DNA of 58,296 nucleotides, filler included, from Jimgerdemannia flammicorona (taxonomy: Eukaryota), in the NCBI GenBank assembly GCA_003990765.1. It is 2 parts of 2 records of this genome, joined end to end, with 100 filler letters (N's around TTAATTAATTAA, not from the genome) between each part and the next. Parts side by side here need not be neighbours in the genome. Positions count along the whole stretch, not along the records: positions 29,202 to 58,296 come from RBNJ01000519.1; 1 more part is not named here. One strand, given 5' to 3'. How positions within the stretch are numbered: the first letter of the stretch is position 1; each line of letters begins with the position of its first letter. Positions 1 through 58,296 of this stretch are shown one piece after another. The notes under the pieces are model-generated. The model saw nothing but the letters and a program-made list of their open reading frames with translations. It made no database searches and had not been told where the DNA came from. Both the position numbers and the translations under genes were made by a program.

Positions 1-10
1 AAAAAAAAAA

Positions 11-102
11 GAGATATATCTACCAAAAGCTACTTGATCTAAAAAGGATTATAACACTTAGGAGAAATGCCCACTCTAAAGTCACTTTTAGGAGATTGTA
101 AG
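11..102 (+). repeat. Fragment of a family A gypsy LTR
   Basis: Aligns by eye to the reverse complement of ~6923-7015, inside the LTR at 6526-7363. Confidence 0.7.
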
Positions 103-1050
103 GTACAATAGAGCTATAAGCTCCAGATACTATCTTCCAATCCAGGACCCTGAGCTAATGATCTTATTATATATCTACACTATCTCCTTTAATACCACCT
201 CAATGCTAGCCATTTTCTTCAAAAAATCCTAAGACAACTCATCTTTCTCAGAAGTTGTCTCTATACTCATCATTACCAAGACCTGACACACCTTCTCTCT
301 ACACACTGGGGCTCCAAGTTTACCCAGGCCTGCAGCTGGGTCTGGGTGCCAATTCTCTAGCTACCTTTCAATACTTAGGGCATCTTCTCCCTCCTTCTTC
401 TCACTTCACAGCTGCCTCTAGTAAGACTGCAATAGGTCCAAGATCTCTAGTGTCCCCAATACCATCTCTCCTATCTCATCCAATACTCTCTCTCACTGCT
501 GCCTTATCCTTCTCACCCATGATAGCCTTGACAGAAATTTAGTAGACTACTCTCTCTCCTCTATACTCTGTCACCTCAGCCTAGCTACCAGCCCTTTTAC
601 CTGCAATTCTTCTTTCTATCTAAGCAGCCTCTTCAGTTCTTCCATCTCCTACTAGATCCTCTGAACTCTCTAGTCCCCTGCCCTGCAGTCCTCTAATAAT
701 CTAGTCCATCTCTCTAGTAGGTTCACTAGCCTCTGTAAAGCCCACCTAATATACTGCCTCTACTGGGTCTTTCTCTCTCTCCCTGCCTCACTCTAATACT
801 TCTGAGCATCAGATTTCAACTATCTCTAATGATCTCCAATCTCCAACCCCTATACCCTCTAGCCAATAACCTTAGTGCTAACATCTACCATCCATTCTCC
901 CCACAAGACACTATTCTCTAACAATATAGTATTCAGACACCAATGTTCAGGTCCTTCTCTACTACCCCCAAACTCCCCTAACCCAATAGAGATATTCCTT
1001 AGAGAGATCTACTTTCTCTCCTCCTCTATATATTCTCCTTAGAACTGATA
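103..1050 (-). mobile_element. Degenerate L1/Tx1-like ORF2 segment (end of endonuclease to start of RT), inverted relative to the adjoining 3' part
   Basis: Colinear with ~54815-55700, including the regions encoding GEDGLPWDFWKKM, LAARLRWQGLEEGERPSKFLTR and GPGHWxLN; many stop codons. Confidence 0.75.
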
Positions 1051-1054
1051 TTGG

Positions 1055-2753
1055 CTTGGCCAAAGAAGCAGCTAACTAAACTGTGAATGGGAGAGGTGGT
1101 TTGGAAATTGGGGTCTTTGTAGATAATATGATAGTGAGGTTAGAGTTGTGTTAAAGATGTGGACCTTTTGTAGAAGAGAATTGAATAGTATAAGAGATTG
1201 GCTAGAGTAAAGTCAAATTGGGAAAGTGTGAGATACTGGAGATAGGTACTAATTTTAAAGGTAAAAGATGAATTTAAATAAGTTATATCTGCTGGTGAGG
1301 CTGTTCAGTATCTGGGAATTTGGTTCTCCATATATAGGACAGTTCTGCCAAGAGAGTAGTAGTACCAGATAGTACAGAAATAGGAGAGTATACTGATATA
1401 TTGGTCTGAGTGAAATGTTTTCCTAATAGGCAGAGTAGTAGTTTTGAATATATATTAGTTGCCCAAGCTATAATATTTGGAATATCATATGGATTTTCCT
1501 AGATAGATAGTGAGGAGATTAAAGATAGTTGAAGGATAGCTGTAGTAAGAGAAGTGGTTACAGATTAGTTGGGAGACCTTGGTACTGTATGTAGCTAATG
1601 AGGGCTTGGAGCTGATAGACTTTAGGTAGTGGTTAAAGGCTCTCTGGGGCTGGTAGGGGCTCTAGCTAGTGGAGCTGAGAGAGGGATAGTAGGGCAGGCT
1701 AGTAATGAACAATTGGGAGGTCTAGTTCTACTTCTATAGTAAAGAGTGAAAGGATATGAGGGGGTTACTCTGGAGGAGGAGAAGTTGGTAGATTGTGATA
1801 TAGAGATTTCTGGTAGAGTATTGTAAAGGCCTAGTTGGTCATAAGGTTGGCTGAGTCTATAATTGAAGAAGGTATAGACCCTGAGTAGTAGTAGTGGAGA
1901 TGGAAGTTACTTCATGTGAGTAGTAGGAGCTTAGAGGAGTATTTATTAACTAAGATAGTAGAATGAACTAGGACAAGCTCCCTTAAGAGGTAGCCAGTAG
2001 ACTGATAGATGGTAGGAATCAGTGAGATGTAGGAGTGAAGCTAAGTCTGAGAGTAAGTGGCCTCTTTATACAAGATAGTACCTCCTAAGTATTGGGTAGT
2101 GTGGTGATAATTCTTGAGAAGAAATGTGATATTGGGCTATCAAATAAACTGGATGATAGTGGATAGTTATCAAGAGTATGAGTGGTGTACTGAGATAGGT
2201 AGAGAGATAGATCAGATACTAGAGTATATATTAGTAGTCTGTCCTAGTGTAGAGAACTATTGATAGAGCTTAGAGGGGTACTGAGACTCTGAGGGTAAGA
2301 GGTTGGGAGATTCCATCAATATAGTGGTTAAATACTGGCTGGTGGAGGAGATTAGAGATGTCTGAGATAGTGTCAATTAGATCTTTAGAGTATGGATCCT
2401 AATGGCTACATACTGGTAGTAAGTTTTTGATAGAAATCAGTAGATGGAGATTAGAGAGTTAGTGGAGAGATAGCAGTAACTACTCTATAAAGTAGTATAG
2501 GGATATTAGTATCAGAGGAAGTGGTGTTAGTTGGGGGCTCTAAGGAGAGTATAGGATATTGTTTAGAGAAGTAGAGATTGCTTAGTATTGGATAATAGTA
2601 GAGAGAGAGAGTATTAGCTGATGGGTCCTTTGGAATAGTTAGTCTGACTTCTCTTAGTTAGACTTTGTAAGCTATCAGTAAGGTTAGGATGTTGTATATT
2701 TTAGTAGTATAGATCAATTTGGTAATAAATAGATAAAAGAGAAAAAAAAAAAA
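1055..2753 (+). mobile_element. Degenerate L1/Tx1-like 3' part (RT C-terminus to poly-A)
   Basis: WKLGSFVDNMIV at ~1102-1137 corresponds to WKVGAFADDMVV of the intact copies; remnants of KLNWxKCE, YLGI and LPKL; AATAAA at ~2724 and poly-A at 2742-2753. Confidence 0.85.
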
Positions 2754-5572
2754 TCTCAGAGATATTTAATTTCTCTTTTTTCTATAGAATCTAGGACTTC
2801 TATAAAATTTATAGGATCTCCTACTCATTCTTGATAGATTTTATATCTGATAAGTACTAGAATGTTATTTCCTAGATTATAAATCTTGAGAGCCTTCTTC
2901 TTTAGTTTTCTGGTCTTGTTTCTTCAGATCTGAGATCTGTTATCTCCTCTTTTAAGTATATATAGTAATATCTTAACTGAGATAAATCTTCTAATATAGA
3001 TAGTCTTGGTAGTCTGGATGTTTTCCATGTTTGCAATATTCTATTACTCAAAAATACAACTCTCAGTTATTGATTTCTTACTGTCTTGAGAATTAGGATT
3101 TATTCTAGTCATAAGTTAGAAGAAGAGTAGCTAATATATACTTCTATTTGGAGAAATTAATCTTGTTCATTGGTCTATCTTCTCAATATTATAGTGGTTT
3201 CTTAAAAGATAGTTGTCTGTGTAATTATAATTAGAGATTCTGATCTACAGTATTTTTATCTTTCTTACTAGTTCAGTAAATAGCACTAATAGCAGCAGTC
3301 TCAGAGAGAGTTGAAGAACTATCTAATACTGATATCTTCTTAGCTAAAAGGCTCTTTTCTGATTTATTTCTTATCTTGAGACAATAGCAACTATATTTGG
3401 TCCTTCTTTAATATTCCAGAAATCATTATCTTCTAGTAGTATCTAGCAAGAGTTATCTTAAAGAATAAGTTCAGAGAGTTTCTTCTGTTCAGAAACTTCT
3501 TGTTCAGAGGTTTCTTCATCAGATATTTCCTACTTCTAGATTGCTTATACTTCTATAGTTTTAGTTATAAATATCTTTAGAGAATAGTTGTCTTTCTTCT
3601 TTCTTTTTCTATATTAAGAATAGCCTATACTAGATAAATTTCTTATCTCAATGATCTTGGAGAAATGTTTAGAGTACTTGTATCTTTTGAGATAGACAAG
3701 AAATCCTCTGACTTATTCTGTGATAGCTCTAATTGTGATATAAATAGTATCTTTTATCTATATATTATCTTCTGGTCTATCATCTATAAGATTGATTTAT
3801 AAGTTAAGTCTGGGGTTATTTCTATCTTCAGATTCTTTTTCTTTTTCTATAGTAGATTCTTTACTACTAGCATACTCTTCTAGGATAGTAATCTTCTTCT
3901 TCTTCTTTAATTACTCATAGCTAGTCATCTTGATTCTGTACTTTTTTTCTCTATAGTTGATTTGAGTCTTATTGATCAATATTAATAACTGTATTCATTT
4001 TCTTCATCTAGTTGGTGCTAAGAATTATATCATAAATAACAGCTTCAGTGACAATAGCTTTTGAAATAGAGAACTGAATATGTTTAAAGAAGATGGTAAT
4101 ATTTCATATTTCTTTAAGAGACTGAGTTTGGGCTCTATTTGCTACTATAATGCTAAGATTGGATAGTCTATCAATGGACCACTAGAGGGTATCTAGGAAT
4201 TACTTGATAATAATACAGATAGTTGTTCTTATATCAATGAGGATTTTTACCTTCTATCCTTTAACATCTCTATGTATATATATACTAATATATCTCTCTA
4301 TAGCCTAGATAGTAGTTAGTACTAGTTCTTATTGTGGGATTAAGACTTAGCCAATGCTGGACCTCATAGTTCTCAATAGTTTATTTTGAACTCCAGCAGA
4401 TATTAGTTATAAGAACTATAAGAGAGAGGCTTCTATCTTGGCTTTTTAAATTATTTATCAGACTTCATTATAGATATCTCTGGATATAGTCTTTGGAATG
4501 TACTTTTTCTTAAACTTCAAGACAATAGGCACTTGTTTTTTTTATTCTATTTCTTCATCCTCTGACAGTAGTTCATTTGTTTTAAAGATAAAAGATAAAA
4601 GAGACTAGAGGGGTATTTTGATCTACTCTTCTTCATCTTTCTCATCTTCTTTCTAGATAGTTTTTCTGCTGATATTTCTGAATAGCCTTCTTATTGATCT
4701 CTTCCTTTTCTCAGCTGAGTATATTGTTTTTCTGAAGATAATCTTGGTTAGATATAGATCTAGATCACTATAGTCTTTGCTGTTGTTTTTTTCTTCAAAA
4801 TCTTCAATAGAGTAGGCTTCAGTCTTCTTATATTTAATTGTATTCTTCAATTTGGTGGTTCTGAGTCCTTTTTATCACTTCTCTTACTGTCATAATCTGT
4901 GACATAGTGTCTGAACTATCTATAATAGAAGTATTAAACTTGAGCTCTATCTCAGAGTAGATATCTCCTTTCTTCTTATAACTAGTAGCTTCTGTTATCT
5001 CTGGGTAAGTAGTCTTGATTTCTTTATAGTATGTAATCTCTGCTGTCTTGTAGACAGCTCTAATTTTGTATATATATAGTGAGTTTTTCAATTTGCTCAA
5101 CCAATTAGTTCAACATAGAGTTATTGTCCTGAATTTCATTTCTCTATTTCTTCTACTCCTTTTCTGGCCTTTCTTCTTCTAATTTTTCATATTCTTAAAG
5201 GAGTCCTTATAGGGTTTTAATCAAGAGGTCTTCCTTACTATTCTACTTATTATAATTACTTTAGGTAGTTCTTTATCTAATATTAAAAAATTCTTAAGCT
5301 ATATCTACTTATTCTTCAGATCTTCTGATATCTAGAATGTAGACATACTGAGAAATATTTGGGGAAATCCTATTCATAAAGATCATTGGATTTATAATGT
5401 CTTAATTGGTGATATTAAATCTAGCTATATATTCTTTTCTGAATTCTATTGAGAATACTCTAAGTGATTCTCTGAGATTCATCTTTATCTCTATGATAAA
5501 TTCTTGAACTTTATGGCAGGTTTCATTTCCTGTATATTTTTCAATAAGTCAGTAAGTCATAACTTCATATTC

Positions 5573-5575
<3 letters not shown>

Positions 5576-5612
<37 letters not shown>
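5576..5612. repeat. 37-nt poly-T tract inside relic gag
   Basis: Homopolymer run with no counterpart at the homologous site (~41420) of the full-length copy. Confidence 0.9.
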
Positions 5613-5616
<4 letters not shown>

Positions 5617-6525
5617 AGCCAGTGGATAATAGCTTTATATTTTTTATCTCAAGAAACTACTATCTAGATAGCTATTTTAAGATCTATATGTATATTATTT
5701 ACTATTCAATTGAAAATTTCTTTGGCTGGTTTTCTGAGTTGGGCTAAGTAGTAAAGTTCTTTAGAGTTGTAATTTCTTTAGTTATATTAAGGAATTCTCT
5801 TAAGTATTCTTCTGGATATTCTACAAAGATTAGTATTGAGATGACTGTTTTATTATTACTGTCTTTTGGTTCTGATTCTGGGTCTGATTCATCTTTTGAG
5901 TTATTGCTAGAGCTTGAGATACTTAGATATCTTAAAGATATAGTTGTTGGTCTTGAGTAAGATATAGTAGGTCTGAGTATTCTTAAAGATATTGAACTAA
6001 GAGAATTTGCTGATTCTGGTAGTAGTGAAATTAGTAGTACTTTTGTTACAGAAAACTGATATTGGATAATGTAATCTTCAAGTTCTTATATAAGTTTATT
6101 AAAAGTTTGAATATGGTCTTCTGTATTTTCTAGCAAGTCAAATCTCTTGATAGTATATCTGCTGTAGAAAACTAATATGAATAATGTGATCTTTAAATTC
6201 TTATATAAATATATTAAAGTTTTTAGTAGAGTTGTCTATATTGTCTGATTGATATAATTAGGTCAGATCTCCTAGTAGTAAGTCTCTTAGTACTAGTTGA
6301 GAGTTCTATACTATACTGACCTTTTGTTAAAATTCTTTTAATACTAGGTAGTTAGTAAGTATTGAGATAATTACTTCTCTTCTTATTTAAATACTAATAA
6401 TGACTTATTCTCCTATAGTGGTAGAGTTTGATATTATGTCAAATATATTCAGTTTGGCTATTAGGTTCTTATGAGCTAAAAAAGTCATATAGATTTTTAG
6501 AAATCTTTTTAGTTGAGACTCCAAA

Positions 6526-7363
6526 TATAACATATTGACTTAATAAAGATAAATTACAAAATTAGAGCTATTATGTAAATTAGTTTGAAACTCTAATTAC
6601 TTTGTTAAAAAGCAATAAAATGTTCAATAGTTTCTCTTCAAAGTAGATATAAATTTTGTTTTATATAATATAGATAATTTTAGTGGATTTTCTAATTAGA
6701 TAGAATTATTATAATATGGTAAATTTGGCAGATTTCTTAAGTAGTGCAGATTCTCTATAACAAATTCAGTAGATAAATATATTAGTTTTTTGGCTTAGTC
6801 TGGCAAGTATACTAAAATATAATAGATTTCTTAAATTCAGGCTTAATCTGATAAATATATCAAAATTGATAGACTTCTTTATATTAGAAAGTAGACTAGA
6901 GTACATATAAATTAAATATTAAGCTCACAATTTTCTAAAAATAACTTTAGAGCAGATGTTTCTCCTAAGTATTACAATCCTTCTTTGATCAAGTGGCTTT
7001 TGGCAGATATATCTCTTGAAGTATAATAGACTGAGGTTTATTCACTCTTATCTCTTGGGTATTTTATATAGTTGTGGTTACTATCTGATTGCTATCTGGG
7101 TAATTATAAAATGTGCAGTAATATTACTTTAGAGAGAGAGTGACCAGGTGTACCTACTAGAGACAGGTATGTCTGCTGAACACAGATATGTCTGCTGGAC
7201 ACAGGTGTGTCCACTGGGCACAGGTGTATCCTTAGGGCACAGATCAACATACCCAATTTGGTACATCTGGCTAATTATATAAGTTGTAGTGAATATGGGT
7301 AACTAGGTGTGGGTAACTATGCTATGATGTCATCTGGCTATACTATGTTATTCGCTCGTCACA
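6526..7363 (-). repeat. 5' LTR (~838 bp) of the family A relic
   Basis: Begins TGTGAC on the minus strand at 7363 and ends with a decayed TTACA next to the PBS; TATA/AATAAA module at ~7035-7070. Confidence 0.75.
7145..7243. repeat. 19-bp tandem repeat (about 5 units) in LTR U3
   Basis: CAGGTRTRTCYRCTGRRCA-like units start at 7145, 7164, 7183, 7202, 7221 and 7240. Confidence 0.8.
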
Positions 7364-7719
7364 CTAGGTATGTAAACGCCATCAAGGTGATGTCATTTAT
7401 GTCATCAGAAAGACTTCCGATACTCCACAATCTTGAACAATTATAAACGCAATTAAGTAATTGTCACAATTATTATGAAGACATAAAGTTTATGTGATAG
7501 CTTTTTCATTAGTGCAAACCCTCTATAAGTGCAAGATAAAGGCCAGTTCCTCGGGCCTCTATCTAGTGACTATTTTTTCTTTTTTAATATTGTACAACTG
7601 TATGTCGTAATCTTTTTATTTGAATTGTGTCCTGACATCAGCAAACCATTCAATTAGGATAAGTCACAAGGCTTCGCGTCACCTTTCCTCCTTACCGCAC
7701 ACCACACATTCCCACCAGT

Positions 7720-8351
7720 ATGAGCGAACCCAAGAAAGACCCCCCCCCCCCAACCCAAGCCCGACCCATCTCCTTTCGCCCAGGACAAAGGGGTCGATGA
7801 TGACCGTCGCGGGTATAATGCTATCCTTTTATCTAGTGCCTTGGAGGACGTATATCTTGTTTTGATTGTTCGTTTGAAAAATCTTTGTAGGGGGAAAGGA
7901 GAAGAAATCACCATCACGATTAGAACGTTGGATGTCAAAAACCCGGTGGAGCTATTCAAAATCGAGAAGGAAGCTACCTTGGGCAAGTTGTTTTACATGC
8001 TTGAGCAGGTAAAATTTCGTCGTCAAAATGCCTTAGTGTCGTTCGTCATGTATTATGCGGCATGGACTGAAATTCCGGGTGTATGAACCATGCACAGCTT
8101 AACCCCAAAGGTCTCGACTTCATACTGAAACGTGAACTCGGGGGGGGTGAGTTCGAAGAAATCGATTCCAGTCAGGAGAATCGCACTTTATTGGAGATTG
8201 GAGTCACTGAGAAATGTACCATTGTAATGGTGGTGAGTACAAAGAAGCGGTCCTTCTACGTTCACGGAATCATAAGCCTTTCGTTTTGACCAAGAAACGA
8301 TTTTTTTTTTTTTTTTTTTTTTTAATCCAATATCAACAGGAAGAAAAATGA
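7720..8351 (+). CDS. Small 4-exon host gene, ~118 aa, ubiquitin-like/UBX-like fold predicted
   Basis: Exons 7720-7812, 7891-8008, 8098-8232 and 8340-8351 with GT-AG introns and matching phases. Protein MSEPKKDPPPQPKPDP...ITITIRTLDVKNPVELFKIEKEATLGKLFYMLEQ...NRTLLEIGVTEKCTIVMVEEK*. Requires a 1-nt indel in the poly-C at 7740-7751. CpG retained. Confidence 0.6.
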
Positions 8352-9409
8352 TAAATCGAATCGAGCTTTCGCAAATAAGCGGGGGTGTGTTTGAGGATGT
8401 GTGATGGTGGTCGTCATCAACAATTTTTGTTTATGAATGGTGGGTTTTCGTCAAATTATGTTTGGGACGGGGTGTTTTGTAACATTGTTGACGATGTATT
8501 AGTATAGGGTTTATATTAAATTTTAAGCGGACACGTGTGCAAACCCTGGTTCGCCCATAACCAATGTCGTCGATCTATCTCAACAATGCAAGACTCTTGA
8601 TCTAGCCGACCTACGGGTGTTCCTCCCCGAGGTTTTTTTATGAACTCGGGTGCCTTGCTTGAAGACGTGGCTCCAGCAGCTAATCATCACATTTCATAAA
8701 GGTATCTTTTGTAATTTGAATATCATGAGGTGGATATTAAAGGTCAATGTTACTCGTAATTGATTTGCAGATAACCGGCTTCAGTATTAAGCCAGTAAAA
8801 ATAATAAATAAAATAAATTGATTGCATTAAAAAAAAAAAAACAGGTTATATTAGCTATAATGAAATTATAAATTTCTTTAAGCTTATTTTTTAAGGTTTA
8901 AAAAAAATAATATAATGAGATAGATATTATTACATAAAACTAAAAATAAGTTTATGTAAAAATAGAAAATATTATAATTTTTAATTCTAATTTATATAAT
9001 TATTTCGATTTATATTTATTAAAATATTTAGATTATTAAAATATAATTTTTATTATACTTAATAATTATCTTAAATATTTGAAATTTGACATGATATATC
9101 TTTTGTATAAAAAAATAGATTATATGAGTGTAATATGTAATATGTTAAAAGGATGTGGAAACCGGCGGGAAAATGCTCTGTGTGAACAATGGAGATGTGA
9201 GTCTTCTGTGTTGCACTAGAGAAGCACAGATAATCTCTGTGGCCAAAACCGGATAGCTACCCGAAGAATTCTTTTTTTCTCACCTGCTGATCTGGGTTGG
9301 TGACGCGCGGGGTGTCCAAATGCGGATTCGCCAACTGAGTGCAATCGTCCTTTCTTTATGGCCTTGTCTTTCCTGGCCAACGCGATCGGGCCATGTGATC
9401 ACTTCTCAG

Positions 9410-10900
9410 AATGTAAATCTCAGAACGAACGTGGCGTAGGTTGTCGACGTTCTTGTCATTGGTGCTGGGCCCGTCGGACTGTTCGCAGCCTATAACTGGG
9501 TGAGGCAAGGAGTTTCAGTTCGCATTTTTGGTATGGCTCAAATCCATGATGTTCATCAGTTATTGTATTTCGAACGGATCTGAACTCAACCTTTCGAGCC
9601 AGACATGCTTGCCGAACCGCAGCAAGGTGGCCGGGCAGAGGGCATGCAACCGCGCACAGTCGAAATTCTCGCAAGCGTCCGAGTTGATACAACTAGGCTT
9701 CTGCAACAAGTTTTGGACTACCTACAACAATGGCGTGCAGGTTGACAATATGTCGGCGATCTCCGATTCCAAGTGTGAGTTCGACTACATGCTCCTTCAT
9801 TTGGAGCGCGTGCTGAACGAGGCACTGATGAAACATGGCGTTGTCGTCGAGGGACCCGTGACGATCGAGCGTCTGGAAGTGTCGGAGGAAGAAGATAACA
9901 AGTACCCCGTAACGGCCGAGTTGAGGAATTCGAGGAAGCGGAGCACCAACTGGTTTACGCAAAATATGTAATCGGATGCGACGGCGGCCACAGTTGGCTG
10001 AGGAATTACATTCGATGGACAGACGATTTCGATTACGTGGGGTGTTATCGATGCTATCATCGAGTCGAATGTTGGCGATGCCCAAGGTCGGTCAGTATCA
10101 CAACCTTTAAAGTTCGTATTTTGTGTTTCTTTTAAAAATAGTGGGTGTTTTAATAATGTGATATTAATTTTTCCATGCAGGGATTTTATAACGAGCACGG
10201 AGGAACGCTTTACATTCTCAGTGAACTGTGTCTGATTCGCATGTACGTTAAAATGCCAAAAGAGATCAACAATCGTCAGGAGAGAGCGAATGTAAAGTTG
10301 GATAACATTTTGGAGCAGACAGTGAAAATTTTGAACCGTTCAAGGCGAAGGAGGTGGTGTGGTGGACCTCCTATATCAGTGAGTGTATCCAATTTTATAC
10401 TATGAAATACGAGTCGGACAACGCGTGGCGGAGCAGTTTTCGTATTTGAATCGCATATTCCTTGCGAGTGATGCTTGGTAGGCAACAGCCTTAGTAATGT
10501 TTCCTTCGCGCCATGTATATTTATATTGAGTTACCGAATATTTTGACGATTGTGAAATACTTTTCATCTTTTTTTATTTTTTTATTTTATTTTATTTTAT
10601 TTTTTTTTGAATCCACAGCTACACACATAGTCCAACCGTTGGACAAGGTAGGGGATTCACTCAACACCAACAAATTCGGTCAATATAGATACAGTTTTCT
10701 CAAAATGTTATTTTCTCTTCTCCTTCCACGTAGGTCTCAACAACGGCCTAAACAACGCCTTCAATCTTGCCTGGAAACTCTCACTGACCCTCAAGGGTGT
10801 AGCACAACCAAATTTCCTCTCCACGTACCAGACGGAGCGAAATCAATAGCAGAGCAAGTGATTGACATCGACAACTGTATTCACCCCGCCCGGCTTGGGG
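9410..10900 (+). pseudogene. FAD-dependent aromatic (phenol 2-monooxygenase-like, FAD_binding_3) monooxygenase pseudogene with introns
   Basis: VDVLVIGAGPVGL (9443-9481), GRAEGMQPRTVEIL (~9628-9670), KYVIGCDGGHSWLR (~9963-10004), RVAEQFSYLNRIFLASDAC, THSPTVGQG and AFNLAWKL...LSTYQTER; frameshifts, stops and no recognisable C-terminal domain. Confidence 0.85.
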
Positions 10901-12047
10901 TCCGCCCATCACAAGGAGTTCCTGTACGTAATATTTAAGGAACGGTTTTGGCGTCGAATACGATCCGAACCTCCGACGACTTCACGTCGAACGCTTCGAG
11001 GTCGAGCTGGCTCTGTTGGCGGGGCAGCGGGGCACCAGACGGGTTCGTGACTAGGCATCGCGACGAAGAAACAATCTGATTGATTAGGGAGATGCCGAAC
11101 ACGAACACGAAATCGTTAACAATTGGTTTCTGACACAGGGCTCTGGAAATGTCTTTTCCTTAACAATAAAAAATCCAGTTTGATTTGTCCATTAACGGCG
11201 ATGAATAGAAAATAATAATAGTTGAGAACATTCTTATTGGCGTTAAGTATATACGGATAGTTCATAAGTTTATACTCTCTGTTTCACACACGGTCCACCT
11301 AACCGATCGGACCGGACCGGTCTATTTCGGAAGGGGTATATACAAATAAGAAAACTGGCCGATATTTGTTTACAATTTTGAGGGTATGAAAAATATCTTA
11401 ATTTATCTCATCGGAGCACGATCGCCGTCCATTCCCCGGTGAGCAGAAATGGTCCTGCCAAATAGGCATATGGAGAACATCATCGCAAAATAATGGCGAT
11501 GCGGCATGTACTTGTCTGGACGATGGACTGTCTGGATGGAAGAAGGGCGATGAACGACAGATGACGGAAGGCCTACAGGATGACGATGCACGACAATACG
11601 TGATACCGTCCGCACGTCACCAGACATTCCCTACCTTCCGTTGGACCCGAAGCCGAAGTGATGGGAACAGACAATACAGAGCACTAGTAGCTGATACCCT
11701 CACGATGCCATGGTCCCAATATAAAATTTTCGCAATATTATTAATATATATACAATAATAAGTGCAGATTTTGCTCCAAATAATTCATATAAAATCATAT
11801 TAAAGAGTAATTTAAATCACTCAGAATTAAAATAAGAATTTTATTAAATTAATTTAAATAAATAAAATAAAGTAATTTTACAAAAGTAGATTTTAAATTG
11901 AATTAAATAATTGAACCATTTAATTATTTAACTATCTCAATTTTAAATTTAACATATAAAATTTATTTTATTATATATATTTAAAATATAATATAATTTT
12001 ATTATATTTAATAATTATTCATTTAGGTTTAAAAATTAGTTATTTAT

Positions 12048-13618
12048 TGTTATGTAGTGGTGGTTGAGTCTTTCAAATATGCCAGATTCTCTTCAAGGTG
12101 TATCTCTTAGACTAACTCAAGTTTGTTATAAGCAAGTTCTTATTGGAGTGCCTTCTCAAGGTCTTATAGTCCTCAAACTTCTTATCTTTAACTGTCTTGT
12201 TATCTCTTAGATTGCTTGTAAGAAATTGTATATAAGTGAACTGGAACTTAGAACTGACTTTATTTCAAAGGAAATAAGAGAGGTATTTATATAAAATATA
12301 ATTCAATAGTTGCTAAGATATAGAGCTAAATATAAATTCCAATAACTAAAATAAAATGCCAGGACAGAAAAAACTACTAAGTTCCAGGGTCAGCACTGAT
12401 GGTTGTATAGATTCAGGATGCTGGTATAATTCAGTGTTATATCAGAATATCAGTGCTGGCATTATTCAGTGTTATATCAGAATGCCAGTACTGGCATTAT
12501 TCAGTGTAACTAAGAGACTTAAAGCAGAATGTTCAAGACCATAAGAGTTTCATCATCAGAGGTCAGGATGTCTTTAAAGGAGATGAGGTCAGCAAACATC
12601 TCATCTGTCTTATCATTATCATTACATAAGTTATGTGTTTTGTGTACTTTACATGCTTTATCATATATCTCATGTATGTTGTGTGGGATGATATCATTGC
12701 TGATGACATCATTATATTTGGTAGTGGAGAAATCAGGGGCTCTCTAATCTATAAGATTCTCTTCCACAAAATAGAGAACAAATGTGGGGTCTTGGGGAGG
12801 TCTAACTTGGATGCTTGGGTCTTAGAATACTGAGATCAATCCTTGTAGGAATTGGTCTGGGTTGTCCTAAAGGATAGGATGCCAGTAGTCTTCTACTTCA
12901 TTACTATTGAGAGTGATAGTGGACTGGGCTTCTGTAGCCACCCTGGCTTCTAGTGCATTGATACAGCAGAATAATAGGTCTCTGAAATCTGAGACTCTAA
13001 TATACTCTAAGTTGAGGATCAACCATGGTACATGCCTAAAGATCTGATGAATCTTCTTAGCTGTCCTTATTTTGCATATATCTGTAGGAGTGGCATCTTG
13101 TAGCTCTTAAGTGCTGGTCTGTGGGAACTCCCAGCAGAGAAGGTTTCCTATTTCATACTCCTGTCATATTTGGAGATATTTGGTAGTAATAGTGATTCTT
13201 GTTTCCATTTCATGGCAATAGAGAATATAGTGATAAGGGTCACCAGTATCCAGGTTGACACTAGGAGTCCTTCTTGAGTGGGTCCTCATGGCTCTTCTAA
13301 TGTCTTGGAACATCCTCTCTTTGACTGAGATGCCTTGGTAGTTCCTTAACCTTGAGGTTTAGTGAGCAGCAGACATTTTGTTTGTAGTAAGTCTTTGAGC
13401 TATTTTGGGATTTGGTGGGTCTTGTTAATTGCTGCTACTGCAGTTTCTTGATTCTTCTTTTATATTTCTCAAGATATCATACTGTAGTCACAATAACTCA
13501 CAGTTGGTCATCATTGCTCATCTTGTATGTTATATAATCTTCTTGTACTCCAATCTGGTAGCTTGTAAGGAAAGACTGTCTCCTGTGCTGATGTCATCAT
13601 TCTGGAGTCACCATTACA
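12048..13618 (-). repeat. 3' LTR, family B
   Basis: Equal-length paralogue of 17965-19535; TATA at ~12284-12293 and AATAAA at 12259-12264 (minus strand); 35-bp tandem repeat at ~12420-12508. Confidence 0.92.
12519..13376 (-). pseudogene. LTR(U3)-encoded ~285-aa protein of unknown function, 3' LTR copy
   Basis: ATG at 13376 and stop at 12519; same register as 18436-19293 with point-mutation stops. Confidence 0.7.
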
Positions 13619-13639
13619 TCTTTCTTCTAAATAAGGATC

Positions 13640-13985
13640 TTCTTGAGTATCCTTATTCATTGGTTCAGTTCTGAAAAATTTGCTGATCCTATAACCTCTA
13701 GCAAGGGGTTGAAAAGTGGTGTTTATGGGCTGGCATCTTCTCTTTGTATTTTAGCATGATGGTGAAGGGTCACTTCCTTCATATAGAACAAGGGCCTGAT
13801 TCTGATCATGACCAATCAGTTGATGGTTTGAACTCCTCTAGCTTCAAAAGTCTCATGGATGAGTAGTTGCTAGTGCTGTATCTCTTAGAGAATGGTCCAG
13901 ACAGATAGCCTGCTAGTCACAGGATATGCTGTTATGATTCATGGACTAGAACGTCATTACATTTTGCTTCTCTTGTATAGGTTCA
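13640..13985 (-). pseudogene. Accessory ORF3 relic between integrase and PPT, family B
   Basis: Translates through a frameshift as ..LRDTALATT/IHETFEARGVQTIN*LVMIRIRPLFYMKE..; boundaries approximate. Confidence 0.4.
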
Positions 13986-15532
13986 TAGTACTTCTTGAGT
14001 CTGTTTCTATATACCATAGTAGGCAGTATAGTCTCTAAGATTTTTCTAAGCCAGAAGGTGGTTCCCTTGATATCTTGCATATAGAAGGATTCTTCTCATT
14101 TGGGCTCCAGTTTTTGTAACCATGAGGCTTCTACTATATTTCAATACAGTAGAACCTTTTCTCCAATTCAGATGGGTTCTAGAGTCTTGTGATTCTTTTC
14201 TGCATTCTTTCTTGTCAGCACTTGTGACTAGTGCTCCCAACGAATTGAATCAAATCAAAGGTCCAATTCGATTCAAAGTTCGATTCGAACCTTAATTTTC
14301 AAAATGTAATAACTCGATGAAATCTCATCCAAATTTAACGTATTTTAGCTTGTTAGATTCACCGTATTAATGTGATTCTAACAAGCTAAAGTACGTTAAA
14401 TTTGGATGAGTTTACGCTGAGTTATCGCATTTTGAAAATTAGGATTCGAATCAGACCCTCAATTCGATTCAACTTTTGATTTGATTCGAATTGATTCGAA
14501 TTGAAAAATCCCCAATTCGATTTGACTTGTTTAACCCTCAATTTGATTCGATTCGAATTGATTTGACTCATTTGGGAGCACTACTTGTGACTTGATAATG
14601 TAATCTTCAGCCTTCTTCCTGATTTGATATAGTCTCTGGATTTCTGCATCAACCTGTCTCTAAGTTAGGTCTAGATTCATGGCTGAGGTTCTATCAGAAT
14701 CTTCTTCTCCAAAGAGTAGCTTCCTTGGGGTAAAGTATGTGCTCTGTGATCATATGTCTCATAGGACAGAGAGGGCAGTTGGGAGATAGTTATTCCAATT
14801 CTCATATATCTCTGAGATCTTTGCCAGGATGTTCTTGAGAGTCTTGTTGGTTCTCTCTGTCTGTCCATTTTCTTGAGGGTAGTACATGGTGGTCTTGATG
14901 TGCTGGATTTTGTATTTCTGATATATTATCTCATAGAATCTATTGACAAATTCTATGCCATAGTCTGTTGTGATTTGCTTCAGTATCTTGTAGTGGCAGA
15001 TGATTTCTCAGTACAGAAAGTCAGTTATAGAAAAGGTGTTGGCTTCTTGTAATGCTCCTGCCTCTATCTATTTGGTGAAGAGGTCTACAATAACTATAAT
15101 ATAGTAGTTTCCTGATAGTGTTACTGGTAGTGGTCCAATGATATCCATTGCAATGTTGTGGAAGGAGATAGGCTCAAATCTTGATGACCCAGATATCTGT
15201 TCTTGCTGATCTTATTTCTGTTTTTGGCACTTATTACACCCTTTGACAAATTGGCACAGGTCTTCTTCTATCTTGGACCACCATATGGTTCTTCTTACCT
15301 TGTCATATGTGTTGGTTCCTCCTAAGTATCCTTGCTTGTATACTTTCTTTATTACTTGATACCTTTTATATTTGGGTATTACTAGCTTTCCTCCTTTTCT
15401 GAGTATAGTGTTGTCTAGTTCAAACTGTTTCCAAGTCCAGTTGATGATGGTGATTATCCAGGGTTCAAGGTGGTTGAGCATCTTCCACTACCCAAGATAG
15501 CTGATTAATCTATAGTATAGCTCCTTATTCAT
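13946..15532 (-). pseudogene. Gypsy integrase, family B, interrupted by a MITE
   Basis: MNKELYYRLISYL, zinc-binding region ending CNKC, IAMDIIGPL, ITTDYGIEF and C-terminal KLEPK*EESF...NRLKKY. Confidence 0.85.
14229..14583. mobile_element. hAT-type MITE, 355 bp
   Basis: Terminal inverted repeats TAGTGCTCCCAA / TTGGGAGCACTA; perfect 8-bp TSD CTTGTGAC at 14221-28 and 14584-91; subterminal GATTCGAA repeats; central ~170-bp palindrome. Confidence 0.92.
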
Positions 15533-15562
15533 ATTGAATAGTCTTGATGGGGGTATTTTGGG

Positions 15563-15757
15563 CAGACTGCTTCTGGTTTTGATAATTCCGGCATGGCTTT
15601 CTAGCAACTTGACTCCAATTCCAGTGCTGAGTAGGGTAGTGGTCTGTAGTTCGAGAGTAGTATCTTGAATGCTGGTAAGGTCCATTCCTATGGCTCCTTC
15701 AGTCTTGTATTCTGGGATCTTGGCTTCAGGGTGAAACTTCTTGACCTTGAGGGTGAT
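15563..15757 (-). pseudogene. dut: N-terminal half of a trimeric dUTPase, family B
   Basis: ITLKVKKFHPEAKIPEYKTEGAIGMDL...STGIGVKLLESHAGIIKTRSSL contains motifs 1 and 2; motifs 3-5 are absent. Confidence 0.8.
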
Positions 15758-16099
15758 GTCTGATTCTTATTCCTCCTCATCATCACTGTCAGCTTGAAGC
15801 TCTGGGGGGTGGTCATCTTCTTCAGCTTCCCTTTTTGCTTTGGCAGCTTTTTACTCATATTTCTGTTGGTAGATTTTCCTGACTTCACTGATACAGGATC
15901 AGCAGTCATTCAGGTGTTCAGAGCAGTATATCCTAGTACTATGGGGGCATCTTCCTTGAGGGGCATAGTTATTAATGATCTTGTTGTACTACTGCTCATC
16001 TGTGAGCTTAGGTGTCTTGTTCTTATTCTTGTTTACTGAGTACATGAAGACCTCTGTGTCCTCTTCATCTTCTTCCTCTATATCTGGTAGGACTCCTTT

Positions 16100-17844
16100 G
16101 TGGATATTGATAGAGACTCATACCTTTCTTTCTCTATAGTTGATCTATATCTTCTGGGCATTGAGGTCAATGATGGCCTTGGCCTTATGAAGTCATTGGT
16201 TACCAATGAGAATATCATAGTTAGTGGCACTTATAATAATTACATCTACTGGAATGGTAGCTTCTCCTATTTTGATGAAGACTTCTCAGATTTTGCCAAG
16301 GAGGGTAGCTTATATACTATCTACTGTAACATAGACCATCTTGGTGGACTCTTCAATGTCCCAGCCTAGGCAGTCAATTGCCTTCTTGCTCATGAGGCAT
16401 CCTCCAGCACTGGTATCAATGATGGCATCAAAGATACAATCTTCAATCTGATATAGGGTATAGGCTGATATTTTGTACTAGTCTTTGGATTCTTCACTTG
16501 AGTTTTCGGATTCCTCCTGTGCAATGTGAGCTTCTATAATCTTGTACTCTTGATTCTTAGTGGTAGTTGCAAGTCCAACTCTCAACTGCTGTCTGAAGAC
16601 AGGGACTTCAGCTAGCTGTCCAAAAGTAGCATTGACCTTCTGTTCCTTGAGGTCCTTGTAGATATCATACTGGTGGATCTTAGTCTTGCATAGCTTCTGT
16701 TCCTTCTTACTTTCACTTTCTTCTGAGACTAGAGTAGTGCCTTCAATGATTTGGCAGACAGCTTCATCTAACTCCATATCTTGATCAATCTCCTCAGATT
16801 GAGTCTTACTTTGAATAGTGATAGCTGGGGTCTTCTTTGATCTTCCAACTGGCTTGCTGTTGCTTTTCTTATTATAGGGCTTGGACTGGGTTCTGATACC
16901 TTTAGTAGTAAGGTAGAATTTAAGCTCCTTATAGTATTCTTCATCATCAGTATCACCAATCTCCTCGATGACTACTACATTGATTTATTCTCTAGTCCTG
17001 CTAGTATTGTTTGGTTGGGCTTTGCATCTTGTTTTAGTCATGCAATTCTTTATATTGTGGCCTTCTTATTTATATCTGAAGTATGTAATATTGCATTCTT
17101 CTGTAGCAGCTGCAAATCTCTGCACTGATCTCCTGTTGGCACTTCAGACTTCTCTAATAACATCACTAAGATATATAGTCATCTCAGTGAACTGCTTGGT
17201 GAGTTCCTCCACTGGGTCAGCTTTGGCTGCCTTAGGGATAGGTGGGGTTGATTGTCTGTTTACAACTATAGCAGATATGATACTAGTTGGCTTTGATGGC
17301 TCTATCTTGATGCCAGTTATTTTCTCCATTGAGTGTTCAGCAGGATGTCTGGCAGTCCAATATCTCTGTGTAAAGACCACTTTCTAATCAAGGGTCAGTG
17401 CAGCTGGGGCAGACTGGATTGCTAGTGCAATTTCAGAGTAAACTCCTTTGAGGAAGGTTGAATCCGCTATTTGTTCCTTGAGGGCATATTATAGTCAGCC
17501 AAGATAATCTGGTAGCAGATTCAGGTATAGAATGAGTTGGGATCTTCACTAAGTCCCTGACAGATAGTATTGAGTTGATCCTTGAGAGCTTGCTTGATCT
17601 CTTCAGTATAGTATGTTGTTCTGAGGAAGGCCTTCATATTGACAAGTTTGGCTGTATTATTATTGACAATAGTGGTTATATCAAACTTATCTCTGACAGG
17701 TCCTCTGAGGCTGACTGGTAGAAGAACTAATTGTGCATTCACACCAAGGGCTTGTATAGTGGGGAATTATTCAAAGTCTTCAATGAAGGTCAGGATTGAC
17801 TCTTTAGTAGTATATCTATAGAATGTGGGGAGATGTATTTCCAT
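16100..17844 (-). pseudogene. gag: Gag and aspartic protease, family B
   Basis: MEIHLPTFY..ESILTFIEDFE; decayed CCHC knuckle (YFRYK*EGHNIKNC, ~17040-17085); AIIDTSAGGC (~16398-16427) and YDILIGN. Confidence 0.8.
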
Positions 17845-17964
17845 CTTATCTTAAATTCTTGCAGGGGTGACTATTGTAGTCAGGGTAGTTATTGTGGGGG
17901 TTGTTTATTTTTTAGCTTAAAAGTAAGAGATTTGTCTTGAATCACCAGCCAATAGGTACCAAGT

Positions 17965-19535
17965 TGTCACATAGTGGTAGTTGAGTCTTTCAAATATACC
18001 AGATTCTCTTCAAAGTATATCTCTTAGACTAACTCAAGTTTTTTATAAGCAAGTTCTTATTGAAGTGCCTTTCTAAGGTCTTATAGTCCTCAAACTTCTT
18101 ATCTTTAACTGTCTTGTTATCTCTTAGATTGCTTGTAAGGAATTGTGTATAAGTGAACTAAAACTTAGAACTGACTTTATTTCAAAGGAAATAAGAGAGG
18201 TATTTATATAAAATATAATTCAATGGTTGCTAAGATATAGAGCTAAATATAAATTCCAATAACTAAAATAAAATACCAGGACAGGAAAAACTGCTAAGTT
18301 CTAGGGTTGGTACTGATGGTTGTACAGGTTCATAATGCTGGTATAATTCAGTATCACATCAGAATACTAGTACTGGTATTATTCAGTGTTATATCAGAAT
18401 GCTGGTGCTGGCATTATTCAGTGTAACCAAGGGACTTAGAGCAGAATGTTCAAGACTATAGGGGCTTCATCATCAGAGGTCAGGATGTCTTCGAAGGAGA
18501 TGAGGTCTACAAACATCTCATCTATCTTGTCATTGTTATTATATAGGTTGTGCATTTCACATACTTCACATACTTCATTGTGCATCTTGTGTATATTGCA
18601 TGGGATGATATCATTGTCAATGATATCATTATGTTTGACAGCAAGGAAATCAGGGACTCTCCAATCTATGAGGTTCTCTTCCACAAAATAGGGAACAAAT
18701 GTGGAGTCTTGGGGAGGTCTAACCTGAATACTTGAGCCTTGGAATACTGAGATCAATTCTTGCAGGAATTGGTCTAGGTTGTCCTAAAGGATAGGATGCC
18801 AGTAGTCTTCTACTTCATCACTATTGAGAGTGATAGTGGACTGGGCTTCTGTAGCCACTCTGACTTCTAGTGCATTGATATGGCAGGATGACAGGTCTCT
18901 GAAATCTGAGACTCTAATATACTCCAAGTTGGGGATTGATCATGGTGCATGCCTGAAGATCTGATGAATCTTCTTAGCTGTCCTTATTTTATATATATCT
19001 ATAGGAGTGGCATCTTGTAGCTCTTGAGTGCTGGCCTGTGGGAACTCCTGGTAGAGGAGGTTTTCTATTTCATACTCCTGCTATATTTGGAGGCATTTGG
19101 TAGCAATAGTAATCCTTATTTCCATTTCACAGCAGTAGAGGATATAGTGATAAAGGTCACTAGTACCCAGGTTGATACTAGGAGTCCTTCTTGAGTGGGT
19201 CCTCATGGCTCTTCTGATATCTTAGAACATCCTCTCTTTGACTGAGATACCTTGGTGATTCTTTGACCTTGAGGTTTGGTGAGCAGCAGACATTTTATTT
19301 ATAGTAAGTCTTTGAGCTATTTTGGGATTTAGTGGGTCTTGTTAGTTGCTGTTACTATGGTTTCTTAATTCTTCTTTTATATTTCTCAAGATATCATACT
19401 CTGGTCACAATGACTCACAGTTGGTCATCATTACTTATATTATATACTGTATAATCTTCTTGTGCTCCAATCTGGTAGCTTACAAGGAAAGACTGTCTCC
19501 TGTACTGATATTATCATTTTAGAGTCACTATTACA
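17965..19535 (-). repeat. 5' LTR, family B
   Basis: Paralogue of 12048-13618; adjacent PBS-like sequence. Confidence 0.92.
18436..19293 (-). pseudogene. LTR(U3)-encoded ~285-aa protein of unknown function, 5' LTR copy
   Basis: 286 codons from ATG 19293 to stop 18436, no frameshift and four internal stops of C-to-T type: MSAAHQTS...YEIENLLYQEFP...KIRTAKKIHQIFRHAP*SIPNLEYIRVSDFRDLS...YWHPIL*DNLDQFLQ...NLIDWRVP...EMFVDLISFEDIL. Confidence 0.75.
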
Positions 19536-19629
19536 TTATATAAAAGAATTTAATTTTTAATCTTTTTATATATAATTATTTTTAAATATATATTTTTATA
19601 TTTTAAAATTAATATAATAATATAACAAT

Positions 19630-20520
19630 TTCTTAGTCATATATCTTAGTTATGTATAGTCTCTTTCTATCTTTTCTCTAGTCTTTTTTAATCTTTTCTT
19701 AACTCTTACACCATAATATTTTATAGGCAAATTTGTCAGTAAAATTTTTTATATTTTTAATACTCTATTGATTATGAAAATATAAAAAAGTTGATTATAA
19801 TTTTTTTTTTTAAAATTTTATTAAATATTTTCATTTTTGCAGATAAATTTATCTATAATACAGTCTAAGAGATAAATATTTTATATATTTTGAATATTTA
19901 GAATTTTTTTTTTAGTATTAAGACTTTACTAGAATATTTTTATCTTTTTTTAATAATAAGAATCTTATTATATATATATATATAGCTAGTTATAGAATCT
20001 TTGAAAATATTATAAAACTATATTATTAATCTTTTACTAAGAATACCATCTTGGCTTTTTTTTTTATTTCTAAAATTCTTTCAAATCTTTCTTTCAGATT
20101 CTATATAAATATTCTCTTTAATTACTTGAATAAAGCTTAAAATGTTTTTCTCAAAACTATTCAAATCTATAAATATCTCTTTAAGTTATTATAATAATTT
20201 CTTAATTATAACTTAGTTATAATATATTTTTATATCTTTTCTCTAGTCTTTTCTTATCTTTTCTTAAATATTCTATAATATTCTAGTATTTTTTAAAAAC
20301 TTAAAATTTCTCTCTTCATATTAAGATTTTACTAGAATATTTTTATTTTTTCTTAATACTAATTATCATATCTTATATATATAGCTAATTTAAGAACTTT
20401 TTAGAATATTGTAGAATTCTATTAGTCATCTTTATTGAGAACTATTTTCTTGACTTTTTCTTTATTTTTAAGATTCTTTTAGATCTTTCTTTTAGATTTT
20501 ATATAAATATTCTCTTTCTC
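19630..20520. repeat. Highly decayed AT-rich direct duplication
   Basis: ~19631-19702 resembles ~20199-20267 and ~19895-20119 resembles ~20299-20517. Confidence 0.55.
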
Positions 20521-21489
20521 TTATTAGGAAAAAAAATTAGTTTATATTTACTAGTTTATATTTATAGCTATTTGAGTTCATATTATTTAATATAATTTGA
20601 GTTTATAGCTATTTAGTTTATATTACTATATATTTCTATCTATATACTTGTTATTTAGTTTATATAGCTATGTTTTTAAGAAAACAAATCTGTTAGTATC
20701 TATTAGTTCATATCTATAGTTATATAATAACTCTCACTTCTATCCCTCTCTTATCCTTTGGATAATTAGAGAAGTAAGACTATTACTTAGGGACTTAGTA
20801 TACAATGTGTATTAAGAAGCATTCAGTTTGAGGAAACACTTACTTAAAAGTAATTGTAGTAGTAGTGCTTTATCTTTCAAAGGTCTTTCTCTTTTGTTCT
20901 ATCTTTCAAGGGTCTTGTTCTTTGCTATACACAGACTGAATTTATCTTGGAATTCAGATTCAATAGATTTACTTAAGTTTTTGGAGATTTATATATTAGT
21001 CTTAGTTCTGGCAGAAGTTAGCTAGGCTTCTGGAGTTTAGTCAGAAATACTAGTGTCACTTAGATGTCATTACTAAGACTCAGGAGAATATGTATGTGTG
21101 GGGGAGACTTGATTCTTATATTAAGGACTGAACTAAAACTCCTTTATTTCAGATGGAAACTGAGGGTATTTATATAAGTTGGTCTGTGATTTCTGATTAA
21201 GTATATTTGACAACTGTAGTGAGATTTATGATCATGATATCTATTACTAGGCAATGATCAGCATTACTGCAGCACTGGTTACTACAGTGCTAATTACTGT
21301 AGTGCTGATTGCTGTAATGCTATACTGTAGTACCAATTGCTGAGAATAAGCTGAATATCATTTATTCACATTGTTTATATCATTTGTCATTCATAATATT
21401 ATATGTTGTACTCAATCATATGATGACATTATCACTGAATCATGTGATCACTCATCATATCTCATCTGTTCACTTATTCATTCTATTAT

Positions 21490-21858
21490 ATTCTTCTCTC
21501 CTTAGAAATTAACATTCTCATTGATTTGGAAATTGAGAACCAGGAGAGAGAAAGGTAGAGAATCTTTCTCAATATTGTTGCCTTCTTCTTCAGTAGTAAG
21601 GGGGGTAGATATTAATGGCTCACTATCTAGAATGGAGAAGTCAATGAGGTCTACAAATAGTTCTTACATTAGTATAGGTAGTGGTATAGGGGTTCTCCAT
21701 CTGATATAGTTGGCACCATCTAAGTAGAGTTCTTGATCCTTATATCTGGAGATATTCATTCAGATAGGTGGTTCTTCAAAGAGGTCAGAGTGGCCTTGAA
21801 GCCATTGGTCTGGGTTGTCATTCAGAAGGGGGCTCCAGTAGGGCTTGATGTCAGTAGA
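21490..21858 (-). pseudogene. C-terminal part of the LTR-encoded protein, family C
   Basis: STDIKPYWSPLLNDNPDQWLQGHSDLFEEPP..NYIRWRTP..ELFVDLIDFSIL aligns with the family B LTR ORF. Confidence 0.7.
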
Positions 21859-22030
21859 GTGGTACAGTCTTACCATCATTAAAGGTAACACTTCTTTTCT
21901 CATTGATTGGCCTGCTTTGGGCTTCAATCCTCTTGGCAGTCTTAGTGCTGATATAGTTTCCAATAGTACCACTATTAAGCAAGATATTGACATTCTGTCT
22001 GTGGACTTGGCCTGTAAACTTGATGCAACT
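21859..22030 (-). pseudogene. N-terminal fragment of aspartic protease, family C
   Basis: IKFTGQVHRQNVNILLNSGTIGNYIS..VTFNDG; the DSG motif has decayed to NSG at ~21968-21976. Confidence 0.7.
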
Positions 22031-22346
22031 GTCCTCCTTTTTGATAGTATTGAGCTCTTCATCTTCATTGTTGTCCCAATTGCTGTTAGTCTCCTTGAAG
22101 TCAGTTTCTCTCTATCCTTTACAAAGAGGGTTATCTTGTTTGGATTCCTCAGTCTGTTGGGCTTAGCACTTCTTGGATTGAATTTTGAAAACTTTGGAGA
22201 GACATGCATGGTATTTACTAACATATTCAATACAGTACATTTAGATAGAAAGAGGGTATCATCTACATGATGTATAATTATCTGCAATTCTCTTGTGAGT
22301 TTTTATCATCTTCCTTCATGGTTGAGACCTTTTGACTGAGAGGTTT

Positions 22347-22766
22347 GTTGGTTGATCTAAACCCTTTCTTGTCATGGTCTGTCTGGGAGAGCTCAGGGAC
22401 TTCTTCAATGGTGAGATCTTGACAGATTTCTTTAATGATTGCTTGGGCAATTATTTGGCCTACTTTGACTTCAAATGAGGTATCTCCAAAATTTCACAAG
22501 ATGACACAGATTTTGCCAGTAAATTCTTGGTCAACTACTCCTCTTCTTAGCCCAATATTGAATTCTTTAGCCAGACTGCTTTGCTCAGTAAGGCAGATGT
22601 ATGTATCTTTGGGAGCTTGCATTTCAATCTCTGTTCAGACTGTAGTATTAGTACTAGGTGAGATGGTGAGATCTTGGCTACTGTAGAGATCATATCCTGC
22701 ATTGGTGGGATGAGTCTTAGTGGGGATGGTAGTCTTATATCATATCTTCTGTACTTTGATGACATT
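22347..22766 (-). pseudogene. dut: Full-length trimeric dUTPase relic, family C, between gag and protease
   Basis: IPTKTHPTNAGYDLYS...EQSSLA..GVVDQEFTGKICVIL*N...GQIIAQAII...TDHDKKGFRST covers motifs 1-5; absent from the ORF track. Confidence 0.88.
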
Positions 22767-25099
22767 CTTGAGGTTCTTCTTTCCTGGTCCTTCTTCAATG
22801 ATAGTAATATTCGGATTACTGGGTTCACCTGATCTGTTTCTCTTCTCAGGATATTTAAATGAGATATATCCTGCCTTTCTATAGATGAAACACAATCCTT
22901 TTTCATGGAGCTGCTTCTTTTCATCCTCAGTGGGAGGTCTTGGTCCTCTGGGGTTTTGCTGGTTCCTTTGATCATATCTTTGATCATTTCTTTAGTCATT
23001 TCTTTGGTTATTTCTTTTGGTGAGATTCCTTCTATTTTGGTTATCCTTCTTGTATTCCTAATTTCGTGGGGCCTGTGCAGCAAGGATTTCACAGGCTCTT
23101 CTTTATACTTGGGCAAAGCACTATGAGTAGTGGGGACATTCTTGGAAGAGGCCTTGTTCCTTAATCTTCTAGATGAGCCAGTCTGGTAGGGCTGTAAAGA
23201 GATGGTTGGCTCTGGTACCATTGATGGCCAAATTGGTTTCCTGGTAGGTAAGTCTAATGGTTTTGAGGTAGGCATCCATTCTGATGGCAAAGGTTTCTAG
23301 ATCCTCCTCATTATTCTTGTAGAACTTCATCTGGGACAGTTTGTTCCAAGTTTCTTATATATAGGCTATATTTTGGAATTTGGTCAGTAGTAAGGCCTTG
23401 AGTCCTGGGCCTACTTTATAGTCATCTCAACCTAATCTGTTATGGGCTTATACTTGTCCATTGACTTGAGGGCAGTCTTCCCAGATTACTGGATGTTGTT
23501 CTAAGATATGTCAGAATTCAGCTACTGTTCTAATGAAGAATGTGGCTACTGTTTCTACTTGTGCTACTGATGTGGCAAATAACTATTGGAGGGTGTTGTT
23601 CTGGTTATTGGTGAGCATTCTTATAGGTACTTAGTTGTTATTCCATTGGTTTGCTTAGTAGCCTATATTAACTACATTGATGAAGTTTTTGATGTTGTTG
23701 TTTTTTCTACTGAATATTGAGATTTACAAGATCTTGGTTGGTTTGTTCTATTCAGCAATTTGTCCTACTATCTCTGCTAGTACAGCTAGCTGAGTAGTTA
23801 GTGCTGCAATATTGGTATCTACCATTATATTGACTATTGGTGATAGGTCTGTTGGGGTAGATTCTTCTAAAGTTTGTTCTGTCTGATGAGGTTGTGGTGC
23901 TGTATAACTTGGGGTTACTTGATTCTCAGATATCAGATCAAAGAGTCCTGTGAGAGAGAGTAAACCAAATCTCTATATAGGTGGCTAGGTTGGTTCTGGG
24001 GTCTGATCTTCTTGACCTGTAGTTCCTTGGTAAATTCCTAGGCCTGCTGTTCCTTGTTGGCTATTGTCAGACTAGTAACCTATAGAGTCTTCATCTGACT
24101 CCCTTTCCTGATGAGATAGTGCATCCTCATACTAACTAGGTCTTTCAAAGAGGATATCAGTTTCTGGCTAAGTAGATGGGCTTGCTTCTTGTTCAGCAGT
24201 AGGAGATAGGTGACCTACTTGCTTATTCTTATACCTGGTTATAGCAGAGGCATAATATACCACTAGTCTGTAGTAGAGTGAGGTCTTGGTAGGGGTATGA
24301 TGGTATCTGTCAGAGGTAATCCACTCAGCAGCTGCTTTCTTTATAGCAGGGGGTGAGATATAATCTAGAAAATTCTGGGTGGCTATAGTAGTAGATCCTG
24401 GGGTCCTAGTGGTTCTAATATATCTACAGAGAAGTTCATAGAACCTATGGCAGCTGACTATATTCCTAAGTCCTGGGTAGTAAGTCCTAAAGACCTAGTA
24501 TAGATCCTTATAAGCCTGGTCAATTACAAGCTGATGGGTCCTTGGATCTATAGTTTTCTGGTACCACTTGGTCCTAATAGCAAGGCTTCTCTGGCTCTGG
24601 TTTGGGAATCTACAATTGGTTCTGGGGGTTACTCCTGTCCAAGGTTGGTCTTGTTCCAACTTCAAGAGTATGTTCTTTGTGCCTTCTTGGCTTAGTAATC
24701 TGCTGCTACCAAGTTGTAATAACTCTCACTTCTATCCCTCTCTTATCCTTTAGATAATTAGAAAAGTAAGACTATTACTTAGGAACTTAGTATATGTAAC
24801 TGTATTTTCAGTCTATATATTTGGCTATTTAGTCCAACTATATATTTATAATCAGTATACTTATTTACTAAATACAAATGAAAAAAAATATATATTCAAT
24901 TTATCTGCTAAGTTACTGAATTATATTTCTCAAACAAGAGTTATATATATACTATATGAATAATTACATTCATGAATGTAATTTTGAACTACTCAGTCTA
25001 TATAGCAATAGCCATTTCTGTCTCACAATTATGAGAGACTATATTTTTAGTACTAGAATTCTCAATATCTATTATATTGTATCACACTAAGTATATAAG

Positions 25100-27700
25100 T
25101 CAATAGACTTAGTAATCTTGCTCAATTTTGAAGAGAAGGTAAACTTAAGCAAAAAGATATTTGTCTATATCTTGTCTTATCTCAAACTACTTATCTATAT
25201 TATATGACACTACCTAGTCATATAATGGTCTTTTGTAGAACTATCACTTATAGTGAATAAGTTAGTAAAATATAGCTGAATTTAATTTATTACTATAAAT
25301 GAGTCATGAACTCTAATTGATAAAGTGGTAAAGATATTAATCTATAGAGATTAAGAAGAGATATTAGAAATATTACAAAAAAAGTTCACAGACTAGCTTA
25401 GTATAAATAACTTACTGTTGGATTTAAAATTTTGAGAAGATTCTTCCTATTTACTCAATAATAATATCTATTTCTAAATACAAACTGAAAGTTATGAAAA
25501 AACAACTGAATGATAAGTTTGAGATCATATAGCCTAAACAATTTTGAAACTTCATCAATATAGAGTATACCTTCAGGGATACTAGCACTTAGGTGCTAGT
25601 ATTTCTTAGTTATTAATAAGCTTAAGATGTCTATGAACTTACTAGTTGTAATATGGTCAAGCTTATTCTTAAGTACTGTTTAGTACTCTATAAACTTGAC
25701 AACTTGGAGAAGAGAATCATATTTGTTTGTTCATCAATATAGTGTCTTAACTTCCATATGATATTGATGTTCAGTTATCTCTGTATTAGTATTATCTAAT
25801 ATATCAAATATTCAAGTTGACTCAGAAATATACTACAGAGAGTAGAGTTTTTCAAAGTTTAGCAAACTTAGTGAGATCTCTGCAAACTGTTCTTTTAGTT
25901 TATTAAATTGGCATAATAGTATATCTTGATCTGCAAGTGTTTTTTCAGTCTAGATAAGTGATGAGATATAGAAGTACTACTCAATAAATATTATAAGATA
26001 TTTGACAATACTAAGTAATTTGAAAATCCCTCTCATATATAAGAGAAATATCTTTTAAAAGAATTTTTTTTTTTTTATTAAAGAGTTTACAAACAGTTTA
26101 TAAACTCATAGTAATATATATAATACTTATATATATTAGTTATTGATATTTGGCTATAATTATTTGACTAAGATTTGAAATTCTAGTAGAGAATTTTTTG
26201 AGCTCAGAATATTAAGAAACAAGCTGAATGTAGAGATCTAGCTCTAGTATAAGCAGATTTACCAGATATACATCTAACAAACTCTTAATAAGATTAAGAG
26301 TTAGATTGATTAGATATTTCTAGATACCTTTTTTTACTTAATGAAGTATATTAGATATAATTATTAAATAAATATTTATAAGAGATAGTTCTCATAGTAT
26401 ATTCTGAAGTTTGATTGATAGATAATAGAATTGTTAGTAAAAAATATTTATTTGAAAATAAGCAAAATTAATATATATAATTAGTTCCCACAATCTATAC
26501 TCTTGAAGACTCTTCTCAACTATTTTATATTTGCCTTTTGAATTGTAAATCTGTGTATTTACAACTGCTCTCTATATCTCAGAAACTATTTACAAAAGAT
26601 ATATCTTATTAAGATATAAAAATTATAAGTAAGGAGTTATATATTTTGGGTAGGCTTAATTTATACAGATCAGGTAGATTAAATATATCTCTAGATAACC
26701 AACTATAAAGAACATAACTACTAGATAGCAATTATGAAGTTTGCTATCTGATCTGTATATAATAATATCACTATAAAATATATTCATGATCAGCTTTCAA
26801 ATAATAAAAATTTTATCTAAATAATTTTATAATTACAAATATTATCTTTTTCCTACTACAGATAGTCTGTGAAGTATCTATGATATATATCTATAATATA
26901 GAACTGTTTTTACTTTATAGAAGGAGTCTTTTTCAGTCTTCTTGGGAGTTTCTTCAATAATTAGAAAATATGCAATTACTGAGAATGTATTTTGTAAGTA
27001 TATTTACTAAATATATTTAGAGAGATTGTTAATAGAAATATATAGCAGATACATTTTAGTGCATCCAAGTAGATCACAATATATGTATTTGGTCAATCTC
27101 AAGTAATATCAGAATTACTATTATACTAAGTGGGAGTTTCTCCTGTAGTTTGAAAAAAGAATTATAGTTTACAAATAGTGAGTATACTGACTGGTCATAT
27201 GCAAACTTAAAATGAATTATTATTTTACCTATATTTGCTATTAAAAATTACTCTGATATATCTTATAGTACTTTTATATACTATCTGCCATATAGTATTT
27301 CTCTACTTTAAATTTTATATTGTTCTTGAACAAAGTATTTGACATTAGCTTATATAGAATAGTAAGTAGATCTTGATAGAATACACTAGTCCAAGTTTCA
27401 GATATATAAGTAATGTTAAAAACTTTATAATTAAAGAGCTAATTTAAAAAAGAGAATTACTAAATATTCATCAATTTAATAGAAATATTAACTGTTTAAT
27501 TACATACTACTCTGTTTTTGGCTACTATATCTAAAAGTTTTATCATCTCTCTTGAGTTCATAAACTAGAGGGGCCTATTAACTATTGAAATTCTTCTATC
27601 TATAAATATATTAAAAAGTTTATCTATAACTTTTTGGGATATATTTCTACTTCAAAATAATAGATTCAGAAGTCAAATTTCTCTATCATTCTTTCAAAGA
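25100..27700 (-). mobile_element. Heavily decayed Plavaka-like transposase
   Basis: TKMYLLYISINNLSKYI..FSVIAYF..KTVLYYRYI (~26880-27080) and LNFEKLYSL*YISEST*IFDILDNTNTEITEHQY..KTLY**TNK (~25720-25870) fit Plavaka motifs after reverting C>T/G>A changes; ends not located. Confidence 0.55.
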
Positions 27701-28949
27701 TATAAAAGATTGTTTGCATTAGTTATAGGTACTTATCTGAGTTTAAAAATAAATTCATTATACTATATAAGTACTTCTTTACTATTGATAATCTGATCAT
27801 CAGTTAGTTTATAGATAATATGATTCTTGCCAAACTCTAATATAGTAGATAGACTTCTCTGATCTTGAATTAAATTGTCATTCTTTCTGAACAATTATTA
27901 TCTTTTCTCTTGAATTGAATTGTCATTTTCACTGAATGATGAGCTTTCTTATTCTTAAATTGAAAATAGGTTATCATTACTGATATTATCTTGAATTATA
28001 TATATATACTTGTATAATTATCTGAAAACTTCTAAGTTCATTTATATAGATTACTCAAACTTAAAATATATATGAAATTTAAAGTTAACTTATGAACTAT
28101 AAATGAATTTATAGTCAATGATAGTATAATATTAAAGTTACTAAAATCTTAAAAAACTGGAAATTTAAGAATAAACTTATCATTCTGATATTATATAGAT
28201 ATATTGTGTATCTTGTGAATATATCAAGTCAATCCTAAGGCAGATTTGTACTTTTGATTACAATATGAGCAAGAAAGCTTCATATTGATATTAGGTTTAA
28301 AGTAGAGAAGAATTTGAAGAACAATATGAATTTTAAAAGTAAGTTTGTAATCATGAAATATACTAACCTAAAATGGAATTCTTTATCTGATTGGCTTTGC
28401 ACTTTTGCCCTTAATATGCTTGTTTAGCATGCTTGCTTAATGTATACTTATTTAATATACTTACTTGGTATACTTACTTACTTAATATATATTTATTTAA
28501 CATACTTATACTTTATTATATTAACTAAACTCATATTATTATCATATTAACTAAATATAAATAAGCCAGCTTTATATTTACTTATTAGACTTTCTGACAA
28601 CATCTGTATATATATGTCTATTATGAATATTACAGGTATAAAAAGATATCTTTATCTGAAAGAATTGTGTCTTTTCTTACCCCTCTTACTATAATCTCTT
28701 CATGCCTAAAGATAACAAATTGCATCCTAAGATAAATAAAATATACCTCAGTATAAACAATAAGTGCTAAGTTATAAATAATATATACTAAGCTATAAAT
28801 AAATTACATTAGTTATAGCAGACCATGGACAGACTACAGACTATAAAGGTGCACAAAACTAAGAAGCAAACTATAGATAGGCTGTACCAGACCACAAAGG
28901 TATATGAAATCAAGTAGATCACATTATACCTAGACAAGGTTAAAACTAG

Positions 28950-29101
28950 TGTAACAGACCAAAACATACCACCTGAATTATAACTTAGCCAGATGACATG
29001 AACAATTAGCATACTTACTCAGCATGATGTGACTTCCAGTGTATCATAGTTACTCATGCCTGCCACACTTATAATTAGCCAAGACACCAGATCAGGATTG
29101 T
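28950..29101 (+). repeat. Start of a family A-related LTR, cut by the assembly gap
   Basis: TGTAACAGACCAAAACATACCACC matches the LTR starts at 39333 and 48179. Confidence 0.75.
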
Positions 29102-29201
29102 NNNNNNNNNNNNNNNNNNNNNNNNNNNNNNNNNNNNNNNNNNNNTTAATTAATTAANNNNNNNNNNNNNNNNNNNNNNNNNNNNNNNNNNNNNNNNNNN
29201 N
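29102..29201. other. Artificial scaffold gap/linker
   Basis: 44 N, then TTAATTAATTAA (stops in all six frames), then 44 N; 100 nt in total. Confidence 0.97.
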
Positions 29202-29215
29202 AAAAAAAAAAAAAG

Positions 29216-29808
29216 TAGAATGCCAGACTGAGGGCAGTCATCAGGGATAGGATGGATACTACTTCAGTAGGGCCTTTTAATTAGTATAGAGTGGTTAGGT
29301 GATAGATGTCACTCTTGGCTGCTTTTGATAATTTGTATGGTTAGACCCCAGTCATTGAGAGTGACTGAGAGGCCTGAGGCTATCCAGGTCAGATATCTTA
29401 GCTATACTAAACTAGAACTGAGAGCTGATATGGCAATATAATTAAGGCCCACAGGCTTGAGTAGTGAGATATTGAGAGTCTCCTCTTGCCTCATATACAA
29501 GTTCTCTACTCATCTCATTTGGAAGAACTAGGTCCTATCTACTATTCTATACCTTAAGGAGAGTTTTTTCTTTATCTGTCATTTCTATTTAGAGTGACAG
29601 GGGCTATTCTATTTATCTCAAGTATAGCCTTATATATATGTTGGGGTTTTGAGTATATACTTTTAGTTGTTGGCATATAGTTGATTTTTCTCTGGTAGTA
29701 GAGAGAGTATGATATACAGAATGAGATGCAGGCCATATTAGGCCCTACTGTATCTGATATGGTTGAGCTGCTGGACAATAGCTAGCCTAGGTTTAATTGG
29801 AGAGGTAG

Positions 29809-29811
<3 letters not shown>
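29216..29811 (-). mobile_element. Probable tyrosine-recombinase (DIRS/Crypton-like) relic, continuing at ~35742-35820 beyond the L1 insertion
   Basis: Fragments LSSSSTISD..ACISF, FFQMR*V(G)ELV and LTIQIIK(A)AKSD..IHP resemble YR box I and the SKTD/CPV region; several frameshifts are needed. Confidence 0.4.
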
Positions 29812-29863
<52 letters not shown>

Positions 29864-29922
29864 GTCTCTTGGACTCCGTCTTTATTACCAGTCTATGAAT
29901 AAGTATACAATAACACCCCCCT

Positions 29923-32900
29923 CTATCCTATCCCCCTCGGGGGACCCCTCCCCACCTCCACACGTATAAAGACCACCCTCTCACCAACCACTCCAACTCT
30001 CCCACCACTCTGACTACAGATTTTCACCACCAAGCGGTGCCTCTGACCCCCCTGCGGCCCCCAACCAAGCCACCAGCCTGTCAAGGTATCCTCCATGAGG
30101 CACTGCCACCGTGATAACTGGCTCCCCAAGCTCTGCCACCTCTCTTCCTCAAATACAAATAGCCAGTGACTGGTCAGCCCAACCCAAATAGCCAATACCC
30201 AGCCTAGAGTAATCCACTCCTCCCCTACCCCTCCTATCAGTCAATCCCTCAGATCCTCCCACCTCCCCTGTACATCATCACCCCTACGCCTTACCCCCAA
30301 GTGGTCCCCAATGGCCCGCCAAAAGTCACCCAACACCTCACACTCCCCAAGCCAAGTTCTGGCGTCTGTACAAATCCCCCTTCCTGCCCTACATTATGGC
30401 ACTCCTCGCAGTCAAAGCAGCCCCCTACAACGAGGTATCTTGAGCAGAAGTTAAGTATCACATTCCTCCTCAGCATACGCCACCAGACCACCCAGTACTT
30501 CGGTGGCATCCAATTTTTCACCGCGACACTCCAGGTCCAAACCCCCTGCCAGTCCCACTCCTCGCCAATTCGGACTCCTTGCCAACCACTAGGCCACAGA
30601 TCCTGGCCTGGTCCCCTTTGGCATTCGATTCCGTCACCAATGTTGAACTCCAGCAAAGGCATGCCTCCCAGAAGAATGCCATCTCATCTCCACATCGCCA
30701 GGCCCCAAGCCCTCTCCCCCTCATCCCCATGCCAGCAGATACCAATGCAGTGTGCTCCCTCGGCTATCCCCCACCAGAAACCTTTATAACACAGTTGCCC
30801 GGTGTTCTGAAGCCCAACTAATGAAAGAAGATCACCCATCAAGCCTCTTGGTGATGTCCGCCTCTCCCATACTTTCTGCAGCAAGGGAACCCAGCCCCCT
30901 CCACGCAACTCCACTGCCCTCCTGAGCCACTATGCCCTCAAGCAGTGTAGTCTTTTGGGGAAGTCCACCAGCCCCAGACCACCTCTTGCCACCGGTAGGG
31001 ACAGCATTTCCCATCCAATCTGACTCTGTCTGCCAGCCCAAATCCATCCCTTGGCCACCTTCATCAATCGCCTCACCACCCAGGCTGGGAAGTCCAGATG
31101 ATAAGCCAAATATCACAGTTTCGGCAGCCAGTATACATTCAAAATCGAGATCCTTCCTGCCAGAGAGAAGTGTCTTCCCCCCCAACCCCGCAGGTCCTCC
31201 TCCCAAATTCCAATCCTCTGCTCCCACCACAGCCTGGGCAGAACAGATCCATAGACTGACAAATATATGCCCAAGTACCACACTGCCTCTCCAGTGGGGA
31301 CAATTGTTCCAATAACCTCTCTGCCCACCAGTCTGTTGCCCAGCACCATCATTTCGCACTTGTGCCAATTCAGCTTAGCCCCAGAGTTCTCCTCATACCA
31401 CTCCACTGTCTTCTTGAGCTCCTCGACATCTGCAGGTACTCCCAAACCAACCACCATATCATCTGCAAAGGCTCCAACTTTCCATCCGATTTCATAGATA
31501 GAAAGCCCAACAATCGTCTGCCGAATTCGGTCCATTAGAGGCTCCAAGGAAAGTGCATACAAAATGGGGGACAGTGGGTCCCCCTGGAGCACTCCCCTAC
31601 TCAGAGGGAAAGCTACCCCTCTATGTCCATTACACATGAGCGCAGCCCTACTCCTTTCCAGTAGGCTGACCATCGCCACCTGAAATGGGGCCGGAACCCC
31701 AATCCTATCCAACACTTTCGCCAGCCAGACTCGCCGCACCCGGTCATAGGCCTTCTCCTGGTCCAAGAAGACAAGACACTCATCCAGCCCACAGGCTCGA
31801 GCACCTTCAATAACTCCATGTACCCAGGCCATACCATCTCGAATAAGCCAACCCCCTATGAAGCCCCTCTGCTCAATACCCACAACTTGCTGGGCCACCT
31901 TCTGCAGCCTTGCGACCACCACCTTAGTCACCAACTTCCTGTCCATATCTAGCAACATTATTGGCCACCAATTCTTCCAATCCTCTCGCCTTCCCTTGTT
32001 CTTATAAAGCAGCATCACTAGCCCAAGATCCTGCTCCCCCACCCAACTCCCTGACTGCAGTATGGAGTCACACAGTGCTGTCAACTCTCCCAGAATGCCC
32101 GGGACTCCAACCATTCGCTTCCAGAAGTCCCAGGGGAGGCCATCCTCCCCTGACGCCGTACCCGAGGCTGTCATGGCAAGAACCTGGTAGATCTCGTCCT
32201 CCTTTACAGGCATCACCAGGTCACCTAATCCCTCAGCTCATGGAGGGTGCCAATCTTCTAATGTTTGGTCAATGGCTGTAGCATCTGCCCCACTCTCCTT
32301 CTCACTCCACAAACCACTCCACCGCACCTTCAGCGTTCCAAGGATATCCTGTACACCATGCACTAGTCTACCATCCGAATCCAGTACCCCTTCCCACTGC
32401 TGCTGTACCCTCCTCGCTCGAAGCATCCTTGTAAGAAACTTGGAGGGCCTCTCCCCTTCCTCCAGCCCCTGCCAACGAAGCCGTGCCACCAGGCCTTGCA
32501 CTCTTGACTCCTCCTCTTCCCTCAGCACCTGTTGTAGTTCTCCAATCTCCATCTTCACCCTTGTTATTCTCCAATCCTCTTCTCCCTCCACTATTGCCAG
32601 ACTTGCCCACTCCTCCAGAAGCCTAGCCAATCTAGTTGAAGCCCAATGCACTCTCTGCCTTCGCTGCCTCCCCATCACTCTGCCAGCCTCGCTCCAATAC
32701 ATCCTGGCCATCTCTTTCATCCTCCTCCACTGAATTCCAATTGTAGCCCCTTCCTGCTGCCACTCCACCACCTTCATCTGAATGTCATTTGCCCACTCCT
32801 CCTACCGGGACCCATCATCCAACAAGGAGGAATTCAGGCGCCAATGTCCAGGCCCATCCCCACTACCCCCAAAACACCCCTGTCCCAAAAGGCCCCAGTG

Positions 32901-33578
32901 ATCTGACCACAGACACCATTCTACCTCCAGCCCCTTCCAAACATCGTGGCCCCAACAGTCTGCTGTCAGAATCCAGTCAATCCTTGTCCCCAGACCTCCA
33001 GCCCAATGCGTATATACCCTCCGATCCCCCCAGTACTTCCTACCAGCATCCAACATCGCTCCTAGCCTTTCGACCTCCTCCCACATTGCCAGCCCCCCAC
33101 TCCTACTCTCAGCACCCCGTCCTCCATTAGTTCTATCCACCTGTACATCCCAAATCATATTGAAATCCCCTCCAAGTATATCCAACTCAGCCTCATCAAG
33201 AGTCCCACTCTCCAGGAGACCTTTCACCCAATCCACGTGCTCCCCCCGCACAGCAGGGCAGTAACAGGAGCCAACTGTAACTGACTCCCATCCTGCACAA
33301 ATCCACTCACCCCAGACCAGTCTCTCCCCCCAGCTCCTCACATCCTATATCTCCCCTCTGCCTTTCCGAACCAGAATCCCAACCTTGCTGTTCCAAATCG
33401 CCATGCCACCCCATTCCTTAGTCCATTCCATCCTATCAGAATCATCCTCGCACCTGACATCCTGCAAGAGGAAGAGATTGGCCTCCAATCCCTTCAACCA
33501 AATAAAAATGTTCCTGCATTGAACTGCGCCCCTAAGCCCATTCACGTTCAAAGAAAAAATGTTAGTTATACTGTTCAT
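29923..33578 (-). pseudogene. L1-like ORF2: APE endonuclease, reverse transcriptase and C-terminal Cys domain, disrupted
   Basis: SLNVNGL, GGDFN, RIDWIL, SDH; DQEKAYDRV, GVLQGDPLSP, FADD, YLG; CEEC; several stops and frameshifts. Confidence 0.92.
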
Positions 33579-33608
33579 AATGAAATATGGTTTGTTTGCA
33601 ATCAATCC

Positions 33609-35639
33609 CTACTGCTCTATGCCCATTGCCTCCTGTGCCATGTCCAAATTACGTTCAGCCATCACCTCCTCCTCTTCAGCCCTCTGAGCCTCCAGTCCAG
33701 CCAACAGCTCATTCATCTCCTCATCAGCTTTCTCCTCAAACTCCTCTCTGTACTCGATGCAAGCCTCCTGCCAAAGCTGCAACCCATGATGCCTGTTCCA
33801 ACAAAATTCAGCCTTCTCCCCAGCGACAACCACCAACTCTGCCTCCCTCTCCTTATCCACCTCATACCCTTCCTCCTCCAGATACACCACAAGAATTTCC
33901 GCCTTCAGTGCCATCGCCACTCCTTCTCCCTGCAAAATTCTCGCCCAGTGCTCGTCACCCATTCCTCACAAGTCCACCTCCCCCAGCTCCTCTGCTGCCA
34001 GGTTGTTCATCATCCGGCACATCCAAAGTAAGTTCCCCACCTCCTTCCCACCAGGGGTCACCAGCCGCCCTCTGTCCAGCATTGTGGTGTCAGCTCCAGC
34101 ACTCGCGTCCTCATCCCACACCTCCAGGACATCCACCAGTTCCTCCTTCCCAGCCGCCACTACCTGGTCCCCATCCATTACTTCCGGAATGCTGAATTTC
34201 ACCTGCTGGGTCTCCAGCATCATCATGTCCTCCCCAGATTTGTTCCTGGAAGCTGGGCCACACCTGATAAGAGGGGAAGGGGTGGGGGAGTTCTCCAAGA
34301 CTTCCTCCCAAACCTCCAAGATGCCATCGACATATGGGTCGCTAATCATCCCCTCTTTTGCCTTCCCTGTCTTTGCCCCATCCTCCCCACTCCACTCACC
34401 AGCCCAGACACTCGCTCCGGCCCCTTCTGCACCCATCTTCATGCTTGCATCCTTCTGTGGTCCACCCCCCAGTTTAGCCAGCAGATCCTTCTGCCTCTTC
34501 TGCCCCTGAGCCCTTTCCCACTGCACCTTGTCCACTCGAATCCTCTTTCCATCCACCACCTCTAGGTGCGTCGACTCCTCAAACGTCTTCCAGGCCTTGG
34601 CACACCATTCCACAGCCCCATCCAGCTCCTCCAGTGCTTCCAATAAATCCTCCTCCTCTTCCTCACTTCCTTTCACCTGCGTCACCTTGCACAGGAATGC
34701 ACCCCAAACCATCGTCGAAGGCCAGTCCCTCGTCTTCCCAGTACCCTCCTTTCTGGCCAGCCGAATCCTCACATCCACGTCCCCCGTCCTGAGCGTGGTC
34801 CCTTCCCAGACCCTGAATCCGATATCCACCACCTCGCCGTACTCCGCCATAACATCCTCCACTCTCTTCCTCATCTCCATTGCCGTCACTGTGGGGACTC
34901 CTTTCACCAGCAGTTGGACTACCCTTGGATCCCATTTCAAACATCTTGCCATCGGAACACACACCTCTCCAACCACCAACCCAACCCTCAGCACCTCCTC
35001 CAGCGGTTCAACCTCCTCAAAACCCACCTCTACCCCCTCCAGTCCCTTCAGGAACTTCACCGAAGCCGCTCCAGCCACCTGCTTAGCGATAAGCCCCAAC
35101 ACCATTTTCGCTGTCACCGCTAAGCCCCAGAAATACAGCGTGACTGCGAATGCCGAGATCGACTTCTTGAGCAACGGAGCCACTGCCAGTCCCATTACAC
35201 CATCCGCCAGGTCCCTGGGCCTCATGCCCTTCCCACCACTCGGCTCACCATCAGCAGTCCCATCTAGATTTTTTTCCAGATCACTCGTCACACCCCCATC
35301 AGCAGTCCCCGCCCCAGCCGCTACCCCCCCAGCTCCACCCCTATGGCTCTCCAGAGAGGTACCCCCAAGAGGTTGTTGCCTGGTAGCCTTCACTGGTACC
35401 TTCTCCCCTCGCAGCCAGCTCTCCAGTCCAGCCCCTTGCCAACCCCCCTTCACCTTCTCCGCAAAGCTCACCCTGCCTGACCCTTGACCTCCAGCTCTGC
35501 CCCCTCCTCCACTACGGCCTCCTGCCAGCAGGCCCCTCATACTTTCCCCCAAGCCGGGGCCTCTCCCCACTTGCTGCCATTCAAACGCTCCAGGGCCACC
35601 CTGCTCAGTACGCACCTCTGGATGCTCGTTGGTCGCCAT
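33609..35639 (-). pseudogene. L1-like ORF1 (~676 aa, one internal stop at 33966)
   Basis: ORFs 33966-35639 and 33609-33962 are in one frame, which is continuous in the copy at 56449-58251; RRM-like segment LLVKGVP..AEYGEVVDI..RTGD. Confidence 0.85.
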
Positions 35640-35879
35640 AATACTAGTAGTTTTTCTCCAGAAACTGTCTCGAAAGTGTTACCAAAGATTGTGTAACCTG
35701 AATGTTACCAGAGAAAGGTGTATGTTGGAGAGGTAGTACTTGATGAGTAGTGAAAGAGGGTTTTGGTCTATATAGTCTAGGTTCCCTTTCAATAAAAATC
35801 TGTAGAACTCTGAGTCTGTAAAATAAAAAAAAAAATAAAAAAAAAAAAGAGAAACTGACAGAGTATAAAAAGAGTTAAG

Positions 35880-38145
35880 AACAATGGAGACACTAATCGA
35901 TCCTTTTGATCATTATATAGATGAGATATATATCTTGAGATAATTAATATATATATTCTAAAGTTCTCAGAATATATTTATTTATACTTTTATATAAATA
36001 CTTATTTCTCTGATATTATATATAAAATAAGATTCTTTTCATTTAAGTTCTAGTTTTATAGCAAAATTGATTTTAATTATACTTCTTTAAAAGGGTCTTT
36101 ATCTCTAATCTTAATCTTCTAATATTTTTACATACTTTTTCAGTTTTTCTTAAGTTTTGATTATCTTGACTTTGGCTTGATTTTACAATTATTCTGCCTT
36201 ATCTAAAAGTTCTATAAGATTTTGTAATTAACAGTTCTGATCTTCTTAATAAATATTATCTCAAATAGTCTCTATCTTATAGAAATAATAGGAGTATTTA
36301 GAATTTCCTATAAAATCTCAAGTATACATATAAGTAGAGATCCTGATTAATAGAGTTGACTCAGATAAGTCTTTTTTTAATGATCTGGTTCATTTATTCT
36401 ATTATTTTATTAATTTGAGTATAGTAGAATATAGTTTTTTTAAATAAATCCTATAGATTCATATATAAGTTATAATTAACTTACTATGAATACTGTTCTA
36501 TAGTCTGAGATAAATTCTTCTAGGAGTTTATATCTGAGAGTAAGACTATAAGAGAGATCTATTATATTTGAGATACATATTTATAATTTCCATTGAAAAA
36601 GTCTTGGGCTATTTGGTTAAATATTTTACAAATATCAAGATATATTTATTTCCTTTTGATATTATTAACAGATGTCTAATTATATCTACTGTCTATCTTT
36701 GAAAGATATGAATAAGTAGAAAGATTAGTTATAGTAATATTTGGTAATTTTTCTTTTCTTAATACTTTTGATAGATATTATATCTTCTAAAGATATCTCT
36801 GACTTATATTTTAAAATGAAACTAATATTGATATCTTTTTTATAGCTTTTCTTTTATATTTATCTATTTTTGATAAGATGAGATCTTCTTACTTCTTAAT
36901 AATTATAAAAACTTTCTTTAAAGTATAATTCCTAGATATATTCTTTTTCTAATTTATTAGATTATATAAGAAAGTATATTAATATTATTATAGACTTTTT
37001 CTACTTTATGAATAATAATAATTTTATAATCTTATAGAATTAGAATCCAGTAGGTAAGAATTTCAATAGAGTTCTTATAGTAGAGTAACTATTTAAGAGT
37101 ATTATAGTCAGTTATATATCAGAGTAAATTTTTTTTAAGATATATATTCTAATTTAATACCACTATAATTAACTTACTGCTTATTAGTAGCTTGGTTTAT
37201 ATAAATATTATATAATATTATCAATTAGATCCTTCTTAAGCAAAAATTATATTAGATCATTTTTAAAGATATCTATATAATATAAATAGTTTCAGTAAAT
37301 TAGATTGTATAAGGACTGATACTATAGTTATATAGTATTTGAGTTCTTTAAAGACTTTTTCTTATAGTTTTCTCTAATATATAGTAATTTTTTTTTTTAG
37401 TAGAGTTCAAACTGAAGCAGAAGTTTGATAAAGTTTCTGATAAATCTTTTATAATAAAATACTAGTTCAGAATAGATAGCACTTTTTTTTAGAGAGTTTA
37501 AATATTAATCAGTTGTTGATATTTTCTATTTTCTTTAAGTTTTTTTCTTAGAAACTATAAATTTAAAAAATTTAAGTCTCTGTTTTCCAAAATAGCATTT
37601 CTTAATATTGAGTCTCAGATAATTCTTTCTAATAAGTTGGAAGAATTCTTTGAAATATTATAGGTATTCTTTAAAGTTAACTGAGTAGATATTAAAATTA
37701 TCTTTATAGACAATTAAATAGAAGTAGATCAATAGTATATAGACTAAGTTCATTATTCTCTATATTTAAAGATATTTAAATAATTTTCTTAGGGTAAGTA
37801 AAGTCATTTTCTGAATATCTTTTGAGTTTATAGATATCTTGTAGAATTCTATAAAGAGAGCTATACTACTGAAGTATCTGATATCCTATGTATAATTAAT
37901 CTAGAAGATTATTAATTTAGAGAAAAGAGTAGATCTCTTTCTTAGTTTCTAAGTTGAGTTTTCTATACTTTATACAAAGTCTCTATCTTTCTTTATTTAA
38001 TATAATAAGCATAGAGCTGGTCTAGTAACTAGTTGATAGTCTGATGACTCTATTGTTTAAGAGTTTCTGAATTTATTCTTTCTTAAATATTTTTAAATTA
38101 TGAGATATTCTTTATGACTTCATACTGTATTTTCTATATTTATAC
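35880..38145 (-). mobile_element. Extremely decayed family A pol (RT, RNase H, integrase, start of ORF3)
   Basis: Reverse complement is colinear with ~45310-47670; very AT-rich. Confidence 0.75.
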
Positions 38146-38419
38146 TATAACATACTGGCTCAATAGAGATAAATTATAAGATTGGAGATTAATATATATA
38201 GTTTAGCTTGAGCCCCCAGTTACTTTGTTAAAAAGTAACAAAATATTCTATAGTTTCTAGTATTTTTGTTAGTATTTAGTAATATAATAGTCAAGTCTAG
38301 ATATAGTAGTTGATTTGGAAAATTTTCTTATTAAGACAGTTCTTGGGTATAGTGATCATATAATGGTCTCTGTATAGTATAATAGATTTCTTATATAATT
38401 TCTGTATAATAATCTCTGA
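38146..38419 (-). repeat. Family A LTR 3'-end fragment
   Basis: TATAACATACTGGCTCAATAGAG..GAGCCCCCAGTTACTTTG matches the sequence from 51150 onward. Confidence 0.7.
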
Positions 38420-39332
38420 CTAGAGTTACTTAGGTGTTATTACTAAGACTTAAGAGAATATATATATGTAGAGGGAACTTAATTCTTATATCAAGAACTG
38501 AACTAAAACTGTCTTTTTTTCAGATGAAAACTCAGGGATATTTATACAAATTGGTTTATAATTTTTGACTAAGTATAAGTGACTAATTTGATAACTATGG
38601 TGAGATTTGTAATTGTGACCTTTGTCAGATGGTTTGTAATCAGAAATACTTTATAATTAGGACCTTTATTGTTAGACAATAATCAATTACTATAGTACTG
38701 ATTACTGTAGTACTGATTGCTGGAGATAAGCTAGATATTATTTATTTATATCATTTGCATCATTCATTATATTTGTCATTCATATATTATATATCACTAA
38801 TAGTGATATTATTACTAGATTATATAATCACTCATTGTATGTCATGTTTCATCTGTTCATTTATTTACTTATTCTATTATATTCTTTTTACCTTAAAAAT
38901 CAACATCCTCATTAATTCAAAAATTGAAAACTAGAGGAGAGATATCCTCCTCCTCAGTGTTATTGTCTTCTCTATTAGAGGTTGTGGGAGTAGTTACTGT
39001 TGACTTAGTATCAAAGATAGAAAAATCAATGAGATTTACAAATAGTTCTTGAGCACCTAGTATGAGAGTTCTCTATCTGATATAGTTGGGGCCATCTAGG
39101 TAGGAAACTTGCTAGTCATGTTTAAGAATATCTATTCAGGTAGGCAGTCCTTCAAAGAGATCAGAAAGGCCTTAGAGTCATTGGTCTAGATTATTATTCA
39201 GAAGGAGGCTCTAGTAGGATATACAGTTAGTAGACTTGAGTGTGATTCAGAAATAAGCTTCTTGAGTGACCTTGATCTCTAGTTTATCAACCTTGAGAAA
39301 GAAGAAGTTCTGGAAGTCCTTCAGTTATATAT
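38420..39332 (-). repeat. Family C-like LTR, left part, including the C-terminal half of the U3 ORF
   Basis: Colinear with ~21050-21858; translates LKDFQN..KLEIKVTQEA..SY*SLLLNNNLDQ..NYIR*RT..ELFVNLIDFSIF. Confidence 0.8.
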
Positions 39333-40634
39333 TGTGACAAACCAAGACATACCACCCAAATTATACCTTAGCTAAATGACATAAACAATTAGTCAGATAA
39401 TGTGAACACACAACATAGTAACCAGCAACCATTGCTGCAGAAACTGTATAAATAGCAGAACATACCAGATAGGGTCTGTTTACCTGTACAGACTCTGTGC
39501 ATCTGCTATAGATAGCAAATCTATAGTTAGCCATGTAGCAACCAGATAGCAACCACAATGTATAAATTACCCCAAAGACAAGAGTGAATAAACCTCAGTC
39601 CGAAAAGTTGAAGTAAACCAAAGAAGCCTCTAAAGATTGAGCATTGGTCCCTTTTCTCCACTCCAGTCCACTTTCCGATACAAAGATTGATTGGTTCACT
39701 TGCCGGATAAGCCTGAAGAATTCGAGTTTGCTGCCTAAGTTCAAGGAAGAACTTTGCTGCCTTCAGAATTATTGTTATTGGTTTGCTTGTCAGATAAGCC
39801 TGAAGATTTCCACCTAAGAGAAAGCCACCTTGCTTAAGCCAGTTTCTGACACAACTTCACAGTGAATCCATTTGCACAAACAAAGCCAGTCTTTAATGTA
39901 ACTTTACTAAGAGACCCTTTCCCAGAAGCCCACTGATTCTGGAGAATCTGCATCATCTACCATTTTCAAGTTATCTGCCATATTCCCAGTTGAAGCCAAT
40001 TCAGAAAGAATCCATGCCATCTGAGTTAATTTCCAGTTGAAGCCGCCAATTCAGAAGAATCTGCACCATTGTATTCTCAGAAGAACCTGCCAACTTAGGA
40101 AGAATCCATAACATCTGAGTTATCCAAGTTACCTGAGTTCTTGAACTATCTGCCTCTTGTGCCATCCAAGTTATCCATTGTTCCCAGTGAGCTAATATAA
40201 AAGAAACTGCCGCCAGTATTATTCCCAGTAAGGTGAATTCACACCATACAATTCCCAGTGAGCCAAATTGAGTTATCCATCAGAAATTGCATACTTTTGG
40301 AAATCGTTGCACTACACAAGAGATTGCTACATAGAAATCATATACTTTTGGAGACTGCTGTTACCCAGGAAGGAAACCACTTGTGCTACACACAAATTCT
40401 ACTATTTCCAGTTGACCCAAGAAGGAAAGACACAAATTACCACTATACCCAGAGAACCATCCCAATAAGGAAACTGCTCCCAGATATCCAGCTTGACTAT
40501 TATACTACTAAATACTAAGGACTTCAGGAATTATAGAATATTTTGTTGCTTTTGACAAAGTAACTGGGGGCTCAAGTCAAACTACATTAACCCCCAACCT
40601 TGTAATTTGCCTCCATTGAGCCAGGCACATTACA
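39333..40634 (+). repeat. 5' LTR, family A (1302 bp)
   Basis: Paralogue of 48179-49471; TATAAA at 39561 and AATAAA at 39587; many TTCCCAG repeats. Confidence 0.93.
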
Positions 40635-40636
40635 TT

Positions 40637-40654
40637 TGGGGGCTCAACTGGGAA
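40637..40654 (+). promoter_or_regulatory. Primer-binding site, tRNA-Pro type
   Basis: TGGGGGCTCAACTGGGA two nt after the LTR; resembles the MLV tRNA-Pro PBS TGGGGGCTCGTCCGGGAT once CpG decay is allowed for. Confidence 0.8.
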
Positions 40655-40667
40655 GATTTCAAAATTG

Positions 40668-43040
40668 ATGTGACTTTTCAGCTCACAAGAACTCACAGTA
40701 AAACTGGATACATTCAATACAACACCAACCTCTACTACTACAGGAGAACCAGTTATCACTAGCATCTGGACAGGAAGAGAAGTAATTACTTCAAGACTTG
40801 CCAATTATCCAGCATCAGAAGGATCCCAACCAGAACCAGAAGGCAGTATAACCCAAAATCCCCAACTAGATCAACCAGACAATATAGGCAGCCCTGCTAG
40901 AGATTTTGGAGAACTTGTACAAGAACTAGAAGATCTTATCACATGAACCTGAGACCTTACAGCCAGATGCCCCAGATCAGCCCCACCAATTTCACCAATA
41001 GAACCTTTACCACAACCCCTTGCAGAGTCAGAAGTAGCTCCTACAAGAATACCTAGACCTATTCTACTTCATCCAAGGTCTAGAACACCATCCTCAAGAT
41101 ACCCAAGCACCCCTATCTCCAGTGACAGCTCTGAAAGTGAATTGGAATCAGAATTCAAACCAGAACTAGAATTAGAAAGAAGTGATGATGAAATGGCCAC
41201 CTTATTGCCAATCTTTGCAGGATATCCAGAGGAAGACCCCAGAGAATTCCTTGATGGAATCGAAGGAATCGCAGCCCTGAGGAATCTCTCAGATGAAAGA
41301 AAAATTGACATCTACAAAGCTCAGCTCAGAGAACCAGCCAGAGGAATTTTATATCAAATAGCAAATAACTGAGATTCAGAACTAGCAAGACAGATATAAG
41401 CAGCAATGTCTGATGAGCTAGAATATGAGGCCATGGTCCACTGGCTCATCGAAAAGTATGCAGGAAATGAAACCTGCTACAAGGCTCAGGAATCTATCAT
41501 GGGAATGAAGATGAACCTTAGAGAATCACCCAGAGCCTTCTTTACAAGAATCTAGAAGAGAATGTATGCTGCTGGGTTCAATGCCACCAACCAGGACATC
41601 ATCGGTCCAATGATATTCATGAATGGAATTCCCCCAAACATTGCCTAGCATATCTGCACCCTAGGCATCAGAAGGTCTGAAGAGCAAGTAGATGCAGCCC
41701 AAGGATTCTTTAATGTCAGATAAGGAACTACCTGGAGTGACTATAACAGAAAAGAAGAGAAAGAAGACATCCTGGTCAAAGCCCTATAAGGACTCCTTCA
41801 AGGATAAGAAAGTTCTAAAGAAAGAAGGCCAGCCAAGGAAGGAAAGAAGGACAGAAATGAAATCCAGGACCTTAGCTCCAAGTTGGACCAATTGGTTGAA
41901 CAGATTGAAAAACTCACTATATGTGAAAACTGGAGCTACCAAGACAATAGAGGATACCCACCACAGAGGAGCCAAGGTTATCCACTCAGAGATAACAGGG
42001 GTTATCACTAAGAAGAAAGAAGATATCTTGTCCAAGATAGAGCCCAAGTCCAATGCTTCCACTGTGGACAATTTGGACACTATATCACTGAATGTGACAA
42101 CAAAAGAAGTGACTGAAGGGACTCAGAACCACCAAACCAAAGGAATGACACTCAGTACAAGAAGACTGAAGCCCATCCTGTAGAAGATTTTGAGGAAGCA
42201 AGCAACAGCAAAGACTATAGTGACCTAGACTTGTACCCTACCAAGGTTACCTCCTGAAAAACAGTTTACCCAGCAGAGAAAAGGAAGAGACCTGTTGGAA
42301 GGCCATCCAGGAACATCAGCAGAAGAATTATCCAAGAAGAGGATGAAGAACATGAAGAGGAGCAGGTAGAAATACCTCCCTGAACCCCCTCACCTTTTGT
42401 TCCCAAAGCAAATGAGTTGTCACTAGAAGATGAAGAAATGGAATAAGAAGAACAGGAACCTGCTATGCTAAGGCCCAAGAAGAAGTACACTCCAAAGACC
42501 ATACCTAGGGACATTTACAATGAAGCCTGGCAGAAGATTCAAGAGGCCAAGATAGAGGTCCCCCTCCTACAGTTCCTGCAACTGACACCAGCCAGAGTCT
42601 GAAACAAATTGCTGAGAACCACCAGGTCTAGCACTGGCCAAGTCCCAATCCCACAGCAAGAACCAGTTCCCATCCCTATTCAGGCAGCTGAAAGATATGT
42701 TAGCACCTATCTACATGGAGATATTAGAGGACAAAAGGCGAAAATTCTCATAGACACAGGAGCAGCTATCTGTGTCATTGCCAAACAGTTCCTAGACACC
42801 CTTCAATGGCCCATTGATGGACCATCCAATCTCAGCATCATAGTAGCAGATGGAGCCCAAACTCAACCCCTTGGAGAAGTACAAAATATCACCATCTCCC
42901 TTGGACACATTCAGTTCTCCATCCTCAAAGTTATTGTCACTGAAGCTGTCTCCTATGACATAATTCTTGGCACCAACTGGATGAAGGAAATGAATGCAGT
43001 CATCAATATTGGCCAACAAGTTCTCAAGTTTGATTACTAA
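40668..43040 (+). pseudogene. gag: Gag and aspartic protease, family A
   Basis: LPIFAGYPEEDPREFLDGIE; CCHC knuckle CFHCGQFGHYITEC (~42054-42095); ILIDTGAAICVI and YDIILGTNWM. Confidence 0.88.
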
Positions 43041-44360
43041 GACAAGAACTATAGTTAAGGTGACTAGCTATGAGCAATCAAAGAAAAAGAAGAAGGTCAC
43101 TATTCAGGAGGAATATGCTAGCAGTGAGGAGTCTACTACAGAAGAGGAAGAAGAATCCAAAGATGGAAACAATCCCAGACTCAATCCCCAAATTAACCTG
43201 GTGGATGACAGACCAGAAGACAATGTGTGGGCTAAGAATACCATCCCCATCACCATTGGAGCTATTGCAGGAGAAGCCAAAGGATGCCCTACCTACCTCA
43301 AGAGATATAAGTGTCCTGAGCACTCCTCCAAGATCATGGGAACAAGGAAATCACCTGGTATAGCCTGTCCAGAGTGCAGAAGAAAGAAGAAGAAATGCAG
43401 ATATGTTCCAGAAATACCTGCAACCAAGGCTGCAGAAGTACAAGCAATTTGGGACCAAGAATCATCTGAGGAAAAAGAAACTTTTGACCAAAAAGTTCCC
43501 AAACAAGAAATACCTGAAGAAGGAGAGATCTCCAAACTCATTCCCTGGGATGACCCTCACTGGACACCACCTGAGGCCAATGATCCTTGGAATATAGAAG
43601 AAGGACCCAGTACAATCACCATTATTCCAAAGAAAGAAACTCATCAAGAGAAGGCTTTTTGGCTTGGAAGGTGTCCACACCAAATGGTCTTCCACTCTCT
43701 CTGAGACTACTGCTATCAGTGTCATCTATTGGATCAACAAGAAAGACAGAGACCCCAGAGACCAGAACCCCCAACTATACTTATACAGTCAACCACTTTT
43801 CAAGAGGTTACTATAAGGTTACAAAGTCGATTTAGAGGACAAGGCTTCTTCACCCAAACAGAAATATACTCTTTGTCTACCCTTCCCCCAACTTATGATC
43901 AAGATGGGTACCAATTCCCAAGGCAACAAGAGATCAACAGCCAGGAACACCATTCCAAGCAATGGGATATTGCAACTATGGAAGACACTCTGACTGCCAA
44001 GACTGTAGACATCAGAAGATTCACCTCAGTAATGATGTTTCAGTCCATACCTTAAAGAGAGGAGACAATAGAGACCAGATCCAAAAAAGCCAAACCAAGA
44101 AGCCAGGAAGAAGAATCCTCAAGATCTATAATTTGGAAGAAGACATCCTAGCCCTCATCAGACATGCAACCCATCAAGGATGGGCAGAAGATACCACCAA
44201 CTTTATGGAAGCCCTTGACCCTACAGGAAGAAGAGGAATCAACTACCTCTGAGACCCCTCTACTAGAGCCAGATGGCCACACCTCAACCTCAGAGCCTGG
44301 AGACTCTCTGCCAGTGGAGCCTCAGCTCTAGGACAGCCTGAACTCAGCAAGGACACTGCC

Positions 44361-44765
44361 CAGTATGCTCTGCTACATCCTAAGGCCAAACCCCTGACCA
44401 AAGCCCACCCAGAAGATGTAGGGTATGATCTTCACAGTCTGGAGGATGAATCTATCAAGCCTGGAAAAACCTTCATGATCAGAACCAGATTATCCATACA
44501 GCCACCCCAAGGAGCTTATATCCAATTGACCTCAAGGTTTGGACTTGCCAGACAAGGAATAACTGTAGAAGGAGGAACCATCAACTCAGGATATATAGGC
44601 GAAATTAAGGTTATTCTATACAACAGCAGTGCAGAATAGCACTGAATCATTAGAGGACAGAAGATTGCCCAAGCAGTCTTCATGAAGATCAGGACCCTAC
44701 AATTATGGGAAGTATCTGAACTGACTGAAGGAATAAGGCAAGCCAAAGGATTTGGAAGCTCAGAC
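44361..44765 (+). pseudogene. dut: Trimeric dUTPase, family A, between protease and RT
   Basis: KAHPEDVGYDLHS...LTSRFGLA..EGGTINSGYIGEIKVILYN...GQKIAQAVF...RQAKGFGSSD covers motifs 1-5 with two stops; absent from the ORF track. Confidence 0.9.
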
Positions 44766-45172
44766 AAGAAGGAGGTACATCTCCTTCAAGTTAACTACCT
44801 CAAGAAGAATGCTCCCCAACAAGTGTACTAGCAACCAGTCAGACTGCACAAGAATCTCATCCTGGAGCCTGGAGAACAAACAACCTTCGAAATCTTTGCA
44901 CCACCCGACCCCAGAAACCTTTTCTTTGAACTCAAGGAAGATATTCCTCACCTGGACATAGAGGGACACACATTCTCTGACAAGATAAATCCAGTACACT
45001 CCCGAGCAATCAACCAAAGTTGAGAAACCATCATCTTGCTGAAAGGAACCATCATAGGGCATCTGGTGCCTTTTCTCAACCAAACTCATAGGGAGGTTTA
45101 TGAACTAAGCCTATCAGGAAATGGCAAAAGGTCCCAGAAGAAAGGAAAGGCCCCTCTGCGACCCAGGAGACA

Positions 45173-46577
45173 GTGAAGCCTTCCACCAACATTGGAGAAG
45201 AATTAACACCTCAACAACAGCAAAAACTAGTAGAACTTCTCAACAAATATCAAGATATCTTCACTACCGATTATGGTAACCTGCCATACAATCCATCATA
45301 CCACCACAGCATAAATATAGAAAATACAACACCTATCCAGCAGAAACTCTATAGAATACCCCATTACTTGAAAACATTCAAAAAGGAGCACATTCAAGAA
45401 CTCTTAGACAATGGGGTCAACCAGCCCCTAGGCCAGCTCTATACTTATTGTATCAAAGAAAGGAGGATGGAGAATCTGCATGGATTACAGGAAACTCAAT
45501 TCAGTCACTGAAAAGGATGCATATCCTCTGCTCAGAATTGATGACCTCTTAGATCAGTTACAAGATGCCAGATACTTCAGCAGTATGGACCTCTTTGCAG
45601 GATTCCATGAGATCCTCATGGACCCAAAGGACATCCAAAAGACAGCCTTCCTTGCTCTAGGAAAACTGTTTGAGTACCTCTGAATGCCCTTTGGACTTTG
45701 CAATACACCCCCCACCTTCCAGAGAATGATGAATTCAGTCTATGCCCCCTTGATCCACCACTGTCTGATTGTATACATAGATGATTCCAACATCTATTCA
45801 GCAAATTTCGAAGAACACCTGTACCATCTGGAGGAATTCTTCAAGCTCATCCACAAAAACCACCTGAGACTGAATATAAAGAAATGCTACTTTGGGAAAC
45901 AGAAACTTGAATTCCTCAGATTCATAGTCTCTAAAGAAGGAACCCATGCAGACTCAAAGAAAACCAAGAAGATCAACAATTGGCCAGTACCCAAGACTCT
46001 AAAGGAAATACTATCATTCCTGATGCTAGTATCCTACTACAGAAGGTTTATCAAGGACTTTGCCCAAATCGCTGCTCCAATCCAAATCCTTCTCAAGAAA
46101 GGAGTACCATTTAAATGGACAGAATCACAAGAAAAAGCCTTTAAAAGACTCAAGGACTGTATGACTACAGCACCAATCCTTGTGTGCCCCAATCTACAGA
46201 AGCCATTCATCTTGTATATAGATGCTTCCAAAGATGGCCTAGGAGCAGTTCTAGTCTAAGAAGGACCTGACCAACAGTACCATGTGATAGCTTATGCAAG
46301 CAGAGCTACCAATCAGCAGCAGATGAACTATGGTAGTACCAAACTGAAATGTCTTGCAGTCATATGGGTGGTCACCCTGTTCAAGCATTACCTCATCAGA
46401 AAAAGGTTCACCCTGATCACAGACCATATAACCCTCAAATAGTTATTCAACTATAAGGAACCCACCAGAATCCTAGCCCACTGGATCCTTATCCTTCAGG
46501 ATTACAAAATCACCATTATTCACAAAGCAGGAAAAGCCTACAACAATGTTGATGTACTTTCCCACCAGCCCCAATGA
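45173..46577 (+). pseudogene. pol: Reverse transcriptase and RNase H, family A
   Basis: DYRKLN, YPLLRIDDLL, MPFGLCN, VYIDD, FILYIDAS..GLGAVL, LITDH and NNVDVLS. Confidence 0.93.
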
Positions 46578-47639
46578 ACCAGAAGAAGGGTGTCCTGAGG
46601 AACTACACCCTAAAGGAAGCTCCTCAGACCATCAAAGCACAAGAAGATCTCATCTGAAAAGAACACCAGAAAGCCCACCAAGGATAGGCGAATGTAGAAG
46701 AGAAGTTGTAAACAATATACCAACATTGGCCTAATCTTAGAATACAAGTCTGAGACATCATTCAGAGATGTGATATCTGTCAGAAGTACCAAGGAAAGAA
46801 GAACTATCAAGCCCCTTTGCAACTGATTCCCCCACCCACTCACATCTTTCAAAGATGGGGAATAGATGTAATTGGACCTCTACCAGTTACACCAAGAAGA
46901 AACAAATATATTCTTGTATTTGTAGAACATCTGACCAAGTGGCCTGAGGCTTTCCCAATAGAAATCACAGATGCCCTAACCATTGTAGGCCTTCTCCATG
47001 GACTCACACTCAGATATAGACCCCCAGAAGAGCTTATCTCTGACTGAGGCATGGAATTCATCAACAACATAATCACAAGTTATGCCTGAATTCACAAAAT
47101 CCACCTCAAATGAACCACATCATACCACCTCCAGACCAATGGTATGACAGAAAGAATGAATCAGACAATCAAGAAAGGACTTGCTTGAGTCAATTCTACC
47201 AATTGGGACCTCTGCTTACTTGAGATCCTATGGGAAATTCGGAATGCCCCTGCCACCTCAACCAAACAAAAGCCATTTGAGATGATGTTTGCCAAGAAAA
47301 CGAGAACTGCTGACCATGAGAACCTCAGAGATCTTCTCAAAAAGGCAGAACAGTTATGTAATTAGGCCCAAGATCAGATTTTCAACCCAAGAAAGACAAA
47401 AGAAGTACTATGACCAAAGACAGAAGGATCAAGAGATCAAGATTGAAGATCAAGTACTAGTTTGGAGAAGCACAATTGAAACAAACTTTGCTGCCAAACT
47501 GGAGCCCAAATGGGAAGGACCTTATTTTGTACACAATATCAGAGGAACCAGTATCTATTTAAGAAGCATGGATAGATGAACCCTGAGAACACCAGTATAC
47601 ATCAATTGCCTCAAACTATATTTCCCCTCTATACTATGA
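46574..47639 (+). pseudogene. Integrase, family A, in a separate ORF
   Basis: ATG at 46574; H..H..CDIC zinc motif; WGIDVIGPL, LISD*G, QTNGMTERMN and KWEGPY; stop at 47637-39. Confidence 0.9.
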
Positions 47640-48139
47640 GCCAAAGGATTGATCAACACCTCCAGACACTGGTCCCTAGCTCCTTCCAAGCCCTATCAGT
47701 TCCCCTACCCCAATTTGGCCAAGCTAATGGAAACCCCCTTTAGAGAATTCAAGTTCACCAAGAAAATCTTACCTTGGCCAGATGCCTACTATAAGTCCAC
47801 CAACTATAGGCCTATTATGCAATTGGTGAACAATTGCAGAACCTTCCAGCCCCAGAACAGACCTATATCAGAAACACCACAGGTCTGACCAGGAGAGACA
47901 CTACTGCTGCAGACAGACTATATACCATTTATAAATGCTCTAATACAGGTACAGTTCTCCCTGAATGACATTCAAGGAATGAACCTATTACCTATTTGAG
48001 TATCATCAATTCCATTGAAATTCTATTCCCCGAAGAAGAAGAAGAGCCCATAGAATAGAGTGACCCTAGTACAAACAACAAAGATGATGGAACAGATATA
48101 GATGTAGAAGCAGCCTATACCTATTGAGATGATAACTGA
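47636..48139 (+). pseudogene. Accessory ORF3 of unknown function, family A
   Basis: ATG overlaps the integrase stop; MSQRIDQHL..L*AYYAIGEQL..GLTRR/TTAADRLYTIYK.. with an acidic tail; one frameshift is assumed. Confidence 0.55.
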
Positions 48140-48165
48140 AGAATAGTCTGAGACAGACTATCCTT

Positions 48166-48178
48166 CAGTGGGGGCTGA
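48166..48178 (+). promoter_or_regulatory. Polypurine-tract position, family A
   Basis: CAGTGGGGGCTGA directly before the TG of the 3' LTR. Confidence 0.6.
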
Positions 48179-49471
48179 TGTAACAAACCAAGACATATTA
48201 CCCAAATAATACCTTAGCTAGATAATGTGAACAATTAGCCAGATGATGTGAACACACAGCATAGTAACCAGCAATCATTGCTGCGGAAACTGTATAAATA
48301 GCAGAACATACCAGATAGGATCTGTTTACCTGAACAGACTCTGTATACCTGCCATAGATAGCAAATCTATAGTTAGCCATGTAGTAACCAGATAGCAACC
48401 ACAATGTATAAATTATCCCAGAGACAAGAGTGAATAAACCTCAGTCTGAAAAGTTGAAGTAAACCAAAGAAGCCTCTAAAGATTGAGCATTGGTCTCTTT
48501 TCCCCACTCTAGTCCACTTTCCGATATAAAGATTGATTGGTTTGCTTGCCAGATAAGCCTGAAGAATTCGAGTTTGCCACCTAAGTTCAAGGAAGAACTT
48601 TGCCACCTTTGGAATTATTGTTATTGGTTCGCTTGCCAGATAAGCCTAAAGATTTCCACCTAAGAGAAAGCCACCTTGCTCAAGCCAGTTTCTGATGCAA
48701 CTTTGCAGTAAATCCATTCGCACAAATGAAGCCAGTCTTTAATGTAACTTTGCCAAGAGACTCTTTCCCAGAAACCCACCAATTCCAGAGAATCCACATC
48801 ATCTGCCGTTTTCAAGTTATCCACTATATTCCCAGTTGAAGCCAATTCAGGAAGAATCTGTGCCATCTGAGTTAATTCCCAGTTGAAGCTACTGATTCAA
48901 AAGAATCTGTGCCATCATATTCCCAGAAGAACCCACCAACTTAGGAAGAATCCACACCATCCAAGTTACCCAAGTTACCTGAGTTCTTGAACTATCTACC
49001 TCTCATGCCATCTGAGTTATTCATTGTTCCCAGTGAGCCAATACAAAAGAAACCACTGCCAGTATTATTCCCAGTAAGGCGAATTTATGCCATATGATTC
49101 CCAGTGAGCCAAATCAAGTTATCTACCAGAAATTGCATACTTTTGGAAATCATTGTGCTATATAAGAGATCGCCACACAGAAATCATATACTTTTGGAGA
49201 CTATCATTATCCAGGAGGGAAACTGCTCATATTACACACAAATTCTGTCATTCCCAGTTGACCCAAGAAGGAAAGACACAAATCGCCACTATACCCAGAG
49301 AACCATCCCAATAAGGAAACTGCTTGCAGATATCCAGCTTGACTATTATACTACTAAACACCAAGGACTTCAGGAATTATAGAACATTTTGTTACTTTTG
49401 ACAAAGTAACTAGGGGCTTAAGCCAAACTACATCAACCCCCAACTTTGTAATTTGCCTCTATTGAGTTACA
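48179..49471 (+). repeat. 3' LTR, family A (1293 bp)
   Basis: Paralogue of 39333-40634. Confidence 0.93.
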
Positions 49472-49475
49472 ATAT

Positions 49476-50051
49476 AGTTGAGGTTGGGGATTATAAAAGA
49501 TATATAGTATATGATTTGATAGACCTTTTTAGCTAGTCTTTGCTCATATCTATCCAGATTGATCCAGTCTGAGATCTGGTCAGTGGGCAGGCCTTTTGTA
49601 TGCTAAAGAAGTTGGTGGTCAATTTCATATTCATACCAGATTCCCAGGTAGCTAGTAGCAAGGTAGGCCCTTTTGATAATTTTACAGTAATCAAGAATAT
49701 ACTATCCTAGGTCCTGGCTGGTGAGGTTAAGGACCTCAGAGTGGTGGTTTCTTTCTTGGATAGCAATCTAAATATATCTAAAGAGATAGTCAACCTGGCT
49801 TAGGAGGGGCTGGCTACAGCAGACTGTTTGGTAGCATATAGTAGGTATTCTTATCTTATCTTTTCTTTGAGAAGAGGGAAGGAAGATGAAAGTTGCAGTA
49901 TATTCCTGTCCTAGATATTTATACTTATTTACCTATCTGGTATAACTTTATTTTGATCATATTTCTAGAGGAATATATAACCTATTACTGTAAGTAGGAC
50001 ATACGTATGCTGATTATATGAGAGAATATTGATTTTAATAGTATTGTTACA
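49476..50051 (-). repeat. Family C-like LTR, right part, including the N-terminal half of the U3 ORF
   Basis: Translates ..DLG*YILDYCK..YEYEIDHQLL..EQRLAKKVYQII..IPNLNY and joins in frame to 39332 across the ATAT TSD; likely TGTAAC terminus at 50051. Confidence 0.75.
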
Positions 50052-51149
50052 TTATAGTTGTGGTTATACAGAGTTGACAGATCTTGCTCTTCTTTTTTTT
50101 TATCTTGTCCACACATTTGTAAGAACTGGTGTCATCCTTGTTTAGAGTGAGGGCTCTCATTATTATGACTACTACAACTCTGCAATATATAGAGCCATTA
50201 TCTACCAAAAATATGCAGATAGTGAATCTAAGGAAAGTGAAGATAATATACCCCTTCTCTGCCCACTAATACTCTACCCAGTATATGAGACAGATAATAC
50301 TATTCTGTAAGATAGTAATATGGTTCTAATTTACTACTATATAAATAAATGAGGAGATGTAATCCAAGAACTACTCTTTCTAGATAACTATTTTATTAGA
50401 GATAATATCATCAATAGTGACCTTATTAAAAAATATTCAGATAGTATCTAAATCTATAAATAGTTTAGTAGTTATTAGTATAGTTAGATTAGCTTTATAC
50501 TATATAACTGCATATTAACTCAACAGTCAGATGATCTCTTGACATATCAGTTCACACTTATACTATATAACTGCATTCTGACTCAGCAAAGTACTAAGTA
50601 CTACATCTATATTTAGTATAGTCTAGATAGCCCCTCACTAGTATAAATACCTACTCTTCTAGATCTCAGAAACTCAGATATGAATAGACTTGAACAAAAA
50701 CACAAGTACTTCTGAACACTTCTCCACAATATTTCTTTATATACTACTCTTAGTATAGCAATATCATAAATAGTAAATAAATCTATTTAATAACTCACAA
50801 ACTACTCTTAAGTAAATCTGTACTCTGTTAGGTCCTACTCCTAACTAGATTCTGAAATTTCCTAATTGAGTATTGTCTGCAGCAATATACCAATTCAACT
50901 AAGCTAGTCTTAGTTTCTTGAACTTTCTGAAATATAGAAAATCCTAAATATTCAGAATAAGTCTGAAAAAGGACTTTAGTTGAGATATTAATCTGATTTT
51001 GAAATCAATGAGTATAAAGAATATACTCTATATGAAATTGATCTTGACCTTAAAGAAAATGGTTTTTCAGAATATCCAGAACTTCCCAAAAACCATTTCA
51101 GAACTATATAATAGTACTCTAACAAAGTAACCCTCTTATAGTTATCTAT
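50052..51149 (+). mobile_element. Unassigned decayed repeat, possibly the 3' end and LTR of another LTR family
   Basis: Purine run GAGGAGA followed by TGTAAT at 50358; TATAAA at ~50642; AATAAA at ~50776; CpG-depleted; no second copy seen in the window. Confidence 0.3.
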
Positions 51150-52637
51150 TGTAACATACCTGGCTCAATGGAGGCAAATTACAAGGTTGGGGGTTGATGT
51201 AGTTTGACTTGAGCCCTCAGTTACTTTGTCAAAAAGCAATAAAATATTTCATGATTCCTGAGGTCCTTGATGTTTAGTGGTATAATAGTCAAAAGCTGGA
51301 TATCTGCAAGTGATTTGTATGTTGATTTCCTAATTGGGATGGTACTCTGGGTGTAGTGGCAATTTATGTATATGAATGGATTTCCTTCTTAGGTCAACTG
51401 GGAATAGTAGAATTCATGTGTAGCATAATGATCTTCCTTATACATGACAGTCTGGCAATTTGACAGTTTTCCTTATGTGATTTGTGTGGCGATCTCTGTG
51501 TAGTACAATGGGTTCCTTATGCGGGATGATCTGACGATTTAGTAGTTTCTTTCTTAGGTAATGGCGACCTCCAAAAGTATGTGATTTCTGGCGGATGACT
51601 CGATTTGGCTCACTGGGAATGGAGGATGGCATGGGTTCTTCTTACTGGGAATTATACTAGTGGTGGATTCTCCGAATCAGGCTCACTGGGAACAAATGAA
51701 TAACTCAGATGGTACAGATGTCGCAGATTCTTCTGAATCAGCAGCTTTAACTGGGAATGTGGTGGATAACTTAGAAATGGCAGATGATACGGATTCAGCT
51801 TCAACTGGGAATACTACTTGGATGGTGTGAGTTCTTCCAAATCAGGCTCTTCTGGGAATGTAGATAACTTGAAAGCAGCAGATGATGCAGATTCTCCTGA
51901 ATCAGCGGACTTCTGGGAAATAACTCAGATGGCATAGATAACTTAGATGTCACAGATTCTTTCTGAACTGGTGGCTTCAACTGGGAAATGGTGGTGAAGT
52001 TCTTCCTTGAACTTGGGCAGCAAATCTTCAGGCTTATCTAGCAAGCAAACCAAAAATGGACTCATTCTTTGTATCAGAAAGTAGACTAGAGTGGAAGAGA
52101 AGAGAACCAAGCTCACAACTTCTTGGCAGTGGCTCATTGGCAGGCATATCTCCTAAGTGTTGCAATTCTTCCTGGATCAAGTGGTTTTTGATAGGTGTTT
52201 CTCCTAAGTGTACCAGACAATTGACTTTTGCTTTGGTTTGTATTCAACTTTTGGACTGAGGTTTATTCACTCTTGTCTCTGAGGTATTTTATACAAGATG
52301 GTTGCCATCTGGTTGCTATGTGACTAACTATAGATCTGCTACTTAGGCAGGTATACAGAGTCTATACAGTGTACAAGACCTATATAGTATACAGAGTCTA
52401 TATGGTATACAGAGTCTGTACAGGTAAACAGACCCTTTATGGTATATCTGGCTAATTATAAGTATGGTGGTATGGGTAACTATGATATACTAGATGTCAT
52501 GCTAGGAGTTTACATCATCTGGCTAAGTTATAATTTGGATAGTATATTTTGGTCTGTTATATCAGCTCTTACTGAAGGATAGTCTGTCCCAGACTGTTCT
52601 TCAGTAATCATTCCAATAAGCATAAGCTGCTTCTGCA

Positions 52638-52639
<2 letters not shown>
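51150..52639 (-). mobile_element. Family A 3' LTR (51150-52561) with PPT and end of ORF3, interrupted by an L1
   Basis: Reverse complement matches 48101-49471, with differences in internal repeat number. Confidence 0.85.
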
Positions 52640-52678
<39 letters not shown>

Positions 52679-55600
52679 TCACTTGGACTCTGCCATTTAT
52701 TACCAGTCTATAGTTAAATATACAGTCTTCCACCTACTATCCAATCCCCATGGGAGGGTCTCGCCCCACTCCAACCCCAGTAAAGGCCACCTTCTCCCCA
52801 ATAACACTCACTCTTCCCCCACTCTGCCTACAAATTTTCTCCACCAGATTCCGCCTCTGACCCTTCTGTATCCCCCAACCAAGCCACCAGCCCATCAAGG
52901 TATCTTCCATAAGATTCTGCCACCACCTCAGCCAGACCTCCGGGCCCAGTCTCCTCCCCTCCTCGAAAACAAATAATCAGTGTCCGGCCAACCCTACCCA
53001 AATGGCCAGTGCCCAGCCAAGCGTGAGCCACTCCTTTCTCACCCCCCCCACCAGTCTGTCACTCAAGTCCTCCCACTGCCCCCGCATACCAGAAACCCTG
53101 CCCCTCACCCCCAAAAGGTTCTCTACAGATTGCCAAAAGCCACTAAGTACCTCATACTCCCCTAACCAATGTTCCGGCATCTGTACATAACCCCCTTCCT
53201 GACCCACATTATAGCACTCCTTGCAGTCAAAAATTCCCCCCTCGACAAGGTGACCCGAGCGGTAATTGAGCATGACATTCCTCCTCAACATGCGCCACCA
53301 AGTCACCCAATACTTTGGCGGTAGCTATCTCTTCACCTCAGCACACCATGCCCAGATACTCCGCCAGTCCCACTCCTTGCCAATTCCGATACCTTGCCAA
53401 CCACTGGGCCACAGATCCTGGCCTGGTCCCCTCTGGCAGTCTATTCCATCACTAATGTCAAACTCAAGCAATGGGACCCCGCCCAGTAGCACCCGGTCCC
53501 ATCTCCACATCTCTGGGTCCCAGTCTGCCTCCCCTTCATTTCCCTGCCAGCAGATCCCGATGCGGTGTGCTCCCTCTGCTATCCCCCACCAGAAGCCTCT
53601 AAATCGCAATTGAGCAGTGTTCTGAAGTCCAACCAAAGACAGGAGATCGCCAGTTGAACCCCGAGGCACAGACCGCCGCTCCCAAACCTTCTGCAAAAGG
53701 GGAACCCAACCACCCCCTCTCAATTCTACGGCTCTCTTCAACCACCAAGCCCTTAAGCAGTGTAGCCTCTTTGGGAAGTCAACCAGTCCCAGTCCGCCGC
53801 TCGCCACTGGTAGGGACAAAACCTCCCAGCCTATCTGACTCCTCCTTCCAGCCCAGATCCATCCCTTGGCAAGCTTCAACAGCCTCCTCACCACCCAGGG
53901 TGGAAAGTCCAGATGGTACACCAGATACCACAACTTCGGCAGCCAGTAAATGTTCAAAATTGTAACACGCCCTGCAAGAGACAGGTGATGGCCCCCCCAG
54001 CTCCACAGGGCCTCTCCCCAGATACCAACTCGCTGCTCCCACCAAAGCCTGGGTAGTACTGATCCATACACCGAGAGATAGATCCCCAAGTACCGCACTG
54101 CCTCACCTGCAGGGACAACCGTTCCGATAATCTCCCCACCCACCAGACCATTGCCAAGCACCATTGTTTCGCACTTATGCCAATTTAGTCACGCCCTAGA
54201 ATTCTTCTCATACCACTCCATTATCTCCTTAAGCTCCTCAACATCTGCAATTGATCCCAATCCGACCACCATGTCATCTGCAAAGGCCCCCACCTTCCAC
54301 TCAATGCCAAAAATGGAGAGCCCCACTATCTTCAGCCTGATTCTATCCAATAGCGGTTCCAGAGAAAGAGCATACAGAATGGGGGACAACGGGTCCCCCT
54401 GAGATACCCCCCTGCCCAGGGGAAAGGCTACCCCATGATGTCCGTTACATATGAGTGCTGCCCGACTCCCTTCCAGTAGACTGACCATCACTGACTGGAA
54501 CTGGTGCGGAACCCCAGCCCTATCCAAAACCTTCGCCAGCCAACCTCGCCTCACCCGGTCGTAAGCCTTCTCCTGATCCAAGAAGACCAGACACCCATCC
54601 AATCCACAGGCCTGTGCCCCTTCAATAACGCCATGTACCCAGGCCGTGCCATCTCTAATGAGCTGTCCCCCTACAAAGCCCCTCTGCTCAATGCCTAAGA
54701 TTTGCTGTGCCACCTTTTGTAGTCTTGCAACTACCACCTTAGTAACCAACTTCCTGTCTATATCCAGGAGCATTATTGGCCTCCAATTCTTCCAGTCCTC
54801 TCGCCCTCCTTTGTTCTTGTAGAGCAACATCACCAGCCCCAGATTCTGCTCCCCCACCCATCTCCCTATCTGTAGAATAAGATCACACAGTGCTGTCATC
54901 TCCCCCAATACTCCTGGAATCCTGACCATCTTCTTCCAAAAATCCCAGGGCAGACCATCTTCGCCAGGCGCTGTACCCAAGGTTATCACGGCAAGAACCT
55001 GGTGGATCTCCTCCTCTTGTACTGGCAACACCAAGTCATCCATCCCATCTACCTGTGGGGGTTGCCAATCTTCTAATGCATGGCCGATCGCATCAGCATC
55101 TACCCCATCCTCCTTCTCACTCCACAATCCACTCCAGTGCTCCTTCAAAGATCCCAGAATATCATGAATTCCATGGACCAGGACCCCATCTGAATTGAGG
55201 ACCCCCTCCCACCTTTGTTGCACTCTCCTTGCCTGCAGAGCCCTTGTGAGGAACTTAGAGGGCCTCTCTCCTTCCTCCAAACCCTGCCACCGCAACCTAG
55301 CTGCCAAGCCCTTCACCCTCGCCTCTTCCTCCTCTCGCAGTATCTGTTGTAGTTCAACTGCCTCCTTTTTCACTTGTATGGACCTCCAATTCTCCTCACC
55401 CTCCAATGTCACCAGTCTCGCCCAGTCATCTAAGAGCCTAGACAATCTACTAGAAGTCCATTTCACTTTTTGCCTCCTCTGTTGCCCAGCCACCTTGCCA
55501 GCCTCACTCCAGTATGTTTTGGTCAATACCTTCATTCGCATCCACCGAATATCAACTGGGGTACCTTCCTGCCTCCAACTCTCTACCTGTAGCTGAATGT

Positions 55601-58250
55601 CCGCAGCCCAACCATCCCACCAAAATTTATCATCTATCAAGGAGGAATTGAGGCACCAATGTCCAGGCCCATCCCCACTTCCCCCAAACTGACCCTGTCC
55701 AATAATCCCCCAGTGATCCGACCAAGGACACCACTCCACCTCCAGTGATCCCCAAACATCCAAGCCCCAGCAGCTGGCCATCAGAATCCAATCAATTCTT
55801 GTCCCCAAACCTCCTGCCCAATGCATATATACCCTCCTATCCCCCCAGTGCTTCCTACCCATCTCCACCAGAGCACTCAACCTTTCCACTTCTTCCCATA
55901 CCGCCAGTCCTCCACTCCGACCCTCAACTTCTCGTCTGCCATCTGTTCTATCTAATAGTGCCTCCCGAACCATATTGAAATCTCCACCCAAAACATCTAT
56001 TCCAGCCTCCATGAGCAACCCACTCTCTTGAAGACCCTCCACCCAGTCTACACATTCACCTCTCACAGCGGGGCAGTAACAAGATCCCACTGTAATTGGC
56101 TCCCATCCAGTACGTATCCACTCACCCCAGACCAGTCTATTTCCCCAGCTCTGCACATTCCTAATCTCCCCTCTGCCTCTCCGGATCAGAATTCCAACCT
56201 TTCCCATCCAAACCACCTCACCGCCCCATTCCTTCGTCCAATCCAGTTTATCCAAGACCTCGTCACATCTGACATCCTGCAAGAGGAAGAGATCGGCCTC
56301 CAATCCCTTCAGCCAAGTAAAAATGTTCTTACACCGATAATCGCCCCGCAGCCCATTCACGTTCAAAGAAAAAATGTTGGTTGTACTATTCATAAGGGAT
56401 ATTATATAGTTTCAGATGAGTTCTCTACTGCTCCATGGCTCCTTCCTCCTATGCTCTGTCCAGGTCGCACTCAGCAATAACTTCAGCTTCCTCGGCTCTC
56501 TTGGCCTCCAATTCAGCCAGAATCTCGGCCATCTCTGCATCCTTCTTCTCCTCAAACTCCTCACGGTACTCCATGTAAGCCTCCTGCCAGAGCTGCAGCC
56601 CATGTCTCTTATTCCAACAGTGGGCAGCCCGCTCACCCGCCACCATAGCCAGAGCAGTTTCCCTCTCCTTATCGACCTCATACCCCTCCTCCTCCAAGTA
56701 CACTGCCAGAATTTCGGCCTTCAATGCTGCCTCCACTCCATCGCCCTGCAGGATCCCTGTCCAATGCTCATCGCTCATCGCCTGGAGGTCGACTTCCCCC
56801 AGCTCTTCCGCCACCAAGTTATTCATCATCTGGCATATCCAGAGCAGGTTCCCCACTACCTTTCCTCCTGGGGTTGCTGGTCTCCCTCCATCCAACATCG
56901 TAGTATCAGCTCCTACACTCGCTGACTCATTCCATCCCTCCTCTGGGACATCTACCAATTCCTCTTCCCCAGTCGCCTCTACCAATCCCCCCTTCTCCAC
57001 ATTTGGTACTCCAAAGTGCACTTGTTGAGCGCCGCGCATCGGCACATCTTCCCCTGCCCTACCCCTCACCACCGGACCCCTTCTGATAAGGGGAGAGGGT
57101 GAAGGCGAATCTGCCCAGGTCTCCTCCCAAACCTCCAATGTGCCATCCGCATAAGGATCCTTGCTCGGCCCCTTCTCGGCCTCCACCTGCCCTCCCTCCT
57201 CACCCCTCCCACTATTGGCAGCCCAGATACTCTCTGCAGCCCCCCCAGTGGTCGCCTCATCGCTCGGCTTCCTCATCACCTCTGCTCCCATTTTCGCCAA
57301 CAATTCCTTCTGCCTCCTGCGCCCTTGAGACCTTTCCCACACTTCCTTGTTGATGCGGACTCGCTTTCCTCCAATCACCTCAAGATGCGTCACCGCCTTG
57401 AATGCCTCCCATGCCTTCGCCCTCCTCTCAACCGCTCCACTCAACTCTTTCAGTGCTTCCAGCAAATCCTCCTCCTCCTCCTCACTCCCCTTCACTCTCG
57501 TCACCTTGCACAAGAAAGCTCCCCACACCATCACTGAAGGCCAGTCCCGAGCCTTCTCAGTAGCCTCCCGCCCAGCCAACCTAATCCTGATGTCCATGTC
57601 CCCTGTCCGGAGGGAGGTTCCTTCCCACACTCTGAACCCAATATCAACCACCTCACCATACTCCGCCATGATCTCCTCAACTCTCTTTCTCGTCTCTACA
57701 GTAGTAACTGTGGGTACTCCTTTCACCAGAAGTTGCACCACTCTCGGGTCCCACCGCAGACATCTCACCATCGGTACGCACACCTCGCCCACTGTCATCC
57801 CCACCTTCAAAGCCTCCTCCAGTGGCCCAGCCTCCTCAAATCCCACCTCTACCCCTTCCAGGCCCTTCAGGAACCTAACAGACACCGCACCGTTCATCTG
57901 CTTCGTGATCAGCCCCAGAACCATTTTTGCTGTCACTGCCAAGCCCCAGAAACACATCGTGATGGCAAATTCTGAGATTGACTTTTTGAGTAACGGAGCC
58001 ACGGCCAGCCCCATTATACCATCTGCCAGGTCCCTGGTCCTCGCGCCCTTCCCACTGCTTGGCTCACCATCAGCAGTCCCATCTAGATTTTTTTCCAAAT
58101 TGCCCGTCACACCCCCATCAGCAGTCCCCGCCCCAGCTGCTACCCCCCCAGCTCCACCCCTAAGGCCCTCCAGAGAGGCACCCCCATAAGGTTGCTGTCC
58201 TGTAGCCTTCCCCAGCACCTTCCCTCCCCTCAGCCAGCTCTCCAGACCCA
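52640..58250 (-). mobile_element. L1/Tx1-like element related to 29812-35724, 5' end beyond the readable sequence
   Basis: Poly-A at 52640-52676; AATAAA; ORF2 and ORF1 homologous to the other copy. Confidence 0.95.
52737..56393 (-). pseudogene. L1-like ORF2 (APE and RT), nearly intact
   Basis: 734-aa open stretch (54189-56393) with APE and RT motifs, then 279-aa and 109-aa pieces; few disruptions. Confidence 0.92.
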
Positions 58251-58251
58251 C
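56449..58251 (-). CDS. L1-like ORF1, at least 600 aa open, N-terminus missing
   Basis: Continuous ORF homologous to 33609-35639. Confidence 0.85.
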   Translation of the reverse strand: MGLESWLRGGKVLGKATGQQPYGGASLEGLRGGAGGVAAGAGTADGGVTGNLEKNLDGTADGEPSSGKGARTRDLADGIMGLAVAPLLKKSISEFAITMCFWGLAVTAKMVLGLITKQMNGAVSVRFLKGLEGVEVGFEEAGPLEEALKVGMTVGEVCVPMVRCLRWDPRVVQLLVKGVPTVTTVETRKRVEEIMAEYGEVVDIGFRVWEGTSLRTGDMDIRIRLAGREATEKARDWPSVMVWGAFLCKVTRVKGSEEEEEDLLEALKELSGAVERRAKAWEAFKAVTHLEVIGGKRVRINKEVWERSQGRRRQKELLAKMGAEVMRKPSDEATTGGAAESIWAANSGRGEEGGQVEAEKGPSKDPYADGTLEVWEETWADSPSPSPLIRRGPVVRGRAGEDVPMRGAQQVHFGVPNVEKGGLVEATGEEELVDVPEEGWNESASVGADTTMLDGGRPATPGGKVVGNLLWICQMMNNLVAEELGEVDLQAMSDEHWTGILQGDGVEAALKAEILAVYLEEEGYEVDKERETALAMVAGERAAHCWNKRHGLQLWQEAYMEYREEFEEKKDAEMAEILAELEAKRAEEAEVIAECDLDRA

Positions 58252-58296
58252 CCCCCCCCCCCCCCCCCTCCCCCCCCCCCCCGCCCCCCCCCCCCC

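Follow-up and report, generated by a model that had tools for sequence, protein, structure and literature searches.

Accessory genes are commonly regarded as what sets complex retroviruses apart; the usual description of LTR retrotransposons has gag-pol only, with a few extra ORFs in the internal region. To our knowledge, a protein gene inside the LTR itself is otherwise known mainly from a few retroviruses. In MMTV, the sense ORF sag sits in U3. Both LTRs therefore contain it, the genomic RNA carries it at its 3′ end, and the LTR is unusually long on its account. Its product, Sag, is a type II membrane glycoprotein. In foamy viruses, the 3′ accessory ORFs tas/bet (bel) start outside the LTR, on its upstream side, and merely extend into U3; their expression is driven by an internal promoter distinct from the LTR start site. 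The Tas protein, a transactivator, has an acidic activation domain at its C-terminus.

Among retrotransposons, an additional ORF, brtn, was reportedly described by Zhao et al. in 2011 (Virology 417:248) in Boty-like gypsy elements of Botrytis cinerea, and the Cer1 element of C. elegans encodes CERV at a location that we take to be outside the LTR. In the portions of the sources available, brtn runs antisense in the stretch that separates pol from the 3′ LTR (PMC7264820, PMC8365987); ORF0 of the plant elements Retrosat2, RIRE3 and RIRE8, ORF1 of Ogre, and the antisense aORFs of Grande and RIRE2 are placed in the internal region (PMC3485330, PMC7264820); and CERV is an LTR retrotransposon accessory protein for gRNA export (PMC10309623). 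From its described position, antisense and internal, brtn was set aside as an equivalent of the ORF reported here, which is sense and inside the LTR. Three other candidates were also set aside: Retrosat2 ORF0, which is internal in the part of the source available (PMC3485330); the U3 variation of crapaud, for which no ORF is claimed; and the Talaromyces "LTR ORFs", which are polyprotein ORFs. In the open-access literature searched, no report places an ORF within an LTR of any fungal retrotransposon, in agreement with the view first taken of this locus that no characterised equivalent is known in fungal gypsy elements.

A reading frame inside the LTRs of element B

The DNA analysed (hereafter, the window) is a stretch of 58,296 nt from the Jimgerdemannia flammicorona assembly GCA_003990765.1, made of two joined parts, with positions 1 to 29,101 coming from RBNJ01000518.1. 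Its GC content is 20–40% over most of its length, and its mutation pattern is RIP-like (CpA>TpA), which points to a fungal genome. The features discussed below are collected in Table 1.

Table 1. Coordinates of element B, of the U3 ORF and its LTR context, and of related or nested elements in the window.
Feature	Position	Strand	Details
5′ LTR of element B	17965..19535	-	1571 bp, TG...CA; self-blastn and ends read
3′ LTR of element B	12048..13618	-	1571 bp, TG...CA; self-blastn and ends read
Internal region of element B	13620..17964	-	Pfam on three frames, X at stops; translation
Protease, element B	16139-16453	-	Pfam
dUTPase N-terminal half, element B	15563-15727	-	Pfam
Integrase, element B	14882-15379	-	Pfam: Integrase_H2C2 (E 6e-12), rve
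Polypurine tract AGAAGAAAGA	13619..13628	-	Directly precedes 3′ LTR of element B; sequence read
U3 ORF, 5′ LTR copy	18436..19293	-	285 codons + stop, 4 RIP-type premature stops; pseudogene
U3 ORF, 3′ LTR copy	12519..13376	-	285-codon frame, 6 RIP-type premature stops
TATAAAAG, candidate ORF promoter in U3	19374..19381	-	88 nt upstream of ORF ATG, B 5′ LTR
LTR core of B 5′ LTR	18175..18208	-	TATAAATACC box 18208-18201, GAAATAAAG poly(A) signal 18183-18175
TATA box, B 3′ LTR, downstream of ORF	12291-12284	-	Sequence search
C1, family C LTR piece, 5′-truncated	21049..21858	-	Self-blastn, tblastn, alignment
C1 ORF, C-terminal part	21858-21505	-	tblastn with P0015, E 5e-22
C1 TATAAATA box; GAAATAAAG poly(A) signal	21174-21167; 21150-21142	-	Sequence search
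C2 ORF, N-terminal part, family C LTR	49467..49836	-	tblastn: P0015 E 4e-30, P0010 E 1e-35
C2 remainder, family C LTR	38419..39332	-	Self-blastn, tblastn, alignment
C2 ORF, C-terminal part	39332-38896	-	tblastn with P0015, E 5e-12
C2 TATAAATA box	38546-38539	-	Followed by degenerate poly(A) signal
Element D	39333..49466	+	LTRs 39333-40620 and 48179-49466; self-blastn

Both LTRs of element B end in TGTAAT...GACA. In the window self-blastn, they align without gaps over 1573 nt (12047-13619 vs 17964-19536) at 88.7% identity, and 167 of their 172 differences are transitions, with zero indels across the whole pair. The element is flanked on either side by ATAA, which as a candidate target-site duplication is a weak 4-bp match in flanks of about 80% A+T, and for which a 5-bp reading is mismatched; ACTTGGTACCTATTGG is the sequence just past the 5′ LTR. 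The gag region is degraded and was recognised by eye, with no Pfam match, and RVT and RNase H domains are absent by Pfam from all three frames of the internal region. Element B is an RT-less, non-autonomous derivative. Its gypsy-type assignment, as predicted from the Integrase_H2C2, rve and protease matches, goes with an integrase C-terminus that by eye is presumably GPY/F-like, and the PR-RT-RH-IN order of the gypsy lineage is not seen, RT and RH being missing. Since RT and RNase H are lacking, the U3 gene is known here only from a non-autonomous element and from LTR fragments. The element keeps this gene though its reverse transcriptase is lost.

The initial annotation had placed a sense frame upstream of the TATA box in each 1571-bp LTR of element B, free of indels in the 5′ copy and interrupted by C>T-type stops only. 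Both copies were recovered, and the four stops of the 5′ copy are all of RIP type; the absence of indels is no evidence of selection, as the entire LTR pair is indel-free. The ORF starts 243 nt into the LTR, occupies nt 243–1100 of 1571 and reads in the same direction as PR and IN; a TATAAATA box lies about 230 nt downstream of it, at approximately LTR nt 1328. Over the same 858 nt, the ORF frame holds 4 stops vs 13–27 in the other five frames for the 5′ copy, and 6 vs 12–32 for the 3′ copy. Each stop (TAA, TAG or TGA) differs by a single RIP-type transition from a Q or W codon, and all eight distinct stop positions align with Q or W in intact homologues. Two stops are common to both LTRs: codon 71, which is TAG in one copy and TGA in the other where homologues have W, and codon 170, a TAG in each copy at a place occupied by Q in homologues. 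When the intact protein P0004 was used as a tblastn query, the 5′ copy was matched by a single HSP covering residues 1–271 (E 1e-112) and the 3′ copy at E 5e-110. Against the window's own gag/pol, the U3 protein gave noise alone (E > 0.3). The U3 ORF is inactive in the window, and RIP is the best reading of its inactivation in element B.

Two further copies belong to a second LTR family, C, as also proposed at the outset; this colinear homologue, and with it a frame common to two LTR families, was recovered by tblastn (E 4e-30 to 5e-12), with slightly shifted limits. C1 adjoins the protease of another gag-dUTPase-PR fragment. The C2 ORF, whose N-terminal part carries a frameshift and stops, is split in two by the nested element D. 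A matching ORF in the LTR of element D itself was ruled out, because 11–22 stops are common to both of its copies in every frame. When P0004, P0003 and the L001 ORF served as queries instead, E was 1.7e-16 to 1e-7 for the pieces at 49.8 kb and 21.8 kb, and only 0.07–0.19 for the piece at 39.3 kb. Protein similarity between B and C reaches E 1e-47, yet no B–C DNA match is found by blastn at E 1e-10. By alignment, the two B LTR copies, C1, C2 and contig L001 all retain the core block, and the position of the ORF relative to the TATA/poly(A) core is kept across LTR families whose DNA aligns in short blocks alone.

Intact relatives, selection and protein properties

Three protein searches, counted together with their cluster members, yielded 15 stop-free relatives (P0003–P0017) of 87–342 aa and 24–79% identity to P0004, an intact full-length member; several are partial ORFs, and P0015 is an intact C-type protein. 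The source of all 15 is JGI/ENA environmental contigs; the matches of these searches included nothing from NCBI or UniRef. The first search matched 5 of 515 candidates (E 1e-106 to 1e-32), the second 6 of 1.84 billion cluster representatives at E <= 1e-3, and the third 8 of 4500 candidates; the lengths of the relatives from the second search, 138–342 aa, indicate that there are no fused forms. When metagenomes were scanned for the family, none was found in the first scan (alignment query) and L001 alone in the second; no member was found in the viral contigs scanned. In L001, an open 323-codon ORF is followed by the TATAAATACC/AATAAA core as in B, C1 and C2. Residence in an LTR was read as DNA for this one relative; the remaining database proteins, among them P0012 on a contig of 4848 bp, are assumed to share it. 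Where relatives are complete or nearly so (P0003, P0004, P0012, P0015 and the L001 ORF), the frame stays open for 247–342 codons at 40–79% identity to P0004. Among the sequencing runs listed, parts of element B turned up in two, both of soil-metagenome DNA and neither of RNA; these two are rich in relatives of the element, with 4720 and 844 contigs and all 30 bins covered.

The B 5′ copy and L001 differ at codon positions 1/2/3 by 72/53/114 nt. The corresponding pN is 0.25 and pS 0.71, giving a dN/dS of about 0.14, a rough value since dS is saturated (undefined for the 3′ copy vs L001) and RIP adds noise in the B copies. Transversions, which RIP does not make, number 49/19/41 at the three codon positions in the same comparison, with an excess at the third position and a depletion at the second. 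In contrast, the differences between the two B copies are spread evenly (29/35/38), which fits neutral decay after insertion. The U3 ORF evolved under purifying selection between LTR families.

The family proteins are acidic overall (pI 4.5–4.9). In P0004, the N-terminal 45 aa have a pI of 12.0 and the C-terminal 59 aa a pI of 4.1. The N-terminus of B-type proteins is arginine-rich (10 K+R in 45 residues); this basic character is not conserved in the C-like P0012 (pI 7.8). The acidic C-terminal tail carries the conserved hydrophobic motifs DLIxF and LNF. No hydrophobic segment was detected in the six members tested, whose maximum 19-residue Kyte-Doolittle mean is 0.55–1.05. An AlphaFold model built from 13 sequences is of middling confidence (pTM 0.51, mean pLDDT 57); it places helices over residues 18–185, with most of residues 60–160 at pLDDT 70–88, and a disordered tail. 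An earlier model from seven sequences was poor (pLDDT 37). The best explanation of these data is that active relatives encode a predicted soluble protein of about 250–340 aa, with a conserved helical core and an acidic tail.

Pfam searches returned 0 families at E <= 0.1 for P0001 and P0002 and, for 13 members at E <= 5, two chance-level matches only (ATG5_HBR, 0.088; EF-hand_EFHB_C, 0.15). The PDB sequence profile search gave 0 matches at E <= 10. With the 13-sequence model, the best results were E 1.1 in Foldseek PDB, E 0.22 in the BFVD fold search (none <= 0.001) and Z 4.6 in VIA-align wide (none >= 5); in the ESM Atlas, the best feature score was 0.83 and the best TM 0.33, which is chance level. 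As judged by Pfam, PDB sequences, the ESM Atlas and fold searches with a model of middling confidence, the predicted U3 protein belongs to no described family. Three points raised in the initial annotation can be revisited here. Its argument from protein-level conservation to selection agrees with a dN/dS well under 1; the intact frame that it would look for behind the stops is borne out by open ORFs elsewhere, the stops all being RIP-type and absent from relatives; and the alternative that it named, a described retrotransposon domain or a captured host gene, received no match in the searches made.

Candidate expression and function of the U3 gene

The TATAAAAG octamer found in U3 of the B 5′ LTR also occurs 64 nt before the ATG in the non-RIPped contig L001, at the extreme start of that contig. 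The alignment shows the context ACAAACAAA(ATG) to be conserved, and B and L001 each have an in-frame stop codon before the ATG. In C2, TATAAATA stands 80 nt before the ATG, at 49923-49916. TATA-like words are common in AT-rich, RIP-mutated DNA, so the weight of the candidate promoter is carried by the L001 instance only. A candidate splice signal, CTAAC...TAG, precedes the ATG in the B 5′ LTR; as read from the alignment, L001 lacks it, which speaks neither for nor against a spliced mRNA.

Whether the U3 gene is its own transcription unit, as this arrangement predicts, appears to us an evenly balanced question. A TATA box 64–97 nt before the ATG would initiate its mRNA, which would finish about 250 nt past the stop codon, where the LTR has its poly(A) signal; with its own TATA box and the LTR poly(A) signal, the gene could be expressed from either LTR. 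Alternatively, the full-length transcript, in which the 3′ LTR copy is included, could give rise to a subgenomic RNA by splicing. A more far-reaching version, which we regard as rather unlikely, would make each LTR a complete self-contained gene (TATA box, 250–340-codon ORF, poly(A) signal) for a candidate trans-acting factor. If so, each insertion would bring two expressible copies of this factor, and solo LTRs left by recombination would stay expressed genes. The factor would then serve a community of related LTRs, RT-less elements like B included, and an LTR family could spread its regulator independently of gag-pol.

Taken as a whole, the locus is probably a conserved gene family lying wholly inside U3, outside any described family and dead here, whose protein would serve the retrotransposon as an accessory factor resident in U3. 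For the kind of service, a possible but tentative reading is that the protein works in the nucleus to raise expression of its own element, much as Tas does in foamy viruses. Bulky hydrophobic residues in an acidic tail, joined in the B type by a basic N-terminus, suggest this reading, since activators are usually built this way; charge distribution and analogy are what any transactivator or anti-silencing role would be inferred from.

An accessory gene could instead, as the initial annotation also proposed, counter host genome defence (RNA silencing or quelling, heterochromatin, RIP-linked silencing) rather than activate transcription. Many viral suppressors are orphan proteins with partly disordered acidic tails, as is the U3 protein, and the heavily RIP-mutated, mostly AT-rich landscape implies strong defence pressure on elements. 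However, no known suppressor is similar to it in Pfam or by fold, the window's own copies did fall to RIP, and nothing in the sequence is specific to such a role, which we consider unlikely. We give a low probability, too, to a post-transcriptional action, be it Rev- or CERV-like RNA export, packaging, or help to RT-less elements in borrowing enzymes. The arginine-rich N-terminus of B-type proteins and the abundance in two soil metagenomes of relatives of an RT-less carrier would suit it, and there is a precedent in Cer1, whose gRNA export needs an LTR retrotransposon accessory protein according to the available part of the source (PMC10309623). Against this, the basic N-terminus is weak in P0012, so acidic a protein would be unusual as an RNA binder, and Pfam shows no similarity to Gag, nucleocapsid or Rev-type domains.

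That the ORF is a captured host gene or a passenger, with no role for the element, is improbable. LTR retrotransposons do capture foreign ORFs, as in the bdelloid examples given in the part of the source seen (PMC5408684), and the U3 protein is without assigned function; but no cellular homologue emerged, the six cluster representatives among 1.84 billion all being on short environmental contigs, and a passenger would fit poorly with the fixed place of the ORF relative to the TATA/poly(A) core in barely aligning LTR families and with purifying selection across their divergence. A chance open frame over conserved regulatory LTR DNA, encoding no protein, would agree with window copies full of stops and with expression unseen, but is scarcely credible in view of the long open frames of the relatives, the codon-position bias of substitutions with its low dN/dS, and a B–C match that exists in protein and not in DNA.

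Comparison with known systems

If the accessory-gene reading is right, a new orphan protein family would be defined, one that genome annotation misses, since it masks repeats and RIP destroys the frames. The question would arise whether an LTR, even solo or on an RT-less element, can act as a gene from which a trans-acting factor is expressed. There is a caution as well: long fungal LTRs would not be purely regulatory DNA, and dating or modelling them as neutrally evolving would be risky.

Among the additional ORFs of retrotransposons, brtn is like the U3 ORF in being an extra orphan ORF, with function unassigned, in a gypsy element of a fungus, in its case a filamentous ascomycete. The plant additional ORFs, as the accessible parts of their sources describe them, are likewise lineage-restricted orphans that evolve faster than pol, in elements with long LTRs; they differ in being outside the LTR, either ahead of gag or in the stretch from pol to the 3′ LTR, and are unrelated to the U3 protein as far as Pfam shows. 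CERV can be likened to it, from what is seen of its description, as an accessory protein that is regulatory and non-enzymatic.

The closest parallels are retroviral. Foamy-virus tas/bet is the functional analogy that we favour for the U3 gene, with the difference that the U3 ORF of element B starts 243 nt inside the LTR. Bel/Tas is matched neither in Pfam nor in BFVD (best E 0.22, from a model of middling confidence), which leaves room for a distant relation. As for MMTV sag, no Sag family match was obtained in Pfam with P0001, P0002 and 13 members, the U3 protein has no hydrophobic anchor in six of six members, and the carrier is a gypsy-type retrotransposon without env in a fungal host. The likeness is one of arrangement, a sense ORF within U3, upstream of TATAAATA in the B LTR, and it is this "LTR ORF" arrangement of MMTV sag that would be extended to fungal retrotransposons.

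The U3 reading frame of element B

Element B, a minus-strand gypsy-type element, is bounded by two LTRs whose ends were read (see table); in a self-blastn comparison, 12047-13619 pairs with 17964-19536 at 88.7% identity and without gaps. The polypurine tract AGAAGAAAGA lies immediately upstream of the 3' LTR, and ATAA is present at both flanks. Between the LTRs, Pfam recognizes an aspartic protease, Integrase_H2C2, rve, and a truncated dUTPase that covers positions 2-56 of its 129-position profile. Because it matches neither a reverse transcriptase (RT) nor an RNase H there (13620-17963, minus strand), B is classed, by its domain content, as an RT-less, non-autonomous, gypsy-type element, and it is probably an internal-deletion derivative.

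As proposed in the initial annotation, each LTR contains a frame of 285 codons plus stop, which begins 243 nt inside. It is interrupted by four stops in the 5' copy and six in the 3' copy; the remaining five frames have 12-32 stops over the same 858 nt. The interruptions are damage by repeat-induced point mutation (RIP), since all eight distinct stop positions align with Q or W in database proteins and every stop is a single transition away from CAA/CAG or TGG, in agreement with the C>T-type stops described earlier. Among the first 1537 columns of the LTR alignment, 172 differ, 167 of them by a transition. The base following the 100 C/T differences is A in 51, C in 19, T in 7, and never G, and itself differs in 23; T precedes 32 of the 67 G/A differences. 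This pattern is the CpA>TpA signature of RIP, which suggests a filamentous fungus as the probable host. The absence of indels, also put forward in the initial annotation, holds for the ORF but carries no signal of selection, because the entire LTR pair is indel-free. The window copies of the gene are dead.

Intact relatives and selection

Stop-free relatives were found in environmental data. Searching 5.8 billion proteins by indexed words gave five among 515 candidates (E 1e-106 to 1e-32, 56-70% identity), one of which, P0004, is a full-length open frame of 271 aa with the same start (MPAA.../MSAA...) and end (...LNFLL) as the window frame. A HMMER profile, run exhaustively against 1.84 billion cluster representatives, gave six at E <= 1e-3 (138-342 aa), none fused to other domains, and a second profile search gave eight among 4500 candidates. 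With cluster members included, 15 stop-free proteins are available (P0003-P0017), of which several are incomplete. Their source records are all environmental, from JGI/IMG or ENA; the contigs measure 600-4848 bp, and the proteins are labeled "hypothetical protein" or left blank; none is an NCBI or UniRef entry. In addition, a 1345-bp metagenome contig, L001, carries an open ORF of 323 codons. An intact version of the frame thus exists, and these sequences show that it is a gene.

Selection was assessed over 228 codons shared by the B 5' copy and L001. Differences at codon positions 1/2/3 number 72/53/114, and transversions, which RIP does not make, 49/19/41. With pN 0.25 and pS 0.71, dN/dS is about 0.14, a rough value as dS is saturated; for the B 3' copy, saturation leaves dS undefined. 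The two B copies differ from each other evenly (29/35/38), which fits neutral decay after insertion. These comparisons support the earlier claims of coding and selection.

Sequence related to B occurs in two soil-metagenome runs, in which 4720 and 844 contigs match it at 80-99% likeness, covering 30 of 30 bins. The commonest changes are A>G and T>C, the window copy having A/T where relatives have G/C, which fits a multi-copy family whose window members are RIP-mutated. The full length of B is still covered by such contigs. One bin has a depth of 4.4 and 1.35, vs. about 400 and 50 elsewhere in the two metagenomes; its 250 nt, which translate into short repeated peptide-like units, probably represent an insertion or expansion specific to this copy.

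LTR residence in other families

The window consists of retroelements nested in one another, with a GC content of 20-40% across most of its length except in two LINE copies. Both LINE copies have long open frames (e.g., 740 aa with Exo_endo_phos and RVT_1) and look RIP-free amid AT-rich, RIP-mutated LTR elements. The D-like LTR and D-like pol fragment, each beside a LINE copy, hint that a segment was duplicated earlier or that there is another level of nesting.

Coordinates of features in the window
Feature	Position	Strand	Remark
B 3' LTR	13618->12048	-	1571 bp, TG...CA
B low-depth bin	14297-14546		
B 5' LTR	19535->17965	-	1571 bp, TG...CA
AT-rich stretch	19618-20517		between B 5' LTR and family C piece C1; GC about 20%; direct repeats, about 80% identity: 19618-19723/20187-20285, 19875-20119/20277-20517
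TATAAATACC then (G)AAATAAA(G) within ~20 nt	18175-18208, 12258-12291, 21142-21174, 38513-38546; L001:1218-1249		conserved across LTR families
P0015 matches in family C	49761-49426; 21858-21505; 39324-38896		E 4e-30; 5e-22; 5e-12
gag-dUTPase-PR fragment	25200->21860	-	protease cut by C1 LTR piece
Complete dUTPase domain	22350-22733	-	E 4.7e-24
N runs	29102-29145, 29158-29201		44 each
LINE copies	29826-35454, 52640-58273		GC 52-57%, strongly C-skewed, 75% alike
D-like pol (integrase-region) fragment	35896-38146	-	adjoins LINE copy, flanks C2/D nest
Element D	39333-49466		nested in family C copy C2
D-like LTR, reverse orientation	51150-52640	-	adjoins LINE copy, flanks C2/D nest

The homologues announced for family C were recovered with an independent intact query, P0015, a C-type protein that carries the previously reported motif WNPLLNDNPDQWLQ. 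P0015 also matches the two B copies (E 4e-47 and 1e-40), and blastn of the window against itself finds no B-C match at E 1e-10; the similarity is therefore at the protein level, over divergent DNA, as had been suggested. The C2 ORF has at least one frameshift close to its start and is interrupted at codon ~125 by element D. C1 is cut at 21858, adjoining the protease of another gag-dUTPase-PR fragment. There, the dUTPase has on one side a gag-like region containing a zinc-knuckle remnant and on the other the protease start, a betaretrovirus-like placement in a retrotransposon fragment. The 1288-bp LTR of element D holds no candidate ORF, with 11-22 stops common to both copies in every frame.

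Outside the ORF, TATAAATACC followed by AATAAA occurs ~180 nt beyond it in L001, and the two LTRs of B and the two family C pieces likewise have this block downstream of the ORF. From the stop codon to this block, B and L001 are hardly alignable; the conserved LTR parts are the ORF and the promoter core.

Predicted protein, expression, and known LTR ORFs

By all searches made, the U3 protein appears to represent a new orphan family. Pfam assigns no family to the two window copies and gives two chance-level matches for 13 members at E <= 5; a PDB sequence profile search has no match at E <= 10, and the ESM Atlas nothing above chance (best score 0.83). AlphaFold reached pLDDT 37 with 7 sequences; with 13, it gave pTM 0.51 and pLDDT 70-88 over most of residues 60-160, predicting a helical core (residues 18-185), a small hairpin, and a disordered tail. 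Fold searches returned no match, the best values being E 1.1 with Foldseek PDB, E 0.22 with BFVD, and Z 4.6 with VIA-align wide.

The full-length RNA would run from beyond the 5' LTR's TATA box into the 3' LTR, with the 3' ORF copy near its end. Translation could then proceed from a spliced subgenomic RNA or from an mRNA initiated in U3. We favor the latter, at about an even chance, because the ATG is preceded by a TATA box at a distance of 64 nt in L001, which is not RIP-mutated, 88 nt in B, and 80 nt in C2, the bases directly ahead of the ATG are conserved between B and L001, and the LTR's own AATAAA follows the stop by about 250 nt. As this AATAAA is only ~20 nt downstream of TATAAATA, it probably precedes the point at which the genomic RNA begins and would act only on transcripts that read through it from upstream; an mRNA initiated in U3 would require such a signal. 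Given its closeness to the TATA box, the poly(A) signal is probably part of U3 and used in the 3' LTR only.

Taken as a whole, the protein is acidic, with a pI of 4.5-4.9. B-type members begin with 45 arginine-rich residues (pI 12.0) and end with 59 strongly acidic ones (pI 4.1), among which the hydrophobic motifs DLIxF and LNF are conserved; in the C-like P0012, the N-terminus is only weakly basic. An acidic tail rich in bulky hydrophobic residues, combined in the B type with a basic N-terminus, is a common make-up of transcriptional activators. This composition, and the analogy with foamy-virus Tas, tentatively suggest a positive regulator of element expression; counter-defence, a post-transcriptional role, or a passenger gene share the remaining probability. 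An Env- or Sag-like membrane protein is ruled out, because no member tested has a hydrophobic segment.

Accessory ORFs of LTR retroelements are known as such; within the literature searched, this location and host group are previously undescribed, and full-text searches, mainly of non-subscription journals, found no protein gene reported within a fungal retrotransposon LTR. MMTV sag is the classic ORF in U3, a location it has in common with the B ORF. Overlap with U3 is seen for nef and for the bel genes of foamy viruses. The additional ORFs known from LTR retrotransposons lie in the internal region, as do plant aORFs and Retrosat2 ORF0 (PMC7264820, PMC3485330), and brtn of Botrytis Boty is antisense, between pol and the 3' LTR (PMC7264820, PMC8365987). 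In contrast to these internal-region ORFs, the B ORF resides inside the LTR.

Follow-up and report, generated by a model that had tools for sequence, protein, structure and literature searches.

A Mucoromycota lineage of Ty3/gypsy retrotransposons with a separately encoded integrase and candidate stop/start coupling

A Ty3/gypsy lineage with a split Pol occurs in Mucoromycota fungi, and its integrase very probably has a separate gene. The integrase of retroviruses and LTR retrotransposons is taken as the C terminus of Pol, entering the particle within Gag-Pol and being freed by the protease. This is not so in the window (the whole stretch of DNA analysed here, 58,296 nucleotides of Jimgerdemannia flammicorona, filler included), nor in any of the 19 related split loci (19/19). 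The elements have three genes: ORF1 encodes Gag, protease, dUTPase, reverse transcriptase (RT) and RNase H, the second gene encodes integrase and has its own AUG, and the third is ORF3. As the translation route of the integrase we would rank termination-reinitiation first, with a subgenomic mRNA as the main rival.

Results

A dead element with two stop/start overlaps

Element A (39333-49466, plus strand), a Ty3/gypsy LTR retrotransposon, is old and dead. Its 5' LTR (39333-40620, starting TGTGAC) and 3' LTR (48179-49466) are identical at 1144 of 1288 positions in a local alignment (88.8%), and transitions make up 140 of the 144 differences. Pfam domains follow on the plus strand in the order protease, RT, RNase H and integrase. 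The aspartic protease domain of ORF1 lies at 42603-43040 (gag-asp_proteas E=1.7e-12, RVP_2 E=3.2e-8) and the remnant of RT and RNase H at 45432-46577 (RVT_1 E=6.8e-28, RT_RNaseH_2 E=1.9e-32, both above their cutoffs); between protease and RT sits a dUTPase domain at 44253-44639 (PF00692, E=1.2e-16, 61 bits vs a cutoff of 22), which is also present on the relative P0044. All three are in frame 0, as is an open stretch at 40953-41372, the remnant of a gag-like part of ORF1. It is called gag-like by position only, because a Pfam search of this stretch gave no match, including to Gag or a nucleocapsid zinc knuckle. In the precomputed Pfam annotation of relatives, ORF1 carries Retrotrans_gag (PF03732) and zf-CCHC (PF00098) together with protease, RT and RNase H.

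The integrase remnant (46574-47639, plus strand) reads in frame 2 to about 47385 and then in frame 0. It matches Integrase_H2C2 (E=8e-7, 29.5 bits, above the cutoff of 25.5) and, just under the 32.6-bit cutoff in this decayed copy, rve (E=4.7e-7, 30.4 bits); it also matches the integrases of relatives by tblastn. The window's integrase showed no chromodomain. The remnant of ORF3 follows at 47636-48058 on the same strand.

Both gene boundaries in the window are ATGA overlaps, exactly where the first-pass annotation had placed them. RNase H ends ..VDVLSHQPQ and a TGA at 46575-46577 in frame 0, and this stop is overlapped in the -1 frame by the integrase ATG at 46574-46576 (MNQKKG..), the tetranucleotide occupying 46574-46577. 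The integrase in turn ends ..FPSIL and a TGA at 47637-47639, overlapped by the ORF3 ATG at 47636-47638 (MSQRIDQ..), with the second ATGA at 47636-47639. Copy B, a minus-strand RT-RNase H-integrase part of the same family (35896-38146) that is hypermutated by C>T and G>A changes, retains both registers, reading ATAA at 36957-36954 and, ahead of MIKRID, ATGA at 35913-35910. It has no indel at either junction. Copy B is identical to 45308-47653 at 1524 of 2388 positions (64%, blastn), and the similarity stops at 35896 in B and 47653 in A. The family copies compared (A, B and D) all come from the window, and A and B are not independent because they belong to one family.

The first-pass annotation had called copy B decayed and had missed that no open frame runs between the two junctions of copy A; copy A proves equally dead, having merely fewer mutations. 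Its changes were mapped by comparison with L020, the closest intact relative (82% nucleotide identity). The proposed boundaries of the integrase cistron stand, but its open frame does not: a 2-base deletion near 47385 shifts the reading from frame 2 at the ATG to frame 0 at the closing TGA. The integrase has ten premature stops, of which the frame-2 part holds nine and the tenth is at 47577. A further three interrupt RT-RNase H at 45681, 46257 and 46440, where L020 has CGA, CAA and TGG, and stops and frame changes also disrupt ORF3. The window copy is of value as a witness of the layout.

Such decay bears on the possibility that the split is itself nothing else, namely an indel together with a CGA>TGA change that both window copies inherited. 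The window is indeed heavily decayed (CpG observed/expected 0.26), six premature stops are CGA>TGA changes, and copies A and B are non-independent. Against this, 13 of the 14 in-frame stops of the window's RT-RNase H-integrase are sense codons in L020, the six CGA among them, and the TGA at 46575 is the sole one that is also a stop there. The intact L020 has the identical tetranucleotide ATGA at 2791-2794, with the same TGA and ATG, so the TGA is no decayed CGA and the refuting condition named by the first-pass annotation fails. A further 18 loci, whose ORF1 and integrase frames are long and open, have their split at the same point between domains, and stand-alone integrases are abundant among database proteins (see below). 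The agreement across 20 junctions and the stop in common with L020 exceed what chance would give, and they led us to reject decay as the sole cause, and we leave it hardly any probability.

Split and fused relatives

The junction comparison comprises 19 metagenome loci and the window. In all 20 junctions the residue matching integrase residue 1 is encoded by ATG, so the start codon is conserved, and in-frame stops lie 0-34 codons upstream of it. The integrase ORF is 405-433 residues long in 11 of the 19 loci, and ORF1 reaches 1621 codons (L037). Stop and start overlap in 8 of the 20 junctions, by 1, 4, 8 or 14 bases. The remaining junctions have spacers of 30-524 bases, of 30-98 bases in ten of the 20; the longest are those of L079 (163 bases) and L004 (524 bases, with 8 ATGs). 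The AUGA form reported by the first-pass annotation is specific to the window family, with ATGA in the window, L018 and L020; elsewhere in the clade its place is taken by TAATG (L003), by an overlap of 8 or 14 bases, or by a spacer.

Database proteins point the same way. The closest RT-RNase H relatives (47-49% identity) are protease-RT-RNase H proteins, in some cases with Gag; they lack an integrase domain and terminate 2-4 residues past the motif LSR (for example P0027-29, P0031, P0034-38, P0042 and P0082, with records from Rhizophagus clarus and Rhizopus arrhizus among them); throughout the lineage, ORF1 ends a few codons past this RNase H motif. Conversely, there are 795 stand-alone integrase proteins of 194-620 residues (E<=1e-10). 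Among the best 120 of these, which include records from Rhizophagus clarus and Entrophospora candida, 79 have a methionine within 3 residues of the homologous start; such starts are not independent proof of initiation, because they were set by ORF callers.

In a tree of RT-RNase H, the window groups with all 15 split loci in a single 23-row clade (SH-aLRT 96), in which the window is sister to L020 with 78% amino-acid identity and support of 100. The named members of the split lineage belong to Rhizophagus, Entrophospora and Rhizopus. Intact elements retain the split, the conserved start and the common stop, all three of which are ancestral to the whole clade. Four loci flagged 'SPLIT' by script (L022, L027, L073 and L077) were rejected as such: their integrases are of the fused type, the tree places them outside the split clade, next to fused loci or among them, and they look like broken fused copies. 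L002 and L070 were moved to the split group, having been flagged 'FUSED' because the tblastn match passed through the stop (in L070 the stop is at 1197 and the ATG at 1224); L002 is in the 20-junction table and L070 outside it.

The frame of the integrase relative to RNase H is -1 in nine junctions, +1 in six and 0 in five. Programmed ribosomal frameshifting, or stop readthrough where frames agree, as at gag-pol boundaries, would suit some of these: the window, L020, L018 and L003 combine a -1 integrase frame with overlapping ORFs, and five junctions keep one frame. Nevertheless, all three frame relations occur inside one clade, and programmed frameshifting is therefore excluded. In addition, spacers of 30-163 bases carry additional in-frame stops, no slippery heptamer of the form X XXY YYZ was visible by eye at the overlaps, and the conserved ATG would be left unexplained. 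Taking frameshifting and readthrough together, we consider recoding highly improbable.

A small intron that contains the stop, the removal of which would rejoin RNase H and integrase as a conventional Pol, tolerates any frame relation, and two Rhizophagus clarus gene models (P0065 and P0117) do pass from RNase H into integrase, omitting the end of RNase H and the stop. The omitted stretch, however, holds the motif (A/V)D.LSR, and it must be translated because D, L, S and R are invariant in 13 aligned ORF1 proteins. Moreover, a fusion needs no ATG, yet every one of the junctions has one, with in-frame stops just upstream; overlap junctions have no room for an intron without loss of conserved residues; and gene predictors commonly bridge adjacent ORFs. 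Splicing of this kind is improbable, if less so than recoding. Altogether, the ORFs of intact relatives, the aligned start ATG, the three frame relations and the TGA of L020 give good support to the stand-alone integrase of the first-pass annotation.

Possible routes to integrase

The first-pass annotation had also proposed that AUGA termination-reinitiation on a polycistronic RNA yields the integrase; this part is plausible, with evidence both ways. Ribosomes finishing ORF1 on the full-length RNA would not leave it but would resume translation at the integrase AUG, which overlaps the stop or lies close by, and a second restart would occur at the ORF3 AUG. Little integrase would be made per Gag-RT in this manner, and it would need to enter the particle in trans. 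We hold reinitiation to be the route with roughly balanced, slightly negative expectation, and the same near-even but guarded assessment applies to the separate-gene layout and reinitiation taken together.

The overlaps in 8 of 20 junctions and the ATG-poor short spacers plausibly favour reinitiation, judged from sequence. Eleven spacers of 30-163 bases contain 3 ATGs, compared with 12.4 expected from composition-matched shuffles, and a count as low was reached in only 3 of 2000 shuffles; 9 of 12 spacers have no ATG at all, L007 has one and L032 two. The window family, furthermore, has two consecutive ATGA overlaps. On the other side stand the spacers of 163 and 524 bases, the ATGs in the spacers of L004, L007 and L032, and L020, which has no ORF3 ATG.

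Restart after long ORFs normally requires a special signal, and none was found after the long ORF1 by a UGGGA scan or by z-scores of upstream structure. Only 1 of 20 junctions has the calicivirus TURBS core UGGGA in the 120 bases before the stop (2 matches in all vs 2.7 expected). Split loci lack structure in the 90 bases that precede the end of RNase H (mean z +0.34, 19 loci), and the comparison of split with fused loci tends toward less structure in the split ones (Mann-Whitney p=0.06). L020 does have a 10-pair hairpin ending 10 bases before the AUGA, with z -2.05 when 141 nt are scored and z -3.0 for 90 nt. In the window this hairpin has decayed (z +0.70), and the other 18 split loci show none.

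These same observations can be read differently. Integrase and ORF3 could be separate genes read from one or more subgenomic mRNAs, with the overlaps as mere compaction, an account to which we give appreciable weight while thinking it on balance rather unlikely. The mRNA would come from an internal promoter, or from a 5' leader spliced just upstream of the integrase AUG, a source we likewise view as somewhat unlikely; retroviruses and errantiviruses express env by splicing a 5' leader to a downstream acceptor. The evidence for the split layout fits a subgenomic mRNA equally well, and the ATG-free spacers resemble a short leader. One subclade (L032, L037, L044, L057 and L066) has a conserved hairpin, in which three pairs covary, at 5-45 bases before the integrase ATG; an RNA might end or be processed there. 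The two longest spacers would be hard for a restart to cross, the searches for a restart signal came back empty, and many stand-alone integrases lie on contigs of 1.2-2.5 kb, which may reflect only fragmented assemblies. Yet an AUG within or against the ORF1 stop, as in the eight overlapping junctions, is needless for a separate mRNA; inspection of a few spacers by eye identified no promoter or splice site; and a permissive Rfam search of 8 loci (42 kb) gave nothing at the junctions, its one sub-threshold miRNA-like match lying elsewhere.

The third gene

ORF3 is a genuine gene that encodes about 144 residues. The window remnant aligns with P0241-P0244 and with an open frame of L020, in support of the separate gene that had been claimed; its stops coincide with Q codons in relatives, and part of its C-terminal half reads in frame 0. 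Copy B keeps the ORF3 ATG, and P0241-P0243 begin MTQRID (P0244 carries an internal MNQRID), whereas L020 has ATAA at the boundary between integrase and ORF3, and there the stop has therefore been retained and the ATG lost. The second codon always starts with A (T, N, S=AGC, I).

The product is predicted to be a small helical protein, the AlphaFold model being all-helical with a pLDDT of 59. Atlas feature matches of ORF3 (score 0.92, 130-138 shared features) were in the chance range, and Pfam gave nothing above cutoff for eight ORFs downstream of integrase. Downstream ORFs of 143-195 residues are present in L037, L050, L057, L079 and L003, and we claim no homology between these and ORF3 (hhalign E=0.034, probability 1.5%). 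Depletion of ATGs between the integrase stop and the downstream ORFs is inconsistent, with two ATGs in L037, and in L050 and L003 the gap from the integrase stop to the downstream ORF is 1.3-1.6 kb.

Discussion

The split elements share with canonical Ty3/gypsy (Metaviridae; Ty3, Tf1) the LTRs, the order protease-RT-RNase H-integrase and an integrase with HHCC and DDE. Tf1 reads Gag through RNase H in a single frame, and the same segment of the split lineage is also single-frame. In contrast to canonical elements, the integrase lies here outside the polyprotein, with its own AUG and in any of three frames, and a small third gene follows it. The dUTPase between protease and RT is a likeness to dUTPase-bearing fungal Gypsy elements; this arrangement is described for some basidiomycete Gypsy elements (PMC2864245).

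Replication proteins that are not all made as one Gag-Pol fusion are also a feature of foamy virus and of the Caulimoviridae. Foamy virus makes Pol from its own spliced mRNA; there the entire Pol is split off, whereas here it is integrase alone. Caulimoviruses differ in having no integrase and in relying on a viral transactivator. Their pregenomic RNA is reported to be translated polycistronically (PMC5902531).

Stop/start coupling has precedents elsewhere. In victoriviruses, stop and restart at AUGA need a structured element just upstream. TURBS-dependent termination-reinitiation is described for calicivirus and influenza B (PMC5972666), and coupled restart at UAAUG in fungal translation is reported for the hypovirus CHV1 (PMC2699510). 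Motif 1 of TURBS, UGGGA, is complementary to helix 26 of 18S rRNA. All of these resemble the split elements in having stop and start overlapping or adjacent after a long upstream ORF, and the mycoviruses CHV1 and victorivirus also in their fungal host. The difference from the TURBS viruses is that UGGGA stands at a single junction here and no upstream structure is common, our case being known from sequence alone. Among retroelements, the bicistronic non-LTR element SART1 uses UAAUG stop-start coupling (PMC3894237). It also has two genes on one retroelement RNA, the second begun at a stop/start overlap, and L003 has the corresponding TAATG; LINE-1 RNA likewise carries two genes. SART1 and LINE-1 belong to another retroelement class, however, and their downstream gene is an RT/endonuclease, whereas the downstream gene of the split elements encodes an LTR element's integrase and follows an ORF of up to about 1600 codons.

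A full-text literature search, with the supplementary element tables of PMC2864245 and PMC3248453 outside its scope, turned up no report of an LTR retrotransposon whose integrase has a start of its own. With integrase as its own gene, in any frame, this large and long-lived lineage breaks the rule that integrase is the C terminus of Pol. That this Mucoromycota lineage restarts translation on a tricistronic genomic RNA, for a free-standing integrase and then for a third protein, is a possibility that we advance with more doubt than confidence. If true, it would be the first LTR retroelement known to use tricistronic restart; the ratio of structural to integration proteins would be set at the boundary between RNase H and integrase, and not between gag and pol, and integrase would have to be recruited into the particle in trans. 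The layout raises the questions of by what means an AUG is used that lies internally, thousands of bases away from the cap, how free integrase reaches the particle and the cDNA, and what the third protein does. It also matters for annotation, as pipelines label split integrases as host genes or, as in P0065 and P0117, invent introns that fuse them to RT. Annotating the transposons of arbuscular mycorrhizal and related fungi by the true layout would put this right.

Structure and decay of element A

Element A, a Ty3/gypsy element of the window, is an LTR retrotransposon of 10.1 kb on the + strand (39333-49466). Alignment of its two LTRs places the 5' LTR at 39333-40620 and the 3' LTR at 48179-49466 (both +), with 1144 of 1288 positions identical (88.8%) and transitions making up 140 of the 144 differences. 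Pfam matches on the + strand run in the order protease, dUTPase, RT/RNase H and integrase: an aspartic protease at 42603-43040, a dUTPase at 44253-44639, RT and RNase H at 45432-46577 and an HHCC/DDE integrase from 46574. Fungal Gypsy elements bearing a dUTPase are already described (PMC2864245). The first-pass annotation had treated this copy as intact, which it is not. Ten premature stops interrupt the integrase and three more the RT-RNase H part, ORF3 (a small third gene) is disrupted by stops and frame changes, and a 2-base deletion near 47385 has put the integrase ATG and its closing TGA out of frame with each other.

Mutation in element A and in its relative copy B (38146-35896, - strand, 64% identity to A) is strongly transition-biased, copy B (35896-38146) being hypermutated in the same direction as A (39333-49466); CpG observed/expected is 0.26 in the window. 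Substitutions from L020, the closest intact relative and a metagenome locus, to the window are led by C>T (119), followed by G>A (80). The decay of A and B fits cytosine-methylation or RIP-like mutation, not age alone, and LTR divergence would therefore overstate age.

Further related pieces lie at 2754-7108 and 51150-52640 (- strand; similarity to element A). They comprise an LTR fragment with a gag-protease region that shares 71% identity with 41419-44254, as well as LTR-like fragments whose identity to the LTR of element A is 70-87%. The window holds a nest of Gypsy remnants that are related to one another. In a related element, copy D (17300-14534, - strand), three-frame translation by eye and tblastn show the dUTPase region passing directly into an integrase start (..PSRLFN-MNKELYYRL.., ATG 15532-15530); on this reading the RT-RNase H part seems to have been deleted and the integrase ATG retained. 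Two 44-N runs (29102-29145 and 29158-29201), read as assembly gaps, fall in the filler joining the two records.

The integrase is a separate gene

In copy A, RNase H (frame 0) closes with ..VDVLSHQPQ-TGA at 46575-77, overlapped by the integrase ATG at 46574-76 in the -1 frame (MNQKKG..); the integrase end, ..FPSIL-TGA at 47637-39, is in turn overlapped by the ORF3 ATG at 47636-38 (MSQRIDQ..). These coordinates are all as first annotated. The earlier claim that decayed copy B keeps both registers also holds: its junctions read ATAA (36957-54) and ATGA (35913-10), neither containing an indel, and it differs from A across the aligned junction stretches almost exclusively by C>T and G>A.

The RT-RNase H part was searched against 5.8 billion proteins, with longer proteins requested. 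The closest matches (47-49% identity), which include Rhizophagus clarus and Rhizopus arrhizus records, are PR-RT-RH proteins, several also carrying Gag, that lack an integrase domain and terminate 2-4 residues past the RNase H 'LSR' motif, the exact place of the window TGA. An alignment of 13 such proteins retrieved 80 metagenome loci, which were sorted by script. Forty-one were flagged as fused (integrase in one frame after RNase H), L002 and L070 in error because the match read through a stop, and 22 as split (integrase in its own ORF). Four of the latter (L022, L027, L073 and L077) carry fused-type integrases, look like broken fused copies and were rejected as split loci. Sixteen loci are cut off by a contig end or lack a downstream integrase, and L064 has no RNase H-end match.

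Compared base by base, the window and L020 are 82% identical across 2.7 kb. At 13 of the 14 in-frame stops of the window, L020 has a sense codon (CGA in six cases; CAA, CAG, TGG and others in the rest), and the TGA at 46575 is the only stop common to both. A decayed CGA at the RNase H TGA had been named in the first-pass annotation as a refuting outcome; since L020 has a stop there too, decay is ruled out as the source of the split.

A maximum-likelihood RT-RNase H tree (69 rows; IQ-TREE, LG+G4, quick search) groups the window with all 15 split rows in one 23-row clade (SH-aLRT 96), together with the fused chromovirus L060, unresolved at the base, and six rows with the junction off the contig or misflagged. 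L020 is the sister row of the window, with support of 100 and 78% amino-acid identity. In 19 split metagenome loci and the window, we located the residue homologous to residue 1 of intact integrase ORFs, and an ATG stands there at 20 of 20 junctions. With this start and the stop shared with L020, the stand-alone integrase first proposed for the window is borne out. Integrase ORFs are 405-433 residues long in 11 of the 19 split loci, and across the 20 junctions the distance from the ATG back to the nearest in-frame stop is 0-34 codons.

When the L020 integrase was used as query among proteins of 194-620 residues, 795 matches were obtained (E<=1e-10). Among the best 120 of these, which include Rhizophagus clarus and Entrophospora candida records, 79 start with M no more than 3 residues from the homologous integrase start, the starts being ORF-caller calls; 20 extend 5-51 residues upstream, 20 begin later and one lacks an N-terminal match.

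In one subclade (L032, L037, L057 and L066), ORF1 has a Cys/His-rich tail of 262-314 residues between RNase H and the stop (for example ..WQCDDFCDWENHHLHTWCSSCQ.. in L057). The nucleotide-metabolism modules of ORF1 differ between related database proteins: P0051 and P0058 have an N-terminal NUDIX domain (precomputed Pfam), P0044 has a dUTPase, and in P0090 (Rhizophagus irregularis) RNase H is followed by a P-loop stretch that looks kinase-like by eye only.

ORF3

In L020 an open frame of 130 codons or more overlaps the end of the integrase and is homologous to the frame-2 reading of the window. Four relatives (58-75% identity) came out of a full HMMER scan against 1.84 billion representatives: P0241-P0243 start with MTQRID, P0242 being full length (144 residues), and P0244 starts 41 residues further upstream with MNQRID internal. 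The start is thus kept in six of seven sequences (window A, copy B and P0241-P0244); in L020 the position reads ATA, giving the tetranucleotide ATAA, in which the stop is retained and the start lost. The second residue is T, N, S (AGC) or I; because every such codon begins with A, all six probably retain ATGA, as judged for P0241-P0244 from the residue rather than the DNA. ORF3 has no Pfam match and Atlas matches at chance level only; its AlphaFold model is all-helical with low confidence (pLDDT 59). In other subclades, too, an ORF of similar size comes after the integrase; homology to this ORF3 is weak there and is not claimed.

How the integrase may be translated

Relative to RNase H, the integrase lies in the -1 frame at nine of the 20 junctions, in +1 at six and in 0 at five, and this occurrence of all three relations excludes programmed frameshifting. 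Tentatively, we favour termination-coupled restart, in which ribosomes ending ORF1 would restart at the overlapping or nearby integrase AUG. Eight of the 20 junctions overlap: TAATG in L003, ATGA in L018, L020 and the window, 8 bases in L023 and L050, and 14 bases in L015 and L024. The spacers measure 30-98 bases in ten loci, 163 in L079 and 524 in L004. The 11 spacers of 30-163 bases contain three ATGs versus 12.4 in composition-matched shuffles, only 3 of 2000 shuffles being as ATG-poor, and the window family carries two ATGA overlaps in succession. Precedents are the UAAUG restarts reported for the fungal virus CHV1 (PMC2699510) and the retrotransposon SART1 (PMC3894237). Against restart, ORF1 is as long as 1621 codons, some few of the spacers have ATGs or considerable length, a UGGGA motif occurs in only one of 20 junctions, and a shared upstream structure was not found (mean z +0.34 across 19 loci; hairpin in L020 only). 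Translation from a subgenomic mRNA, which would account for the ATG-free spacers equally well, is the other remaining route and somewhat less probable. A spliced fusion of RNase H to integrase is unlikely: it would need no ATG and would remove the (A/V)D.LSR motif, in which D, L, S and R do not vary among 13 aligned ORF1 proteins, and the gap-bridging Rhizophagus clarus models P0065 and P0117 look like predictor artefacts.

The L020 hairpin has 10 pairs (GCGGGAAGGA..UCUUUCCCGC, L020:2743-2782) and ends 10 bases before the AUGA, with z of -2.05 over 141 nt and -3.0 over 90 nt; its window counterpart has been lost via G>A on both arms. One subclade has a conserved GGTGAAAGC..AAGTGT motif, then a hairpin of 6 pairs closing a loop of 8 bases, then AGCC, all 5-45 bases ahead of the integrase start codon (L037:5193-5240, L032:3298-3345, L044:2799-2840, L057:4464-4505 and L066:2238-2280). 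All 30 of 30 cells are paired and three pairs covary, slid controls dropping to 23-50% paired; the motif-hairpin matches no Rfam family and is not present in the window.

The literature consulted, including PMC3248453, PMC13468544, PMC5911963, PMC4427930 and PMC2582038, yielded no LTR retrotransposon whose integrase has a start of its own. The stand-alone integrase is an ancestral trait of the whole clade, and the translational mechanism proposed for it is a reasonable hypothesis.
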